Source of the DNA: a virus
Taxonomy: Duplodnaviria; Caudoviricetes
Virus record (IMG/VR): IMGVR_UViG_3300035199_000963
Coordinates: 1 to 55,136 of that record
Reading direction: 5' to 3' (one strand)
DNA: 55,136 nt
Shown: piece by piece, positions 1 through 55,136 of the stretch
Position numbering within the stretch: the stretch's first letter is position 1
Layout: each line of letters opens with the position of its first letter
Position numbers and translations under genes: made by a program
The notes under the pieces: model-generated
Seen by the model: only the letters and a program-made list of their open reading frames with translations
The model's database searches: none
Told to the model about the DNA's origin: nothing

Positions 1-1
1 C

Positions 2-373
2 TCGCTCAACTTTTATACCACATAGCTTGCGGGCCGATGAAGCTCCAACGTACTCCGGCTCCATCTCGTAGACTCTTCTAGCGAGATAAGATACTATACC
101 ATTAAATTTCGCAAGAGTCAATATTGTTTTTGCTGAGGATAATCCTGGTCTGAATGCTTGTAGTGATTGTTCAATATAGATCTTTTCTACAATGAATTTC
201 TTTCTTACTTTCAGTTCTCTCAACTTGTTCTCGATGAAGTCTGCTTTATCCCATAAGGTGGGGAAATACCTTTTATTTCTCATATCCCACGCCTCATAGA
301 ACAGTATTTCACCGTTCTTATCAATAACAGACACTCCTGTTATTGACGTACTAACGTCTAATCCTAATATCAT
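2..373 (-). CDS. ruvC: RuvC-like Holliday junction resolvase (3' end outside window)
   Basis: Not in the ORF track. Manual translation from ATG at 373: MILGLDVSTSITGVSVIDKNGEIL...KIYIEQSLQAFRPGLSSAKTILTLAKFNGIV...VGASSARKLCGIK. It has the RNase H-fold ILGLDxS motif (catalytic Asp) and a second acidic residue (IYIE). Confidence 0.8.
   Translation of the reverse strand, partial: MILGLDVSTSITGVSVIDKNGEILFYEAWDMRNKRYFPTLWDKADFIENKLRELKVRKKFIVEKIYIEQSLQAFRPGLSSAKTILTLAKFNGIVSYLARRVYEMEPEYVGASSARKLCGIKVER
93..121 (-). promoter_or_regulatory. sigma70-type promoter inside ruvC: TTGACT-N17-TATAGT with TG extended -10
   Basis: Minus strand reads TTGACT cttgcgaaatttaatgg TATAGT: 5/6 and 5/6 consensus matches with a 17-nt spacer. 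Confidence 0.55.
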
Positions 374-383
374 TTTTTAATCT

Positions 384-1595
384 TTATATATCTAACTTCA
401 GCTTGAAGGTGAATTGCCTATTGGCTGTTTTTCTAACTGGGTTGGCTAATTTGGCAACACCAATTACGTTCTTTTTCTCGTCGTATATAGCGACCTTGCT
501 AATGTAGGTCATCTTTTGAAACGCTTCTTGATAGTTTGTAAAGGAACTGCTTGCTATATTTTTGACTACTAGCTGCGGATCTTCAACGTACACTGTAGAT
601 GATGTTACCACATTATCGATACTCTTTGAAGCCTGTAATAGGTAAGTTGGGTTATTTGAGTGAATTAATTGGTTTTTAGGTGCATTTGCAAACATCATGA
701 TCGAAGGGATTCTGTTTGTGCCCTCGAATGAAACGGCCCAGCTAGAGCTTGGAGTGGATATAGCAGTACCACCGGTGGTTCCAGAAAGATTCGTTCCAAA
801 GTACCTCCACTGAGGAGCGACATTGCCTGCGCCCAAATAATCTTCGGTGTGGAGAGTATTCAAATCCCACGAACCCGTAAGAAGTACACAACCTTCCTCA
901 TAAAGTACAACACCAGCGACAGAGCCAGAACCTTCACTACCAGTGGGTCCAACCTGGACCATTTCACCATTCCTTGCCTCGTCGTGAAGTTGTGCAACCA
1001 GTGTACCAGAGATATAAAAGCGCAGATTCATGCTTCCTTTTTTAAGAGTGGAACCATAAAAGATAGATGGAACGCTGAGGAGGCTAGTTTCTTGATTTGC
1101 CTTTTCCCATCCGAACGGAAGTGATCTAGAAAAGGCGTACTGCGGGCTCAGGTAGGTGTAATAGTTTAGGCTATTGCGAAGGGATTGGATGCGTTTACGT
1201 CCAAGACCTTGTGCATCCTCAGGAATGTGATCCACCGAAATGGAGGCTGACATGGGATAAGTCCCCACTAGCTCGTCGCCTAGGTCAGCACTATTATAAA
1301 CAGCAGTCGTTACTGTCTTAAGAGCAACCATCGTGCTATCTTTTATCGTGAATGGATAAATGAGGGAGGTAGGGCTGCCGTTCCATTGCTGAGAGCCGGT
1401 GGGACGATTAATGTTCAACTCAAATAGCGAAATATCACTAGATGAAACCATGGTGTCATTGGCTGAGTATGCCCCGCTTAAAGGAGGGAGTCGATCAATA
1501 TAAACATTCTGCTCATAAAGATACATCTCATGAGACGGGTAAACCGTCAGGGTGTTAATTACAATGTCGCTTTCATCAAATTTGTGCAAATACAT
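384..1595 (-). CDS. phage tail/baseplate-associated structural protein (paralog of 1661-2833)
   Basis: 403 aa. C-terminal motif YISKVAIYDEKKNVIGVAKLANPVRK...FKLKLDI and internal LKKGS...VAGVVLYEEG...SNNPTY are shared with the neighbour; lies in the structural module. Confidence 0.6.
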   Translation of the reverse strand: MYLHKFDESDIVINTLTVYPSHEMYLYEQNVYIDRLPPLSGAYSANDTMVSSSDISLFELNINRPTGSQQWNGSPTSLIYPFTIKDSTMVALKTVTTAVYNSADLGDELVGTYPMSASISVDHIPEDAQGLGRKRIQSLRNSLNYYTYLSPQYAFSRSLPFGWEKANQETSLLSVPSIFYGSTLKKGSMNLRFYISGTLVAQLHDEARNGEMVQVGPTGSEGSGSVAGVVLYEEGCVLLTGSWDLNTLHTEDYLGAGNVAPQWRYFGTNLSGTTGGTAISTPSSSWAVSFEGTNRIPSIMMFANAPKNQLIHSNNPTYLLQASKSIDNVVTSSTVYVEDPQLVVKNIASSSFTNYQEAFQKMTYISKVAIYDEKKNVIGVAKLANPVRKTANRQFTFKLKLDI

Positions 1596-1619
1596 ATTTT
1601 AAAGAAACAGCCTTTAACT

Positions 1620-1627
1620 TAAATAGT
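1620..1627 (-). promoter_or_regulatory. candidate late promoter motif ACTATTTA
   Basis: About 25 nt upstream of the 1595 start, in one of the few intergenic gaps; the same octamer occurs at 3822-3829. Confidence 0.45.
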
Positions 1628-1660
1628 GAGTTTCGTGACTATTTTCTCTTTAGAATCAGA

Positions 1661-2833
1661 CTAGTAGTCTAATCTGCAACGTAATGTTAGCTCAGTATTG
1701 GGGTCTTTTTTAAGGGGTTCCGACAACTTCGCCATCGCTAGTAGTTCATTATCTGAAGAATACAGTCCGATAGTGGTTATATACGTAAGCGGTAGATCGC
1801 TAGCGTTGTTCTTGACAACCATCTTACTATTGGCGATGTAGGTTGGGTTGGAACTATAGTTAAACTCGTTATGATTTGCACGACAGAAGTAAATTGTTGA
1901 ATTAAGTTCTGTGGTGTTGTTAAAGGTAATGTTATTAATACGGCTTCTTAACGCGTCGGCTGACCCCGAAATGGACTGTGATGTGAACAGTTCTTCCGGA
2001 GTCATAGACGTGGTTAGAGCGCTTCCGAGGTAGAAGTAAGCGCCTGCTCCGCAGCCGTCGCCATCTTCGCCTCGGGGCGTGGCTGTTCCGGCGCCGGCAT
2101 CAGCGACGTCTCTCATAAACCCATTTGTGGTGCGGAAAATACTTGAAGTGATAACAGCGATACCAGCTTGATAAAAAAGCAGACCAGCAATATTACTGTC
2201 CACTATGTCGTCGTCGCCGATTGCAGTTGAAGAAGTCAGCAGAAGCCCGAATTCGCCGGCGGGTGAATTAACCTTGTAGCCAGTTTCACCGTTATAGTCA
2301 GACAACGTAAGGATGGTAGAAATATCATTCGTAACAGAACCGGTAGCTGAGCTTCCAGTGTACATGGTCATCGTGAATGACCCCTTCTTTATTTCATCCT
2401 TAGCTAACAACCTGGAGAAGCTAACAATAAACACATCTTGCATCCCCGGGTAACCGCCTTCTGCGATATCACCGTTGCGATCAAAGGGACGAATGGTGCC
2501 GCTCGGATCGTGGCCCATCAATACCTGAGCCATCTGGTTATAGATATTAATTTTCTTTGCTTGCTGCGTAACCTGTGAAGCATCCGAAGAAGAAAGACTG
2601 GAACCTGTGGAGAAGCCAATGGTAAGGTCGAAGATATGGTTTGCAGAAGAGCTTAAATAAGGGTAATCGTAAACAGATTGAAACATACCATGTGCATAGT
2701 TCTTAATATTTGTTTCTGTGTTGGTGATATACGTTCCGGAAACAATCGTTCCAGTGATAGGAATTGCCTCGTGTAACAACGTTCTCGTGTTCGTAACGTC
2801 GTTGTTTAAAAAATTCTTAAATGTTGTAGCCAT
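1661..2833 (-). CDS. phage tail/baseplate-associated structural protein
   Basis: 390 aa, SD AAGGA upstream. Motifs IKKGSF, IAGLLFYQAG, NYSSNPTY and C-terminal YITTIGLYSSDNELLAMAKLSEPLKK...LRCRLDY. Confidence 0.6.
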   Translation of the reverse strand: MATTFKNFLNNDVTNTRTLLHEAIPITGTIVSGTYITNTETNIKNYAHGMFQSVYDYPYLSSSANHIFDLTIGFSTGSSLSSSDASQVTQQAKKINIYNQMAQVLMGHDPSGTIRPFDRNGDIAEGGYPGMQDVFIVSFSRLLAKDEIKKGSFTMTMYTGSSATGSVTNDISTILTLSDYNGETGYKVNSPAGEFGLLLTSSTAIGDDDIVDSNIAGLLFYQAGIAVITSSIFRTTNGFMRDVADAGAGTATPRGEDGDGCGAGAYFYLGSALTTSMTPEELFTSQSISGSADALRSRINNITFNNTTELNSTIYFCRANHNEFNYSSNPTYIANSKMVVKNNASDLPLTYITTIGLYSSDNELLAMAKLSEPLKKDPNTELTLRCRLDY

Positions 2834-2852
2834 TTTGTTTCCTTATTCCAAA

Positions 2853-3788
2853 TTAAACTTTCTTAACAAACCTAACTGGGATATCTGTTCTATAGCCAGT
2901 TTGACCACCCGTTATTCTAATATTTGTATCGATGAAGTAGTAGTCGCCGAGGAAGCCAGTTAAGCCGCCACTCGTCTTGGTACTCCCCAGCTTTGTAAAC
3001 AAATAAGTGCTAGTTTGTAATTGGATCGAGGACCTCAACGTAAACTTAAAACTAGTGCCGCGGGGGCCAGTGATGGGAGTTTTGGCGTTGTCGCTCTCCT
3101 GATCTGAATTTTGTCCTTGTCCGTTGGCGATAAAGGCTCCGGCGCCTGCACCACGAGAAATAAAATAACTAGCGATGTTGTCATCATCAATGAAAGATAC
3201 GGGAGCAATATTTTTTGAAGAATCAGCTAATTGACAGATGCGATTATCTACCTCGACGATATACTGATTCTCGACCAGATCTGGGTCTAAAGTAAAGCTG
3301 GGTGGGATTTCAGTAGTCTGGAGTCCCTGCTCAAGCCCAATGGGGCGGGTGCTGATACCGGCGCCTGGTATACCGTCCATGACGTTATCAATGTTAGTGG
3401 AGGCTGCTTGCGTCGTTGTATCCGCTGTAACAACATATATTGCGCCGCCCTCTTCACTATTGAAGTTCAAATTTGACTTTAAGCTGGTGTTCGCTAATAT
3501 GACGGGTAGATACAACAGGTTAGTCCTGGGGATCGTCATTAGCTTTGATTTAAGAAAAGACGTATTGTTGGTAAACGCTTCCAAAATCGGAGTTTGCAGA
3601 ATCTCCAGATCATAGTAAGCTGAACCACTTACGTCATTTTTATCGTAGAGCGCGTAATTAACCTCGTCGTCGCCAAATGCAAATTTTGATATTTGAAATG
3701 AGCCGTCGCCACGCGCTAAGCGCATGCGGCCAGTGTCGGTGAGAACCGCGTCTAAAATGATGTCGCCAGAGTTGTCTAAAAAAGCCAT
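2853..3788 (-). CDS. phage structural protein (tail-collar-like N-terminal motif)
   Basis: 311 aa, SD GGAG upstream. N-terminal VLTDTGRMRLARGDGSFQISKFAFGDDEVNY motif is shared with 11276-12262. Confidence 0.6.
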   Translation of the reverse strand: MAFLDNSGDIILDAVLTDTGRMRLARGDGSFQISKFAFGDDEVNYALYDKNDVSGSAYYDLEILQTPILEAFTNNTSFLKSKLMTIPRTNLLYLPVILANTSLKSNLNFNSEEGGAIYVVTADTTTQAASTNIDNVMDGIPGAGISTRPIGLEQGLQTTEIPPSFTLDPDLVENQYIVEVDNRICQLADSSKNIAPVSFIDDDNIASYFISRGAGAGAFIANGQGQNSDQESDNAKTPITGPRGTSFKFTLRSSIQLQTSTYLFTKLGSTKTSGGLTGFLGDYYFIDTNIRITGGQTGYRTDIPVRFVKKV

Positions 3789-3798
3789 TCTAATTCTC

Positions 3799-3828
3799 CA
3801 ATATAATTAGGTATTTCAATATAAATAG
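3799..3828 (-). promoter_or_regulatory. tandem 12-nt direct repeat CTA(T/A)TTATATTG, candidate late promoter pair
   Basis: Minus strand: CTATTTATATTG aaatac CTAATTATATTG gagaattagaATG; 11/12 identity, 18-nt period. Confidence 0.5.
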
Positions 3829-3847
3829 TCCTTTTTTTATTAAAAAT

Positions 3848-6622
3848 CTATGAATTGTCTCTGCGGAGTCGGAAAGTTAGATTCAAGTCCAACTTCTTAC
3901 CAGTTTGTTTCGACGTAAACCTTACTTTAAAAGACCGATGCCAAATTGCTTGCTGGGCTCCTCCAATAATGAGAGAATCAAAGTTGTTACTCCAATCACC
4001 GTTGCTTACAAGAGCCTCAGGGGATTCCATGTCTTGTAGTGTGAACGAACCCATAGGGGCATCGCCTCGGTCCATCTTCGCAGAAGTTTGAAGAAAAGAA
4101 GGCTTAATCTGGATAAACTTGCGCATTGACCTACTCATCATTCGCCCATCATTCTCGGGACCAACCTTCACAGTTTTTATAATGGGGTAGATGGTGCCAC
4201 TATTACTAACCATCTCCAACTCAAAAACGGCACTAGGGTTTGATCTAAAGCCATGTACATCTACCGTACGCACAATATAATAATATTTGGTATTAGGATC
4301 GATGGCGTCAAGGAAACTAGCTCCGCTGCTTTTTAAGCCCTCGATCGAAGTTCCCACGACGCGCTCAAGGGCGCGAGAAAAATACCCGTAGCTGCTGGGT
4401 CGCGTCTTGGTCCTGTAGATGATGAAATGATCTATTTCAGTGCCGGTTGTTCTCCCGCTAAATCTAATTTTGCCAGGGGGAACATCGTTTTGCATGTTCT
4501 GCACATTTTGCACATTTATCGTGTCTGTGTCGTCTAAGATAACTGGATAATCTATATACTCATCGAGTGAATTATTGATATTGATTAGGATCTTATTATC
4601 AATCCCTTTATAAGGTACCAACTCGATCTCGGGCGGAGAGGGTGGTGTTACCACAATTCTCATTTCCCTTGTAGTAAAATAGGGAATCTCGTATAGTTTA
4701 AGGTCTGCGGTCACCTGGACCATGGCTTGGGCCTCGGGGACATGTCCTCCCCAGTCTTTATCAAGTCGCACCCATAAGCGGTTGTCCTCAGCGGAAGCGG
4801 GACCATACTCATAAAACTCTCCAGGATCGCGCGAACTTCTGTGCGGAGTGTCGAGCCTATTAAATGTTATCTTTGATCCGTAAACCACAACCAGCTGTTT
4901 GACCACATATCTATAAGGTTCATTATATTTAACCTGAGTGTCAACATAGTTCATAACTTCGAGTTCTGATTGGTTGGGAATAAAGGTGGTGCTAATGGGA
5001 TCCGGAGCCGAGGGGTCAATGGTCGAGTATTTCTCTATCTTGTAGGCTAGAACCTCATTATAAGCAGTTTTACCAGATAAGATGTCAATATACGTACGAG
5101 AATTTTCATTATAGGTTTTCGCTAGCGCAGTATCAGAAGTAAGACTATCAATCATTAATTGCATCGGGTTCTCCTCAGTACCCGGGGTTTCCTTATAAAA
5201 CACTCCTTCGTACGGCGGGCCCGAAGAAATTGTTGATAGAATGCCGGTTGCGGCGTTCAAGTCATATACTTTTATCTGTCTTTCCGTACTATCTACACCC
5301 ACTACTGCGGGACCTTCGGGGTGGACGAGGACTCCGTAGCGATCACGCTCACGCTCACGTTGGCGAGTTCTAGATTCTGACCCAACTCCAACATCTTTGC
5401 TTTTTATCACGACCTGAGATGGGGCAGTACCAGCGGGAGTATTTTGCATCCGACTTAAGATATTCTTAGTGACGCCTTGTTTTGCAAAAAGCCCAACTGT
5501 GGATACATTTCGATTGGTACTAAAGCTCAATAAATTGTGCATAGGGAAGGCGTTGCGAGCGCGATAAGCTTGTGTTAATATTCTTTTTGAATCTCCAGAG
5601 AAAATGGATTCCTTATAAGAATCAGCCAGAGCCGTAATATTGGGCTCATCTATCCAGTCTTGGTCTTCCCCTCTCTTGAGTGCTTGATAATAACTCTTCA
5701 AATATTCCTGCACTTTAGTCGTCTCTGCAACGTCCCGGACATCTTGGGGGTCGTCCTGATTGATTAAGTACTGATCAGCTTGTATATGTCCTTCTAGCGT
5801 TATCAACCGCCCATATATGGGATCTGCGGACAGGGCGAGCACCGGGCGGATGATCGACGCAGCCCGACCATCCGGGTCTTGTTGAGCATTCGATACAAAA
5901 GCGTACATATTGGGAAGAAGCGTCTCACGCGTGTCCATTCCTTCCTCGGAGATGATGTTTTCGTAATTTTTCTCATAATAACCATATTTTGGGCTGGCTT
6001 CATAAAAAGAAGTACCTATAGTAACATTTGATGCATTAAGTTCCTCCTTGGTGTAGGGTGCTTCGGCAATAAAAGTATGATCATAAAATACCTGGCCATT
6101 CTCCATGCGACCAAGGGTGGAACCCATCATGCGACTTTGAAGAACTTCATCAAAAGCCTCCAACTGTTGTACTATCTCTGGCTCGTTATGCGGTGTGGCT
6201 CTGGGGTTTGGTATGCCTCCGCCCCAATAATCATCGGGTCGGTCTTCGCCGCGGGCGATGGACGTCCGGTCAGTGGGAGATAGATATAAGTATTGAGAAG
6301 ATACACCGGGCTTACGTCTTATGTTTGGAGAAGGATCTCTAATACGCAATTTAAGATTGTATTCCCCGCCGTGCACTATCGCGAGTTGGTCGGAGCGGCC
6401 GCGCCATTGCGGCTCGTGAAATTCGTACTCCATAACCCCATTATATTTATAGTTTGTGCGCTGCACGCCAGGCGGAGGGGTCGCTGAGTCTGTTTGGTGT
6501 AGCCCGAAATAGTTACGTATACCATCGATATGCGTACGATTCTCGTTAGGAACAAATGTGGCATCCTCTGGTTTATAGTTTTCCAAGTCTATAACGAGAA
6601 TATCTTTGCTAATTCTTCCCAT
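3848..6622 (-). CDS. large structural protein with fibronectin type III-like domains
   Basis: 924 aa. FN3-like strands YVDTQVKYNEPYRYVV and FLDAIDPNTKYYYIVRTVDVHGFRSNPS; lies in the tail module. Confidence 0.55.
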   Translation of the reverse strand: MGRISKDILVIDLENYKPEDATFVPNENRTHIDGIRNYFGLHQTDSATPPPGVQRTNYKYNGVMEYEFHEPQWRGRSDQLAIVHGGEYNLKLRIRDPSPNIRRKPGVSSQYLYLSPTDRTSIARGEDRPDDYWGGGIPNPRATPHNEPEIVQQLEAFDEVLQSRMMGSTLGRMENGQVFYDHTFIAEAPYTKEELNASNVTIGTSFYEASPKYGYYEKNYENIISEEGMDTRETLLPNMYAFVSNAQQDPDGRAASIIRPVLALSADPIYGRLITLEGHIQADQYLINQDDPQDVRDVAETTKVQEYLKSYYQALKRGEDQDWIDEPNITALADSYKESIFSGDSKRILTQAYRARNAFPMHNLLSFSTNRNVSTVGLFAKQGVTKNILSRMQNTPAGTAPSQVVIKSKDVGVGSESRTRQRERERDRYGVLVHPEGPAVVGVDSTERQIKVYDLNAATGILSTISSGPPYEGVFYKETPGTEENPMQLMIDSLTSDTALAKTYNENSRTYIDILSGKTAYNEVLAYKIEKYSTIDPSAPDPISTTFIPNQSELEVMNYVDTQVKYNEPYRYVVKQLVVVYGSKITFNRLDTPHRSSRDPGEFYEYGPASAEDNRLWVRLDKDWGGHVPEAQAMVQVTADLKLYEIPYFTTREMRIVVTPPSPPEIELVPYKGIDNKILININNSLDEYIDYPVILDDTDTINVQNVQNMQNDVPPGKIRFSGRTTGTEIDHFIIYRTKTRPSSYGYFSRALERVVGTSIEGLKSSGASFLDAIDPNTKYYYIVRTVDVHGFRSNPSAVFELEMVSNSGTIYPIIKTVKVGPENDGRMMSRSMRKFIQIKPSFLQTSAKMDRGDAPMGSFTLQDMESPEALVSNGDWSNNFDSLIIGGAQQAIWHRSFKVRFTSKQTGKKLDLNLTFRLRRDNS

Positions 6623-9600
6623 CTAGAACATGCTCCATTGATCACCAGGATCTGATCGAACGCTGCTTTGCGGGCTTTGGGATTGGCGCGCCTGGGAATC
6701 GTTATTTAATACGCCTTGACTGCGCGCAACTGCTGCTGGACCAGCTTCAGAGCCATCATCTCGTTGCGCTCCCATGACGAGTCCCCCTTCTTCCATTTGA
6801 CGTTCTATCCACTCCTCGCTCGACATCATTTCAGCATCAGGATTCCATCTCAAGTCACCATCACCTTCCACCAAAAAGATGGAATCAAAGATGGGCATGT
6901 CCAGATATTCTGGCTGCGCGGTTTTGATATCAGAGTTGGCATATGGGACATACCGACAGACAGAATTGGCTGCCAAATCTGGGGCAGTAGCCTTCCTCCA
7001 TATTGGATGATCCACCAGTGGTCCTCCTGTTGCAGACATTTCAAAACCAGCGAGAACTTGAAGTTCCACTATCTTATTGAAGTGGATATCAAAAAAGCCC
7101 ATGTTCTCTGTTCCGGTGATGTCCGGTAGTGCGAGGACCCGAGTAGGGGATTGCGTCGTTGGCCACGATGCTAAGAGTTGAAAGCGCTGCGCCACGTTGG
7201 CGGTTACGTAAAGAAATGCCAAAAGTTTCATTGGTGCAGGAAGGGAGATGACTGACTCAAAAAACCTGCTATCCTGAAACTCATCATCAGTGGTCAGCGA
7301 ACTGAACGATGTTGGGTTTAGCTGAAGTCCCTCATCTATCAAGATGCTTCTCATAACCCCATTGGCGGGGATATTGCCCGGCCGGGTGAAACTATCCAAG
7401 TAATCCTGGATGGTGTCGCTTGAGTTTCCGCGTCCAAGGTTTTTTGTTAGGACCGAAATGCCGCGTTGATCGCTCTTGGTGGTGCGGACAACACCTTGCA
7501 CTTTTAATTCCGGTAACTGAGCATGTCCCGGCGTATGGACTGAAGGACTGAAGCTTGTATTCTGATTAGGTTGAGGTGGAGCAAGATGGGGAAGTGAAAT
7601 GATATCCAGTCCGCCCAACGTCACTGGGGTGATAACACTGCACCCCTGAGGAGTAAATATTTTCAATAGCGCATCTTGGGCTAGCTGAGACCTGCGAGCC
7701 GCGTCGCTGGTGATGTGGAGTTGGTCGGAGATCTCCACCCCCTGGGTTAATGCTTCCTGCCCCTTGGCCAAGTTTAACGTCCTAATCATGTCAGTCACGG
7801 TATTATATTTTGCTCTAGGATCCTTCCAGGGCGGTCGCTCCGACTCTTCAGTGGCGGATGTGAAGTGCATCAATACCTGCACACCCGCCTCGTTTGCATT
7901 TGTAAATGGCATCCCCAAGGTGTTATCGGGAAAGCCAGCAGATCCAGTAAAGAGAGCGTTACGAGCCAATCCCTCAGCAAAGGACGCATCCAGTTTCGGT
8001 ACTGTAGCATATAAAGGGGTGTAGTAAGCATAATCTTGTGTCAGATCTGGGGTTATGGCGCCGCCGGCGGTAGACGGGCCAAAGCTCTTGCGTCGCTCTA
8101 TGGCTTGCATAGTGGCAATGTTTGATTTTTGAACCTTTCTAATCCCATTAGACGGGCGTTCATCACTGAAAAAGGGGCTCATATAATAATAACCGGCTGC
8201 GCGTGGATAAGTGGCATCAAACAATGTTGTTGTTCCTTGCTCAATTTCAATCAGTTTGTTATTTTTTGCGCCTGCTGGAGGAGTGCGGGTTTGAGATGCG
8301 GAAGAGTTGCCAGTTGTAGGAACTGATGAGGATCCTAAAAGATAATCAATCTTGGCTATAACATCATTCACAGTTTGAATCACCTTAAAGATTGTATCTC
8401 TTGTTGCTGTATTAGGATCTAAAAAGCTTTGAAGGGTAGCAGTCACGCTCTCGATATCAAAAGTCTCATTTTCAGCACTGAACAACTGCAAGGTGCTAAT
8501 AAAGATACCGGAAGGCGAACTAGCTTGCAAGTGAAGAGGGCCGCCTTCTGCTTGGCGCGAAAAGAATGTATACTTGCTATCGCGACCGTGAGAACGCAAA
8601 AGTCTGTCAATTACATTTTTATGAAACTTATTAAGAATTATATTATAATTTTCTTTCTCCATCGCCAAATCATAATATGTGGTGAGCCTTCTGAGAAACG
8701 TGGAGATCTCGTTTCGTTTTAATTTCAAAAATTCTGGGGTGTTGTCTAGAATAGAGAACTTTATCCTATACTGATATTTCCCTGAAGTTAGATGCTGAGC
8801 GCTCCTGTCCTTAAAAGTAAAGAACTTTGTTTTGCCAAAAGACCGCCTCTCTCTTACCTCGGGAGCTTTAATCTTATTTTGAACAAAGTCAGTGATATCT
8901 TTAAACGTTGCTATAACTCCTGGGGCGCTGGACTGGCGCCGGCGGTCGAGGCGGGGATCGTCTCTATCAGTAGAAACAATGATGGTTGCTCGCGAGGTGG
9001 GACCAGCCTTGCCGCTCAACAACAGGGTATCTGGTAATTCATAATCGCCTTCGTCAATTTTGGGAATATCCGCCGAAAGTCCTCCAACTCGATTGCGAGT
9101 TGACACGTCTCTTACCTGTCGGCGCTTTATCTCCACGTGGTCAAGTTTGACGAAAGAAGACCCGGCGCGGCTAAAAAGCGTCTCTCTCTTTAAAAAGGAT
9201 TCAACATCAAAAGCCATAAACAAGCTAACGCTTTTATCAATATCGGTAGTCAAGGAGATGTCACTAAAATAAGAATTATTCAGATCCACTTTCTGCTGGT
9301 TATTGGGGTTTTTGATCTCCGGATCAAATTCTTTAACGTCCAACGGAGAAAGGTCGGTGAATAAATGTTGCATTCTCTCAACCATTCTAAAATCTTGAAC
9401 TTTATTGTTAGGAACTAAAATTTGACGGAGTGGGGGTTGCAACTGTCGAGCCTCTTCTTGAGTTAGAGAGGGATCGTGCTCGGCGCCGCCCATCCACCCT
9501 ACATAACTGGCGTTGGTGGCGGCTTCGCCTCGGGTCGTGCGTGCGGCTTGTTGGAGGGCATTAGTGTCTTGTGCGTGATAATGAACCGGACCTGACCATG

Positions 9601-11272
9601 CTCTTTCTTCCTGAAGTCCTGCAGGGGTAGTATGTGTGTATGTAAAAACACTGCTCTCCTTGATGGTTTTAGAGTTTTTGAAAACCAATTCAGGAGTGAG
9701 TGCGCCAATGAAATACTTCATGTACCGGGCACGGAGAATTTCATTTACATTGGCACGACGGGTTAGGGTGGTCCCCTCCCCCGCATCAATATAGCGAAGC
9801 TCAGTCCGTTCGGTCCAACCAAAGGGACCATGTCGTCCGAAGCGGTTGAAGCCTTCTCGATTCACGGCAGCCAATTCTGCCTCGGTTTCTAAGCGAACTT
9901 CTCTAGCAGTCTCCTTTTGGTACCATGTGTCCACACCAGGGTCAGGCGCATCAGGCATTGTTTCTTTCATGAAAGCAGCAACATTAAAATATGGAAGAAT
10001 AAAAAATGCAAGATTCGCAGCCTCTTTTTCGAAAGTAAAGCTTAAGGGAAAGTTAAAGTCTCTAACAAAATTCCCCTCCACATTGATTTCATCCAAGCTA
10101 GCCTGGGCGCCGCGATGGGCTTCTGCTAGCTCTTTGATCGAATAAGGACCAGACTTTTTAAGAACAAGGTGTGAATGATTTTGTCCCACAAATCTATCAG
10201 CTTCATTAAAATGAATGTCTACACCTTGAGCCCGGAGCCACTCCATAGATTGGGATTGGTTTTTAGAATTCTTAAACGAGTCAATAAGAGGCAGCGAATC
10301 TGTGTGAAAAACAACAAACTCAAAATATTTAGACATGTCGCTACGTGACAACCAAGACGGCGTAGCAGTTCCAGAAAAGTCTTTAACACTCAATAGCAGA
10401 TCGATTGTAAGAGGATTGGTGGTTTCCGCCACGTCAAGAACTTCCAGTTGGCGACGATCGGAGCGAAGACCAGAAACATAATCTCTATACTTCTGATATG
10501 CTGAACGGACCACGGACCACATAAAGGCGGCCGTGCCGCCAGGAATGACCGATGCCGAGGGAGGAGAGTGAGACCACATGATGGCGCCGGGGAAGGCTTC
10601 CGGGGAGCTTAGTCTCTGCAACGTAATCTCTTCGGGGGAGCCGTCAATGATCTGTGAAGTTGACATACCCATTTCAAACCAATCTGCTAACGATCTCTCG
10701 AAATATTTTACATAGCGTGGATGGACCGGACGTAAGTACCTAAGCAGTTTTGCGGGGGTATTCCGGGGGCTGGGATCACCGTGGACGGCGAAGTCGGGGC
10801 GTGAGGGGAGAGTAATTTTACCACCATCAGTGCCTGGACCTGTGGCTAGAAAGACAACCGTCGCTTGTGGCAGCTCGGGGCGGAAACCCCGGGCCTGACC
10901 GGCTTTGGCACTGAAATTTCTTGTATAATACTGATGCAGATATCGCGCGACGGTTAGTCGGCGGGCGGCCATATCAAGGTTAGCCCCAAGAACCCCGAAT
11001 CGTCGCAGATCTCTCTCAGACTGTCGCACGGCTGCAGCGTATTCTTTGTTAATTCGATCTTGAGCATTAAGATGGTTACCAAACCAAGTTTCCTGAATCG
11101 TGTTTTCAAAATCATGCGTGTCTACTGTCTTGATATTAGCGTGCATAATGCCCGTTTCAACAACATGTGGATCATCGCTAACAACCATTTTTCCGCCGTT
11201 GCTTAGAGTTACTTTCTCTATTCTTACTTTGGGGATGTGTCCGCCGACAATATTTATTGAGTTTTCTGGCAT
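6623..11272 (-). CDS. large hypothetical virion protein
   Basis: 1549-aa uninterrupted ORF in the tail module; one FN3-like segment (FTFKD...GKYQYRIKF). Confidence 0.55.
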   Translation of the reverse strand: MPENSINIVGGHIPKVRIEKVTLSNGGKMVVSDDPHVVETGIMHANIKTVDTHDFENTIQETWFGNHLNAQDRINKEYAAAVRQSERDLRRFGVLGANLDMAARRLTVARYLHQYYTRNFSAKAGQARGFRPELPQATVVFLATGPGTDGGKITLPSRPDFAVHGDPSPRNTPAKLLRYLRPVHPRYVKYFERSLADWFEMGMSTSQIIDGSPEEITLQRLSSPEAFPGAIMWSHSPPSASVIPGGTAAFMWSVVRSAYQKYRDYVSGLRSDRRQLEVLDVAETTNPLTIDLLLSVKDFSGTATPSWLSRSDMSKYFEFVVFHTDSLPLIDSFKNSKNQSQSMEWLRAQGVDIHFNEADRFVGQNHSHLVLKKSGPYSIKELAEAHRGAQASLDEINVEGNFVRDFNFPLSFTFEKEAANLAFFILPYFNVAAFMKETMPDAPDPGVDTWYQKETAREVRLETEAELAAVNREGFNRFGRHGPFGWTERTELRYIDAGEGTTLTRRANVNEILRARYMKYFIGALTPELVFKNSKTIKESSVFTYTHTTPAGLQEERAWSGPVHYHAQDTNALQQAARTTRGEAATNASYVGWMGGAEHDPSLTQEEARQLQPPLRQILVPNNKVQDFRMVERMQHLFTDLSPLDVKEFDPEIKNPNNQQKVDLNNSYFSDISLTTDIDKSVSLFMAFDVESFLKRETLFSRAGSSFVKLDHVEIKRRQVRDVSTRNRVGGLSADIPKIDEGDYELPDTLLLSGKAGPTSRATIIVSTDRDDPRLDRRRQSSAPGVIATFKDITDFVQNKIKAPEVRERRSFGKTKFFTFKDRSAQHLTSGKYQYRIKFSILDNTPEFLKLKRNEISTFLRRLTTYYDLAMEKENYNIILNKFHKNVIDRLLRSHGRDSKYTFFSRQAEGGPLHLQASSPSGIFISTLQLFSAENETFDIESVTATLQSFLDPNTATRDTIFKVIQTVNDVIAKIDYLLGSSSVPTTGNSSASQTRTPPAGAKNNKLIEIEQGTTTLFDATYPRAAGYYYMSPFFSDERPSNGIRKVQKSNIATMQAIERRKSFGPSTAGGAITPDLTQDYAYYTPLYATVPKLDASFAEGLARNALFTGSAGFPDNTLGMPFTNANEAGVQVLMHFTSATEESERPPWKDPRAKYNTVTDMIRTLNLAKGQEALTQGVEISDQLHITSDAARRSQLAQDALLKIFTPQGCSVITPVTLGGLDIISLPHLAPPQPNQNTSFSPSVHTPGHAQLPELKVQGVVRTTKSDQRGISVLTKNLGRGNSSDTIQDYLDSFTRPGNIPANGVMRSILIDEGLQLNPTSFSSLTTDDEFQDSRFFESVISLPAPMKLLAFLYVTANVAQRFQLLASWPTTQSPTRVLALPDITGTENMGFFDIHFNKIVELQVLAGFEMSATGGPLVDHPIWRKATAPDLAANSVCRYVPYANSDIKTAQPEYLDMPIFDSIFLVEGDGDLRWNPDAEMMSSEEWIERQMEEGGLVMGAQRDDGSEAGPAAVARSQGVLNNDSQARQSQSPQSSVRSDPGDQWSMF

Positions 11273-11275
11273 TTT

Positions 11276-12262
11276 TTAATCATCACAATAAGTAGTTTGG
11301 TCATCAGAGTTAACGGGTAGATCATAAACATTTTCGTTAGTTGCGGGCCCCCCAGTATCACTACAAGCAGGAGGTGTGGCTTCGAATCTGTTCCTTTCTT
11401 CACTCTTGGTCATCATGTCACACAGTGTTTGTTGGTCGATTTCATCATCAACTATTATATCTAAAAAATATTCTATAAACGAAGGATCCCCTTCTACTAC
11501 AATATCATTAGGAATATCATCATTTGTGAAGCAAAATTGACTCTCCGGATAATGAGAAGTTCCATCATTGACCGAAGACGTTATTTCGAATACTTCAAAA
11601 TCAAAGTTCTCTCGCTGAAAGTCTGTATGCTGTTCAATTATTTGAAGTACAACGTCTCTCTTTCGTAACAAGATCATCGTCCCGTCATCGAAGTCTCTCA
11701 GAACATCATACTCCCTCAGTATAGAACCGCCAGGCGTAACCTGATTTCGCTGACGAGGCGTTATTAGCCTCAAGTCAAAGTCTACGTTAGCGTTTAACTG
11801 AGGTATAGGTAGGTTCTCATACGAACCCGTCAAGCTAGGACTTGAACTGCTGAGAGGACTATTGTTCACCAAGATGCTCCATGCGGGTGCGTACTCCGAA
11901 GATAAAGACGATTTTCCTAAAGGCTTTGCATACACAAAGTCATTTTGTTGGATATCTGGAAGTATGGTATACGCTGCTGGAGGGGCATGCGGGTCAAGGC
12001 TTCTGTTTTCAAAGATTACCTGTCGAGCTTTTACGCCAAGATCGGTGTAGACGACCTGTGGTTTGAGGGTCGCAGAACTTGTGATGCGTGTCTGGATTTC
12101 ACTTTGCTGTTCAGTTATTCCTGCCCACTCATAATCATAAATGATGTCGTCATCAAAAAAGGAATAGTAAACTGGCTTGAACTTTCCTAGTCCCAAGAGC
12201 CTCTTTCCATAAGAGGTCAACTCAATATTGATTACTTCTTCTTTTTTGTTAAAAAATGACAT
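11276..12262 (-). CDS. phage structural protein (shares N-terminal motif with 2853-3788)
   Basis: 328 aa; IELTSYGKRLLGLGKFKPVYYSFFDDDIIYD motif. Confidence 0.55.
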   Translation of the reverse strand: MSFFNKKEEVINIELTSYGKRLLGLGKFKPVYYSFFDDDIIYDYEWAGITEQQSEIQTRITSSATLKPQVVYTDLGVKARQVIFENRSLDPHAPPAAYTILPDIQQNDFVYAKPLGKSSLSSEYAPAWSILVNNSPLSSSSPSLTGSYENLPIPQLNANVDFDLRLITPRQRNQVTPGGSILREYDVLRDFDDGTMILLRKRDVVLQIIEQHTDFQRENFDFEVFEITSSVNDGTSHYPESQFCFTNDDIPNDIVVEGDPSFIEYFLDIIVDDEIDQQTLCDMMTKSEERNRFEATPPACSDTGGPATNENVYDLPVNSDDQTTYCDD

Positions 12263-12268
12263 AAACTA

Positions 12269-15200
12269 TTATTTCCCGGCGTTGCCTCGGGCAGCCATGG
12301 CTTCCTCTATCATTCTTGCATTAGCCTCATCGATTTTCTTAAGACGTGTTCTAGCTGCAGCAGGGCTCTCAAATGTAACGTTGGCGTCCAGTTTGACTAA
12401 TTCCACTAGAGAGAAGAAGTCGTAGGGCCAGTTGTAACTGTAATCTGGAACACCAAACTTGCGGCCGCCGGCGCCTCGGCCAACCTTAAGATCAAACTGG
12501 AATCTTTCGTCATCAGATGTATCATGGGTTTTCTTATAGTAATTCCAGTTGGCTTTTTGTTTGACCTTAAACACAAGCCACTTAATATCATCGATGTCCG
12601 AACCGGTCTCACTGTCAGGAGATAGGAACGTACCCGCCAGGAGGTCGTGAGAGATGGTCGCCTTGGCAGTTTGGTATTTGCTGGAGATCGTATCGGGAGG
12701 CAGGTTCTGCCAGATGTCTGTTATGTCTTTTCGAGACAACTCGTGCTCAAATTCAAAAATATACATGGCTATTGGATCCTGATCGTCGTAGGTCAAGAAA
12801 TCAAACATGGGAGGAAGAACATAGTTTTCCATCTTTAGCAATTGTTCAAAAATAGGTCTTATTCTCGATGTCCCTAAAGGAATGTTGCCGCTCTGTATTC
12901 TTCCTTTTGCAGAAACGACTGCATCTTTGTCTAATGTATAATATTCTTTTCCGCCTGGTCCTTGCGAGGGTTTGAAGGGGATCGCTATAACCGCTTCTTT
13001 AACAACCTTTCTCTCACGTGATTGTCCGAGTTTTATCGCTCTCTTGGGCATGCCAATGAGACCAGCGAGAGAACCTGTTACAGAGGCATCAAAGCCGCCG
13101 GAGCCGGTGTTAGCGAGTATGTGATAAAAATCGTTAACGTCGCTTACAATGGGGTCTGCAACTTCTAAAAATAGCCCGTCGCCGTCGGCAAGATCAACTC
13201 CGTATTGGTGCCACATGCCCCTGATCGTCTTCTCAGTGGAGACGGCGCCGGGGGAGAGGGGTGAACGACCAGCCTTGTCGAGAGAACCTGAAGAAAAATC
13301 AAGTATGGGTGTCTCAAATCTAGTTTGAAAAACCAGGACCTCGCCTTCGCCTGATTCAACCGTCCTTGGCGCGCCGGTGATCGCATCAAAATTCACCTTT
13401 TTTGCGTCAACCAAAACAAAATCTGTGGTATCCCTACCTATATTTACAGAAGCACTGATCTGCATCCAATCATCCCACAGCGGTCCTTCGCCGAGTCCGT
13501 CCACAACTATGCTTTTCCATAGATAATTGGGCATGATATGATAATATTTAACCGTAGAAGCATTAAGGATCTCCCGTAAAGTGTAGCTCTGATCCTCGCC
13601 GGCCGGATTTGGCGGCTCAAATGAAACGCGAGCAAGACATTCGTAGTCATAGTAAGGCGGAGAATATGTGTACGAGTAGCCGGAGGTGGGCGGCCCGCCG
13701 GTGACACCCTGCACTCGTGGACCAAAGAACTCTCCCATCCCGTCAGATGCGTCGTTGAGGTCCCTATTATACATTATGTTGCCGGCCGGCTGGGAGCCGC
13801 CCTCTCTAGAGCCTGAGGGTCTAATCTTTATGTCCATTATATACATTTTAGTAGGGTCTGCCAGAAATCCCTTGGCGTCAGAATCTGATGCGAATGATGT
13901 TAGTTGTCCGTCTAGTAAGAAAAAATCAATTGATTCAGCTAAAAAGTTATGCATTGCCATTTTATAGCGATCGTCGCCGGAGCCGTTCCAAGAAGCGGTA
14001 GAATTGAGCTTTGCCCGGGAGATCTCATTGTCTATTATATTTGTTCGTGCCAGCCACTCAGGTTCAACCAGAGCCTCGAAAGGCGCACGGAAGCTTGCGG
14101 AGGTGGTGATCCCTGCAGCGTTGACTTCGAGCCCGGCAGCGTCCTCGCTCGCATATATGGGGTAGTCTACTGCCACCCCTCCCTTTATAGTGTTATATAA
14201 AATGCCGGGGGAGCAGAACGGTTGCAGGAAAGTTCTAAAATTGCCCTGATCTGTGTTACTGCCGAGCACGGTACCAGATACCTCTACATTCCGCCCATAC
14301 GACTTGCTAAGTAGACTAGCCAACTCAAGGGTCCTCTGTGCTGGGTAAAATCCCTTATAGGGTAAGAACTTCATGGCAGCATTGCATTCCAAGGTAAGCT
14401 GGGTCGGTTGCATACCGGACGCTTTATCCGCGTTACTTCTGGTGTCCCAATCACCAACGGACATGTTTGATGCGGCTTGGGCGACATGTTTAAAGTGTCT
14501 CAGAAAATCAGTGGTAGAATACACGTCAAAGAAACCTTCCATTGAACTTGATGCTATGGCGTCAGGAGTTGTGGAAGCGTTCAAGGTGGCGCCAGTTAGA
14601 TTTAAGAAACCTTGTGCTGGGAGGGGGGCTCTGAAGTCCTTACCCTTTTGCATAATGTAGTAATCCATATAATCACTAATCTTAAACTCCGGAATTATCG
14701 TATAATCCTTTCCATAACGTTTCATGTCATCAGCATAGGCGTCGTACGAGGGATAATAAAATGGATCTTTGCCGGCTTGTTCGCCGGCAACCCATGGTAC
14801 CGAATATATATCATCTACACCCACCCGGGTATAAATCGCAGAGGCAGTAAGAGTGTTGGGTCCGGTTGGGGCCGAATCATATTCGATGGTATAGGGGTTT
14901 AAAAGCTCGCCAGAAACGTTATCAGATGTGCCTGTTGCTGGTGAACCGGTCAAATAGGGATTGATTCTTCCATCCAAGCACCACATGCTCTGACTAGTCA
15001 CGAGCGGCAGGTTTGTTGGCGCAGAATGAGAGCCCATAGAATTTGAAACATATGTTTCGGTTCTCTCGTTTCTGTCAGGGTGCCAGAAATCTACAATAAA
15101 GTTCTCTCTTTGCCTTACTTTCTTCAGATATGTGTTCTTCTCACGTGGGAAGACCGTCTCTTTGTAGGACACACGACTTAATCTCTGATTTACGGGACCT

Positions 15201-18200
15201 TGCCTTTGCAGAAGACTGTGAATCTGACGTCGCCGAGTGGGCGCAGAGTTTATGCCTAAGTCACCAATCAATGTTGTGCCTTTTGTGTTCTCATTGTAAC
15301 TTGTGAATGTGACCAAGTTGTTTCCATATGTGTCCGCCATCGGCACATATGCGGGGTCACCGACTTCACCAAACTCGTGTACAAGAGGTCGATACTTAGA
15401 CGTCACCACCGATTCTGTTAAGTGCCTCACGAAGGTTGAGCGTGCACCAAAGAGGTTGTTCTGCGGGTGCATAGCAGCCCTTTCTTGTGAATAAGCGATC
15501 GCGGGGGGGTGGACCATTCGAGTAGGGTCGTTTAAGTTCATATAGTCTGAGCCAAACGCTTCCACTGACTCTTTCATCTTCGGCAGATAAGACATGACGT
15601 TAGTCTTCCTCTGTCCTCTGATGATTGGGCTTTGTCCGGCCCTAATTTGTTTCCATGAGGGATATTGATAGGGTCCGTTGCGATGAAGCATCAGAGCGTT
15701 AAACATCTCCGCGGATTGTGTCGTGTTGTTCAGCAGTGCCGGAACCGTGTCAACATTGCGATACTGTTCTGACTGACCCGGCATCCAAGTTACCAGATCG
15801 GCGCCGGGGGCCCAACCTAGAGTGTTGTCGCTATTTGTTGAGGCACGTCCCGTGTTGTAGGGTAGCGTCACAGTGCCTGCATTGATAATACCACGGGTTG
15901 TGGAGTTATCAATCTTTCTCGGAATACCGTAGCTACGGTAATGTGTACCCTTCACGATCGACTTTATATCTGCAGTTATCAGGTTATCCGAATTCGGAGT
16001 AAAGAGAAAGACAGCTTCCAAAGTGGGGGGGGACGCGTCTCCAGAGAACATGCCGTCAATAGGCTGTTGACCATGCGTATAATAAAGTCGCGATACCTGA
16101 TCCGCAGTTAACGCAGCTGACCATACAGCAAACTGCGCCAAGTCGCCTTTGTAGAAATATCTATAATCGCTTGGGTCTGCGTCTTTATCCGCACCAATAG
16201 TGACATAATCGGCTGATTGAATGTGGATGTCCTCAGAAAGGTCAACATCGTTTTCCACTCCGTCGATATACAAGAACGCATCATTATCGCCGTCGTCAAA
16301 TGTTACAACGACATGATGCCATTTTCCATCAACGACGGAATTGGTAGACACCAACCCTGGGCTACCTTCTTCGAGTCCATCCGAGCACAGTTTCCCATCA
16401 CTAGCCCTTACAAACATCATAAACTCATCGACGGCTGGGGACGATTGCTGGTCGTCGCATGAGAAAATAAAGCCATAGGTACCCTCAGGCGTTTCGGCTT
16501 TTATCCAAAAACTGATACTGAAGTCTCCGATTATGTTCAATGCCACGGCCGGTCCGAGCACGACAGTCGGATCCGGATCTTCATTTAGAACGAACCTGTC
16601 TCCTGTCCCATTAAAGTGAGCAAAATTGACTATCGGAGCATCTCCAACGGGCTCGTAAACGTTAGTATTTAAGCCAACAAAATCGGTAAAGATAAAGTTA
16701 CTCCCACTAAATGGGTTACCCCAATAACGAGTATCTCCGCGGTATGATCCAAACTCACTAGCACTGACAAATGTAATATCGTCAGATGCGGTGGCGTATC
16801 CCAAAGCCTTAGAACTTTGGTATGATGAGGTGATCCACATATATTGTAAATCAGACTGGGGGATGGCATGTTGTACAAACCAGTTGTCGTAAACGGGCGT
16901 TCCGGGCGTAGCTTTGACAAAATTGCTCGATGTCAAGTTAGAGTCTCTCAACTCTGGCGTGCCGTTAGCAGTCAAAGTGAAACTTCCAGTAGCACAGTCT
17001 ACAATGCTTGTGGCTGTGTCGGCTGGAGTATCCCCAAATCTCCACCAAGCCTTTAAGGATCCCAAGATTCCATCCCGAGAGACTGCCAAGTTGTAGGGAT
17101 TAACGGGACCTGGCATAGAGCTAGATAGCCCTGCATAGCGATATAGTTCTCGAACTTGTGCCGCAGATAAAAGAGTGTTCCACACTGTCATTTCGCTTAT
17201 AGATCCTGCATATTTAGAGGTAGCTGCAGGGGTGGCGCCGATGTAAATGGGATCCGACGCCGCAACCGAGAATACTTCAGTAGTATCTATATCATTCAGG
17301 TCGCCGTCGACATATAAAGAAAAATCATCCTCAGAGTTATCAAGTGTTACCACAACATGGTGCCAGTTGCCATCAACAATGGGATTGGTAGATTCAAGCT
17401 CCGGCGGCAAGCTGCCGACATTAGTTCTATCAGCGACAACCCTGCCATCACTTGCTCTTATGACCACCTGGCCCTCCTCTCCGCCGAAGGGACCAATTTG
17501 GAAAACATATCCCCAATCACCAGCCGGGGTCTCGGGTTTTATCCACATGCTTATTGAAAAATCATCTAGTAACTGTAGATCGCCAGCAGTAATGCCTCCA
17601 TTATAGTATGGCGTTCCGCTAAGATAAACACATTTTTGCTCTTGTATCGCCTCAAATTTACCCGGAGAAGGTACAGGAGAACCTGCAGGGGCTACAAGAG
17701 TCACCTGCGGGCTGTTATTGACAACTACATGCCGTGGTGCCAACGAATCCTTAGGACTACTGTCGCGTAACGCGTAGGGGGCACTGTAGGCTGTTAACTC
17801 ATCACCGTCACCCATGCGATACCACGTTACCAGACTCGCTGAAGCTGGATGCAACGTCAAATCGACTGGGCCTGCCAGTCCTTCGGGAGAGAACTTGTAA
17901 AGTTGTGTGATATCCGATCCGGTTAGTTCAGTATTCCAAATTGAAACATCAGTAATCCAGCCATGGAATTCGTGATTGAGTGTGAGGTCTTCTGCTCCGA
18001 CGCCAACTTGAGCAGTTGTAGTGAGAGATCCTGAAAAGTCAGTAACGGCCGGGGGATCGTTGTCGAGGATGTTGACAGCGTAATCACTATTGCTGACGGC
18101 TTCTCCATCGACATAAATTGTAGCATAAGTTATGCCGCCGTCGCCATTATATCGACCGGTCATTCCCACGTGATGCCACTGATTCTCAACAATCGTATTT

Positions 18201-21200
18201 GCGGAAGAGGTGATCCATGCGGCGCTGGAGCCCTGCCAGTTAGTAAAAACCGACAGCTTTAAGTTTGAATCTATCATTAACGAAAAATCAGAAAAGGCTT
18301 CGTCAGCACCCAGAGATACTATAGTCCCTGACAGGACATGTCCTGCGGTGCCGCCGGGAGAGTAACCTGTAGGGACCTTCGCCCATGAGAACATCGAAAA
18401 AGAAGAGTCTGCCAGCCCAAGATCTGCTGCGGTTTGTTGAGATACATAAAAATCATTAGTGGCATCAAAATAAACCGAATGCTTGTTTTCAAACCTCGCG
18501 TCGTTCTCATACCTTCTCGCAGTATTTCTATTTATTTTAGAATATGCAGCAGTTACATGAGTAGGAACGTTGTTTAACTGGTATGAGGAAGAAAGTGTGT
18601 ATGCTTTTAATCCGTATTTCCCTGAGTGTTCCTTTAATAAGGAGTCCAGTGGTTGTCTTACGCTTAGGTTTCTCCACGGCATCGCGTTATATGGAGAGTA
18701 TTCCTCAGAAGTGTAATCTCTTGTCCCTCTCGCCATTACCTCGCCGGAACCAGGAGCGCTGAACCTCTCAGTTATGACGGTCTTGTTTGTCGATCTCTCT
18801 GGCAACGAGTAGTCGATGACGCCAGTTACATATGATGATTCACTGTTAGTAATAGACAAGCTCTCAATAAATAAGTTGTTGGCTTTCCTGCCGCTTGTTT
18901 GCACAACTTGATAGTTCTTTTCGAAGTTTCCGATCTTGGTTATGCCGGAACTTGTAACCTGTTGAATGTTGGCGATGTTAACGGGCCGCTTAGCGTATGT
19001 TTCTCTCATCCTGTTAGCGAATGGGAGATAGTCATAAATTGCATTATTACGAATACCCGGAGTCTCAGTTGACAAAGTGGCACCACCATTAATTGCGGTA
19101 AGGGTGTTCGAATTCCCCGAGGAATCTGCTGTTATTGCAGCGCCTGCCCCGCCAAAGCGCCACCAAGCTTGTAGGCCGGCGGCATAATCATCTGTGATGT
19201 TGGGGGGAGTGACGCCGCCGCCGTACCGTTCATTAAATCCATCATTAACCGCGGACAACCCCGTGATATCTGATGAGTCTAAAATTGTATCCCATGCAGC
19301 TATCTCTCTTATATACCCTGAAAAGGAATGATCATAATCCGGGTCGCCGGAGGTCGCTGCTTTATCAGTTCCAAGTAGCACTGTTGCACCGTGTGTTATG
19401 TTGAAGTTAATCGCAGTGCCGCTATCTCGTGATACTCCGTCGACATATAATATGGCAGTTTTTGAGGGCGACTCATCAAAAGTTAAAGCTACATGATGCC
19501 AGTTCCCATCATTTATGACTACATCATATTGTAAATCTGGGGTGCCGGGGGTTGTAATATCACAAACGGAGAACTTATTATTTTCGTCAATGTATAGCCA
19601 TAAAGTTGGACTAAAAGGGTCTATGCTGCTCACTATGGCGAATATTATACCTCCATGTGAATCGGCGGAAAAATCTGCATCGGTTTTTACCCAAGCAGCT
19701 AATGTAAAGTCTGTTCTCAAATCCAGCGTCGTGGCGTCCACGACTGACTGGTATCCTTTCCCGTCGTCGATGGCGCCGGGCACGTTATCAAAATAAGCGG
19801 ATCCTATGGATCCTGTACGTGCTGTGGCTGGTCCACTGATGACTAAACAGCCGGGCGAGCCGCCCACCTCATTGGGAAACAAAATTTTATAACCTTCTGG
19901 GCGAGTGTATAAATTGTCCAGAAATTGTTTCTGTGAGTTTCTATAGTTTATATCTATATGGCGGTATTGGTAGCCTCCAACATACTTCTCGGTGAAGGGA
20001 CCCTGCATTGGAATCTCAAGATTAGAACCGTATGAATCATCATGAAGATTGGTAATATCCAATCCTTCAAACCCGTCAACGTCCTGTACTTCCACCACGT
20101 AACCACTAGCTGTCATTGAAGAGGAGTAGAAACTTAAGGGTGTGTTTTCTTTACGTACACCTGTCTGCTGTCCAATAGAGTCATGACCAGTATAGCTTTG
20201 ATAGAATACCTTCTTCTTTGATGCTGGCTCTCCCGCCGGATTTGAAGATGTTTCCTGATTCCTGTAAGTGGGCTTCAGGAGATCCGAGCAATCTACAAAT
20301 TGTTCTAGTTCGGACCCTGAAATGTATACGTAATCATCGTATAAGTCCATGTTGGCTTCGTTTTCAATATTTGAAAAACTGCTTAGAACTGATTTCTCTT
20401 TGTGATTATTAGATAGGCTGTTTTGACCGCTCTTAATGTCGTTTGTTTCAACCGCGCTAAGTTGAACTGGTGAGTTGCTGCGCCTGTCAAAGGTCTGATA
20501 GAGTGCATCATGGAGACTAGTTCGATCGGCGTTTACAGATGCCACGCTCGAACTAATGAGAGTATTGACTGGTTCGGCCCTGTTTTTCCACCAGAAACAG
20601 TTTGTATTTACCGAGGGGCTGCTGCCAGTTGGACCCCCGAGGAGATATACAACCGTGTCAGGAGACGCGGCGACCTGTATAGCAGTTGCGTTTTGTGGAG
20701 CAGTCGATGGATATGAGGCATTGGAATAGTTAGCTGAGTCAGCGAGAATGGTTGCACTCTCGGCAGAATCGCCCATTCTGTACCACGCCGCTAGTCTGGT
20801 CGAGTCTGTTCGGAGGTCCCAAGGTTTGCCATCATTATATAGCTCTGCGACAAGCGGCGTGCCGCCGACGCCGGGGGCTTGGGTCCAGATAGAAAATTCA
20901 TCCATGTCGCCGGCGAATTCGCTTGATACCGCATGCGACGTCGCCCAAGCGCCGATGTATATATCGCCATCAGCGGCAAGATCTATCTCAATGTCGGCAC
21001 TAGAGAGAGTAAGAGTCTGACCATCACCATACAGAGCTAACAAGTCTCGGGCGCCGGATCCGTCGGCACCGGAGCCCTCCCCATATTGATATACAACAAC
21101 AAGGTGGTGCCAGTTTCCGTCGTGCGAATCCGGAAAGGTGGCGGTTCGTATGGCGCTGGCGCCTGAAAGATCATAGAACTGAATGAGTCCATCGTCGCCG

Positions 21201-24200
21201 GAGGGGTTGAGGTAGTTGATCATTATCTCGGGATCATGCGCTCCGCCATCGGCGGTGGAGAAAAATGGTCCTAACCCATTCCGTATCCATACAGAAAGAG
21301 TCCAACCGGAGGACGCGACGGGGGGCGCCATGCCCAACTGACCCAAGGGATTGCTAGAGCCGCTGTTGATGGCGTAAACACAGTTGGAGAACCGGGCATA
21401 ATAATCGTTAATGAATTCGCCCTCGACGACCGGAGCATGACCATATTTCCAAGGGTAGGGGGAATCGCCGCCGAGAGCAGGCGAACTCATGACTCCGGCG
21501 ATGGTTGCCGGTAGTTTATTCTCCACCATCGGGAACTTGTTCCAGTACTTATTACGTTCGAGGGTGTGACTTGTCACCATGGTGCGTACACCACCCGAGA
21601 ATCTCGCACTTGCCGGGACAAGTTGTTCAAGCATCGCAGAAACAGATTGATCAATCCATTTGTAGTATTCAAGATATTTTTCGAAGTCTATTAGTTCGTT
21701 GTCCACGCGATCAAAGAAGAGTTGTCTCATCTTGTCTAAGTCTTTATAAGCTGGTCTATACCTGCTGACTGTCTCTCCAATCAGATTGTTGAAATCCTTA
21801 ATAGTAGCAAAAAATTCTAACATTTCACGAGAAACGGCATCATACATACTCTTTTCCATAGAGAAGTAGTAATTTATGGGTCGTGAATTTTTCTCAAAAT
21901 ATATGTCATCATTGGAGAGCACATTGATCATGTCAGTGCTATTCAAGTTCTCCAACCCGCGTTGTTTTTGCGCATAAACATAGTTTCCATCAACTACATT
22001 GGTCGCGCTTCCAGAGAAACCATAGCCTACGCCTGGGTGCTGTAAATTCAAGAGATGACCAAACCATCCCGAACCGGAGGCTGCAGCAAGAGAACCCGAG
22101 GAAACATCAACAACTTCAAACTCGCCAGTGGCAGAGGAGCCCGTAACTAGGGCGAAATCCCAGTCAAGCATTCGAGTGTTAATTCTAGGGATATAGTTTT
22201 CAATGCTATAACCGCTTCCAGTACCTTGTACCATGTACGCTTGGCGGTAGGGATGTAATCTCCCAAAGCTTGTAGGATCTTTCGCGTGAGCCAACACTTC
22301 ATCGTTGCTTAAAACATCCAACCATGCACGTACTGAAGATATCTTGGCATCGCTCTTCTGGAGGGTGGATCCTGTGAAGTCGGTCTTGTGGGCGCCCGCA
22401 TATACACGCTTAGAAGACGACAAGAACATTTGCCCTTGCGCGAGAGTCATAGATGAGGTTACGTAAAAACTATGTTGTACGATATCATACTCCATGCATG
22501 TTCCGTAAAATTCTACCTTGTATTCTCCGCCTGTGCCGGCTGTTCCGCAACTTCCACTCATCAAACAAGATTGTGGATATGCCTCGGGAGCTACTTTAAC
22601 GGCAAAGTTCCAACGCTTATTCTTATATCCCTCCGGGAAAGTAGTCGAGGTAAGTTCACTAATGAAGCCCTCGGTCGCGGCGTCGGCGTTGGAACTCGTA
22701 AGAACAAACTTGATTTCACCTAAGGATGGCTGGCCCGGAGTGTATTCTTTAACGGCATGCACTTGGAAGTTGGCAGGGTCGTAAGGATCCCACGCAGTGA
22801 CCGTGTGGTCTTCATTTGGAGTATGTATACCAAATAAAGATGAAGACAGAAAATCGACTTCTAGAAATTGTAGGCCGTCGGAGCGATCATAAATGGTTGG
22901 AAGAATAACCTCTGCTTCAAATGTTATACCAAACCCATCGGTTAGATTGTGGGAAGAACCCAGGTAAGCAACAGAGTTGGCATTATCACTACTAGTGTGT
23001 TGATAGCATGTTGCACTAAAGTTGTCGGCTGCATGGAAATTGGCATAATTCTTTCTGAAGGTTTTATTCTGGAGGTTTTCCTCCAACTCAAACTCAATGT
23101 TGTTTCCATATACTTTTAACTCAATGACATCCTCATCGATTCCGAAACACCTTACTAAGTTCTTAAACGAACCTGCGGTGCCCTTTGTTTTATAAATGTG
23201 CACCAAGTTATTGTAAATGTTTTCATATATGCGATTTTTGACATCATTGATGTCTTCTTTAAAGATCTTGTTATCGGATCGGGATCCCAAAATCTCAGAG
23301 ATATCAGCATCTACAAAAAGCTCAGGAGTAGTTAGCCCGGCCGACTCCAACATTTCTCTCGCAAATGGATAAGGCTTGTTAGAGGCGGAGGTGTATGTAT
23401 CGTTGTCGCGGAAAGTGGGTAATGCATTAATCTGGAGATATACGTTGTCAAAATAACTTGACATTATTTGTGTGAGGTTTTGGAGGGCGCCTCCTTCGTC
23501 TTCTTCCTGGATCCAACTAGGGATAGAGTGATACAAGCTCGACACATTGTTGGAGTCGTAATAAGACCCAGACAGCTTCAGGTTGTCACCTAAGGTAATG
23601 ACGTCCGGGTGAGATCTGTAAAGAATAGGATCCTTAAATTCAAAAGTTGAGGCGGAGGCTTCTACGATGGCAGAACCCGTGTTACGGGCGCCTGTAGTAT
23701 ATCCCACAAAAGTTCCATTGGTAATTCGCCCAGAATAGTCCAGAACCTTTTCATCGGTCGCTGTGTTGGTGGTGACCCCCTCATTAAACTTATAGTAAAC
23801 GCCCAGTTTGCTCGTTGCATCGTCGGTGTTGACGCCGCCTTCGACCTGATCCAACCAGTTGAGACCGATCTCTTTGGCCGTTCTCCTGGTCTTCCAATAC
23901 CTGAACTCGTCTACGGAGCCCGATAGTTTAAACCACCCTCGCGAACCGGTGGCGGCGGTGGGCAATGACAGTGCTGTAGAGATTCTAGCAGGATCGCCCA
24001 CTGTCACTGCATCATTAGTCTTGGCAGAGTCAGCCAGGGTGGTACCAAAACTAGCTGAATCTCCGCAGCGATACCAGGCTTGTAGATCAAGTCCTCCCGA
24101 TAAATTTGTGGGCGCGCCGTTATTGTACATACCCACAACTTCGCCGGCGGGCAATTCTCTCGACCACACGGACATTTCATCTAGAGATCCGCTCCAGTCT

Positions 24201-25702
24201 TGCGACCATGAACCGGAAATATAATCGGCGCCGATGGCTACATAATAATCATCTTTTAGGGTCAAAAGCCCAGAATAAGCGGTGGTGACACCTACTCCGT
24301 CGACATATAGTTTAGCACCGTTGCCTGAATTCGCAGATCCGGTGGTGAATGCCACGTGGTGCCATTCATCGTCCTCAATTGAGATAGAAGAGTCATACCA
24401 ATGGGTGGTGACGGTGCCGGCAGCGTACACCCAAGCGAGGGTACCCACGTCGGACATCATTACTCGCCAGGGCGCGCGGGTGCCAGCAGCGGCACCACCA
24501 GTGACCGCCTCGCCGGCTGAGAAGATTGTTGTGCCCCGGGCGTTGGAATCTGCCTTAACCCAAGTAGAAAAAGAAAACCCATCCCAGGAGCTATACCAGT
24601 CCGGAGAAGTGCCAGGACCTCCAATTCCCAGATCTTCAGCCGGGGTGAGTGATGCACTGTTGATCACGAAGTAGTCGCCGGTACCGTCTAAATAAGCTCC
24701 AAACGAGTTACTCATCATCGTAACAGAGTATTCTTGGGCTCCAATAGTTGCGCGTAGACCGCCAGTTACAGCGTTAATGGCCTTGCTTGGCGCAGTAACG
24801 GACTTTTTGAGTAACCCATTCTCATATGTCTCAACGCTTAAATCATCCCCACTGTTTTTGAGAGTGAAGGCATAATGATTCCAGGAGCCCGTATTTGATA
24901 GGGAAAACCCATCATCAATAGAATAAGCTGTTATGGTCTCGTTAATGCTCCCAGATTCTACGTGAACAATAAACCCGTTTTCCTCGTCGGTGACCTCGGC
25001 GCTATTGTTGAGATAAATCCACAGGCGTCCGCCAGGGGAGTCAGCGGATCCGACTGCCTGGTTATTGTTAAGATCAAAGATGGTTTGTTTTGGAGTCGTT
25101 GTTGTACGATCAATTTCTCCAAATTTTACCCAAAGCTCAACGGTAGCACCGTCGTCACTTAGATCGAATTTAAGATTGGACTCCCTATCACTGGCTGCAT
25201 CAAAAACATTCGAACCGCTGAACGTACTGGCAAGAGGCTTACCAGCCATCCCAACCGAGGCAGTGTTGGGTCCTCCATAGAAGAGCACATACTCTTTTGT
25301 TGAAGGGTTGCCGGGTTGGTTGCTATCAAGAGCATATCCATCAGCCCCGATCGTTATATATCCATTAGTTCGAGGATATTCGTTATCAAATATATGGAGA
25401 TCTAAATACGAAGAACTATTTTGCCACTGAAGCTTTTCAACGCCCGATCCATCATAAGGATAGAAATCAATGATTCTACTTATTGCGTCAGCGTAATACC
25501 TTTCGGCAGATCCAAATTTTACAAAATTGGAAGCGGAAGAAAAATCAACATGAGGAACAAACCGATCAATTTCAATAGAACGAGCATCAACATATTTATC
25601 CGTTTTACTATTAGTTTCGTTGGCAATTTCTGTAATGCTCTTATCGCTAAGAGAGGTTAGATCACCCTTTGATTTAAATAGATTTTTTAGGTTATCGCTC
25701 AT
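12269..25702 (-). CDS. giant tail fibre/baseplate protein with about 8 LamG (concanavalin A-like) domains
   Basis: 4477 aa. Repeated F(S/T)xSxWxK...WHHV...LYVDG...IGA...F/YxGxxxE/DxxxW...L(S/T)xxxI/V...AWY/WRxGD signatures. Also a wedge-like segment (YNNLVHIYKTKGTAGSFKNLVRCFGI). Confidence 0.8.
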   Translation of the reverse strand: MSDNLKNLFKSKGDLTSLSDKSITEIANETNSKTDKYVDARSIEIDRFVPHVDFSSASNFVKFGSAERYYADAISRIIDFYPYDGSGVEKLQWQNSSSYLDLHIFDNEYPRTNGYITIGADGYALDSNQPGNPSTKEYVLFYGGPNTASVGMAGKPLASTFSGSNVFDAASDRESNLKFDLSDDGATVELWVKFGEIDRTTTTPKQTIFDLNNNQAVGSADSPGGRLWIYLNNSAEVTDEENGFIVHVESGSINETITAYSIDDGFSLSNTGSWNHYAFTLKNSGDDLSVETYENGLLKKSVTAPSKAINAVTGGLRATIGAQEYSVTMMSNSFGAYLDGTGDYFVINSASLTPAEDLGIGGPGTSPDWYSSWDGFSFSTWVKADSNARGTTIFSAGEAVTGGAAAGTRAPWRVMMSDVGTLAWVYAAGTVTTHWYDSSISIEDDEWHHVAFTTGSANSGNGAKLYVDGVGVTTAYSGLLTLKDDYYVAIGADYISGSWSQDWSGSLDEMSVWSRELPAGEVVGMYNNGAPTNLSGGLDLQAWYRCGDSASFGTTLADSAKTNDAVTVGDPARISTALSLPTAATGSRGWFKLSGSVDEFRYWKTRRTAKEIGLNWLDQVEGGVNTDDATSKLGVYYKFNEGVTTNTATDEKVLDYSGRITNGTFVGYTTGARNTGSAIVEASASTFEFKDPILYRSHPDVITLGDNLKLSGSYYDSNNVSSLYHSIPSWIQEEDEGGALQNLTQIMSSYFDNVYLQINALPTFRDNDTYTSASNKPYPFAREMLESAGLTTPELFVDADISEILGSRSDNKIFKEDINDVKNRIYENIYNNLVHIYKTKGTAGSFKNLVRCFGIDEDVIELKVYGNNIEFELEENLQNKTFRKNYANFHAADNFSATCYQHTSSDNANSVAYLGSSHNLTDGFGITFEAEVILPTIYDRSDGLQFLEVDFLSSSLFGIHTPNEDHTVTAWDPYDPANFQVHAVKEYTPGQPSLGEIKFVLTSSNADAATEGFISELTSTTFPEGYKNKRWNFAVKVAPEAYPQSCLMSGSCGTAGTGGEYKVEFYGTCMEYDIVQHSFYVTSSMTLAQGQMFLSSSKRVYAGAHKTDFTGSTLQKSDAKISSVRAWLDVLSNDEVLAHAKDPTSFGRLHPYRQAYMVQGTGSGYSIENYIPRINTRMLDWDFALVTGSSATGEFEVVDVSSGSLAAASGSGWFGHLLNLQHPGVGYGFSGSATNVVDGNYVYAQKQRGLENLNSTDMINVLSNDDIYFEKNSRPINYYFSMEKSMYDAVSREMLEFFATIKDFNNLIGETVSRYRPAYKDLDKMRQLFFDRVDNELIDFEKYLEYYKWIDQSVSAMLEQLVPASARFSGGVRTMVTSHTLERNKYWNKFPMVENKLPATIAGVMSSPALGGDSPYPWKYGHAPVVEGEFINDYYARFSNCVYAINSGSSNPLGQLGMAPPVASSGWTLSVWIRNGLGPFFSTADGGAHDPEIMINYLNPSGDDGLIQFYDLSGASAIRTATFPDSHDGNWHHLVVVYQYGEGSGADGSGARDLLALYGDGQTLTLSSADIEIDLAADGDIYIGAWATSHAVSSEFAGDMDEFSIWTQAPGVGGTPLVAELYNDGKPWDLRTDSTRLAAWYRMGDSAESATILADSANYSNASYPSTAPQNATAIQVAASPDTVVYLLGGPTGSSPSVNTNCFWWKNRAEPVNTLISSSVASVNADRTSLHDALYQTFDRRSNSPVQLSAVETNDIKSGQNSLSNNHKEKSVLSSFSNIENEANMDLYDDYVYISGSELEQFVDCSDLLKPTYRNQETSSNPAGEPASKKKVFYQSYTGHDSIGQQTGVRKENTPLSFYSSSMTASGYVVEVQDVDGFEGLDITNLHDDSYGSNLEIPMQGPFTEKYVGGYQYRHIDINYRNSQKQFLDNLYTRPEGYKILFPNEVGGSPGCLVISGPATARTGSIGSAYFDNVPGAIDDGKGYQSVVDATTLDLRTDFTLAAWVKTDADFSADSHGGIIFAIVSSIDPFSPTLWLYIDENNKFSVCDITTPGTPDLQYDVVINDGNWHHVALTFDESPSKTAILYVDGVSRDSGTAINFNITHGATVLLGTDKAATSGDPDYDHSFSGYIREIAAWDTILDSSDITGLSAVNDGFNERYGGGVTPPNITDDYAAGLQAWWRFGGAGAAITADSSGNSNTLTAINGGATLSTETPGIRNNAIYDYLPFANRMRETYAKRPVNIANIQQVTSSGITKIGNFEKNYQVVQTSGRKANNLFIESLSITNSESSYVTGVIDYSLPERSTNKTVITERFSAPGSGEVMARGTRDYTSEEYSPYNAMPWRNLSVRQPLDSLLKEHSGKYGLKAYTLSSSYQLNNVPTHVTAAYSKINRNTARRYENDARFENKHSVYFDATNDFYVSQQTAADLGLADSSFSMFSWAKVPTGYSPGGTAGHVLSGTIVSLGADEAFSDFSLMIDSNLKLSVFTNWQGSSAAWITSSANTIVENQWHHVGMTGRYNGDGGITYATIYVDGEAVSNSDYAVNILDNDPPAVTDFSGSLTTTAQVGVGAEDLTLNHEFHGWITDVSIWNTELTGSDITQLYKFSPEGLAGPVDLTLHPASASLVTWYRMGDGDELTAYSAPYALRDSSPKDSLAPRHVVVNNSPQVTLVAPAGSPVPSPGKFEAIQEQKCVYLSGTPYYNGGITAGDLQLLDDFSISMWIKPETPAGDWGYVFQIGPFGGEEGQVVIRASDGRVVADRTNVGSLPPELESTNPIVDGNWHHVVVTLDNSEDDFSLYVDGDLNDIDTTEVFSVAASDPIYIGATPAATSKYAGSISEMTVWNTLLSAAQVRELYRYAGLSSSMPGPVNPYNLAVSRDGILGSLKAWWRFGDTPADTATSIVDCATGSFTLTANGTPELRDSNLTSSNFVKATPGTPVYDNWFVQHAIPQSDLQYMWITSSYQSSKALGYATASDDITFVSASEFGSYRGDTRYWGNPFSGSNFIFTDFVGLNTNVYEPVGDAPIVNFAHFNGTGDRFVLNEDPDPTVVLGPAVALNIIGDFSISFWIKAETPEGTYGFIFSCDDQQSSPAVDEFMMFVRASDGKLCSDGLEEGSPGLVSTNSVVDGKWHHVVVTFDDGDNDAFLYIDGVENDVDLSEDIHIQSADYVTIGADKDADPSDYRYFYKGDLAQFAVWSAALTADQVSRLYYTHGQQPIDGMFSGDASPPTLEAVFLFTPNSDNLITADIKSIVKGTHYRSYGIPRKIDNSTTRGIINAGTVTLPYNTGRASTNSDNTLGWAPGADLVTWMPGQSEQYRNVDTVPALLNNTTQSAEMFNALMLHRNGPYQYPSWKQIRAGQSPIIRGQRKTNVMSYLPKMKESVEAFGSDYMNLNDPTRMVHPPAIAYSQERAAMHPQNNLFGARSTFVRHLTESVVTSKYRPLVHEFGEVGDPAYVPMADTYGNNLVTFTSYNENTKGTTLIGDLGINSAPTRRRQIHSLLQRQGPVNQRLSRVSYKETVFPREKNTYLKKVRQRENFIVDFWHPDRNERTETYVSNSMGSHSAPTNLPLVTSQSMWCLDGRINPYLTGSPATGTSDNVSGELLNPYTIEYDSAPTGPNTLTASAIYTRVGVDDIYSVPWVAGEQAGKDPFYYPSYDAYADDMKRYGKDYTIIPEFKISDYMDYYIMQKGKDFRAPLPAQGFLNLTGATLNASTTPDAIASSSMEGFFDVYSTTDFLRHFKHVAQAASNMSVGDWDTRSNADKASGMQPTQLTLECNAAMKFLPYKGFYPAQRTLELASLLSKSYGRNVEVSGTVLGSNTDQGNFRTFLQPFCSPGILYNTIKGGVAVDYPIYASEDAAGLEVNAAGITTSASFRAPFEALVEPEWLARTNIIDNEISRAKLNSTASWNGSGDDRYKMAMHNFLAESIDFFLLDGQLTSFASDSDAKGFLADPTKMYIMDIKIRPSGSREGGSQPAGNIMYNRDLNDASDGMGEFFGPRVQGVTGGPPTSGYSYTYSPPYYDYECLARVSFEPPNPAGEDQSYTLREILNASTVKYYHIMPNYLWKSIVVDGLGEGPLWDDWMQISASVNIGRDTTDFVLVDAKKVNFDAITGAPRTVESGEGEVLVFQTRFETPILDFSSGSLDKAGRSPLSPGAVSTEKTIRGMWHQYGVDLADGDGLFLEVADPIVSDVNDFYHILANTGSGGFDASVTGSLAGLIGMPKRAIKLGQSRERKVVKEAVIAIPFKPSQGPGGKEYYTLDKDAVVSAKGRIQSGNIPLGTSRIRPIFEQLLKMENYVLPPMFDFLTYDDQDPIAMYIFEFEHELSRKDITDIWQNLPPDTISSKYQTAKATISHDLLAGTFLSPDSETGSDIDDIKWLVFKVKQKANWNYYKKTHDTSDDERFQFDLKVGRGAGGRKFGVPDYSYNWPYDFFSLVELVKLDANVTFESPAAARTRLKKIDEANARMIEEAMAARGNAGK

Positions 25703-27192
25703 TTCTCAACTCTGAACTTAAATTCCTTATCGCCCTCAGTATACTTACTATTCAGGTAATATAAGAACCGCAAAGTGTATGAATAGCCTGGCTCCAGCAT
25801 ACTGACGTCTAGATCAAAGTAGCTTCCTGTTGAGTCTAGCGAGAGTTTTGTCTGGTTATCACTTCCTGTCCCATAATCGAAGACAGGGTACTCATCGTAA
25901 GTCCGATAGAGACTGTAGAACACTGACTCTACTGGATAATTTTGGGCTTGAGCTACAACTTTAGAATAAACGTTTGGATTCCAATTCTTGTTTCTGGTAT
26001 AAACACGGAACCTAGTATTCTTTTCATCTAGGTGATAAACTGACTTCAAGTTGGTAATATTTTCAATGATCTTAACATTAGGATTATAATTTGATGAGTC
26101 AAATTTCTTGGGCGTCACGCTTCCAGTGTGATACTGAGTTCCTGCATCATCGTGCCACACATCATAAATGCGTGTTAGAGGCGTCGCAGCGGATGTAACG
26201 GCATACGACGCCGAATAGATGCCCGTAGTAACATAGCCGCCAGTTACGTTGAGATCATTGTCAGCGGCGACATCGCCGCCGGCTGCTAACTCCAGCTTCG
26301 AACCAGATGGTACTGTGTTGTCATCCGATCCTGAGTAGAGGCTCACATAAATAGCGCCAGTATCTGCACCGGGAATATCTGCTAGCTGTCCACGTATTAC
26401 GTTATAAATGTAAACTGTATTGAGATTGTCGGCCGCTGGAGCAACAGAACTACTGTAATAGAAGTTTCCCCTATCATCTATCTTGGAAGAATCCCATCGT
26501 GCCTCAATTAGGGGTCTCTTTAGGAAGTATTGTGAAGAGCGAGCAAAAAACATCTTGGTATACTGCGTAACCCCACTCGTCTCAAGGCTTGAGGTGAGGC
26601 GAACCACTATTCCATAGTTGTCAATGCCGCTATCCCCGCTTCCCTTGATCCAATCTTCCACCAAAGGAGTGATGTCGAGTTCTATATCCTCGGTGCCCGT
26701 CTCCATGGAGATATCAAAGACATTTTCGTTCTTGTTTTGATCTAAAAAGTCGCCTCCGGTAGTTGTCCACGTGCTTCCAGAACCAGCATTGATCCAGTTC
26801 GAGCCCGTTTGGTCATAAGTGAGATCACTGTAGTTTTCCATATCAAGCCCATAACCTTCCTCCCAGCTCTGAGAAACGGGCATCACTGATAAAGTCATAT
26901 CCCTAGGGATCGTAGAGGCGTGAGGAGCATTGTACATGCGAAGATAAAAAGATACACTTCCGCTTGCCGGGACGTCGCCGTTAGTTCGATCGGTAGAAAT
27001 ATCACTTACTGGGAATTGCACCAAGAGTCTTGAAAGTTCCTGGGAAGTGGCGTCGGCTTGACCAAAAATGTGGAACACCTCTAAAATGTCCGCTCGCCCC
27101 ATATTGGATCCGGTACCGCGAGTGCTTAAATTAAGTTCAAAGGCATTAGTGAGCGTATTGTCTGCTGTCGCTGTATATCGTTTAATGCCCAC
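25699..27192 (-). CDS. DNRLRE-domain (CBM96-like) virion protein
   Basis: 497 aa, GTG start. Motifs ADNTL...GSNMG...SRLLVQF...VSQSWEEG...WTTTGGDF...DITPLVEDWI...NYGIVVRL...RPLIEARWD. Confidence 0.65.
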   Translation of the reverse strand: MGIKRYTATADNTLTNAFELNLSTRGTGSNMGRADILEVFHIFGQADATSQELSRLLVQFPVSDISTDRTNGDVPASGSVSFYLRMYNAPHASTIPRDMTLSVMPVSQSWEEGYGLDMENYSDLTYDQTGSNWINAGSGSTWTTTGGDFLDQNKNENVFDISMETGTEDIELDITPLVEDWIKGSGDSGIDNYGIVVRLTSSLETSGVTQYTKMFFARSSQYFLKRPLIEARWDSSKIDDRGNFYYSSSVAPAADNLNTVYIYNVIRGQLADIPGADTGAIYVSLYSGSDDNTVPSGSKLELAAGGDVAADNDLNVTGGYVTTGIYSASYAVTSAATPLTRIYDVWHDDAGTQYHTGSVTPKKFDSSNYNPNVKIIENITNLKSVYHLDEKNTRFRVYTRNKNWNPNVYSKVVAQAQNYPVESVFYSLYRTYDEYPVFDYGTGSDNQTKLSLDSTGSYFDLDVSMLEPGYSYTLRFLYYLNSKYTEGDKEFKFRVEK

Positions 27193-28988
27193 TACCTAAG
27201 CACTCCTTTGATATCACTCTTTGGATATTTAATTTCCCAAACAGTATCCACAGGAAACTCAATCATACGACCATCTGCGCTCGTATAATCACTAACAACA
27301 AATGAGGCGGCAGCATACGATAAGCCCGTCTTCTGAAATACCACAACTGACTCGGCATCGACAATGCCAGAAACATCATTAATAACGTTGTACACGTCCG
27401 AAATAAAGAATGGCTGTGCCATATTCGGCTTCACTTCAAAATACTGCTCAAGTGCGTCTTGGACGTCGTTCATTACCTCAAACCTATTTGCAGAATACTC
27501 TAAAACTGCTGTAAAATTAATCCCCAGGTTAACAATTACAGGATCCAGTATGTCAATGGTATCATTAATCATTTTAACATTTGTTAACCACGTTTTTAAG
27601 TTCCTCTTAAGAGTAGAGTTTGCTAGGATGAATTTGCCATTTCTATCTTCAGATAACACATAAAGATTTAAATTTCTCTTAAGAGAATCTTTATCTTGTA
27701 AAACATTGCATCTTTTAATCGCACCAAATTCAGGCGGCATATTATAAGCCATGGCTATATAATCTTGTTTCGTGACGGCGCGTGACTGAGTAGCAAAGGT
27801 TGATAGGGCGCGTAGCCTTAATTCTTCAACGGAAGGATAACTTACACTTCCAACGATCTGCTCTTCATTAGTCACCTCTAAAGATTCTATTGTTTCTGAA
27901 ACCAGCGCGGTATTCAACGAACCGATGTTGGCGAAGCGGGCCTTAGGAGAAGCGACTATGCTGAGGCTTCCTACTGCCGTGTTCATATTCGCTTCGGTAT
28001 TGACTCGATACTTAATAGTAAGTGTCGTATTGGAGGGTCCTACACCAAGCTTGTCGGTCTCCAAAAGACGGCTAGGGTCTAGGGTGGTTGTGGAATAATA
28101 GTCTTTTCCATAGACTTTAAGTATCACGTTGCTGGGGTCGGCGACTGATTGGGTCGTTAGCTCAGAATCAGAGCCAAAACCAAACAATAAGTTGACGCCC
28201 GTTCTATCAACCTCAACCACATATCTTCTGGGCACTGATATCGCACTGAGCACCGATCCTACAACGCCCTTGTCTTGATTACGATTTTTAATCGATTTAA
28301 ATATAACATCTTGAGTCAGGTAATCCACTTCGTAATAACTGTTTCCATTCGAGTCAGTCACCGATAGTACCTCTGTTATGTTTTCGCCGCGCAAAGTTAC
28401 TTTTTTAAATTTCTGAAAGGCTCCGATAGCAACAGTATCTACTAGTAGCTGTCCGGAAATAACCGTCCCCCTCGCCTTAATCGCAAAGTATGTAGGAATT
28501 CCTGTATCAGGATCCTGGCGGGCGGGCACGACGTCGCCGGGGGTGACGTTGGCGAAGTCCACATTCTCATTTAAAATAAAGTGGCGCCCGTCGATCGTAG
28601 AAAGTTGTGTCCCCTTTTCAAGCACAGGCATGTATTTAGCGTCCGGTTCGTTAGCGGCGGCCGCAGCGGGGACGATTATATAAAATGTCCCTATCCCAGA
28701 GGCAGTTGGGCTTAAATCGAGCTTAAATCCTGTTTGTTTGATAAGTTTTATAACATTGTCATATTCAATCGCAGTACTTAAAAAAGACTCGTTCGCCTGA
28801 TAATCAAGATAGAATGAAAGCATATCGCCCACATAAGCTACCGTATCTAACATCAAAGCTCCAAAACTGGCCTCATTAAAATCTCTAAATGTATCAGGAT
28901 AATATCTTTTTGCGTAGTCTACTAGTTCAGACTTGATCGACTCGAAGTCCCTACTGGTATAATCAACAGCTGTTTTCTTTTTTGGCAT
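27192..28988 (-). CDS. baseplate wedge protein (T4 gp6 / baseplate J-like)
   Basis: 598 aa. DYTSRDFESIKSEL...FRDFNEASFGALMLDTVAYVGDMLSFYLDYQANESFLSTA and RAVTKQDY motifs; follows gp25. Confidence 0.9.
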   Translation of the reverse strand: MPKKKTAVDYTSRDFESIKSELVDYAKRYYPDTFRDFNEASFGALMLDTVAYVGDMLSFYLDYQANESFLSTAIEYDNVIKLIKQTGFKLDLSPTASGIGTFYIIVPAAAAANEPDAKYMPVLEKGTQLSTIDGRHFILNENVDFANVTPGDVVPARQDPDTGIPTYFAIKARGTVISGQLLVDTVAIGAFQKFKKVTLRGENITEVLSVTDSNGNSYYEVDYLTQDVIFKSIKNRNQDKGVVGSVLSAISVPRRYVVEVDRTGVNLLFGFGSDSELTTQSVADPSNVILKVYGKDYYSTTTLDPSRLLETDKLGVGPSNTTLTIKYRVNTEANMNTAVGSLSIVASPKARFANIGSLNTALVSETIESLEVTNEEQIVGSVSYPSVEELRLRALSTFATQSRAVTKQDYIAMAYNMPPEFGAIKRCNVLQDKDSLKRNLNLYVLSEDRNGKFILANSTLKRNLKTWLTNVKMINDTIDILDPVIVNLGINFTAVLEYSANRFEVMNDVQDALEQYFEVKPNMAQPFFISDVYNVINDVSGIVDAESVVVFQKTGLSYAAASFVVSDYTSADGRMIEFPVDTVWEIKYPKSDIKGVLR

Positions 28989-29004
28989 TTATTACTATCC
29001 TCTT

Positions 29005-29403
29005 CTAAATAGCTGTAATTTCATTATTTCTCAACGATGCTTGGATACTTAATCGATCGGCTATTCCAATGCTAGGTACGCTATATTCAATCGTAAGATT
29101 CAAAATATGGGAGTCTTCTACATCCTCCATTAAAAGTTCGTCAAGCTGAACAAAAGACATGTATCTGGCCACTTGCTCTCCGATGGTAGCGCCGATATCA
29201 GTGCGCACGTTATCCCCGACCATGTTTAAAAACAAAAAATTCCGGAGTCCGCAGCCGAAGTCCGGATCCATCATGCGCTCGCCGGGGGCGGTGAGTAACA
29301 AGTTTTTGAAATTCTGCTTTACCAATTCAGCGTAGGTTTTGAGCAAACCAAACCCGTCTTCGGGGTCTTTCTCGATTGGTAGTCGTGGTCCTAATCCGGG
29401 CAT
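29005..29403 (-). CDS. baseplate wedge subunit gp25 (GPW/gp25 family)
   Basis: 132 aa; VKQNFKNLLLTAPGERMMDPDFGCGLRNFLF signature. Confidence 0.92.
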   Translation of the reverse strand: MPGLGPRLPIEKDPEDGFGLLKTYAELVKQNFKNLLLTAPGERMMDPDFGCGLRNFLFLNMVGDNVRTDIGATIGEQVARYMSFVQLDELLMEDVEDSHILNLTIEYSVPSIGIADRLSIQASLRNNEITAI

Positions 29404-29418
29404 TTCTTTATTATATTG

Positions 29419-29426
29419 TAAATATC
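29419..29426 (-). promoter_or_regulatory. variant late-promoter candidate GATATTTA
   Basis: About 16 nt upstream of the gp25 start in an 82-nt gap; shares the TATTTA core. Confidence 0.3.
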
Positions 29427-29485
29427 AACGACGTAGGAAAAACAGTTGTTTTTTGTTGGACAATCAAAACACGGCTAACGCGCTT

Positions 29486-32400
29486 TTACTCTGACTCGTC
29501 AGCCATGGCTCTTTGCGCCGCTTCCAGGGCCCGTCGAGTATTATAGAATACTTCGACCCCCTCAGCATCTTTAAGTGACTCTCGGGGCATCAAGATTTCG
29601 TCCCATGGGTCATTAATATAGACCGAGGCATACCGCGGTGGGGCTGCGCAATCGTCTTTATCATCCAAAGCAATTGGCTCAGATGGACAAGCACCAGAGC
29701 CGCCGTTGACGTCGCTTGGATCTGCATACGAACCCGGAATATCGGGCCAAGGTGGGAAGGGGAGTGTAAAGCACCCCCACTCCTCCTTGAAGCGTTCTCC
29801 AAGTGGTCCCAAAAGTTCGTTGTCTTTCGTAGTTGGGATTATTGGACAAAGCAGCAGCTTAAGAATCATCATCGCTACCCCACCAAGCATGGTGGCTCCC
29901 AAAATGTTGAGTACGGCAACTATCATCGCTATGGCTGTGTCTATAGCCATCTGTTTGGCATCATAACCTAGGGCTTCCAAAATTTTATCCCAGTCTAATC
30001 CATACAGGGCATCTGATATTGAAGGATCCTTACACCTATCCAGAGGATCATCGCTCGTTAAGACGTAGAAAAGTTTTTTCAGTGCAGCCTTAGGGGGATC
30101 AAAAGAGTTATCTGTTTCCTTGTACATGGTTGAGACCAACAAATCTAAACCTAAGAAAGCAGTTCCGTAGAGTCTATCAACGGGGAAAATGTATTCTGTC
30201 AAAAGTTTATAATCATCACTTGCTTCTATGCTTTCCTTTAATTCTCGGAATATACGCGTGGCGGCTTCGCCCTCGCCCCAATTACCAAGAGTGCTCTGCA
30301 GGTTGTATTCATGATCTAGTAAGATCTTTTCGCTTTCAAAAAGAGGTAACATTGTTGTTTCGACGGAGGCCGCAGTCAGCGGGCTGGATTCATAGATTCT
30401 ATAGGCTTTTTCTTCTTTAGATATCTCGGCAGCGGAGGCTGGTTGTGCATTCCAAACATCTTTGAAGGAATTATCCGCGGCTTGCATGCCCGCTGTTTCT
30501 GATGTAATTCGCTGCGACGGGGGCATGTAAACTAACCTTACACCTAAGGCCAGTCGATCAAAGTAATCTGAGATGAGGTTTGACCGTCGCTGGGTTCGCT
30601 CTAAAACTGGTAGCGCTTGATTCTCCCAAAAACGATTCCATTGGTTATAGTTCACCACCCCATACAAATCTGGAACACGGATTTGTTCTAACACTTCTGT
30701 AAAAGCTTCCACGTCTCCACTTAAAGAGCGCTCCAGCGTTTGCCCAGAAACCCGGGAGCTACTCCTATTTTGTATCACTTCAGCTAATTCATTTGATACT
30801 TGTCCTGGTGGAGATGGTTTACCTACAACCCTTACATACCTCTGGAAGAAGAAGCCTCCATGTTTTTTCGCATGGGTTGAGTGCCAATCACCGTCTTCTT
30901 CCAAGTTCGTGTCCATAGGCTCAACGATCTGTGCTCTCGGGACTTCCAAAATCTTGTTCAGAACAAGCAACTCTTCGGCATCTTTTTTGAGATGTTGTCC
31001 CTCATCAGTAAACACCTCCCACCCAGAAGGCAGAGGAGAACCATCCGATGTCTTTATTGCAGCATGCTCTTTAAGGATAAAATCGAACTCTTGAATCAGC
31101 GCGGGAATCTGCTCTTTCAACAGGAATACCAGCATATCATCCACAGAAGAGATCTCGATGGGTTGACCGCCAATAGGATCCGATTTCAAGGCTTGATCAC
31201 CTCTATTTTTTCGATCCCTCATGACTTTCTTAACTTGCTCTACAAAATCACAATAAAATGCTTTATCCTTACTTATTTCCATCTTAAGACGCTGCGTGAT
31301 ATATAGTGGCACCACATTGGACCGGAAAATATCGAGCATCCGATAGCGAGTAATGAGGGGATATATTTTTAACAAAAACTCAACAGAATAAACTCTCATG
31401 ACCAAATATATAATCCCCAAAACGGCGGCGCCGGCAAGTTCCGACATACCCTTCTTGGCGTTTGGATCGCCCATAGGATCACAAACTGGATTTTTCTGGA
31501 ATTCGTCTTTTACTTTGTCTTTTAAGGCGTTTAAACTTAAGAGATCCCCATGGGGGGCATTCGATGGAATCTTGATATATTCGTATTTGGGTAGCCCATC
31601 ATCAGTAGTTCCCAGGGTGCGCTTACGCATGTATCCCCTACTACGCTGTAATCTTGCATCAGAGAGTGGAAGAAATTCAATATTGGTGAGATCAGCGCCG
31701 GCGAGGAAGGGCGCGCTCTCCTGTGTATTTTGAACTATGTTATGTACATAAGACCGACAAATTTGTCGATAATCTTGATTAAGGACGGCGCGGGTGGTGG
31801 ATGAATCACCGACACTGCTGCGGGCGGCTGATATATTAAACCCCTTGGCAGCTAAATTCGAATCGATGTAATCAAAAAACATCTTATCTTTCCTGGCGGG
31901 AGCTGAGGCGCCGAAGAGGTCTGGACCGGGCAAATAATCATGATATTTCACAACATACTTGCGCACATCAGCTATACCAGCTTCGGTCTCAGGTACCCCA
32001 GGCTGGGTGACCTTGGTTATTTTCTGGTAACTCAGCATGAAATTGTCAGTATTTACACTAGATGACTGAGCCACATCAACTACTGTCAAGTACGGAGTGA
32101 CTTTGAACTCAAGACCATCATCGTTGCCGCCGTGGGGGAGGAACCCCGGAACGCCAGGCAAGTAGTCAGGTGTAAAAGCTGCAGCCTTAAAATGGTCAGA
32201 AAGCTTCTTGACCCCTTGGTTCCCGGGATAATTCAACTGAAATTCTTCGCTGGGGATCATGCTTGATAGTACAAAATTAGGGTCGGTGGGTAGCTCAAAA
32301 TGCATGGGGTTCATACTATGGAATAGTGATCCGTACCACGTCCCTCGGCGCTCGTCGGCACTTCGTATATAAGCGGCGGTCCTGTCGAGTGGGGGCGCCT

Positions 32401-35400
32401 TGTCTCTTGCTTGTTGCATAAATTTAATTTCAAAACCCACAAAAGTGCCGGGCGCATATGGTGCAACGGCAGACTCGGGGCCGAGGAGCCCATGAGTGTT
32501 TGGAAGTGCTGGAGCCAAAAACTCTACATCAGGAAGGGTTAGACTATAGTCCTCTGGTGGCTGGCCAGTATAATAAATGTGAAGCAATGTCCATGGGACA
32601 TCGCTCCCGACGTCAGCACGAGGAGTATTAGCTCCATAAAAGGAGTCGAGTCCGCCGCCATGAGTGCCGGGGGGATCGAGTTTTCGAGTGGGGGTCACGA
32701 AACTAATAAACCCCGGGGCTCTCTTTAGGGCTTGAAGTTTGTTGGCAATATACACCTTTTTAGCGACCACATAGTCCTCCTCTGTCGGTCCGGAGCGTCC
32801 TAGCTGGGTGATGATCTCTCGTCCGCCGGGATCTTCGGCGTGGTGGTGGACATTACCAGCACTCACGGAAGTCTCGGTTTCTCTCGTTTGAGTTGCGGCA
32901 GCTTTTTCATAAGCCGGGCTGCTTGCTATATCTGCAACGATTTTTTCAACCTCTGCTTCGTCTGCGGCAGTTAACACATAGCCTTCCTCGGCGGTACCCT
33001 CTACTATTGGTACTAGGTGATTTAAAGTGTTGGGCACAGCCGAACTAAACCTATCACGAGTATCCTCATAAAATATATTAATAGCTGTGTCGTTAGCTTC
33101 TGCCATAACTGGTATATTCTTCCAGTCTAGAAGAGCCTTTTCTGGTTCAGGTGGAGGAGGAGCGCCTTCGGGGCGCTCCGAAGGTACCACAGGATCACAA
33201 GGATCCCCCAGGATACTTGATGGACCCTTAGGGGCTATTTGAGTAAACCTAGAGTACTCATCCAAAGCATCCTGAAGCTCGTTACGGAGTTCTGGTGGAA
33301 AGATATCGGGTGGTAGATTACACAGATCAACCAGTTGTTCATCAGTGACCCCTAATAGCCCCTCACAATAAGTTGGGTCGATCAACTTTCCTAGCTCCTT
33401 GAATACTTCTCTTACCGCTGCGAGGTCGGTAAAGAGAGGCGCCAGAGCCGGGATGTCCGCCGTCTTATCTAGAATCATTTGCAAGGTTTCGACGGACGCA
33501 GAGCCGTCTAGCAACATGCAAAGTTGGGAGGGAGTGAGGAGACTCACCAACACCTCAATAAGGGCGGACATTTGCTCAACAGCTTGTGCTGCTCCGGGTG
33601 CAGAGGCCCCGGGGAGGGGGAGACCTCCGGAAGGAAATAAACGATCTAAAAGTGCAGCCAGATCATCCGGTGATAGGGGTGGCTCGTCTTCTATTCCGGG
33701 GGAGGCTAGATCCTGAAGCAGCATCTGACATATCATGTGAAGCATTTTCAGGGTAGTCTGTAGGAGGTTGGACAGGAGGTCGGCCCAGATCTTCTCCGCT
33801 GCGGTGGTGGCTGCTTTCACAGCTTCTTCATAGAGATCTTCTTTGCTAAGATCAAAACGAGGCAGCGACCACTTAGGGTTTTTGGGCAGCCCATAGCTTA
33901 GATCGTCATCCTGCATATCAGGGTTGAGCAGGTACTGAATCAGTTGCATTAGGAATGCTTCCAGCTTTTTGCAAATTTCTTCCAGGTCGGTCTGCTTGCT
34001 AAGCTCTTGTATATAATTGGCGCCAGCTAGCGCCTGGGCTTCCGTTTCATCACGGTACTGAGCATCTTTATCAAACTTACCCAATCTCTTCTGGGCGGCG
34101 GTGGCCTGCTGAAATTCTGCTGTTAGGGCGGCCGCCGATAGACTGCCATAGGAACTATCTATCCGCTGCAAGGCAATGTTATAAGCCTGCTGATCTCTCA
34201 ATTTGACCTTCCGGAGTGCTTCATCGGACTTGGCATTTTGGGTCTGATATCCTGTGGCCAACGTCCTGGCCGAGATGGCGCCGAGTTGTACAGCTGGTAC
34301 CAAAATCACTTGCCTGAATTTTTCAACGTTGTCGTCGCCATCGCCGAGCGCACTGAGCGCTAGACCCAGCTTTGTCTCGCAACTCCAGTTCATCCCCACA
34401 AGCTCCATCAAACACTGTGTCAGTTGTCTGGTTAGCCCCTTGATCCCATAACGAGCCAGGATATCTTGGTAGCCGTCGTTGACTGATTTGACCCAGGCAG
34501 CTGTGCGCTCCAAAGAAGCAAATTCTTTGGAGCCCGCAAAATGACGTTTTTTCTTAGCTGCCGCGGCGACGAGCCTTTGGACCGAAGGGGTTGCAAGATA
34601 TTCCTCTTCTCTGCTCAACTCTTCAGCCGTTTTGACGCCCGGGCCCATCTCGTCCTCATGGGGCTTTTTAAATTGCGGTGGAAGTAAGATATATTTCTGG
34701 ATGAACTCCTTGGGCGTTTTTGGATTGGGGGCTTTTGTTTCTTCAATAATGTTGTCCATATTGGATATGAAGGAGATATTCTGTGCTGAGCATGCTTCGC
34801 TGTGCACAAATTTATCAAAGCCCATCTTTAGGGGAATCTTTTTGGGACCCTCTCTCGTTGTAGCAATTGCATAAACGCCCTTTAGTTTATATCTCTGATC
34901 ATAAATGAACACCAGTTTCGCCGCAGAGTCAGCGAAGAGTTGAGAAGCACCGACAGGGGCGGCGTCGCCTTCATTTGCGTCCAAAAACTTCGCCAACTCC
35001 CCCTGGATGGGGGAGCCCTCTTTAACCAGCATTTCAAAATTCTGAAATTGGCTAGGTTCGAAGCCGTCGTCGTCATACAATGAAAAGCTCGCCGTGCTAG
35101 AGTCCATTAAATCCTTTTTTCCATCGCTTTTCCACTTCTTGTCTACCTTTTGCAAAGCTTGCTTAAATGCGGTTAGCTTTGCTGCAAAAGTTGCGAGAGG
35201 TATTTTTTGCTCATAGAATCCCCCGTAATATGAACCCTCCCCATAGGTCTTCTCATATAATTCCATTCTATGAGGGTGTCGCGGTATTACATCTAAATAG
35301 CTCCGGTGAATTGCCATATGGAAGCATAAGTCTCCTCCTTGGTTGAGAAAACGGTTAACAATAAACATGTGATCTTTCAGATGTTCTACAATAGCAATGT

Positions 35401-36904
35401 TCGCGGCGGAGGACAAGCCGGGCGAGCCCCACTTATCAAAAAATTTCAATAGATACGTGGCGGCGATCTTCTTGCCTTGTAATACCATATCTGTCCTGAT
35501 AGAGTCATCAGCGTCATTAACCCCAGATTCCAAAAACTGTTGTAATTTGTTGGCACCAGGGTAACCCACTAGGCTATCTCGAATGCTCTCCATAATCTGT
35601 GTCGTTCCGGTACCCAGCATGTTATTCAACAGGTTGGTCAGTCGCTCATTACGCGCGACTGCAGCAGGTGTGTCCCAGCCGTCGGGGTCGGGGGTGCTGG
35701 AGGCGGGCTCAGCGCTCGGCAACCTGTGAGGATTTCTAAGATCGATCGGATTTAAAGCTTCGAACACCTGATTGATCAATCCGATGTCGGAGGACGTTCC
35801 AGGAAACTTATATATCAGGTTTATGGTGTTGAACTTAGTTTCATGCCACGGAGTATATATGTCTTGTGATTTTTCCAATATCTTAGGAACGTTATCAACA
35901 TCGATGTAGGGAAGAGGCGGAGATACGTTGGCAGATATCTCATTGACGTCCGCCCAAGTCGCATCATTCACGGTTCCGATACCATATTCTACTACATGCT
36001 GAATCGCGCCGATGCTGTCAATGTCAGGATCCCCCACTATATAATATGGATCAACCTTTCGACGTACATCGTAAAGATTATCATCAGGATCTAAATCATA
36101 TCGCTTCAAGGAGCCCGCAAGGGGTAGCCCTAAGCGCCATGAGTGTAAAGTTTCACCCACATACGTCGACCGGGCGAGCATATACTCCTTTTCAATTTCA
36201 TCCATCTTAAGAGTAGAACCCTGCTCAAGCGCTTGACCGGTATAAGTGTCTATATCCCCAAGGGTTTCTTCGACGGCGGCGATCGCTGCAGATTCTAAGC
36301 CACCTTTGTGTACCATATAAGTGAAGTAATCTTCACTCCCCTTTGGCACAGCAACAAGAGCGCCCGGGAGGATTGCATCATTCTTGATATTGTGTGACAC
36401 CAACATCGCACTTTTGAGCCGTTCACCAGCAGGATATTCAACCACCATCTCCGTGTCTGCGTCTTCATAACTAATCTTAGTCTCGGAAGCCAGAAGATAG
36501 GTTGCGCTAGGAACAAACACATCCAGATACCAACGCGCAAATTCAGGCCATCTTTCGGCTACGTCAGAATCTCTGTTGATAGCCCCTTGCATAGCAAGCT
36601 CATAAGAGCCTTCCAAGCGATCGCGTGAAGGACTAGTCGAGGCGGCGCCGTAGGCATGGATCCGAAGGGATGGCTCCAGAGATTGACCTAGGTTATCTTT
36701 AAAGTTCTCAAAAATATTTTTGGTCTGTCGAGTCCAGTTGTCTTCTTGAGCGAGGTCCCTTCTCAAGCCAAGGGCACCAATGGCGGTTCCTTCAGGAATG
36801 GTAAATGGGTTTTTAAAATATACTGATCCGTAACCATTTTGGACAGCTAGGTGCAGCCAGTTTATAAGCTTAAGCTTCAGTGTTTCGGGATCGTATTCAG
36901 ACAT
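29486..36904 (-). CDS. very large, largely helical virion protein between spike and gp25 genes
   Basis: 2472-aa ORF with a long C-terminal hydrophobic stretch; no recognisable catalytic motif. Confidence 0.55.
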   Translation of the reverse strand: MSEYDPETLKLKLINWLHLAVQNGYGSVYFKNPFTIPEGTAIGALGLRRDLAQEDNWTRQTKNIFENFKDNLGQSLEPSLRIHAYGAASTSPSRDRLEGSYELAMQGAINRDSDVAERWPEFARWYLDVFVPSATYLLASETKISYEDADTEMVVEYPAGERLKSAMLVSHNIKNDAILPGALVAVPKGSEDYFTYMVHKGGLESAAIAAVEETLGDIDTYTGQALEQGSTLKMDEIEKEYMLARSTYVGETLHSWRLGLPLAGSLKRYDLDPDDNLYDVRRKVDPYYIVGDPDIDSIGAIQHVVEYGIGTVNDATWADVNEISANVSPPLPYIDVDNVPKILEKSQDIYTPWHETKFNTINLIYKFPGTSSDIGLINQVFEALNPIDLRNPHRLPSAEPASSTPDPDGWDTPAAVARNERLTNLLNNMLGTGTTQIMESIRDSLVGYPGANKLQQFLESGVNDADDSIRTDMVLQGKKIAATYLLKFFDKWGSPGLSSAANIAIVEHLKDHMFIVNRFLNQGGDLCFHMAIHRSYLDVIPRHPHRMELYEKTYGEGSYYGGFYEQKIPLATFAAKLTAFKQALQKVDKKWKSDGKKDLMDSSTASFSLYDDDGFEPSQFQNFEMLVKEGSPIQGELAKFLDANEGDAAPVGASQLFADSAAKLVFIYDQRYKLKGVYAIATTREGPKKIPLKMGFDKFVHSEACSAQNISFISNMDNIIEETKAPNPKTPKEFIQKYILLPPQFKKPHEDEMGPGVKTAEELSREEEYLATPSVQRLVAAAAKKKRHFAGSKEFASLERTAAWVKSVNDGYQDILARYGIKGLTRQLTQCLMELVGMNWSCETKLGLALSALGDGDDNVEKFRQVILVPAVQLGAISARTLATGYQTQNAKSDEALRKVKLRDQQAYNIALQRIDSSYGSLSAAALTAEFQQATAAQKRLGKFDKDAQYRDETEAQALAGANYIQELSKQTDLEEICKKLEAFLMQLIQYLLNPDMQDDDLSYGLPKNPKWSLPRFDLSKEDLYEEAVKAATTAAEKIWADLLSNLLQTTLKMLHMICQMLLQDLASPGIEDEPPLSPDDLAALLDRLFPSGGLPLPGASAPGAAQAVEQMSALIEVLVSLLTPSQLCMLLDGSASVETLQMILDKTADIPALAPLFTDLAAVREVFKELGKLIDPTYCEGLLGVTDEQLVDLCNLPPDIFPPELRNELQDALDEYSRFTQIAPKGPSSILGDPCDPVVPSERPEGAPPPPEPEKALLDWKNIPVMAEANDTAINIFYEDTRDRFSSAVPNTLNHLVPIVEGTAEEGYVLTAADEAEVEKIVADIASSPAYEKAAATQTRETETSVSAGNVHHHAEDPGGREIITQLGRSGPTEEDYVVAKKVYIANKLQALKRAPGFISFVTPTRKLDPPGTHGGGLDSFYGANTPRADVGSDVPWTLLHIYYTGQPPEDYSLTLPDVEFLAPALPNTHGLLGPESAVAPYAPGTFVGFEIKFMQQARDKAPPLDRTAAYIRSADERRGTWYGSLFHSMNPMHFELPTDPNFVLSSMIPSEEFQLNYPGNQGVKKLSDHFKAAAFTPDYLPGVPGFLPHGGNDDGLEFKVTPYLTVVDVAQSSSVNTDNFMLSYQKITKVTQPGVPETEAGIADVRKYVVKYHDYLPGPDLFGASAPARKDKMFFDYIDSNLAAKGFNISAARSSVGDSSTTRAVLNQDYRQICRSYVHNIVQNTQESAPFLAGADLTNIEFLPLSDARLQRSRGYMRKRTLGTTDDGLPKYEYIKIPSNAPHGDLLSLNALKDKVKDEFQKNPVCDPMGDPNAKKGMSELAGAAVLGIIYLVMRVYSVEFLLKIYPLITRYRMLDIFRSNVVPLYITQRLKMEISKDKAFYCDFVEQVKKVMRDRKNRGDQALKSDPIGGQPIEISSVDDMLVFLLKEQIPALIQEFDFILKEHAAIKTSDGSPLPSGWEVFTDEGQHLKKDAEELLVLNKILEVPRAQIVEPMDTNLEEDGDWHSTHAKKHGGFFFQRYVRVVGKPSPPGQVSNELAEVIQNRSSSRVSGQTLERSLSGDVEAFTEVLEQIRVPDLYGVVNYNQWNRFWENQALPVLERTQRRSNLISDYFDRLALGVRLVYMPPSQRITSETAGMQAADNSFKDVWNAQPASAAEISKEEKAYRIYESSPLTAASVETTMLPLFESEKILLDHEYNLQSTLGNWGEGEAATRIFRELKESIEASDDYKLLTEYIFPVDRLYGTAFLGLDLLVSTMYKETDNSFDPPKAALKKLFYVLTSDDPLDRCKDPSISDALYGLDWDKILEALGYDAKQMAIDTAIAMIVAVLNILGATMLGGVAMMILKLLLCPIIPTTKDNELLGPLGERFKEEWGCFTLPFPPWPDIPGSYADPSDVNGGSGACPSEPIALDDKDDCAAPPRYASVYINDPWDEILMPRESLKDAEGVEVFYNTRRALEAAQRAMADESE

Positions 36905-36909
36905 CTATC

Positions 36910-37911
36910 TTAGTTTGTGTAGTTATGTTCGCTTAAAATGTACTGGGGGCCGTTGGCACTAAGAAACTCGGTCTGCAAATGACCCTTGAGGTTGATTTTT
37001 ATCTTTAATAAATTAGGCATTTCTTTTCCAACTGTCTTCACTGCGAAAACTTGGGCCGGAGTAGTCAAGGTTGGAGAAGGCGTAGTGGGGGCAACAAAGT
37101 AGGGGCTTAAATGAGGGTGTGCCATCACTTGTGCATTAAACTTTAGCTGAAGGAACATGAAGGTGTTGATTCGAGCTGCCACGCTCTCAATGTCTGAGAT
37201 CATGGTTTCCAGGCATTTCTTCAAGCGATCTCCTTTAACGAGAGGCTGCATATCATGTGGTCCTTCGTCAGTATTCCCGGCTATTAGATCGATGCCTCTT
37301 TTGGTTGGCGCGCCTCCCAGTGCGTTAGACTCTCCCTTTTGACCAATTCCACTTATAATTTTTACTCCCTCTCGTCCAACAATACGAATACCGTCAGCTT
37401 TTAATACTATTGCAGATACAGCGGTGGACTTACCGACTGTCCCGGCGCACAACCCAAAATTTGAATCACAGTCTGTTTTTTCAGAAATGTATATCCGGGC
37501 GGCGTCGCCAAAAGGCAAAGGATCCACACTCTGCACCGGGGAAGAATTGCTTCCGTTTCTGCCACAGACTATGTCAATCGCTGAAGCGCGTGTTTCGCCT
37601 GACCCGGCATATCCTTCAGTACGGTTACCTAGGTTGTCTCCGCGCAAGCAAATATAACTACCTGCTGGATTGGAGATTACAGTTTCATCATCTCGTGCAA
37701 TGTATCTAGCCAACGGTTGCGGGCGGGGCGTACAAAACACACCGGCGCCTTCTGCAGGGGGAACGTTGGACTCAGATAGCTCGGTGAGGCGGTATTGCTC
37801 TATATCAGTGAGAGCGTCGTTATCCACAGCCGGAGTATAGAGTACCCTAGGATATGGTTCGCTGCCCGGCTTTCCTCCTGTGGTGTTAGTCTTGTCGTCT
37901 GGAACTGCCAT
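36910..37911 (-). CDS. putative baseplate central spike (gp5 C-terminal-like)
   Basis: 333 aa. Short beta-strand repeats (AARIYISEKTD, SAIVLKADGIRIVGREGVKIIS), PLVKGDRL and an HPH (HxH) motif near the C-terminus; follows the amidase gene. Confidence 0.5.
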   Translation of the reverse strand: MAVPDDKTNTTGGKPGSEPYPRVLYTPAVDNDALTDIEQYRLTELSESNVPPAEGAGVFCTPRPQPLARYIARDDETVISNPAGSYICLRGDNLGNRTEGYAGSGETRASAIDIVCGRNGSNSSPVQSVDPLPFGDAARIYISEKTDCDSNFGLCAGTVGKSTAVSAIVLKADGIRIVGREGVKIISGIGQKGESNALGGAPTKRGIDLIAGNTDEGPHDMQPLVKGDRLKKCLETMISDIESVAARINTFMFLQLKFNAQVMAHPHLSPYFVAPTTPSPTLTTPAQVFAVKTVGKEMPNLLKIKINLKGHLQTEFLSANGPQYILSEHNYTN

Positions 37912-37914
37912 CTT

Positions 37915-39609
37915 TTATGTGGTCAAATCCTCCGAGTTTGTGTTCATGGTATCATCCGATCGTGCCGGGAGCTTAGGATCTCTCGGGTGAATATATTGAT
38001 AATTATCCTCACCGTGATTAAGTTTAAGCCCTGGGATATCCCAGCTAAAGGGTCTTGTGACGTGACCTCTCCCCCTCGATCCGGGTGGGTTTGAAAATGG
38101 GTCCTGTCGCCACTGGCCGCGGGTGACCTCAAAGTGTGCCACAACATGCTCGTCATCTATCGGAATGCCTCTTCGTGTATTAATATCTTCCAACAGCTTT
38201 ACAAGAGAAGCCTCGGTCGCAGCAGTGAAGCCATGTTTGAGGTCGCCTTCGAGATCAATACCAATAGTTCTTGCGTTAGGGTTTTTATAAGGACAGTATA
38301 CCCATTTGGGGATCCCCCTCTTTTTGGCCTGTGCTTTGGCCGCCTTCGGGCAGACAGAATGGTGACCAGCCCATTTTTCTGCAACTACCTGAAATATCAC
38401 TCCTTTCTCGTCTATGATATAATGACTGGATACGTTTCTGGGCCCCCAGCCGTTAACAGTGTTTTTGGGCTTCGCCATCGTGTGGTGTAACACTATAAAG
38501 TCTATTTTGGTGCGCTCGCTAGTGTTGTGGTCAAGTAACCCTAAGAGATCATAATTCATCAACTTAGACACAGCACTAGTGTGAGTATCCAAGGAGGGTT
38601 TGCCGCCTCCACCAGATCGCGAGTAGAGAGGTACCCTGCGCAAGCGTTTTTGTTCTTTGGTCAACAGTGGAGTCTCCGGTACTACTCCCGCTGCTCCGAG
38701 AGCCTCTTCGCCAAAACCCAAGGAGGCGCCGGCTAGCAACTCTGAACACTTTTTAGATTCTTTGTGAGCATCGGATCCTTGCTTTTTGGTTTGATAGGCG
38801 CTAAATGCCAATATTGGCTGGCCGCTGCTATGTAACACAACCTCCACCATAGCGCCTTTGACACCTCCATATTCCGACATGCCGTCGGACACTTGAGGAG
38901 AAGCAACACCAGAGGTCTTGGGTGCGGGAGGATCGGTATATTGTACCTTGACTAAGGCTCCGGGGACTAAAAACTTTTGATTCTCAAAAGACTGACTGTA
39001 TGTGAACAGTGGATAAAACTTAACCATAGAATTGGCGGCGCGTTTGAGTGCCTTGGAGCTTCGATTACACAACTTTTGTGCCTCCACGTTGCCCGGGGTA
39101 ATAGGAACAGGAGGAAGAGGCTGTAGCTCGGGAATACGCACACGCACGTAACCAGAGCGGGCTGTGGCGGTATTCTCAAGCTTTGTTTTTGCACGAACCC
39201 TTGCTCTCGTCGCGGCGGAGTCGGCGCCGGCGCGGCTGGCGTCGCTTTCTTTTTCCAAAGCCTTCAACTTCGCGGCGCGCATGGCGGGAGTCGAGCCGGC
39301 TGCTGCGATGCGTGCCTGAGCGTCAGCAACCGAGGTTGGTAGAGAGTATCCGGCTGTATCCGGAGTGGTCTGACAATCTCGGCTAGACTTTACATGCTCC
39401 AGCACATATCCATAAAAAACGCGGCGTTCAGATAACTTTCCTGGCGGAGTAAGCTGTTGGTTAATAGCAGTTCGAAGAAAACCCCACTCATCTATTGTGT
39501 CACTATCCCAGGCGATGGCAGCATGTCCGAGTCCTGTGTTTAGTGGCAGAGATTCTGTGTCACTAGCAATGCCGGCACTAGTTGCCTCTTGTGAAGCTGG
39601 ATTACCCAT
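37915..39609 (-). CDS. gp5-like baseplate hub protein with C-terminal N-acetylmuramoyl-L-alanine amidase (Amidase_2)
   Basis: 564 aa. Amidase motifs IVLHHT, VSSHYIIDEKGVIFQVV, NARTIGIDLEG, VVAHFEV...QDP; N-terminal YVRVRIPE...PGALVKVQY is OB-fold-like. Confidence 0.75.
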   Translation of the reverse strand: MGNPASQEATSAGIASDTESLPLNTGLGHAAIAWDSDTIDEWGFLRTAINQQLTPPGKLSERRVFYGYVLEHVKSSRDCQTTPDTAGYSLPTSVADAQARIAAAGSTPAMRAAKLKALEKESDASRAGADSAATRARVRAKTKLENTATARSGYVRVRIPELQPLPPVPITPGNVEAQKLCNRSSKALKRAANSMVKFYPLFTYSQSFENQKFLVPGALVKVQYTDPPAPKTSGVASPQVSDGMSEYGGVKGAMVEVVLHSSGQPILAFSAYQTKKQGSDAHKESKKCSELLAGASLGFGEEALGAAGVVPETPLLTKEQKRLRRVPLYSRSGGGGKPSLDTHTSAVSKLMNYDLLGLLDHNTSERTKIDFIVLHHTMAKPKNTVNGWGPRNVSSHYIIDEKGVIFQVVAEKWAGHHSVCPKAAKAQAKKRGIPKWVYCPYKNPNARTIGIDLEGDLKHGFTAATEASLVKLLEDINTRRGIPIDDEHVVAHFEVTRGQWRQDPFSNPPGSRGRGHVTRPFSWDIPGLKLNHGEDNYQYIHPRDPKLPARSDDTMNTNSEDLTT

Positions 39610-39917
39610 TACTCTTCTTGTCCTCCGCCATTAATAATGTCGAACAACTCAGACTTGTCAACTTCGCTAAGTCCTTGAGTCTTGCTGTCTTTCTTGTGGA
39701 GAATGCTTGTTACTTTGACAAGCTGTTCGTTCGAACGCTGAAGGGTTTCAACGTATTTAGAAGCGATCAGTCCACATTCCTTATGTGAGGAAATGTCCTT
39801 CTTCATGTAGATGATGAGATCGGCCAGAAGCGAGTGGATGATTGTACGATCTTTGCGCACGTTATCCACTGCCTCTTCCAATCTCTCTTCTAAGTTTAAA
39901 TCTTTCCCTCGTCCCAT
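39609..39917 (-). CDS. hypothetical helical protein
   Basis: 102-aa ORF overlapping both neighbours. Confidence 0.65.
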   Translation of the reverse strand: MGRGKDLNLEERLEEAVDNVRKDRTIIHSLLADLIIYMKKDISSHKECGLIASKYVETLQRSNEQLVKVTSILHKKDSKTQGLSEVDKSELFDIINGGGQEE

Positions 39918-40591
39918 TTTCTCTTGAAAGTCCTATATTTCTCGCGCATTTTGTTGAGATTATTGACAACTTGCTTGGTATTCAAACCAGTTATCTCTCT
40001 CATATACAGGTAAATAGCTTTTTTATTAAAAATTTCAATATCATCTGGTTCAGTTAGCAATATTTTAACTGCTTCGTACACCTTACGTTCGTTGACCTTC
40101 ATTCCGTCGCCCAGATCCCACGATTGCATCTCTGTCCAAAGGAAACCCCAGAACTCTTCTTTCTCTCGTAATCTATGATATCCTAAGTCTGTCGACAGAT
40201 GAGTATGTTCAAGATCCTTTGATATATCCTCAAAGTAAACCTCACGTTTATTTTGCTGAGATATCTTCTTTACTTTGTGAATAAACCAGTTTTTGGTTAT
40301 AACACTGAAGTATGAGAATGCTTTTGAGCCTTTGTTGGGATCATATTTGTCTAATATTGTGGTCAGCCAGAGCTTGCATTCCTCGCTTAGTGAGTCAATG
40401 TTGGGAAGAGTTGTAAATTTATAGGTATAAACGATCTTATTTACCATTTCGTTGAACGCTGGTTCGATGAATTCAATGTAAAGCTCTGTTTTTATTTGTA
40501 AATCGTCCGTTAAAGCATATTTTACAATTGCGTTTTCGTGATCTTTTGTAAAATAATACCGCTTGGTATCTTTTTTGCGTTGGCTTGCCAC
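39896..40591 (-). CDS. phage RNA polymerase sigma factor (gp55-like, probably late)
   Basis: 231 aa. Region 2-like LDKYDPNKGSKAFSYFSVITKNWFI and C-terminal HTH-like YMREITGLNTKQVVNNLNKMR. Confidence 0.75.
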   Translation of the reverse strand: MASQRKKDTKRYYFTKDHENAIVKYALTDDLQIKTELYIEFIEPAFNEMVNKIVYTYKFTTLPNIDSLSEECKLWLTTILDKYDPNKGSKAFSYFSVITKNWFIHKVKKISQQNKREVYFEDISKDLEHTHLSTDLGYHRLREKEEFWGFLWTEMQSWDLGDGMKVNERKVYEAVKILLTEPDDIEIFNKKAIYLYMREITGLNTKQVVNNLNKMREKYRTFKRKWDEGKI

Positions 40592-40938
40592 TATGCTGCC
40601 TCAGTCTCTTCAGAAACTTCTTCCTCAGAGAGTTGATCTGACCATTTAAAAGCCTCATCAATTTGTTCGTCATCGATGAGGAAGATCTCTACGTACTCCT
40701 TCACACTAGCGTTAATGATCTGGGTATGTTCTAAAAGGTTTTGCAGAATGGGTTCTCCAAAAAAAGTGTCCATCGAATACACCGCTTTCAGGTGGGACTC
40801 ATACCCATTGAGATTATATTGCAAATCAGAAATCCCCTCAGAATAAGTGGTAAACTTACTCAGCACTGCGCGCAGATAAAGAACCAAAAAAACGTTGAGC
40901 ACAATTGATAGTGCTAACCCAAAATATATCCAATTCAC
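40591..40938 (-). CDS. hypothetical membrane-anchored protein
   Basis: 115 aa; N-terminal hydrophobic helix WIYFGLALSIVLNVFLVLYL and acidic tail. Confidence 0.65.
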   Translation of the reverse strand: MNWIYFGLALSIVLNVFLVLYLRAVLSKFTTYSEGISDLQYNLNGYESHLKAVYSMDTFFGEPILQNLLEHTQIINASVKEYVEIFLIDDEQIDEAFKWSDQLSEEEVSEETEAA

Positions 40939-41204
40939 TTTTTTGTTTCCTTTTTCATTTCTTTCTTTTGCTGTTCAAGATCCTTCCTTGAGTCCTCAAT
41001 AAACCTCTTTACTGTCGCTCCTACGCGTTTTGGAGAGGCTTCTGTATTGGGACGATGGATGTTGACAACTCCGAAGAGTTTTTTAACGGGGGCCGACTCT
41101 GTACACTCACTTATGTCTGCACAAGTTTCTATTTTTTCACAAAGAGTGTGAATAGACTCAATCTCTTTTTCACACTCTAAGCACACATAAGTGTAACGCG
41201 GCAT
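40935..41204 (-). CDS. FmdB-like zinc-ribbon protein
   Basis: 89 aa; MPRYTYVCLEC...TCADISEC. Confidence 0.75.
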   Translation of the reverse strand: MPRYTYVCLECEKEIESIHTLCEKIETCADISECTESAPVKKLFGVVNIHRPNTEASPKRVGATVKRFIEDSRKDLEQQKKEMKKETKK

Positions 41205-41545
41205 TAACTGTCGTCAGCATCCGTAGCGTTAACTTTGACTGTTGCTTTCGCGCGCTTCTTTGATGGTGCACGACGACTTGGAGCTTTCTTGGCTCTCGTC
41301 TTTGTGGTGGCCTTTTTCTTTTTAGTCTTGGTCTTGGTCACAGGAGTAGTAGTCTCCTCTGACACAGCATTAATGCGCTCAAAGTCATCATTAAACCTCA
41401 CAATAGGGGGGTTCATCACAACCAGTCCCGTATCAGAACTTTGAAACTTAAACCCTTTCAAAACTGGAACAATATCTGATTGTTCCATTAGGCTCTTCTG
41501 AAGAGCCATCATAACTGCGCCTAGCGCTTGATCTGATAATTGCAT
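41204..41545 (-). CDS. small protein with Lys/Ala/Thr-rich basic tail
   Basis: Start moved to ATG 41545 (AAAGGAG SD 5 nt upstream). Tail KTKTKKKKATTKTRAKKAPSRRAPSKKRAKATVK. Confidence 0.65.
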   Translation of the reverse strand: MQLSDQALGAVMMALQKSLMEQSDIVPVLKGFKFQSSDTGLVVMNPPIVRFNDDFERINAVSEETTTPVTKTKTKKKKATTKTRAKKAPSRRAPSKKRAKATVKVNATDADDS

Positions 41546-41555
41546 TTTTTCTCCT

Positions 41556-42509
41556 TTACCATACAAAATTATCCTTATAATACTTCACTATGGAACCAAT
41601 TTCCTCGTCAAAATTCTTCTTCGGTTCCCAACCTAAACTCCTCAATTTGTCATCGTTTAGGGCGTAACGTACATCCTGTCCGGGTCGTACGTAGGACAAA
41701 TCTACATACGATTCCCAATTAATCTCTGTATCATTATAATATGATTCAATTATTTTTTTAACTGTTAACCTGTTTTCTTGCTCAAAACCGCCTGCTATAT
41801 TAAAAATCTCATTCTTAATCCCACTTTCTATGATGGTTGTGACGGCTGTTGCAGTGTCGGCCGCATGGAGCCAGTTCCGTATTGGCTCTCCCTTGTTGTG
41901 AAGCCTCACCTTCTTGGCGCCTTGTAGCAGTTTTACCGTGAGGGGAATCAACTTTTCAGGATATTGTCTTTCCCCGTAGTTATTTGTCGGTCTCAAAATA
42001 ACATACTCTATTCCGTATGTTCGAGCCCACGATGTAACCAGCAGGTCAGCAGCAGCCTTGGAGGCTGAGTAAGGGTTACTAGGGTTTAGATAATCTTCTT
42101 CCGTGTGTTCTCCCTCGGTAATGTCTCCATAAACCTCGTCTGTACTAACTTGCAAGAAGATGGGTCGTTCGCGAACGTTTGTGGGTTTGTTCTTAATAAG
42201 ATCTAAAAGATTCTTAACCCCTTCAACATTAGAGTGGATGAAGTCGGTACTATCGATAATGCTGTTGCCAACGTGCGTCTCAGCAGCTACGTTGACCAAG
42301 TAATCACAATCAGGAAGATTCTTTAAATCGCAAATGTCCTTCTCTAGAAACGTGAAGTTCTCGTTCTTCAAAAAGGCTCTAACCGCTTCACGGCGGCCCG
42401 CATACGTGAATTTATCAATCCCCAAAACACGATAGCCGATACGCAGAGCTTCTTCTGCGATGTGAGAACCTATAAAACCTGCGACTCCCGTGATAACAAC
42501 GTTCTTCAC
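41556..42509 (-). CDS. rfbB: dTDP-glucose 4,6-dehydratase (NDP-sugar dehydratase, extended SDR)
   Basis: TGVAGFIGS, AAETHV, VSTDEVYG, YSASKA, NNYGERQYPEKLIP and RPGQDVRYA motifs. Confidence 0.9.
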   Translation of the reverse strand: MKNVVITGVAGFIGSHIAEEALRIGYRVLGIDKFTYAGRREAVRAFLKNENFTFLEKDICDLKNLPDCDYLVNVAAETHVGNSIIDSTDFIHSNVEGVKNLLDLIKNKPTNVRERPIFLQVSTDEVYGDITEGEHTEEDYLNPSNPYSASKAAADLLVTSWARTYGIEYVILRPTNNYGERQYPEKLIPLTVKLLQGAKKVRLHNKGEPIRNWLHAADTATAVTTIIESGIKNEIFNIAGGFEQENRLTVKKIIESYYNDTEINWESYVDLSYVRPGQDVRYALNDDKLRSLGWEPKKNFDEEIGSIVKYYKDNFVW

Positions 42510-42940
42510 TCTAAAAGCCCCACATAATCACTGCAAATACCAGCCAAACCTTTAAGTGCGGTGGCTTGCGTTTCTTCTGCGGAATGACATACGATAACCG
42601 ATCTCTTGCCTACTGACTTTTCAGGGTAGGTCCAAATATAACCTTTGCTTGTCAAAGTAAAGTCATCGGTCTGGTGCCAGAAACAATGCACGTCGTTTTC
42701 TACCATTCTTTCCAAGGCTTCCCGTGATTTGGCGTGGCACCAAAGTCCAGGCGTCTTTAAGAATTCTATGTCCACTTCGTGCATGGACTCATCATGTCCC
42801 AGATAAAACTTATTATCAATATACCACACATCTATCTCGCTATCATAGCCACCCTTTAGCGCCTCTTGGATATATGCCGGGCTGTTCTCTCGTGTGGGGT
42901 TGCGGCCGTGCGTATTGCCACGATGTGCAATTAAAATCAT
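42506..42940 (-). CDS. small GDPD/PI-PLC-like phosphodiesterase-fold protein
   Basis: 144 aa; LIAHRGN...ENS...GYDSEIDVW...LGHD...ICSDYV. Confidence 0.7.
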   Translation of the reverse strand: MILIAHRGNTHGRNPTRENSPAYIQEALKGGYDSEIDVWYIDNKFYLGHDESMHEVDIEFLKTPGLWCHAKSREALERMVENDVHCFWHQTDDFTLTSKGYIWTYPEKSVGKRSVIVCHSAEETQATALKGLAGICSDYVGLLE

Positions 42941-43971
42941 TTCATCTTCTCCAGAAGTTTATCACCGATATTGTAAACTTTTCCATCCATGGGAATCGAG
43001 GGAGAATGGAGGCGGTTGCGCATTTCTAGTGTTTTGATACTAGAGAATTCTTGAATATGTAAAAACAGCATTCTTTCTAAATTGATGCCGGAGGGAGTAT
43101 TCATCTCCTTGCAGAGAACAGACTCAGAGTTTTCTAATGAATCGTGCATATACTCTAGGAGTCGTGAATATTTAAACATATTTTCTGAGGAAGAGATGGC
43201 AAACTGATCATTACAAATACGTGTGGGGTCGAAATAGTGAACGGTGGTGAGTGACTCTTCATATTGCTGGAGGGGTGTGTCGCATGCCGCGGCTGACTTA
43301 GTTAGAATTGAAAGCTGGTGGGGGTCGTCTTTCATCGCTGCCACCTCCTCTTCTGTGTAGGTGCCTCCATGACCATTCGAACTGGGAACACATATTTGAT
43401 TGGGATCAATATGCTCGACGGGAATGGGATCTAAAAATATGGTATCAGGTCGAACTCGCATTACATAATCATATCTAAAGTTATTTTCTTCCTCAAATCG
43501 CCGACACAATTCATGAGATTTCATAACCGAATAGTATTGACTGTTGTAGGCGGTCGCCGTAGTCGATTGGGGATGTATAAATTTTTCTAAAACAAAGTTT
43601 TCTCGTGTTAGTTCTTTTTCCATTTGATAGTAGATGGGACTACAGGAATCCATAAAATTAACGAAATATGTCTGAAATTTCTCTACAATCTCTGGAGATG
43701 CTTCTGCCGGATATGAGTTAGCTACGGCTTTTGCGTATTTGGTATGCGTCTTGGGGGTTAGATTAGTCGCGTCTGGGTTATGTTCAAGTCTCTTCTTAAG
43801 CCACCCTGACTGTTCTACACTTGTCCAAAAATGAACAAATGAATTTACCTCATAACCCTGTTCTGCAAAAGGTACGATAATATTATTAAGAAAAGTATGT
43901 GTAGCGAAAGGATCGAGCCGTGGCTGACCCGAGAAACAAACCGCCACACGTTTACGTTTAGTCGTCGTCAT
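42937..43971 (-). CDS. putative glycosyltransferase (paralog of 50419-51300)
   Basis: VAVCFSGQPR...SQYYS...YDYVMRVRPD...NDQFAISSSENMFKY; located in the sugar cluster. Confidence 0.5.
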   Translation of the reverse strand: MTTTKRKRVAVCFSGQPRLDPFATHTFLNNIIVPFAEQGYEVNSFVHFWTSVEQSGWLKKRLEHNPDATNLTPKTHTKYAKAVANSYPAEASPEIVEKFQTYFVNFMDSCSPIYYQMEKELTRENFVLEKFIHPQSTTATAYNSQYYSVMKSHELCRRFEEENNFRYDYVMRVRPDTIFLDPIPVEHIDPNQICVPSSNGHGGTYTEEEVAAMKDDPHQLSILTKSAAACDTPLQQYEESLTTVHYFDPTRICNDQFAISSSENMFKYSRLLEYMHDSLENSESVLCKEMNTPSGINLERMLFLHIQEFSSIKTLEMRNRLHSPSIPMDGKVYNIGDKLLEKMK

Positions 43972-44882
43972 TTTATATATCCATGTTCGCGAAGCCAGTG
44001 TGAAAAGAGTGTATCGCTCTCTAAGAAGCCCACAACTTCTTTATATTGTTCCTCCTTGTGCCCACCAACCTTACCCTGGTTTGTGATATGGTACTTAGTT
44101 AATAGACTAGGTGTGTCCTTGTCTTTCTCAATGCCCTCTTTTAAGACAAACTCTGGAAGGCCGTCGACCAGCGCAAGGATCTCATCTATAAAATGAGAGG
44201 GCAATTCGTCGGGATTACCAAAAAGACTGTTGTATATCGAGCGTGCAATCTGATGTTTTTGGTCGTTGTCTCCCAAAATATAATCTTCGTAAACGAACTC
44301 ATAATCACTACGGTTTTTCCAGGTACTGTGGCAGGTGAGTTGCTCGACGGCGATGGCGCAAGGATCAATCATTTCCTCCGGACTTTGCTGCGCTTTTCTT
44401 CTACATAATGATACCACAGAGTCTCTCAAATCCCTGCGAGGTGTCAGCACCTTACAATTTGGGAGGGTAGCGGCAAGATGATGAATGATAGGGTAATACC
44501 CGTGTGTTTTTACCACCAGCGCACACTTCTCGGCGGTGTTGTCGGAAGGTCCCAAATCGAAAAAGCCGCCTTCATGGATTGTAAAAGTAGCCACGTCGTC
44601 GCTTGATTTTATTCCCAAAGAAGAATCTCCGGAGTTAATATAGGCTATCTCGGAAAGAGGCCCGTGAGACACATAATCATACTTTCGTGGAGAGACCGCT
44701 ATTAAAGCCTTAACCATATTATACAATAAAGTAGAACCTGATTGTCCCATCCCAGCTATGATCACCAGTAGCCCTTCAGGGTGTTGTGCTAAACGTGGCG
44801 CCAAATACTGCTTTACAAAAGCAATCATCTTGGCGTCGTCCGGTGCGCGTATGGGTGCTGATGGCTTGGGTATTACCTTCAT
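43968..44882 (-). CDS. sulfotransferase-family protein
   Basis: 5'-PSB-like IIAGMGQSGSTLLYN, VVKTH, 3'-PB RDLRDSVVS and YED motifs. Confidence 0.7.
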   Translation of the reverse strand: MKVIPKPSAPIRAPDDAKMIAFVKQYLAPRLAQHPEGLLVIIAGMGQSGSTLLYNMVKALIAVSPRKYDYVSHGPLSEIAYINSGDSSLGIKSSDDVATFTIHEGGFFDLGPSDNTAEKCALVVKTHGYYPIIHHLAATLPNCKVLTPRRDLRDSVVSLCRRKAQQSPEEMIDPCAIAVEQLTCHSTWKNRSDYEFVYEDYILGDNDQKHQIARSIYNSLFGNPDELPSHFIDEILALVDGLPEFVLKEGIEKDKDTPSLLTKYHITNQGKVGGHKEEQYKEVVGFLESDTLFSHWLREHGYIK

Positions 44883-45592
44883 CGGTTCTCCAAAAAGTGT
44901 TTAAGATCTTCCGGCGTCCCAATGCCCCACATCTTGTGTACATAAAATGGAATCAGCGACTGACCTTCTTCTATAAGTTCGTTATATACGGGAGCAATAT
45001 AGAATTCATTATTAACACGGATGTTCTTCTGAATCATCTTCTTTGCGTGCCTCACGAAGTCAGATCCCTTCCGATACCAGTAAATGCCACATGTGGCGAT
45101 GTTGGATATAGGCTTCTTTTCTGCAACCTGAGTGATATATCCTCGTGAATTTGTCTTTACAAACGACCATTTAGGGTGCACTGCGTTAAAAGTGAACACG
45201 ATAGCATCGGTGCTTGTTAAGTTTTTAAAGGCTTTGAAATTTTCTGCCTCATACTCAATATATTGATCCGAGTTTGCGATAAGAAGGTCTTCATCGTTAT
45301 CTATATGCTCTTCTGCCAGTAATGCGGTACAAGCCGCACCCTCCGTAAGTCCATCGACTACAACGTACTTAAACCGGTCATTGGTAATGCGGCCGAGCGT
45401 ATCCAACATTCCTTCATACTTCTGGACATGTTCTCTTCGTACCAAGAAAATGTACTCGCAATCAAAATCTAAATTCTCAACAACCGTCTGAATCATTGGC
45501 TTTCCGCCGACGTCTATTAGTGGTTTGGGGAAGGTGTATCCCTCTTTAACAAAGCGACTTCCCTCACCCGCCATAGGAATTAAAATTTTCAT
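44879..45592 (-). CDS. sugar-phosphate nucleotidyltransferase (GT-A fold)
   Basis: LIPMAGEGSRF...PKPLIDVGGKPMI...EGAACT...IANSDQ...VAEKKPIS...VNNEFYIAPVYN...GIGTPEDL. Confidence 0.85.
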   Translation of the reverse strand: MKILIPMAGEGSRFVKEGYTFPKPLIDVGGKPMIQTVVENLDFDCEYIFLVRREHVQKYEGMLDTLGRITNDRFKYVVVDGLTEGAACTALLAEEHIDNDEDLLIANSDQYIEYEAENFKAFKNLTSTDAIVFTFNAVHPKWSFVKTNSRGYITQVAEKKPISNIATCGIYWYRKGSDFVRHAKKMIQKNIRVNNEFYIAPVYNELIEEGQSLIPFYVHKMWGIGTPEDLKHFLENR

Positions 45593-46202
45593 TTATGTGA
45601 TCCTCCACTGTATTTTTTGTAACCTGTTCGGAGTTCTTTACCTCCATCACACTACACCCTGATGCGTAGGCGGACGCTAGTCCCTTAGGAGAGTCTTCGA
45701 CTATCAACGTCTCAGATGCAGTCACTTTATAGTGCTCCAGTATCTTAAGATAGCCTTCAGGGTGAGGCTTAGCCTCGTGTACATCCTGATTAGTCACCAA
45801 CATGTCAAGATGCTCATAGACCCCTGTTTTTTCAAGCATCAACGTTGCAGTCTCTCGAATGCTGTTTGTAAAGCATGCTACATTTATTGAGTTACCCTTA
45901 AGCCATGTAATAAGCTCTATTTTCTCATTGCGCTTTTTGGCTAAGCGCTCGATGATTTCGACTGTTTTCGCTTGTTTAAGTTCATTAACAAGAGGTGACT
46001 GCTCAGGAGTTAAGGTACCAGCCTCTACTAATAAATTTAGCTTAGTTTTCGTCGGGAGTCCGTTAAAAGTAGTATAGTGTTCCTCAATTGGTATCTCCCA
46101 ACCAGCCACCTCTTGTAATGCCTCGTTCAAGGCAACGCGGTGCCACTCACAAGCCTCTACCAGCACTCCATCCATGTCAAAGATTACCAGACGTAAACTC
46201 AA
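45564..46202 (-). CDS. HAD-superfamily phosphatase (subfamily IA)
   Basis: IFDMDGVL, TNS, KPHPEGY and VEDSPKG motifs; TTG start. Confidence 0.88.
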   Translation of the reverse strand: MSLRLVIFDMDGVLVEACEWHRVALNEALQEVAGWEIPIEEHYTTFNGLPTKTKLNLLVEAGTLTPEQSPLVNELKQAKTVEIIERLAKKRNEKIELITWLKGNSINVACFTNSIRETATLMLEKTGVYEHLDMLVTNQDVHEAKPHPEGYLKILEHYKVTASETLIVEDSPKGLASAYASGCSVMEVKNSEQVTKNTVEDHINENFNSYGG

Positions 46203-46918
46203 CAGATACCTCGTTTTTCATAATTTATATCGTACTCTGACAAAATGGTGTCCAATTCAGCGGGATAATCAGAAAAATTCCACTTTCCCTTGACCACAGC
46301 AGTGGCCACATACGGATAGATGGAACTGTCCCAATGAAACTGTCCTCGCTTGGCATCGGATTCGGTGAAAGCCATTGCGGTCTTAATCTGGAAATGGTTG
46401 CTAACTCGGGAAGAGTGAGCTTCGAACTCCCATATGTTATCGCCCCCAGTTTTATCGTAAATTAAGTTCAGCTTCTCTTTATTACAGAGGCTAGGCTGAA
46501 TAGCAAATTGCAAATCAGCGGGGTTATAATATAAATGGGAAGTGCCGGGGACTTGTGGTGGCAGTTTATCTGTGTAAGATGCTCTAATGAGTTTGATGAT
46601 ATCAATGTCTTCGTTTTCTATGAGCTTGGCAAACTCGTTAAGCCTGTCATGGTCAGGCTCTCCGTATAGAAACATGTCCTCATGATGAAAAAGCACTACC
46701 TCTTCAGAAACCGATTCTAGGCAGTAAGTAATCCTCTGCTGATATCTCTCCTCATCATCATACCGAATCAATTCCCAATTATCTCGCTCCAATTCTGGTG
46801 TCGACTGATCGGAGAAAAGATACTTCTTAACATCAGGCAGATATTTATCAGTCTGCCCAAACATGGCGGGCCAAACGTCCGAATAGTCAGAGTGAGAGTA
46901 AAAAATGACTGCGTACAT
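46199..46918 (-). CDS. putative glycosyltransferase-like protein
   Basis: 239 aa; VLFHHEDMFL (DxD-like), IWEFE and AVVKGKW; cluster context. Confidence 0.45.
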   Translation of the reverse strand: MYAVIFYSHSDYSDVWPAMFGQTDKYLPDVKKYLFSDQSTPELERDNWELIRYDDEERYQQRITYCLESVSEEVVLFHHEDMFLYGEPDHDRLNEFAKLIENEDIDIIKLIRASYTDKLPPQVPGTSHLYYNPADLQFAIQPSLCNKEKLNLIYDKTGGDNIWEFEAHSSRVSNHFQIKTAMAFTESDAKRGQFHWDSSIYPYVATAVVKGKWNFSDYPAELDTILSEYDINYEKRGIC

Positions 46919-46922
46919 ATTC

Positions 46923-47729
46923 CTACCCTAAGAACGCTTTGACAAAGTCCGTGTGAGCCTGTTCACCACATTCGTCCATTTGCTCAAAGAAGCTTACGGA
47001 AAGCTCTCGGTTGACTTCGTTGATGAATGGAGAAAACTTGTCGTGAACCAGTTCCTGCTTCCCATAGTGTGTCAGTTGCTCGGCCCCAGTTTCCATAATT
47101 TGGTCCCAAACCCGAGTTCCAATAGTAGGAACAGTCCCTTGGTTGCAGACTCTCTCTAGCCCATCTAGTGTACGCATACTGCCAGCAATGATTTCTGCCC
47201 CGGTATTCTTTCTCTTCTGGGCAAATGTTACATGCGCTGTGGCATCTAGTCCTTTTTCTTCCATGCGACCAGGGATTAGACTCACGTAGCGAACGTTATA
47301 GGTAAAGCAGGATAGGGCTGTAGAACAGTCGGCAACACCCGTGACATTCGTTTCCATATACTTATTAAGATCATCAACAATCTCCAGGACCGGATGATAC
47401 GGAGGAATCTTGAGTCCGAGGCGAGTCGAGCCGTCATTGAATGTGTGGATATATTGCGCCCACCGTAAAATATCGGCTGGATCCATGCCTGACCAGGGCG
47501 CTTGTACATATACAACCCCCTTATCATCTTGGCGGATTGAGGTGACCAACTCGCACAGTTTAGGTAAGTGCCCAGTCCACTGCTCAAGCCTTAGCATATC
47601 CACCTTTTTAAATGCATTTGGGTTGGTGGTTATACCTCGAACGTGTTTGCCGTCGATCGTAGATTGTACCCTATCCCAAACATTTTGTATGTAGCCTATG
47701 TCGGCAGTATCAAAAAAGAAATCAAACAT
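46923..47729 (-). CDS. divergent transaldolase / fructose-6-phosphate aldolase family protein
   Basis: FFDTAD, GITTNP, LKIP (Schiff-base Lys), TNVT, SLIPGR and AGSMR motifs; SD GAGGAG. Confidence 0.78.
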   Translation of the reverse strand: MFDFFFDTADIGYIQNVWDRVQSTIDGKHVRGITTNPNAFKKVDMLRLEQWTGHLPKLCELVTSIRQDDKGVVYVQAPWSGMDPADILRWAQYIHTFNDGSTRLGLKIPPYHPVLEIVDDLNKYMETNVTGVADCSTALSCFTYNVRYVSLIPGRMEEKGLDATAHVTFAQKRKNTGAEIIAGSMRTLDGLERVCNQGTVPTIGTRVWDQIMETGAEQLTHYGKQELVHDKFSPFINEVNRELSVSFFEQMDECGEQAHTDFVKAFLG

Positions 47730-48087
47730 ATTTTTTCTCCTCAGCTTTTAAAAGCGTGTCTTTAACGTTTTTCCAGTTTGTAAATTTTATACCTTTATCG
47801 TCGATAAAAAAATCAACATGCGGTTTACCAAATAATAGTTCATCGTAGGGTACGCGGTATTTGTCTAGCCAATCAATGACCAATTTCCCCTGATTTGCAA
47901 TAACTCTTCCTAGGTTGTTTTCGCACGTCCTCATATTACGCGCAGTGAAGATAACAATATAATAGCCTCTTTGTTTTAAGAACTCAAGCGTATCAATCGC
48001 TCCCTCTAAAGGCTTGACGTCAGCATAACTCTGTCCAGCGGACTTTGTCTCGCAGATTGTCCCATCTAGATCTACACAAATCTTCAC
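47722..48087 (-). CDS. capless HAD phosphatase, EcbF/BcbF capsule-biosynthesis type
   Basis: 121 aa; CVDLDGTIC...IFTARNMRT...WLDKYRVPYDELLFGKP...FIDDK. Confidence 0.8.
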   Translation of the reverse strand: MKICVDLDGTICETKSAGQSYADVKPLEGAIDTLEFLKQRGYYIVIFTARNMRTCENNLGRVIANQGKLVIDWLDKYRVPYDELLFGKPHVDFFIDDKGIKFTNWKNVKDTLLKAEEKKYV

Positions 48088-49034
48088 TGTTGCAATGCCT
48101 CGTTCAGTGTTTTCACGCCAGTCAAATACATGGCGAGTTGTCTATCTTCGCTATCATAGTGCCGGGAACACATCCCTATGTAGATGAGTCCCTCTATCAA
48201 TTTTGACCTTTGATCATGAAAACCTTCAAAGACTTCAGCTATTTTCTCTTTATTATTGTTAGCAAAGGATAAACCAAACTCAGTCAAGGTGGCGTCTTCT
48301 TCGATCTGGAATTGATCATAGATGATGTATTCATAGCCACCATGGTATGAGTGTACCAGCTTCGCATAATCGTACAGTGGATCACCATAAATTCCGTCTT
48401 CACCAAAGTGGCCACGTGGATCCACAAACTTCAAAACGCAAACATTGGTTTTCTGGTTAACTCCACACAATATGTTCGAAAAACACATGTCTCCGTGAAT
48501 GATGGACATCTGTTCTAGTGGAAGCAAGCGGGTGTTGATTTGCTCTTTTACATCCTCCCAGATGTGTTTAAAATTGAGATACTTGACCCCATTAAAAAGC
48601 AAGTGCTCCTTCTCGCTAATCTCTTTAAATTTTGGAAGCTTCAGGAGTTCCTTATAATATCTTTCCGTCTTCTCAATATACATGGCTTCAGCGTAAGGAC
48701 TGTAATCCTTCTGCTTCTTTGAGCCAGCGAATGATTGCAACGTTGAGGATAGTGCTTCAGCTACGCTTAGCCAGAATTGTGGGTTGAAGTCTTGATAGAC
48801 CATGTAGTCGCCCAAGTTATCATATGCGTAGTATTCAAGTTCCATCTGATGTGTTCCGCCATCGAGGGAGGATCCAATAAGTCGCGGGAAATAAACCTCG
48901 TTTGAGTTCCCTTTTATCCCCTGATAATAGGAGATCTCATCATGAAGCCGTTGTTCCTTACTCTTCTTTGTAATTGTTCCTGCTGATGCATTGATTTCAA
49001 ACGAATTATAGGCTCTCGTTATATGCTGCCTCAT
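48084..49034 (-). CDS. APH/choline-kinase-fold sugar kinase (capsule biosynthesis type)
   Basis: IIHGDMCFSNIL (Brenner motif), FVDPRG and GDPLYDYAKL. Confidence 0.75.
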   Translation of the reverse strand: MRQHITRAYNSFEINASAGTITKKSKEQRLHDEISYYQGIKGNSNEVYFPRLIGSSLDGGTHQMELEYYAYDNLGDYMVYQDFNPQFWLSVAEALSSTLQSFAGSKKQKDYSPYAEAMYIEKTERYYKELLKLPKFKEISEKEHLLFNGVKYLNFKHIWEDVKEQINTRLLPLEQMSIIHGDMCFSNILCGVNQKTNVCVLKFVDPRGHFGEDGIYGDPLYDYAKLVHSYHGGYEYIIYDQFQIEEDATLTEFGLSFANNNKEKIAEVFEGFHDQRSKLIEGLIYIGMCSRHYDSEDRQLAMYLTGVKTLNEALQQ

Positions 49035-50403
49035 ATACCTCCTCGATAGAAAGCAGAGTTAAGCCGTGATCAATGGCGAACTTATCTAAGTCGCCACCTT
49101 TTGTCATCGTGCCATCATCATTCATAATCTCACAAATAATTGTGGCCGGCTTCAAGCCAGCTAATTTTACTAGCTCCACAGACCCCTCGGTATGTCCTCG
49201 GCGTTCCTTCAGCAGCCCGGGACGGGCACGGAGCGGGAACAAGTGTCCCGGGCGTGTTAGGTCCGTAGGTACTGCCTCGTCGTCCAGTAAGACGTCTAAG
49301 GTTCGAAGGCGGTCATGGACCGACATGCCGGTTGTGGTGCCCTCAGCGGCGTCCACAGACACAGTAAACGGTGTTTCATTCCTGTCTGTGTTCTCTACTA
49401 CCATAGGGGGGATCTCTAGCCGATCCAGCATTTCCCCTGTCATAGGAACACACATCAGCCCTCTAGCGTGATTCATCGTAAAAACAAGATTATCTACCGA
49501 TGCCATCTCGGCCGCGATTACAATATCTCCCTCATTCTCTCGATCATACTCATCAATAAGAACAACAGGTTTACCCTGACGTAATTCTTCCAGAGCATTC
49601 TGTATTTTTCTACTTTTCAACATGTTTTTCTCCTTGTTTGAATTAGAATCAGTAATAAACTTGTCGACTTTTGAAGACATGGCTTTAATTTCCAGCCACT
49701 TCTTAAAGTCATCCAGATCAGTGGGTGTGTCCATGGACCTCATATCCAATATGTTATAATCACACACGATCTTATTATCGTTAATCGCCTCGTTGAATAC
49801 TGGGGAGATATAGAACTCGCCATTAACGCGGACATCATTCTCAATCATCTTTTTGGCGTAGTGAACAAAATCACTCCCCTTCCTCCAGTAAAAAGCCCCT
49901 GCTAATGCTGTGTCCGAAATTGCTTCCTTCTCGGCGACCTGTACAACGCGCCCCTCGTCGCTAACCTCAGCGTAACTCCAACTACTGTTTCCGGAGTCAT
50001 CTTTAAAGGTGAATAACATGGCATCAAAAACGCCGGTGTTTACCCTGTCTACGAAGGTTTCCGCTTCCCATAAGAAATAGTTATCGCAATTAACGATTAA
50101 GAGTTCATCATCATTGTTTATTTGGGACTCGGCTAAAAGAGCACTGCATGCCTGCCCCTCAGTTACCTCGTCAAGCACAACAATGTCACAATTGGGCACT
50201 ATGTTCCTCAGGGTGACATCCATATGATATTTTTCAATGTGTTCTTTCTGGACTATAAACACATAGTTTCCCTCAATGTTCAGTCCTTCTATGACACGTT
50301 CAATCATCGGTTTGCCCGCGACGTCGATCAAAGGTTTGGGGAGGTTATAACCTACTTCCTTAAATCTCTTACCCTCACCTGCCATCGGTATTAATATATT
50401 CAC
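49006..50403 (-). CDS. ribB: fusion: sugar nucleotidyltransferase + 3,4-dihydroxy-2-butanone-4-phosphate synthase
   Basis: N-terminal ~240 aa: LIPMAGEGKRF...PKPLIDV...DTPTDL. C-terminal ~205 aa: DRENEGD, GLMCVP, FTVSVDA..GTTTGMS..DR, RPGHLFPL, RRGHTE, ICEIMNDDG. Confidence 0.92.
   Translation of the reverse strand: MNILIPMAGEGKRFKEVGYNLPKPLIDVAGKPMIERVIEGLNIEGNYVFIVQKEHIEKYHMDVTLRNIVPNCDIVVLDEVTEGQACSALLAESQINNDDELLIVNCDNYFLWEAETFVDRVNTGVFDAMLFTFKDDSGNSSWSYAEVSDEGRVVQVAEKEAISDTALAGAFYWRKGSDFVHYAKKMIENDVRVNGEFYISPVFNEAINDNKIVCDYNILDMRSMDTPTDLDDFKKWLEIKAMSSKVDKFITDSNSNKEKNMLKSRKIQNALEELRQGKPVVLIDEYDRENEGDIVIAAEMASVDNLVFTMNHARGLMCVPMTGEMLDRLEIPPMVVENTDRNETPFTVSVDAAEGTTTGMSVHDRLRTLDVLLDDEAVPTDLTRPGHLFPLRARPGLLKERRGHTEGSVELVKLAGLKPATIICEIMNDDGTMTKGGDLDKFAIDHGLTLLSIEEVYEAAYNESL
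49621..49635 (-). promoter_or_regulatory. internal in-frame ribosome-binding site and ATG at the start of the RibB domain
   Basis: Minus strand AAGGAGaaaaacATG. The same AGGAGAAAAA signature precedes the starts at 50403, 47729 and 41545. Confidence 0.65.
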
Positions 50404-50418
50404 TGCGTTTTTCTCCTT

Positions 50419-51300
50419 TTATTCCCAATCGGCGTGCAACGCGGCCGCCTTCTTCCACAATCCTGTATCCATCAAAAACCACTTCATCAACAAAATGCCG
50501 TTAACTGTCAAGAAAGGGGGATACCGGTGGAGATCCTTTGATCTCTCTTCTGGTGTTTTGAGCACCTCGTTGGTACGATATTGATCACGGCACGATTCTG
50601 GCCAGCCTGTGGTGGCAGCAGCCGAATAGTCACTTTCTGCTGGCAAATATTCTTTTAGCACCTTATCATAAACATGACAAAAGTGGTCCATATTTTCCGA
50701 ACTCGAATAAAACCACATGTCGGCTGGTCCCTCATTGAACAGATCCCAATACACCATGTAAAGTTGGTTCATATCCAGGCTAGGATCAAAATTAATGCAT
50801 TGGCATGCAAATGGGTTCTGCTTTCCTGGGCCGCTGGTTGCTCGGTTTATGCGCCCTAAGTCGAAACGAGCCTTAATAGCACAATCATAGGTAAAGCCAT
50901 GTTCTTCCTCATATTGCTTCTTAAGCTCAAAAGACTTCTGAGTCGAATAATATTGACTCAGCAGCCTCTCAGGACCCACATAGCCAGCGCCGTGTTTGGA
51001 TGTCATAGACCAGCTACCTAATTGTCCGTAGGGGTCCAAATCCTTTCGACTAACGTTATGTGCTTCGGCAACTTTTACAAAATCAATCTGTTCTTCCACC
51101 ATATATGATTTAGGCTGATATAGCTGCGCAACCTCCTCTTCGAGGTGCGGCTCCCAGTTGTGGTAAAATATATCTACCTCACAGTCATCTGTCGCCAGGT
51201 CGAGGATATGCTTCTTGATGTAAGCATGACCGTCGTGACCTCTTGACGTAGTATCTTTCAGTGAATCAAAGTATCCGGATAGACACAAAGCAATCTTCAT
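50419..51300 (-). CDS. putative glycosyltransferase (paralog of 42937-43971)
   Basis: KIALCLSG...SQYYS...YDCAIKARFD...ADMWFYSSSENMDHF. Confidence 0.5.
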   Translation of the reverse strand: MKIALCLSGYFDSLKDTTSRGHDGHAYIKKHILDLATDDCEVDIFYHNWEPHLEEEVAQLYQPKSYMVEEQIDFVKVAEAHNVSRKDLDPYGQLGSWSMTSKHGAGYVGPERLLSQYYSTQKSFELKKQYEEEHGFTYDCAIKARFDLGRINRATSGPGKQNPFACQCINFDPSLDMNQLYMVYWDLFNEGPADMWFYSSSENMDHFCHVYDKVLKEYLPAESDYSAAATTGWPESCRDQYRTNEVLKTPEERSKDLHRYPPFLTVNGILLMKWFLMDTGLWKKAAALHADWE

Positions 51301-51318
51301 AATTTCTTACCTTTACTC

Positions 51319-51347
51319 ATTATAATGTAATTTTTAGTATTTTTAAA
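51319..51347 (-). promoter_or_regulatory. sigma70-type promoter TTTAAA-N17-TATAAT
   Basis: In the 51-nt AT-rich gap upstream of 51300; perfect -10 with a 17-nt spacer. Confidence 0.55.
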
Positions 51348-51351
51348 CTGC

Positions 51352-51981
51352 TTATTCGCTAATCACTGGTATCTTTTTAAAGATATCAAACTCTGTCAAA
51401 TCACGATACGGTGGTTCTTCCGGCAAATCTTCTACATGTTCAGGGTAGTTCTGCATTAACATCAAGCCACGGCAGGCTTCCTCTGGGCTCATATACATAT
51501 TCCATCCCTCCTCAACAATATTATCTTCATGATAGGGTACGGTGCCACGGCCTTCGTATCTAGCTTTCTTATACCAATCCACAGCCTCCTTACTGTCGGT
51601 TAAGATCATACCACCCTTTCCAATCTTAAGATGTTTCTTAATATGAAAACTCAAGCACATGGTACTTTGAGGGATGTACATCTCTGAGGTGAGCCTCTTG
51701 GCTGCATCATAAATGGGGAATGGCTTAAGCTGGTATACCCCCTTCCATGCGATGTCTTCAAACTCTAGCTTGCCTCCAGCCTGCAAAATAGACTGCGGTG
51801 GGGAGAGGTAGGTTCTTTTTGGAATTATGACCTCCCTTCCCTCTATCTTGTGGTATTTGCACGCCAAAAAGATAGCGTTTGTACAGCTATTAACTGATAC
51901 TGCATAGGGCGCGCCGGTGTAGTGGGCGATCTCCTCCTCAAACATTTGAACTATCTTGTAGGGGTTATGAAGCATAAGCAT
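51352..51981 (-). CDS. short DegT/DnrJ/EryC1/StrS PLP-dependent sugar aminotransferase
   Basis: FEEEIAHYTGAPYAVSVNSCTNAI, YDAA, SFHIKKHLKIGKGGMILTD and GWNMYMS motifs. Likely start ATG 51981 or 51975 (about 208 aa). Confidence 0.8.
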   Translation of the reverse strand: MLMLHNPYKIVQMFEEEIAHYTGAPYAVSVNSCTNAIFLACKYHKIEGREVIIPKRTYLSPPQSILQAGGKLEFEDIAWKGVYQLKPFPIYDAAKRLTSEMYIPQSTMCLSFHIKKHLKIGKGGMILTDSKEAVDWYKKARYEGRGTVPYHEDNIVEEGWNMYMSPEEACRGLMLMQNYPEHVEDLPEEPPYRDLTEFDIFKKIPVISE

Positions 51982-53539
51982 TTGCCTCCCACTTGTGTAT
52001 GACGCAGAATATATTATGCTCTTCTGCCAGTTCATCAAGTGAGTGGGATGCTTTTATGACTTCGGATTCATTTCCAAAGTCAATAGGTGCGTAATCGCCC
52101 TGGAAGAGCTCTACGGAAGCTTTGCCTAGTCCAATCAGGTGATGTGTTTTCTTTATTTTCTTAAGCAATTGCATTTTGCGTGGTTGACCATAAAAAGTAT
52201 GAATTTCCATGGCAATGAGATCGATTTTGTCATATTCATCAAAATTTTCAAAAATCTCATACTCGCTTCCCTCGCAATCAACCTTGAGGTAGCTAATCCT
52301 ATCTTCGCCAGTGAGGGTAAAAATATCTTTCAATGAGATCGTTTGGCATGTCTCACCAATATCTACAAAGGATTCATTCTCGAAATCTGCACAAGTGATA
52401 TCTTTACTATGGTGGTCGTCGTGTACTCGAAGCTGTAGGGTGTCGCCGCTTTCCCCGGTTACAGCTTTTTGTATTATTTCTACATTATCAATCTTCAACT
52501 CTTCAAGCAGTCCTCTCATAATATCGCAATGTTCCTCTAGAGGCTCAAATGCATATATTTTTTTGAATACAGAATGAGCATATGCCGGAAACCCTCCCAC
52601 GTTGGCCCCGATATCAATAGCAACTCCCTGTGGGGTCTTTGACACAGGATAACTAGCCGCGCACTCCTTCAGACTATCGGTCAGCCATTCATATATTGCG
52701 TGGTGCGAAGATAAGTTGGGGAACTTAGTACTAAGGACTTGGTGGGCGCTGCGGGACGCCCACTGGGCGCTGCTCATTGTAGTATCCACTCTTTTTACGC
52801 CAGGGCGCTTAAGATATTCTTTAAAGCGCTTATTTAGAGCGAACACATTCTCAAGATCCTGCAGTTCTTCTTGCTTTCCATTTAAACAGTATTCGGTCAT
52901 GTCCGCATCGAGGCTTAAAAGCCCGCGGGCGAGGGGAATCAAATAGAACTCGTCGCCTAATCTCTCCAAGAGCGCCAATTTGCGCTCTGGTGAGTAATAC
53001 CCATGAACCTCCATGGCAAGAAATAGCACCTTATCAAAGTTCTGAAAATTCTCCAATATCTCGTACTCGCTTCCCTCACAGTCCATCTTTAAATAATGTA
53101 TCATATCGAGGTCAAGTCGTTCTAAAATATGGTCCAGACTAATCGTTTCGCACGTCTGTCCTATTTGTGTGAAATCATGTTCCGGAAGATCTAAACAAGT
53201 GACGCCTCCTGAGGAGCCGCAGGAGCCTAACTGCAGAGGAATATTCTTGCCACTTTCAGAGTGAACTGCCATGTTATAGATTTCAACATTAGAAATACCG
53301 GCCGCCTCCAGCACTTGCATAGCTACGTGATAGTTTTCCACCACCGGTTCAAAGGCATAGATTTTGTCGAAATGCTTGTGGGCGATCACGCAGAATCCAC
53401 CCACGTTCGCTCCTATATCTACCGCAGTTGGCAGAACTACGTTAGGCATAAGAGGATAAGAAGACTTGCATTCGGCAATAATCTCATTGATGTACCCGTT
53501 TAACGCCTCATCAGATTTGAAATTTTTAAACTTTTTCAT
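51965..53539 (-). CDS. tandem two-domain FkbM-family methyltransferase
   Basis: Two copies of (V/I)DIGANVGGF...IYAFEP...TISL...YLK(M/V)DCEGSEYEI...AME(V/I)H. Confidence 0.88.
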   Translation of the reverse strand: MKKFKNFKSDEALNGYINEIIAECKSSYPLMPNVVLPTAVDIGANVGGFCVIAHKHFDKIYAFEPVVENYHVAMQVLEAAGISNVEIYNMAVHSESGKNIPLQLGSCGSSGGVTCLDLPEHDFTQIGQTCETISLDHILERLDLDMIHYLKMDCEGSEYEILENFQNFDKVLFLAMEVHGYYSPERKLALLERLGDEFYLIPLARGLLSLDADMTEYCLNGKQEELQDLENVFALNKRFKEYLKRPGVKRVDTTMSSAQWASRSAHQVLSTKFPNLSSHHAIYEWLTDSLKECAASYPVSKTPQGVAIDIGANVGGFPAYAHSVFKKIYAFEPLEEHCDIMRGLLEELKIDNVEIIQKAVTGESGDTLQLRVHDDHHSKDITCADFENESFVDIGETCQTISLKDIFTLTGEDRISYLKVDCEGSEYEIFENFDEYDKIDLIAMEIHTFYGQPRKMQLLKKIKKTHHLIGLGKASVELFQGDYAPIDFGNESEVIKASHSLDELAEEHNIFCVIHKWEANAYAS

Positions 53540-53925
53540 TTTTTGTCCAGTAAGTAGTACTTCTTTACAAACCCACAGCTTTCAAAGAGCTTCAGGCTTG
53601 CTTCGTTGTTTAGTTTAATTTTGGCCACACAATCAGGATGCAGCTTCACCATTTCGTTAACCATGAACTTTCCGATTCCTTGACGTTGAAAGTCCGGGTG
53701 AGTTGCAACTCCGATATCGTCCCCCATCACACGTATAAAGCCGGCTGGCTCGTCATCAGCCACACAAATATAGAATTTTTCTCCATATGTCATCATAAAC
53801 CTCATGTGTTGCTCAGGCTCAATATACTCTTGCTGTATAAACCCGGGGAGCGCACGAGGGTCATTGCGTAAGTTTCTTATAAACTCCCAATATTTAGATT
53901 CATTTTTGACGAGTTTTAAGCGCAC
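53536..53925 (-). CDS. GNAT N-acetyltransferase (PseH-like)
   Basis: FIRNLRND, HPDFQRQGIGK (acetyl-CoA motif A) and NEASLKLFESCGF. Start moved to GTG 53925, which overlaps the upstream gene by 10 nt. Confidence 0.82.
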   Translation of the reverse strand: MRLKLVKNESKYWEFIRNLRNDPRALPGFIQQEYIEPEQHMRFMMTYGEKFYICVADDEPAGFIRVMGDDIGVATHPDFQRQGIGKFMVNEMVKLHPDCVAKIKLNNEASLKLFESCGFVKKYYLLDKK

Positions 53926-54698
53926 GACTTGTATATGTCTCCAAGTGGCTGTCCTTTCCAATACGCCTTTAGGTAATCCCTCTCTAGCGACAGGTCCAGC
54001 CACTTGTGGAGTGTTGTCCCTATATCAATATAACTGTTTTTGGCGGATACTTTAAACAATTTGTGGATGAGTATCTCACTCAAGCTGCTAGCCGAGAAGA
54101 GAAACACGTGATTTTCTATTTTGTTTTCTATAACCCATGTAGATATTTCCTCAACTAAGTGGTGGTCATTGACAATACAGTTTTTTCCTACCCTGAAATC
54201 CTTTACAACCTCAAACGGAAGGTTGTCAAATGTGGCGTTTTCACTACAAACCATGACTATTTTATGATTTTTGAACTCTGGGACGAAATGATTGACGAAT
54301 AAGGGATAATTGGCATTAACGAAAAGATTGGGAGTTGTCCAATGTTCTTCTCCGTTCTGATAATGTTCTTTCAGCCATGGTATGAACTCCCCTATGGCAC
54401 ATGTGCAATTAGCACAGCCAGCGCCGACGAAGTAGTTCTTCTTTTCGAACACAAAAGAATCAAACAGCCCCTCCTTGACGTGAGCGTCGCGTTCTGGGAG
54501 AAACTCCTTGTAATCGTCCGCCGAATATCCGAAGTTATACCTGATGTCTCCCACCTCGACATGATCAGTTTCCAGAATAACCTTCTTGTTCTGCATAACG
54601 AAAACTTCACCATCAGAATATCGTGTGAAGGCAAAATGCTCCTTGTTCTTAAGCTTGTTTAAGAGTAGGAAAAAGTCTTCTACGTATCCCTTGGACAC
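53916..54698 (-). CDS. GT-D fold (DUF1792-like) glycosyltransferase
   Basis: FAFTRYSDGE (RxxDGE) N-terminal and YIDIGT C-terminal motifs. Confidence 0.6.
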   Translation of the reverse strand: MSKGYVEDFFLLLNKLKNKEHFAFTRYSDGEVFVMQNKKVILETDHVEVGDIRYNFGYSADDYKEFLPERDAHVKEGLFDSFVFEKKNYFVGAGCANCTCAIGEFIPWLKEHYQNGEEHWTTPNLFVNANYPLFVNHFVPEFKNHKIVMVCSENATFDNLPFEVVKDFRVGKNCIVNDHHLVEEISTWVIENKIENHVFLFSASSLSEILIHKLFKVSAKNSYIDIGTTLHKWLDLSLERDYLKAYWKGQPLGDIYKSCA

Positions 54699-54700
54699 TG

Positions 54701-55135
54701 CTATATTCCCTCAATTGCAAATATTTCCGCTATCTTCTCAGAAGTGTGTCCGTCACCGTAGGGGCACGGCTCGTCGGGGTCTGGAACAGGCTGTTCGTGG
54801 GCCCATGAGAAAGCTGCTGGCAGTTCATCCGGGGTGGGACACAACGTAGAGAACACTCCCATTCCTTCAACACGCTCGGTGGTCTTTCGACACACAATAC
54901 ACTTCTTTCTAAAAAATGATGACTCTTCCTGGAGTCCTCCGCTATCTGTTATGACAAAACGGCTCTGGGAAAGCAGTTTGACGAAGTCTTCGTACCCCAT
55001 GGGATCGACGACACTGACGTGGTCAAAAATATCTTTATGTTTATAAACATTTGGGTTGGGGTGGATAGGCAAAATGAATTCTAGATCTGGGTTTTGTGCA
55101 GCCAAGCTGTCAATAGTTTTAAACCAATCCTTAAT
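54701..55135 (-). CDS. wecB: UDP-N-acetylglucosamine 2-epimerase (5' part outside window)
   Basis: LPIHPNPNV, ITDSGGLQEE, RKTTERVEG and PYGDGHTSEKI motifs; frame is open to the window edge. Confidence 0.9.
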   Translation of the reverse strand: MKDWFKTIDSLAAQNPDLEFILPIHPNPNVYKHKDIFDHVSVVDPMGYEDFVKLLSQSRFVITDSGGLQEESSFFRKKCIVCRKTTERVEGMGVFSTLCPTPDELPAAFSWAHEQPVPDPDEPCPYGDGHTSEKIAEIFAIEGI

Positions 55136-55136
55136 C

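What the first reader, a model, noticed from the sequence alone, without database searches (positions are those of the whole stretch)
46923..50403. Candidate new sugar pathway: nucleotidyltransferase-RibB, kinase, BcbF-like phosphatase and divergent transaldolase
Seen: four overlapping genes. No other riboflavin gene (ribA/D/E/H) or pentose-phosphate gene is in the window. Known: RibB converts ribulose-5-P into 3,4-dihydroxy-2-butanone-4-P (a 1-deoxy-tetrulose phosphate) plus formate. Kinase > phosphatase > nucleotidyltransferase is the activation logic of heptose pathways. From recall, BcbE/F/G-type genes occur in loci for fructosylated capsules (Pasteurella B/E, E. coli K4). Inference: RibB and the aldolase are co-opted to make an unusual ketose, deoxy or branched sugar that is then nucleotide-activated, rather than serving as riboflavin or PPP auxiliary genes.
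Basis: partly seen in the sequence, partly recalled or inferred. Interest (0 to 1): 0.85.

Follow-up and report, generated by a model that had tools for sequence, protein, structure and literature searches.

The report
Phage sugar-activation cassette fed by RibB
A cyanophage-type virus carries a tightly conserved five-enzyme gene cassette in which a riboflavin-pathway enzyme (RibB) and an odd transaldolase-like aldolase appear to feed a kinase, phosphatase and nucleotidyltransferase trio that makes an activated, probably unusual, sugar.

Summary
Window 46923-50403 (- strand) carries four overlapping genes: an NTase-RibB fusion, an APH-fold kinase, a BcbF/EcbF-type HAD phosphatase and a divergent TAL/FSA-like aldolase. 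The window is a 55-kb viral contig related to Synechococcus phage S-SKS1, which has the same four genes in the same order.

The cassette recurs. All five functions were present in 16 of 16 RibB-anchored viral loci and 42 of 50 TAL-anchored viral loci. RibB was present in 49 of those 50. At least three gene arrangements occur: NTase-RibB fused, NTase and RibB adjacent but separate, and RibB-kinase-NTase-BcbF-TAL. One locus has an NTase-BcbF fusion.

No RibA, RibH, RibE, RibD_C, SIS-isomerase or ThyA gene was found in the window, the complete S-SKS1 genome or three large related contigs. S-SKS1 has a separate canonical talC.

The kinase, phosphatase and NTase trio is homologous to the phage AfhE/AfhF UDP-arabinofuranose system and to bacterial capsule and O-antigen triads. 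Of 80 bacterial loci, 67 had the triad and none had RibB or the TAL-like gene.

Best reading: RibB and the TAL-like enzyme are phage-specific feeder enzymes for a nucleotide-activated unusual sugar. The product is unknown; a C-methyl-branched sugar made from DHBP is my inference only. This is a new variant of a known kind.

The parts
49006..50403 (-). NTase-RibB fusion gene (465 aa). The sugar-1-phosphate nucleotidyltransferase domain covers about residues 1-240 (DNA about 49684-50403). A linker follows. The DHBP synthase (RibB) domain covers about residues 266-458 (DNA about 49030-49608).
   Evidence: Pfam PF00483 plus PF00926. TIGR00506 ribB scores above its cut-off. The RibB domain aligns over its full length with solved RibB structures such as 7uez and 4p6d, E 6e-56. 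The NTase domain hits PDB 4evw, E 5e-12. phrog_3980 matches residues 1-461. Of the 120 listed database clusters, 118 cover at least 92% of the fusion.
48084..49034 (-). APH/choline-kinase-fold kinase (316 aa). It is the candidate anomeric kinase for a sugar phosphate.
   Evidence: phrog_21938, E 5e-54. The alignment of 9 phage sequences keeps an invariant H180-G181-D182...N187 loop and D205. tblastn matches RB69ORF052c-type, DLP3, Maestro and Thanatos genes over residues 3-316 at about 23% identity, E about 1e-9. The AlphaFold2 model has pLDDT 85.7. Foldseek probability is 1.00 to APH enzymes, N-acetylhexosamine 1-kinase, maltokinase and methylthioribose kinase.
47722..48087 (-). BcbF/EcbF-type small HAD phosphatase (121 aa). 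It is the candidate phosphatase that removes the distal phosphate from a sugar bisphosphate.
   Evidence: TIGR01689 scores 87.1 bits (best family, below the cut-off of 162). PDB 1xpj, E 3e-22, and 9iqw 'capsule biosynthesis protein', E 6e-7. phrog_1238, E 7e-28. The N-terminal 'VDLDGT' HAD motif is visible in the sequence.
46923..47729 (-). Divergent TAL/FSA-family class I aldolase (268 aa). It belongs to a phage-specific subfamily that is always found with RibB and the kinase.
   Evidence: PF00923, 34 bits. A profile search hits transaldolases at E 1e-5. The AlphaFold2 model has pLDDT 94.5 and Foldseek probability 1.00 to TAL/FSA structures. K107, D7, N128, T130, R155, R186, Q76 and I152 are invariant in 40 rows; S184 is kept in 38. 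The nearest ESM-Atlas clusters are 98-100% viral.
50419..51300 (-). DUF7796-like protein (293 aa) directly upstream of the cassette. It is a candidate transferase that uses the product; this is inferred only.
   Evidence: phrog_13607. Six of 9 family members match PF25072 DUF7796, best E 5e-7. This family or its paralogue 42937-43971 lies within 7 kb in 29 of 50 TAL-anchored loci (my count). No relation to WavE was found by hhalign.
44879..46918 (-). Neighbouring second module: an unknown 239-aa protein (46199-46918), a beta-phosphoglucomutase-like HAD (45564-46202) and a stand-alone NTase paralogue (44879-45592). These are not part of the conserved five-function core.
   Evidence: Pfam and NCBIfam. 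They are present only in the closest relatives L003-L007. The NTase paralogue groups with the RibB-fused NTase domain in the tree.

Best explanation
The four genes form a five-function phage operon that builds a nucleotide-activated, non-standard sugar for a glycan. They are not riboflavin or pentose-phosphate helpers.

Shown by homology: the RibB domain is an intact DHBP synthase, so it should convert ribulose-5-P into 3,4-dihydroxy-2-butanone-4-P (DHBP) plus formate. The kinase, the small HAD phosphatase and the NTase are homologues of the AfhE/AfhF-type trio. That trio turns a sugar carrying a distal phosphate into an NDP-sugar in three steps: phosphorylation of the anomeric hydroxyl, removal of the distal phosphate, then nucleotidyl transfer.

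Inferred: RibB and the TAL/FSA-like Schiff-base aldolase act as the feeder pair that makes the distal-phosphate sugar. My proposal rests on DHBP being the methyl-ketone analogue of glyceraldehyde-3-P. The aldolase would add a two- or three-carbon hydroxy-carbonyl unit to the DHBP carbonyl. The product would be a C-methyl-branched pentose-5-P or hexulose-6-P. The trio would then activate it, and neighbouring DUF7796-like or other transferases would use it on a host-surface or virion glycan.

The order of steps, the identity of the sugar, the nucleotide used and the acceptor are all unknown.
For: (1) Recurrence. S-SKS1 has the same four genes in the same order. All 16 of 16 IMG/VR loci found with the fusion protein carry RibB, kinase, NTase, BcbF and TAL. 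Of 50 loci found independently with the TAL-like profile, 50 have the kinase, 49 have RibB (the miss, L123, starts inside the kinase at a contig end) and 42 have all five.
(2) Rosetta-stone variation. NTase-RibB is one ORF in the window, S-SKS1, L003, L006, L007, L105 and L118. The two are adjacent but separate in L111. The order is RibB-kinase-NTase-BcbF-TAL in L008-L016. L017 has an NTase-BcbF fusion. Flanking genes differ outside the closest relatives.
(3) Not riboflavin. No RibA, RibH, RibE or RibD_C match was found in any of 5 records, including the complete 208-kb S-SKS1 genome and a 90%-complete contig.
(4) Not the pentose-phosphate talC. S-SKS1 has a separate canonical TAL (171 bits) besides the cassette copy (46.7 bits).
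(5) The trio is homologous to a characterised pathway: kinase versus RB69ORF052c/DLP3-type AfhE genes, phosphatase versus 1xpj and 9iqw. Passages of PMC13326640 describe HY126 AfhE as an arabinose-5-P kinase plus UDP-arabinose pyrophosphorylase and AfhF as the phosphatase.
(6) Enzymes are intact. RibB catalytic-loop residues are invariant in 36 rows, and the TAL Schiff-base lysine and phosphate-site residues are conserved in 40 rows.
(7) In bacteria the trio occurs without RibB or TAL: 67 of 80 loci have the trio and 0 of 80 have RibB or TAL within 10 kb. RibB and TAL therefore behave as a separable, phage-specific add-on.
Against: No biochemical result exists for any of these proteins.

The RibB domain cannot be told apart by sequence from housekeeping RibB (about 50% identity). 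A simple boost of host flavin synthesis is therefore not excluded by the enzyme itself.

Aldol addition to a ketone is unusual for TAL/FSA enzymes. This subfamily also lacks both known acid/base residues: Gln76 stands where transaldolases have Glu, and Ile152 where they have Phe and FSA-type variants have Tyr.

Eight of 50 TAL-anchored loci lack a detectable NTase or BcbF within 7 kb.

Many loci come from related phages. There are only 35 distinct RibB and 39 distinct TAL sequences, so part of the co-occurrence is shared descent.

The bacterial trio works without RibB or TAL, so the trio may simply activate a common sugar phosphate.
Confidence: 0.55

Rival explanations
1. The trio activates an ordinary sugar phosphate, for example fructose-6-P or a pentose-5-P, exactly as the bacterial triads presumably do. 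The TAL-like enzyme and RibB only adjust precursor pools and are not in-line steps.
For: Sixty-seven of 80 bacterial loci carry the trio with no RibB or TAL nearby, so no feeder is needed in principle. The TAL-like enzyme keeps the phosphate site of F6P-using enzymes.
Against: RibB has no known role in supplying a sugar phosphate. RibB is fused to the NTase in many lineages. The TAL-like subfamily is found with RibB in 49 of 50 loci and is viral-only in the Atlas. S-SKS1 already has a canonical talC.
Confidence: 0.15
2. The NTase acts directly on DHBP through its terminal phosphate and makes an NDP-linked four-carbon unit. This would resemble CDP-glycerol, CDP-ribitol or CDP-6-fructose and serve a teichoic-acid-like polymer. 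The kinase, phosphatase and aldolase would serve another step.
For: The NTase-RibB fusion would place the two activities side by side. Passages of PMC10918830 show a C. jejuni cytidylyltransferase using the non-anomeric phosphate of fructose-6-P.
Against: That enzyme belongs to the IspD family (PF01128). The NTase here is RmlA/GlmU-like (PF00483) and its nearest solved relatives are sugar-1-P enzymes. This reading leaves the strictly co-occurring kinase, phosphatase and aldolase unexplained. In many loci the NTase sits between the kinase and the phosphatase, or is fused to the phosphatase.
Confidence: 0.1
3. The activated sugar is used to hypermodify phage DNA, as the AfhE/AfhF arabinose system does, rather than to build a polysaccharide. 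This concerns the target only; the pathway is the same as in the best explanation.
For: The kinase and phosphatase are homologous to the DNA-arabinosylation enzymes of RB69, DLP3 and HY126-type phages.
Against: No ThyA-like base-hydroxylating or hydroxymethylating enzyme was found in 0 of 5 records, including complete S-SKS1. The surrounding genes are typical of polysaccharide synthesis: SDR epimerase/dehydratase, sulfotransferase-like, FkbM methyltransferases, GNAT, a DegT-like gene and UDP-GlcNAc 2-epimerase.
Confidence: 0.1
4. RibB is a riboflavin auxiliary metabolic gene and the TAL-like gene is a pentose-phosphate auxiliary gene. They merely sit next to glycan genes.
For: Both families are known housekeeping enzymes, and cyanophages commonly carry talC. 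The RibB domain looks fully canonical.
Against: Fusions and three gene arrangements are conserved across divergent phages. No other rib gene is present. S-SKS1 has a second, canonical talC. The catalytic pair of the cassette TAL is altered.
Confidence: 0.05

Closest known systems
AfhE/AfhF plus arabinose-5-P isomerase: the UDP-D-arabinofuranose pathway of phages with arabinosylated 5-hydroxycytosine (HY126, RB69, DLP3). Known to me from passages of PMC13326640.
   Same: It has the same three activities from homologous proteins: an APH-fold kinase, a small HAD phosphatase of the 1xpj/9iqw type and an RmlA-like NTase. It draws on ribulose-5-P as its carbon source and is phage-encoded.
   Different: In that system the feeder is a SIS-domain isomerase, which is absent here. 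Here the feeder is RibB plus a TAL-like aldolase. In AfhE the NTase is fused to the kinase; here it is fused to RibB or stands alone. Kinase identity is only about 23%. No ThyA-like DNA-base enzyme is present, and the neighbouring genes point to a glycan rather than to DNA.
Bacterial BcbF/EcbF-type 'capsule biosynthesis phosphatase' triads. Examples found here are Pantoea ananatis, E. coli O78 and O92 O-antigen clusters, Campylobacter, Helicobacter and Legionella.
   Same: Kinase, BcbF-type phosphatase and NTase lie side by side in 67 of 80 loci. The Pantoea phosphatase passes TIGR01689 (172.9 bits against 162), and the neighbouring 513-aa protein has an NTase-like N-terminus plus an APH-like C-terminus.
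   Different: None of the 80 loci has RibB or the TAL-like gene within 10 kb. The window phosphatase scores below the family cut-off. I found no publication naming the sugar these bacterial triads make.
ADP/GDP-heptose pathway (GmhA, HldE or HddA, GmhB, HddC).
   Same: It uses the same order of chemistry: anomeric kinase, removal of the distal phosphate by a HAD phosphatase, then nucleotidyl transfer.
   Different: The kinase fold differs; here it is APH-like. No SIS isomerase is present. Matches to HddC and GmhB models are only weak.
Housekeeping RibB (DHBP synthase) of riboflavin biosynthesis.
   Same: The domain aligns over its full length at about 50% identity and passes the curated cut-offs. 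The catalytic-loop residues are invariant.
   Different: It is fused to or adjacent to an NTase. It has no RibA, RibD, RibE or RibH partners in the phage genomes. It always sits in a glycan cassette.
Transaldolase, fructose-6-phosphate aldolase (FSA) and cyanophage TalC.
   Same: It shares the TIM-barrel fold, the Schiff-base lysine, the Asp/Asn/Thr catalytic shell and the phosphate site.
   Different: Gln stands at the transaldolase Glu position, as in FSA-type variants. Ile stands at the Phe (TAL) or Tyr (FSA-type variant) position. It has a C-terminal extension (268 aa against about 215-225). It fails the FSA equivalog model (25 bits against 246). S-SKS1 carries a canonical TalC as well.

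Membership tests
DHBP synthase (RibB; PF00926 / TIGR00506) | Full-length match above the curated cut-offs | tested here: met
   PF00926 scores 245.6 bits against 26.4. TIGR00506 scores 218.8 against 177.45. The domain aligns with 7uez and 4p6d over residues 266-458.
DHBP synthase (RibB; PF00926 / TIGR00506) | Conserved acidic loop and His/Glu catalytic motifs. The roles of these residues are recalled, not taken from a call. | tested here: met
   R288, E289, E291, D293, S349, T358, S361, D364, R365, H387, R401, H404, T405, E406 and E425 are invariant in 36 rows.
DHBP synthase (RibB; PF00926 / TIGR00506) | Works within a riboflavin pathway, with RibA, RibD, RibH and RibE partners | tested here: not met
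   No match in any of 5 phage records for PF00925, PF00885, PF00677 or PF01872. The host's own genes were not examined.
DHBP synthase (RibB; PF00926 / TIGR00506) | Converts ribulose-5-P to DHBP plus formate | not testable with these tools
   This needs an enzyme assay.
Transaldolase / FSA (PF00923) | Family HMM above its cut-off, and a TIM-barrel fold | tested here: met
   34 bits against 27. Model pLDDT is 94.5. Foldseek probability is 1.00 with TM up to 0.81 to TAL structures.
Transaldolase / FSA (PF00923) | Schiff-base lysine and phosphate-binding Arg/Ser/Arg | tested here: met
   K107, R155 and R186 are invariant and S184 is kept in 38 of 40 rows. They align with the corresponding residues of T. 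acidophilum TAL.
Transaldolase / FSA (PF00923) | General acid/base: Glu (transaldolase) or Tyr (FSA) | tested here: not met
   Q76 aligns with Glu60 of T. acidophilum TAL, and with Gln in its E60Q variant. I152 aligns with Phe132, and with Tyr in the F132Y variant. Both are invariant in 40 rows.
Transaldolase / FSA (PF00923) | FSA equivalog model TIGR00875 | tested here: not met
   25.2 bits against a cut-off of 245.95.
EcbF-BcbF capsule biosynthesis phosphatase (TIGR01689) / AfhF type | Family HMM above its cut-off | tested here: not met
   87.1 bits against 162, although it is the best-scoring family. The Pantoea homologue passes with 172.9 bits.
EcbF-BcbF capsule biosynthesis phosphatase (TIGR01689) / AfhF type | Small HAD protein similar to 1xpj and 9iqw, adjacent to an APH-like kinase and an NTase | tested here: met
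   1xpj E 3e-22 and 9iqw E 6e-7. Adjacency was seen in the window and in 67 of 80 bacterial loci.
AfhE-type sugar-phosphate anomeric kinase (APH fold) | Homology to the kinase domain of RB69ORF052c / DLP3 gp82-type proteins | tested here: met
   tblastn over residues 3-316 at about 23% identity, E about 1e-9; 278 phage records matched.
AfhE-type sugar-phosphate anomeric kinase (APH fold) | Kinase catalytic loop and metal-binding Asp | tested here: met
   H180-G181-D182, N187 and D205 are invariant in 9 sequences. The APH fold was confirmed.
AfhE-type sugar-phosphate anomeric kinase (APH fold) | Fusion to an N-terminal NTase domain | tested here: not met
   The window kinase is a stand-alone 316-aa protein. 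The NTase is fused to RibB instead.
AfhE-type sugar-phosphate anomeric kinase (APH fold) | Phosphorylates the anomeric hydroxyl of a distal-phosphate sugar | not testable with these tools
   This needs an enzyme assay.
Heptose nucleotide pathway (GmhA / HldE or HddA / GmhB / HddC) | SIS-domain isomerase feeder | tested here: not met
   No match in any of 5 records for PF01380 or PF13580.
Sugar-1-phosphate nucleotidyltransferase (PF00483) | Family HMM above its cut-off, and an N-terminal Gly-rich NTP loop | tested here: met
   40.4 bits against 21.2. 'PMAGEGKRF' is at the N-terminus. PDB 4evw, E 5e-12.

The most novel reading that the evidence does not exclude
RibB has a second natural role outside flavin synthesis. 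Its product DHBP, the methyl-ketone analogue of glyceraldehyde-3-phosphate, would be taken as the carbonyl acceptor by a phage-specific TAL/FSA-like aldolase with a remodelled active site (Gln76, Ile152). This would build a C-methyl-branched sugar phosphate: a 4-C-methyl-hexulose-6-P with a three-carbon donor, or a 3-C-methyl-pentose-5-P with a two-carbon donor. The AfhE/AfhF-like trio would then convert it into a new NDP-furanose for phage-directed glycosylation. This would be an aldolase route to branched sugars that does not depend on SAM C-methyltransferases.
Probability: 0.25. Interest if true: 0.9.

Novelty: new variant of a known kind. Interest (0 to 1): 0.72.

Why it matters
RibB is treated as a single-purpose riboflavin enzyme. 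Here it is fused to a sugar nucleotidyltransferase in well over a hundred sequence clusters from aquatic metagenomes. It is locked into a cassette with an aldolase, a kinase and a phosphatase. This points to an undescribed use of DHBP and probably to an undescribed nucleotide sugar. It also extends the recently described phage kinase/phosphatase/NTase logic for UDP-arabinofuranose from DNA modification to glycan islands of marine cyanophages. The same logic appears in widespread, unannotated bacterial capsule and O-antigen triads. S-SKS1 and its host Synechococcus WH7803 are in culture, so the pathway can be tested directly. It would also correct database labels: 'phosphoheptose isomerase' for the phosphatase and 'transaldolase' for the aldolase.

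Tried and rejected
A megablast search of the 9.7-kb region against the phage collection found nothing. Relatives are visible only at the protein level.

The idea that the 293-aa upstream protein is a WavE-family transferase was rejected. WavE is the gene most often next to the bacterial triads (18 loci). hhalign of the two families gave probability 0.13. Instead, 6 of 9 members match DUF7796.

The kinase has no sequence relative in the PDB, either by phmmer or by profile (only kinase-loop matches at E about 0.08). Its fold came from the model.

I considered whether the NTase is related to the C. jejuni HS5.18 fructose-6-P cytidylyltransferase. That enzyme belongs to a different family, IspD.

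The C. jejuni papers read as passages name HS1.08 as the fructose transferase and L-sorbose as the HS:19 decoration. They do not describe a kinase/phosphatase/NTase route. A review read as passages calls KfoE a fructosyltransferase on the basis of a deletion. I could not check whether the K4 locus holds the triad.

Literature searches found no study of this cassette. 'S-SKS1' with 'dihydroxy-2-butanone' gave 0 papers. In the search for 'dihydroxy-2-butanone', phage, nucleotidyltransferase and 'auxiliary metabolic', none of the 15 listed papers contained the compound name. A search for BcbF/EcbF/KfoD returned only unrelated acronyms. The primary AfhE/AfhF paper is not in the library, so that biochemistry is known to me only through passages of PMC13326640. 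Supplementary files were not opened.

No bacterial copy of the RibB plus TAL pair was seen, but only kinase-anchored bacterial loci were examined.

Full report
WHAT IS THERE. The window is a 55,136-base IMG/VR virus record with CheckV completeness 37%. All long ORFs lie on the minus strand. At 46923-50403 there are four ORFs that overlap by 29, 4 and 8 nt.

The first ORF (49006-50403, 465 aa) combines a sugar-1-phosphate nucleotidyltransferase domain with a DHBP synthase (RibB) domain. The RibB domain passes both the Pfam cut-off and the NCBIfam ribB equivalog_domain cut-off. It aligns over residues 266-458 with solved RibB structures at E 6e-56.

The second ORF (48084-49034) is barely seen by Pfam (APH, 19 bits). 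It keeps an invariant HGD...N catalytic loop and a downstream Asp in nine phage homologues. Its AlphaFold2 model has pLDDT 85.7. The model falls in the aminoglycoside/choline-kinase fold, together with the anomeric sugar kinases NahK, maltokinase and methylthioribose kinase.

The third ORF (47722-48087) is a 121-aa HAD protein. Its best family is TIGR01689 EcbF-BcbF 'capsule biosynthesis phosphatase', below the cut-off. Its nearest solved relatives are 1xpj (E 3e-22) and 9iqw 'capsule biosynthesis protein'.

The fourth ORF (46923-47729) is a weak but genuine TAL/FSA family member. Its model has pLDDT 94.5 and superposes on transaldolases.

IT RECURS, IN SEVERAL ARRANGEMENTS. The only cultured phage with the fusion is Synechococcus phage S-SKS1 (39.5% identity over the full length). 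There the same four genes follow each other in the same order. They are annotated as DHBP synthase, hypothetical protein, 'phosphoheptose isomerase' and transaldolase.

A scan of IMG/VR with the fusion protein returned 16 loci, and all 16 carry RibB, kinase, NTase, BcbF-type phosphatase and the TAL-like gene. A second, independent scan anchored on the TAL-like profile returned 50 loci; some lie on the same contigs as the first set. Fifty of 50 have the kinase. Forty-nine of 50 have RibB, and the one miss begins inside the kinase at a contig end. Forty-two of 50 have all five functions. These loci are not all independent, because they hold only 35 distinct RibB and 39 distinct TAL sequences.

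The arrangements differ. NTase-RibB is a single ORF in the window, S-SKS1, L003, L006, L007, L105 and L118. NTase and RibB are adjacent separate genes in L111. The order is RibB, kinase, NTase, phosphatase, TAL in L008-L016. L017 has an NTase-phosphatase fusion. Outside the closest relatives, the flanking genes shared with the window are only generic glycan genes.

In the protein database, 118 of the 120 best clusters cover at least 92% of the fusion. They come mostly from aquatic metagenome sources.

IT IS NOT A RIBOFLAVIN OR PENTOSE-PHOSPHATE HELPER. I searched five records: the window, the complete 208-kb S-SKS1 genome, a 90%-complete 159-kb contig and two further large contigs. There was no match to RibA, RibH, RibE or RibD_C. 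The same searches hit 10 to 14 of the 14 control genomes.

S-SKS1 encodes two TAL_FSA proteins. One is a canonical 226-residue copy (171 bits) and the other is the cassette copy (46.7 bits). The cassette copy is thus a specialised paralogue. The nearest ESM-Atlas clusters of the TAL-like protein are 98-100% viral.

THE TRIO IS A KNOWN KIND OF SUGAR-ACTIVATION MODULE. The window kinase matches the RB69ORF052c-type genes of Mosigvirus phages, DLP3, Maestro and Thanatos over its whole length, at about 23% identity and E about 1e-9.

Passages of PMC13326640 describe these proteins. HY126 AfhE and its RB69 and DLP3 counterparts have an NTase N-domain and an APH-like kinase C-domain. They are reported to phosphorylate arabinose-5-P and to form UDP-arabinose. 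AfhF is a HAD phosphatase whose models resemble 1xpj. It removes the 5-phosphate between those two steps. An arabinose-5-P isomerase supplies the substrate from ribulose-5-P.

The same trio is widespread in bacteria. A kinase-profile scan of one genome per species gave 80 loci, of which 67 have kinase, BcbF-type phosphatase and NTase together. They include Campylobacter, Helicobacter, Legionella, Pantoea, Photobacterium and Xenorhabdus. The E. coli O92 and O78 O-antigen clusters also carry it. In Pantoea the phosphatase passes the EcbF-BcbF model. Its neighbour is a 513-aa protein with an NTase-like N-terminus and an APH-like C-terminus, which is the AfhE architecture.

None of the 80 bacterial loci has RibB or the TAL-like gene within 10 kb. 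No SIS isomerase is present in the five phage records. The picture is a conserved activation trio whose substrate is set by a changeable feeder. In these phages the feeder is RibB plus the TAL-like enzyme.

THE TWO FEEDER ENZYMES. The RibB domain looks fully functional. The acidic loop (R288, E289, E291, D293), the two His-containing motifs (H387; R401, H404, T405, E406) and E425 are invariant in 36 rows. The roles of these residues are recalled from the RibB literature, not taken from a call.

The TAL-like protein keeps the Schiff-base lysine (K107) and the Asp/Asn/Thr shell (D7, N128, T130). It also keeps the phosphate-binding Arg/Ser/Arg (R155, S184, R186). Two positions stand out. Where T. 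acidophilum transaldolase has Glu60, the phage enzyme has an invariant Gln76. Where it has Phe132, the phage enzyme has an invariant Ile152. The HMMER alignments to the wild-type enzyme and to its E60Q/F132Y variant show this directly. The variant titles appear. From recall, Gln and Tyr at these positions are the FSA signature. The phage subfamily therefore has the FSA-like Gln but neither known acid/base residue, which suggests altered chemistry around the bond-forming carbons.

MECHANISM: WHAT IS SHOWN AND WHAT IS INFERRED. Three things are shown by homology and context. RibB should yield DHBP. The trio should carry a distal-phosphate sugar through a bisphosphate and a 1-phosphate (or a 2-phosphate for a ketose) to an NDP-sugar. 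All five genes behave as one unit.

The rest is inferred. DHBP (CH3-CO-CHOH-CH2OP) is the methyl-ketone analogue of glyceraldehyde-3-P (OHC-CHOH-CH2OP), the normal acceptor of TAL/FSA enzymes. The conserved phosphate site fits DHBP bound in the acceptor position. Adding a dihydroxyacetone unit would give a 4-C-methyl-hexulose-6-P. Adding a glycolaldehyde unit would give a 3-C-methyl-pentose-5-P. Either product can close to a furanose with a free anomeric hydroxyl and a distal phosphate, which is the substrate type of the AfhE/AfhF-like trio.

I put about 0.55 on the general model and about 0.25 on this specific chemistry. Aldol addition to a ketone is unusual for this family. Other orders of steps, such as phosphatase first or RibB acting on the aldolase product, are not excluded.

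WHICH NTASE? A maximum-likelihood tree of 44 NTase sequences gives three groups. The first group (support 95/83) holds the RibB-fused domains. It also holds the NTase after TAL in unfused loci, the stand-alone window paralogue at 44879-45592, and two C. jejuni genes. The second is a long-branch group holding the NTase between kinase and phosphatase in unfused loci and the L017 NTase-phosphatase fusion. The third holds the bacterial triad NTases. Some cassettes have only the first type (S-SKS1) and some only the second (L011, L013, L014). One NTase of either type therefore seems to be enough.

TARGET OF THE SUGAR. The surrounding genes are typical of glycan synthesis. They include an SDR epimerase/dehydratase, a sulfotransferase-like protein, a double FkbM methyltransferase, a GNAT, a DegT-like protein and the end of a UDP-GlcNAc 2-epimerase. 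A DUF7796-like protein lies directly upstream. It or its paralogue is present near 29 of 50 TAL-anchored loci. No ThyA-like enzyme is present. A glycan on the host surface or on the virion is therefore more likely than DNA modification, but this is context only. The island adjoins baseplate and giant structural genes.

NOVELTY. The genes have been public in S-SKS1 for years under misleading names. My searches found no study of the cassette. The activation logic is known. The RibB plus TAL-like feeder, and hence the product, appear to be undescribed. I rate this a new variant of a known kind.

Noticed in passing
window 44879-46202 (-); L091 2013-4773; phage hits: A second two-gene module pairs a beta-phosphoglucomutase-like HAD with a stand-alone NTase. 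It recurs in cyanomyophages (S-CAM9, S-PRM1, S-8S53, B3/B23; NTase 47-49% identical) and in C. jejuni GP013 (HAD 41% and NTase 46% identical). This suggests a mutase plus NTase route to another NDP-sugar.
   Followed up: partly
window 50419-51300 and 42937-43971 (-); L059, L081, L091 and other bacterial loci: DUF7796-like proteins accompany the cassette in phages (29 of 50 loci). They also sit next to the kinase/phosphatase/NTase triad in Campylobacter-type loci (13 proteins in 9 loci). They are candidates for the transferase that uses the product.
   Followed up: partly
L002 14377-14733 (S-SKS1 SWZG_00040); phrog_1238: The 'phosphoheptose isomerase' label in S-SKS1 and in PHROGs sits on a small HAD phosphatase of the BcbF/AfhF type. 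No SIS domain exists anywhere in that genome. This is probably an annotation error that has spread.
   Followed up: yes
L099 (E. coli MLI104K2, O92-type cluster) and L150 (E. coli ATCC 43896, O78 cluster): E. coli O92 and O78 O-antigen clusters contain an AfhE/AfhF-like triad annotated as hypothetical proteins, next to a WavE-family gene. From recall, the published O78 repeat has no unusual sugar. An acid-labile furanose side branch may therefore have been missed.
   Followed up: no
L017 8912-10021: A single 369-aa ORF joins the NTase and the BcbF-type phosphatase. It is a third kind of fusion within the trio, besides NTase-kinase (AfhE) and NTase-RibB.
   Followed up: partly
window 12269-25702, 29486-36904, 6623-11272 (-): Three giant ORFs of 4477, 2472 and 1549 aa lie beside a baseplate-wedge homologue (27192-28988) and an endolysin-domain protein (37915-39609). 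Seven of the 10 left-hand proteins tested, the 1549-aa giant among them, have no PHROG match. The 4477- and 2472-aa ORFs were not scanned.
   Followed up: partly
window 51352-52038 (-): A 228-aa protein matches only about 75 residues of the DegT/PseC aminotransferase N-terminus, yet is conserved at 68-77% identity in relatives. It overlaps the following double FkbM methyltransferase gene by 74 nt.
   Followed up: no
window 54701-55135 (-): The C-terminal part of a UDP-N-acetylglucosamine 2-epimerase is cut by the end of the contig. The glycan island therefore continues beyond the window.
   Followed up: no

Follow-up and report, generated by a model that had tools for sequence, protein, structure and literature searches.

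The stretch of DNA analysed here (the window, 55,136 nucleotides) comprises positions 1 to 55,136 of IMG/VR virus record IMGVR_UViG_3300035199_000963 (Duplodnaviria; Caudoviricetes). A single open frame on its minus strand joins a nucleotidyltransferase (NT) domain to a 3,4-dihydroxy-2-butanone-4-phosphate (DHBP) synthase (RibB) domain through a linker, as had been described in an earlier reading of the letters without database searches (the sequence-only reading). The gene has its own Shine-Dalgarno (SD) sequence, a second SD and an ATG codon lie in frame where the linker meets RibB, and the genes around it are listed in Table 1.

Table 1. Features of the fused gene and its neighbours, in coordinates of the window
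Feature	Coordinates	Strand	Remarks
Upstream neighbour, 293 aa (DUF7796/phrog_13607)	50419..51300	-	Conserved; possible divergent GT-A glycosyltransferase
SD AAGGAG of full-length gene	50413..50418	-	9 nt ahead of GTG 50403-50401
Full-length fused gene	49006..50403	-	465 aa; NT domain, linker and RibB domain; GTG start; stop 49006-49008
NT domain, about residues 1-239	49687..50403	-	RmlA-like sugar-phosphate NT fold; PF00483
Linker, residues 240-260	49624..49686	-	KAMSSKVDKFITDSNSNKEKN, followed by M261; sequence and length variable among relatives
Internal SD AAGGAG	49630..49635	-	6 nt ahead of internal ATG; in-frame K-E
Internal start codon ATG (M261)	49621..49623	-	Linker/RibB boundary
RibB domain, proposed nested in-frame gene (205 aa, M261-L465)	49006..49623	-	PF00926, TIGR00506, Foldseek
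APH-fold kinase, 316 aa	48084..49034	-	ATG 49034 overlaps RibB 3' end by 29 nt; GGAGG ahead
Small HAD phosphatase, 121 aa	47722..48087	-	EcbF/BcbF capsule-phosphatase type; TIGR01689 E 8.6e-25, below cut-off
Divergent transaldolase/FSA-like class I aldolase, 268 aa	46923..47729	-	PF00923 E 2.7e-8

The C-terminal 200 residues share curated family, conserved motifs and fold with known RibB enzymes. Pfam DHBP_synthase (PF00926) was matched over residues 269-458 (E 3.6e-73, 245.6 bits against a cut-off of 26.4), the TIGR00506 ribB model scored 218.8 against a cut-off of 177.45, V. cholerae RibB was aligned over 193 residues (E 5.9e-56), and Foldseek returned the RibB structures 3ls6, 3lqu, 3lrj and 3h07 (TMt 0.92-0.94, 40-44% identity). 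Aligned with V. cholerae RibB, the domain shows the motifs DRENEGD, GLMC, TTGMS, RPGHLFPLRA, RRGHTEG and CEI, and the conserved residues were kept, in agreement with the earlier statement that the catalytic motifs are intact. Residues D287, R288, E289, E291, D293, C318, H387, H404, T405, E406 and E425 were invariant in 62 fused proteins. Each of R288, E289, E291, D293, C318, T344, S349, T358, G359, D364, R365, H387, R401, H404, T405, E406 and E425 was the same in at least 90% of viral (n=92) and cellular (n=75) RibBs, the cellular sample being skewed to Burkholderia-type genomes. We take conserved positions such as DRENEGD, C318, H387, H404-T405-E406 and E425 to be metal, substrate, acid-base or catalytic residues. 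By family score, motifs and fold the domain is a canonical DHBP synthase, with its activity predicted on those grounds. The viral RibBs differ from cellular RibB by clade-specific substitutions near the conserved motifs (P345, M360, V362, L397 and L398), and given these changes their substrate may be altered. RibBA models matched the RibB part alone and far under their cut-offs (NF006803: 244.9 against 569), and no fused GTP cyclohydrolase II domain was found with them; unlike in RibBA and RibBX fusions, the partner is an N-terminal NTP_transferase.

The N-terminal domain matched Pfam NTP_transferase (PF00483) over residues 8-190 (E 3.2e-10, 40.4 bits against a cut-off of 21.2). Its match among PDB sequences was 4evw (E 4.8e-12), which was also matched by Foldseek (TMt 0.84), followed by the RmlA structures 4ho9 and 1iim. 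In the N-terminal nucleotide-binding signature G-x-G-x-R...K, G9, K23 and P24 were invariant across the 62 sequences, and G11 and R13 were at least 90% conserved. None of the NCBIfam equivalogs scored over its cut-off with this domain (best, Arch_glmU, 52 against 292). By family score, signature and fold it is an RmlA-like sugar-phosphate nucleotidyltransferase, its activity on such a substrate being a prediction. The same NT was seen in other fusions: NT-sHAD (L017), HAD_2-NT (S-CAM9) and NT-RpiB (SynMITS9220M01). In the AlphaFold2 model of the fused protein (pLDDT 88.4), the linker of about 20 aa is disordered, and segment 243-262 is the only stretch with pLDDT below 50; M261 stands at the end of this segment, at the first RibB helix (H259-275).

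Two further sequencing runs, made for other studies, yielded contigs (X3 record 9, covering the whole stretch, and X4 record 20, covering 49574-50481) in which the fused ORF, the linker and the internal SD and ATG are all kept and no indel lies within the ORF; the fused frame is no assembly artefact. Outside the ORF, a 1-nt T insertion behind position 50407, in the spacer of the SD of the full-length gene, was seen in two other runs. The same 465-aa frame is open in L130, a metagenome contig of 99% identity, and in P0001, a cluster of 98% identity (9 member sequences, 3 contigs), and 19 of the 21 natural variant sites in the ORF were synonymous. A sequencing or assembly error, or a very recent loss of a stop codon in this contig alone, could be imagined since near split forms occur in nature, some of them parted by in-frame stops alone (L109, L163). 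Against it stand the indel-free contigs, the two close relatives with the same frame, and 34 distinct ORFs of the same linker type that are open across linkers of varying length; we give such an error practically no chance. A contig from an RNA library (X9) spans 48959-49546 only and informs neither on starts, nor on ends, nor on transcription.

Of the best 120 database clusters, 117 aligned with 99% or more of the query (39-98% identity), and 104 of the 120 had both DHBP_synthase and NTP-transferase Pfam matches. Three 50%-identity representatives were matched at full length, and phrog_3980, which has no function assigned in PHROG, was matched over residues 1-461. Synechococcus phage S-SKS1 protein SWZG_00042, annotated as '3,4-dihydroxy-2-butanone 4-phosphate synthase', shares the NT-RibB architecture and is 39.5% identical over 100% of the query; its locus continues downstream with the kinase, small HAD and transaldolase genes that follow RibB here. 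The S-SKS1 fusion differs in being tight (475 aa, with neither a linker nor a conserved internal SD and start) and in belonging to a separate clade of the RibB tree. The architecture, which was new to the sequence-only reading, was thus already in databases. That reading had allowed that it might prove common and already characterised: it is common in marine viral metagenomes but uncharacterised, in that no paper on an NT-RibB fusion was found in the literature on RibB with nucleotidyltransferases, glycans or phages, supplements apart. No title among the S-SKS1 literature matches listed concerned the fused gene.

In the RibB tree, the fused forms made up three clades interleaved with split NT/RibB gene pairs, and the linker-type clade of the window was sister to a clade of adjacent split genes (support 95). 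RibB matches of the split pairs began near query residues 257-271, bracketing M261, and the split relatives had candidate RibB starts a few codons ahead of the domain. An origin of the fusion by joining of adjacent genes, one part of what had been proposed, is in general supported by these pairs and by the stop-separated ones; its dating to a recent loss of a stop codon is rejected, as the frame is kept down to 39% identity, and within the clade of the window amino-acid identity is 52-81%, with four-fold sites at chance. The NT-RibB fusion is thus long-maintained. Viral RibBs formed one clade (support 99) apart from 11 of 12 sampled cellular RibBs, the twelfth (L019, on a MAG contig) falling inside it. 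A profile search of cellular genomes with the fusion alignment returned at least 80 loci, all matched in the RibB part only (from residues 247-267 onwards) and therefore ordinary ribB or ribBA; this search used RibB-motif patterns and concerns the matches listed, and absence of the fusion from cells is not implied.

The internal SD and start codon were compared among relatives. With both strands counted, the window contains the 12-mer AAGGAGAAAAAC at exactly two places, ahead of the GTG start and ahead of the ATG of M261, confirming the reported resemblance between the two ribosome binding sites. Among the 34 gene starts in the window, 8 have an SD core of 5 nt or more, and the internal AAGGAG core equals the strongest of these. 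An SD was classed as strong when AAGGA, AGGAG or GGAGG preceded an in-frame ATG or GTG with a spacer of 5-8 nt. By this definition, 23 of the 34 distinct linker-type ORFs had an SD with a start codon at the linker/RibB boundary, none had the SD only, 7 had the start only and 4 had neither. These ORFs are kin and include near-duplicates (the window with L130; L132, L133 and L134), and therefore the counts do not represent independent events. The background frequency was 5 of 617 at the other in-frame ATG and GTG codons of the same 34 ORFs, and 1.4% in shuffled linkers. ATG or GTG stood at the M261 site in 30 of the 34, and in the two sequences with Val there (L137, L139) the codon was GTG in both. 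The SD motif was found in three codon phases, read as K-E or K-D (AAG GAx), K-G (AAA GGA) and Q-E-G (CAG GAG GGA). In the nucleotide information profile, positions -12 to -8 and the ATG stand out from a linker that is otherwise variable. Four-fold sites of 14 SD-bearing ORFs were saturated, with an identity of 0.31 against 0.29 expected by chance. Saturated synonymous sites, three codon phases and a retained SD together point to an internal ribosome binding site kept by selection, conserved beyond neutral expectation. Predicted mRNA accessibility of the internal site was high (mean percentile 0.90), but nearly equal in SD-less fusions (0.82), so this measure had no discriminating power.

Read in frame from the internal ATG, the gene encodes 205 aa. 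The internal site probably yields this free RibB beside the fusion, and the two-product translation suggested earlier (a 465-aa fusion and a RibB of about 205 aa) is thereby supported by comparative evidence. The site might instead be an idle relic of the start of an ancestral ribB gene, with only the 465-aa protein made. Split relatives with RibB beginning around M261 would fit such a history, as would the loss of the SD from 11 of the 34 linker-type ORFs (of the start as well in 4 of these 11) and the S-SKS1-type and L110-type fusions, which form the remaining two clades and have no conserved internal SD or start. A relic, however, would hardly have persisted in 23 of 34 ORFs while synonymous sites became saturated and nearby linker positions were randomised, nor would its SD be expected in three codon phases or its ATG to be replaced by GTG; moreover, among split or standalone viral ribB genes only a minority begin with a strong SD, a lower share than at this site. 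We regard an idle relic as unlikely. The missing sites do weigh against an internal start in every lineage, a free RibB being dispensable in some.

SD-like sequences have also been proposed as elongation pause sites, and the motif, which sits in the linker directly behind the NT domain, could serve as a pause during which NT folds before RibB emerges, with no initiation. A pause needs no start codon, yet ATG or GTG followed the SD by 5-8 nt in 23 of 23 cases, the codon was GTG wherever the residue was Val, and initiation sites in the window are spaced in this way. A pure pause site is accordingly rated very improbable, and initiation at the boundary is preferred. Nested in-frame genes expressed by internal initiation are known in phages (T7 gene 4A/4B, phiX174 A/A*), where likewise an in-frame SD and start lie within a longer ORF and the C-terminal domain is a second product. 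The predicted short product here differs from these in being a complete metabolic enzyme domain that is a separate gene in sister lineages.

NT, RibB, the APH-fold kinase, the small HAD phosphatase and the transaldolase-like enzyme co-occurred in nearly all loci with enough flank, located within a glycan-synthesis cluster. NT was fused to RibB, adjacent to it or placed behind the kinase in phage loci; in nearly all loci the kinase lay downstream of RibB at about +590 nt, and the small HAD and transaldolase-like genes took positions of about +1540 and +1900. The kinase was structurally closest to bacterial bifunctional NT+APH proteins (Atlas structure, TM 0.92 to their kinase half); against PDB sequences its profile matched protein kinases in the catalytic loop only (E of at least 0.0085), and these matches were set aside. 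The small HAD had weak similarity to GmhB (E 0.0033). The profile of the transaldolase-like enzyme picked up transaldolases of T. acidophilum and B. subtilis (2.6e-11 to 4.2e-11); the alignment includes the Schiff-base Lys (LKIP), and where the catalytic Glu would stand the enzyme has Gln. For the 293-aa neighbour upstream, nearly all listed Foldseek matches of the AF2 model (pLDDT 81) were GT-A, at weak scores (TM 0.3-0.4, best E 4.8e-4), and the Atlas matches were viral hypothetical clusters only; it is possibly a divergent GT-A glycosyltransferase, which we offer as a lead.

Kinase homologues were found in 21 of 401 sampled bacterial genomes, all within open frames of 519-613 aa. Small HAD, NT and kinase were adjacent in all six bacterial loci examined, the same triad as in the phage module, often with NT and kinase fused. 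RibB or transaldolase neighbours were seen in none of these six, so the bacterial triads offer no precedent for the RibB/transaldolase part. Routes to NDP-sugars that combine a kinase, a phosphatase and a nucleotidyltransferase are known, as in the GmhA/HddA/GmhB/HddC heptose pathway, and kinase-NT pairs are represented by LicA/LicC and AmgK/MurU. The module resembles these routes in its APH-fold kinase, small HAD phosphatase and RmlA-fold NT, and differs from them in that its feeding enzymes are RibB and a transaldolase-like aldolase; we know of no precedent for these two feeding such a triad.

To our knowledge, DHBP synthase is known solely as an enzyme of the riboflavin pathway, and riboflavin was the subject throughout the literature matches listed for DHBP synthase and phage. 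The viral RibB could accordingly be an auxiliary metabolic gene that raises host riboflavin, FMN and FAD during infection, its fusion to NT being incidental. A canonical RibB above the equivalog cut-off, with its conserved active-site motifs kept, would suit that role, as would a free RibB from the internal start. GTP cyclohydrolase II (PF00925) and lumazine synthase (PF00885), however, were found in none of three records, namely the window, a 159-kb relative (G001, 90% complete) and the complete S-SKS1 genome, in a search whose controls were detected in 10 and 14 of 14. RibB is also syntenic with the kinase, small HAD and transaldolase-like genes, with NT fused or adjacent, in nearly all loci and in glycan clusters, and the viral RibBs stand apart from all sampled cellular RibBs except L019. 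We hold a riboflavin role to be improbable; the RibB of the module likely serves the synthesis of an NDP-activated unit from ribulose-5-phosphate.

These observations are combined in one explanation, which as a whole we consider somewhat more probable than not: a bifunctional fusion, with a selected internal start that gives a nested RibB, belongs to a five-enzyme module for a glycan precursor and not for riboflavin. An RmlA-fold nucleotidyltransferase, a disordered linker and a canonical RibB would form one genuine, long-kept bifunctional protein. From the selected SD and start we infer that ribosomes also initiate at the linker/RibB boundary and release the free 205-aa RibB, so that two products of about 52 and 23 kDa (by length) would be made, with RibB in excess of NT. 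RibB would convert ribulose-5-phosphate to DHBP, and the other four enzymes, in a putative order of steps, would convert DHBP or a chain-extended derivative to a nucleotide-activated donor for glycan decoration.

How a transaldolase-type enzyme and an RmlA-fold NT would use DHBP is chemically unexplained, as DHBP lacks an aldehyde and cannot close to a sugar ring. Roles for DHBP with the transaldolase-type enzyme as C3 donor, C1 donor or ketone acceptor were considered; no data supported any of them and none is claimed. A C. jejuni HS5.18 cytidylyltransferase is reported to convert CTP and fructose-6-phosphate to CDP-6-fructose (PMC10918830). It is a precedent for an NT that activates the terminal phosphate of an open-chain keto-sugar phosphate, and on this model the NT of the fusion could use DHBP directly. 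In that pathway, by contrast, the HS5.18 NT is paired with a reductase, and kinase and phosphatase are not needed; the likeness meant here is one of reaction.

A more specific and tentative version, which we would sooner doubt than assert, is that RibB was recruited out of riboflavin synthesis and with the aldolase starts from ribulose-5-phosphate to build either a novel sugar, deoxy or branched, or a C4 keto-alcohol phosphate. The triad would turn this product into a new nucleotide-activated donor with which marine phages decorate a host-surface or virion glycan, and the nested gene would set the ratio of RibB to NT, RibB being, with its low turnover, the slow step. If a DHBP-derived activated donor is indeed made, this would be new carbohydrate biochemistry, and phages of the ocean would encode a glycan modification of a new kind.

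In these loci DHBP synthase is locked in a nucleotide-sugar-type module of five enzymes. Marine phages carry this module widely, both as three fused clades and in many split forms. Annotation of such proteins plainly as "DHBP synthase", and their tally as riboflavin auxiliary metabolic genes, is probably misleading. The loci also form a natural series of gene fusion, from separate genes through genes parted by stops and loose fusions with a selected internal start to tight fusions, which suggests that a loose fusion can retain the option of making one partner alone. Elsewhere, no tRNA was found, and the hli profile (PF00504) gave no detection, even in S-SKS1, where hli is annotated, so that this profile was insensitive. 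For the baseplate protein, the closest relatives in culture were from Flavobacterium phages and a Microcystis phage (about 32%).

The nucleotidyltransferase (NT) gene joined in one frame to RibB (3,4-dihydroxy-2-butanone-4-phosphate, DHBP, synthase), with an internal ribosome binding site (RBS), was confirmed as described in the sequence-only reading by the ORF, the Pfam matches and the positions of the Shine-Dalgarno (SD) and ATG elements. The frame is uninterrupted, and its product was matched by NTP_transferase at residues 8-190 and by DHBP_synthase at residues 269-458. The RibB part scored above the NCBIfam equivalog-domain cut-off (218.8 vs 177.45) and aligned to V. cholerae RibB over 193 residues with every classical motif present. 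Many RibB positions conserved at ≥90% were common to 92 viral and 75 cellular sequences, and the viral clade also carried substitutions of its own. An AlphaFold2 model of the fusion (62 homologues; mean pLDDT 88.4, pTM 0.56) was confident in both domains; residues 243-262, the linker, formed the sole segment with pLDDT <50 and the first RibB helix spanned 259-275, placing the internal ATG (M261) where the RibB domain begins. Foldseek searches with the C-terminal domain returned RibB structures (TMt 0.92-0.94), and those with the N-terminal domain returned 4evw first (TMt 0.84), followed by RmlA-type thymidylyltransferases.

Features of the window discussed in the text
Feature	Coordinates	Strand	Remarks
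Fused NT-RibB gene	49006-50403	-	GTG start, 465 aa
RBS of full-length gene	50418-50401	-	AAGGAG + 9 nt + GTG
Internal RBS	49635-49621	-	AAGGAG + 6 nt + ATG
Kinase start ATG	49034	-	Within last 29 nt of RibB frame (49006-49034), behind GGAGG
Transaldolase-like (TAL-like) gene	46923-47729	-	
DUF7796/phrog_13607 paralogue	50419-51300	-	293 aa, upstream of fused gene; in glycan cluster
DUF7796/phrog_13607 paralogue	42937-43971	-	In glycan cluster
DegT-type aminotransferase ORF	51352-52038	-	228 aa
Double FkbM methyltransferase gene	51965-53539	-	
Giant ORF	12269-25702	-	4,477 aa; adjoins baseplate-wedge homologues
Giant ORF	29486-36904	-	2,472 aa; adjoins baseplate-wedge homologues
Giant ORF	6623-11272	-	1,549 aa; adjoins baseplate-wedge homologues

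Frame integrity was assessed by comparison with four sequencing runs (X2, X3, X4 and X9), of which X3 and X4, from other studies, supplied contigs covering the linker (record 9 of X3, the whole stretch; record 20 of X4, 49574-50481). Neither contig carried an indel in the ORF or any difference within 49574-49809, and an artefactual origin of the fusion was thereby ruled out. Nineteen of the 21 variant sites were synonymous, indicating purifying selection on both domains. Both contigs carried a 1-nt T insertion behind position 50407, in the 5' spacer that separates the SD from the GTG start; it alters the RBS spacer of the full-length gene and leaves the ORF unaffected.

A recent origin by stop-codon loss, one of two explanations offered earlier for the gene, was rejected on the distribution of full-length relatives, which extend down to 39% identity and include a protein of Synechococcus phage S-SKS1 and phrog_3980. 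In a search of 5.8 billion proteins, 117 of the best 120 clusters listed had query coverage ≥99% at 39-98% identity, and both Pfam types were present in 104 of these 120; three full-length matches (P0045, P0060, P0121) were found among representatives clustered at 50%. The S-SKS1 protein (39.5% identity) has the same neighbours downstream and is annotated as DHBP synthase only; its junction is of the tight type, in contrast to the linker type of the window. phrog_3980, of unknown function, matched residues 1-461. In cellular genomes scanned by RibB motifs, the RibB part alone was matched in the best 80 loci, and no cultured phage with a linker-type fusion was found in the collections searched. 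The NT-RibB architecture is thus already in databases, yet uncharacterised, and its members are probably mis-annotated there.

The other explanation, deliberate translation of two products, gained comparative support. The 12-mer AAGGAGAAAAAC occurs twice in the window, only at the internal and full-length starts. AAGGA, AGGAG or GGAGG was found 5-8 nt 5' of an in-frame start codon (ATG or GTG) at the domain boundary in 23 of 34 distinct linker-type ORFs (a set that includes the near-duplicates WIN, the window's own sequence, and L130, and L132/L133/L134), against a background in the same ORFs of 5/617 other in-frame ATG/GTG codons and 196/14,764 codon positions overall; shuffled linkers gave motif plus start in 1.4%. 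Within 150 nt 5' of the conserved GKP anchor, 28 of 35 motif occurrences fell at a single position. Twenty-eight sequences, omitting the near-duplicates L130 and L134 and four sequences without the start codon (L153, L155, L189, L160), were aligned on the start for an information profile; it peaked over the ATG and from -12 to -8, with about 0.1-0.5 bit per position across the rest of the linker. The codon phase of the motif takes three forms, AAG GAx (K-E, K-D), AAA GGA (K-G) and CAG GAG GGA (Q-E-G), and where Val replaces Met at the start site (L137, L139) its codon is GTG. Both elements were present in 23 of the ORFs, the start only in 7 and neither in 4; an SD without a start codon was seen in 0/34. 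Among 14 SD-bearing ORFs with amino-acid identities of 0.52-0.81, identity at four-fold degenerate sites was 0.31, compared with 0.29 expected from composition, so neutral sequence has been randomised across the clade, yet the RBS has been kept. Gene starts in the window had an SD core of ≥5 nt in 8 of 34 ORFs and a 4-nt core in 9 more, a pattern indicating that the phage uses SD-led starts.

As counter-evidence, the SD is missing from 11 of the 34 linker-type ORFs, the two tight fused clades (S-SKS1-type and L110-type) contain no conserved internal start, and predicted mRNA accessibility of the internal RBS does not discriminate SD-bearing from SD-less fusions. The comparative data nevertheless indicate that the internal start is under selection, and initiation at M261 is judged likely from sequence comparison.

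Junctions were surveyed by tblastn and ORF inspection of fetched viral and metagenome loci, giving 71 distinct junction-spanning sequences, four of them (L109, L163, L165, L167) broken by in-frame stops. NT and RibB were adjacent in different frames in L118/L197, L123, L191, L193, L195, L205/L207, L206 and L209; RibB stood alone, with the kinase next and NT further on, in L008-L016, L121 and L204. RibB matches in the split pairs start near query residues 257-271, bracketing M261, with candidate start codons a few codons ahead of the domain. A RibB-domain tree was built from 104 sequences (92 viral or metagenomic and 12 of 76 distinct cellular) by a quick maximum-likelihood search with SH-aLRT support only (starred branches marked *), identical sequences being merged so that L130 stands for the window. 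All viral RibBs fell in one clade (99*), in which the linker-type fusions, the window's included, made up a clade (36 rows) that was sister (95*) to a split-adjacent clade, and the S-SKS1-type (23 rows, 100*) and L110-type (100*) fused clades lay elsewhere among split and standalone forms. The label "fused" changed 11 times on the tree, at least 8 of these forced by starred branches, a count inflated by cut or short contigs. We read this as three or more fusions or, alternatively, a large number of fissions, a reading in agreement with the three different junction architectures. The viral clade also held L019, an 8-kb contig from a MAG labelled Woesearchaeota, whose RibB shares 59% identity with the RibB domain of the window; binning may have placed a viral contig in this MAG.

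Synteny was assessed by searching every locus with the cluster proteins of the window (tblastn). In nearly all loci with sufficient flanking sequence, RibB preceded the same three genes in a fixed order, the APH-fold kinase at about +590 nt, the small HAD at about +1540 and the TAL-like gene at about +1900, and the position of NT varied: fused to RibB, beside it, or after the kinase. Members of the same NT family are fused to other partners, HAD_2 in cyanomyophage S-CAM9 (gp067, L099:6341-7726) and a ribose-5-phosphate isomerase B (RpiB) type domain in a cyanomyophage protein annotated 'phosphatase' (SynMITS9220M01_192, L100:5992-7149), and the 50%-identity representatives include many 440-470-aa proteins whose C-terminal half holds the NT domain. 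In L017:8912-10021 and in L018, a second NT paralogue forms one protein of about 370 aa with the small HAD; this lineage encodes NT, a methyltransferase and RibB separately, in that gene order.

The kinase has the catalytic loop HGDxxxxN, and its Atlas structure matched (TM 0.92) the kinase half of bacterial NTP_transferase + APH proteins (about 545 aa), some of which carry the name capsular biosynthesis protein. Among 401 genomes sampled from one bacterial phylum, 21 had kinase homologues, every open frame being 519-613 aa. Small HAD, NT and kinase were adjacent in 6/6 bacterial loci fetched, and a RibB or TAL homologue was absent from all six. One bacterial cassette (L223:5790-10311, genome G054) comprises a GT61-like glycosyltransferase, small HAD, NT and a 537-aa NT-APH kinase fusion, hence two NT domains; RibB and TAL homologues were not found nearby. 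The small HAD matched TIGR01689 (EcbF/BcbF capsule phosphatase) at 8.6e-25, under the cut-off. The TAL-like profile matched transaldolases of archaea and bacteria (about 1e-10 to 1e-11) with the Schiff-base Lys aligned, and carries an invariant Gln (Q76) at what we take to be the position of the catalytic Glu of transaldolases. Its top PDB sequence match, above other T. acidophilum transaldolase entries, was 4xz9, which also has Gln at the aligned position; these residues hint at aldolase-type rather than transaldolase-type chemistry.

The C-terminal tail of RibB (IEEVYEAAYNESL), within which the kinase gene starts, shows strong conservation across the linker-type clade, perhaps because the tail is encoded by the same stretch as the SD and N-terminus of the kinase.

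The point of greatest interest is the job of a DHBP synthase inside a nucleotide-sugar module. GTP cyclohydrolase II and lumazine synthase were not found in the window, a 159-kb relative or S-SKS1. With moderate confidence, RibB is proposed to feed a ribulose-5-phosphate-derived unit into activation by the kinase, phosphatase and NT, and not into flavin synthesis. Because DHBP lacks an aldehyde and cannot cyclise, the route to an activated product has to assume that either the aldolase extends or branches the chain or an open-chain keto-alcohol phosphate is activated. For the latter, a C. jejuni enzyme described in PMC10918830 as forming CDP-6-fructose from fructose-6-phosphate offers a precedent.

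The IMG/VR contig (55,136 bases) is of the linear class, with completeness of about 37%, and the minus strand encodes nearly all of its long ORFs. It encodes baseplate-wedge homologues, one endolysin-like protein and three giant proteins, presumably of tail or fibre. The closest cultured relatives of the baseplate protein, from a Microcystis phage and Flavobacterium phages, are about 32% identical to it. The glycan-synthesis cluster (about 41.5 to 54.7 kb) also contains a nucleotide-sugar epimerase/dehydratase, a sulfotransferase-like protein, a second nucleotidyltransferase, a beta-phosphoglucomutase-type HAD, a GNAT acetyltransferase, the DegT-type ORF and the double FkbM methyltransferase gene. 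Foldseek matches of the model of the upstream DUF7796 protein were weak and consistently GT-A-type, and it may be a divergent GT-A transferase. The DegT-type ORF is short against profiles of about 360-380 positions and shares 74 nt with the end of the double FkbM methyltransferase gene; an alternative, better-placed start (ATG 51975, behind GGAGG) gives a still shorter protein, and the ORF could represent a gene fragment or a calling error.
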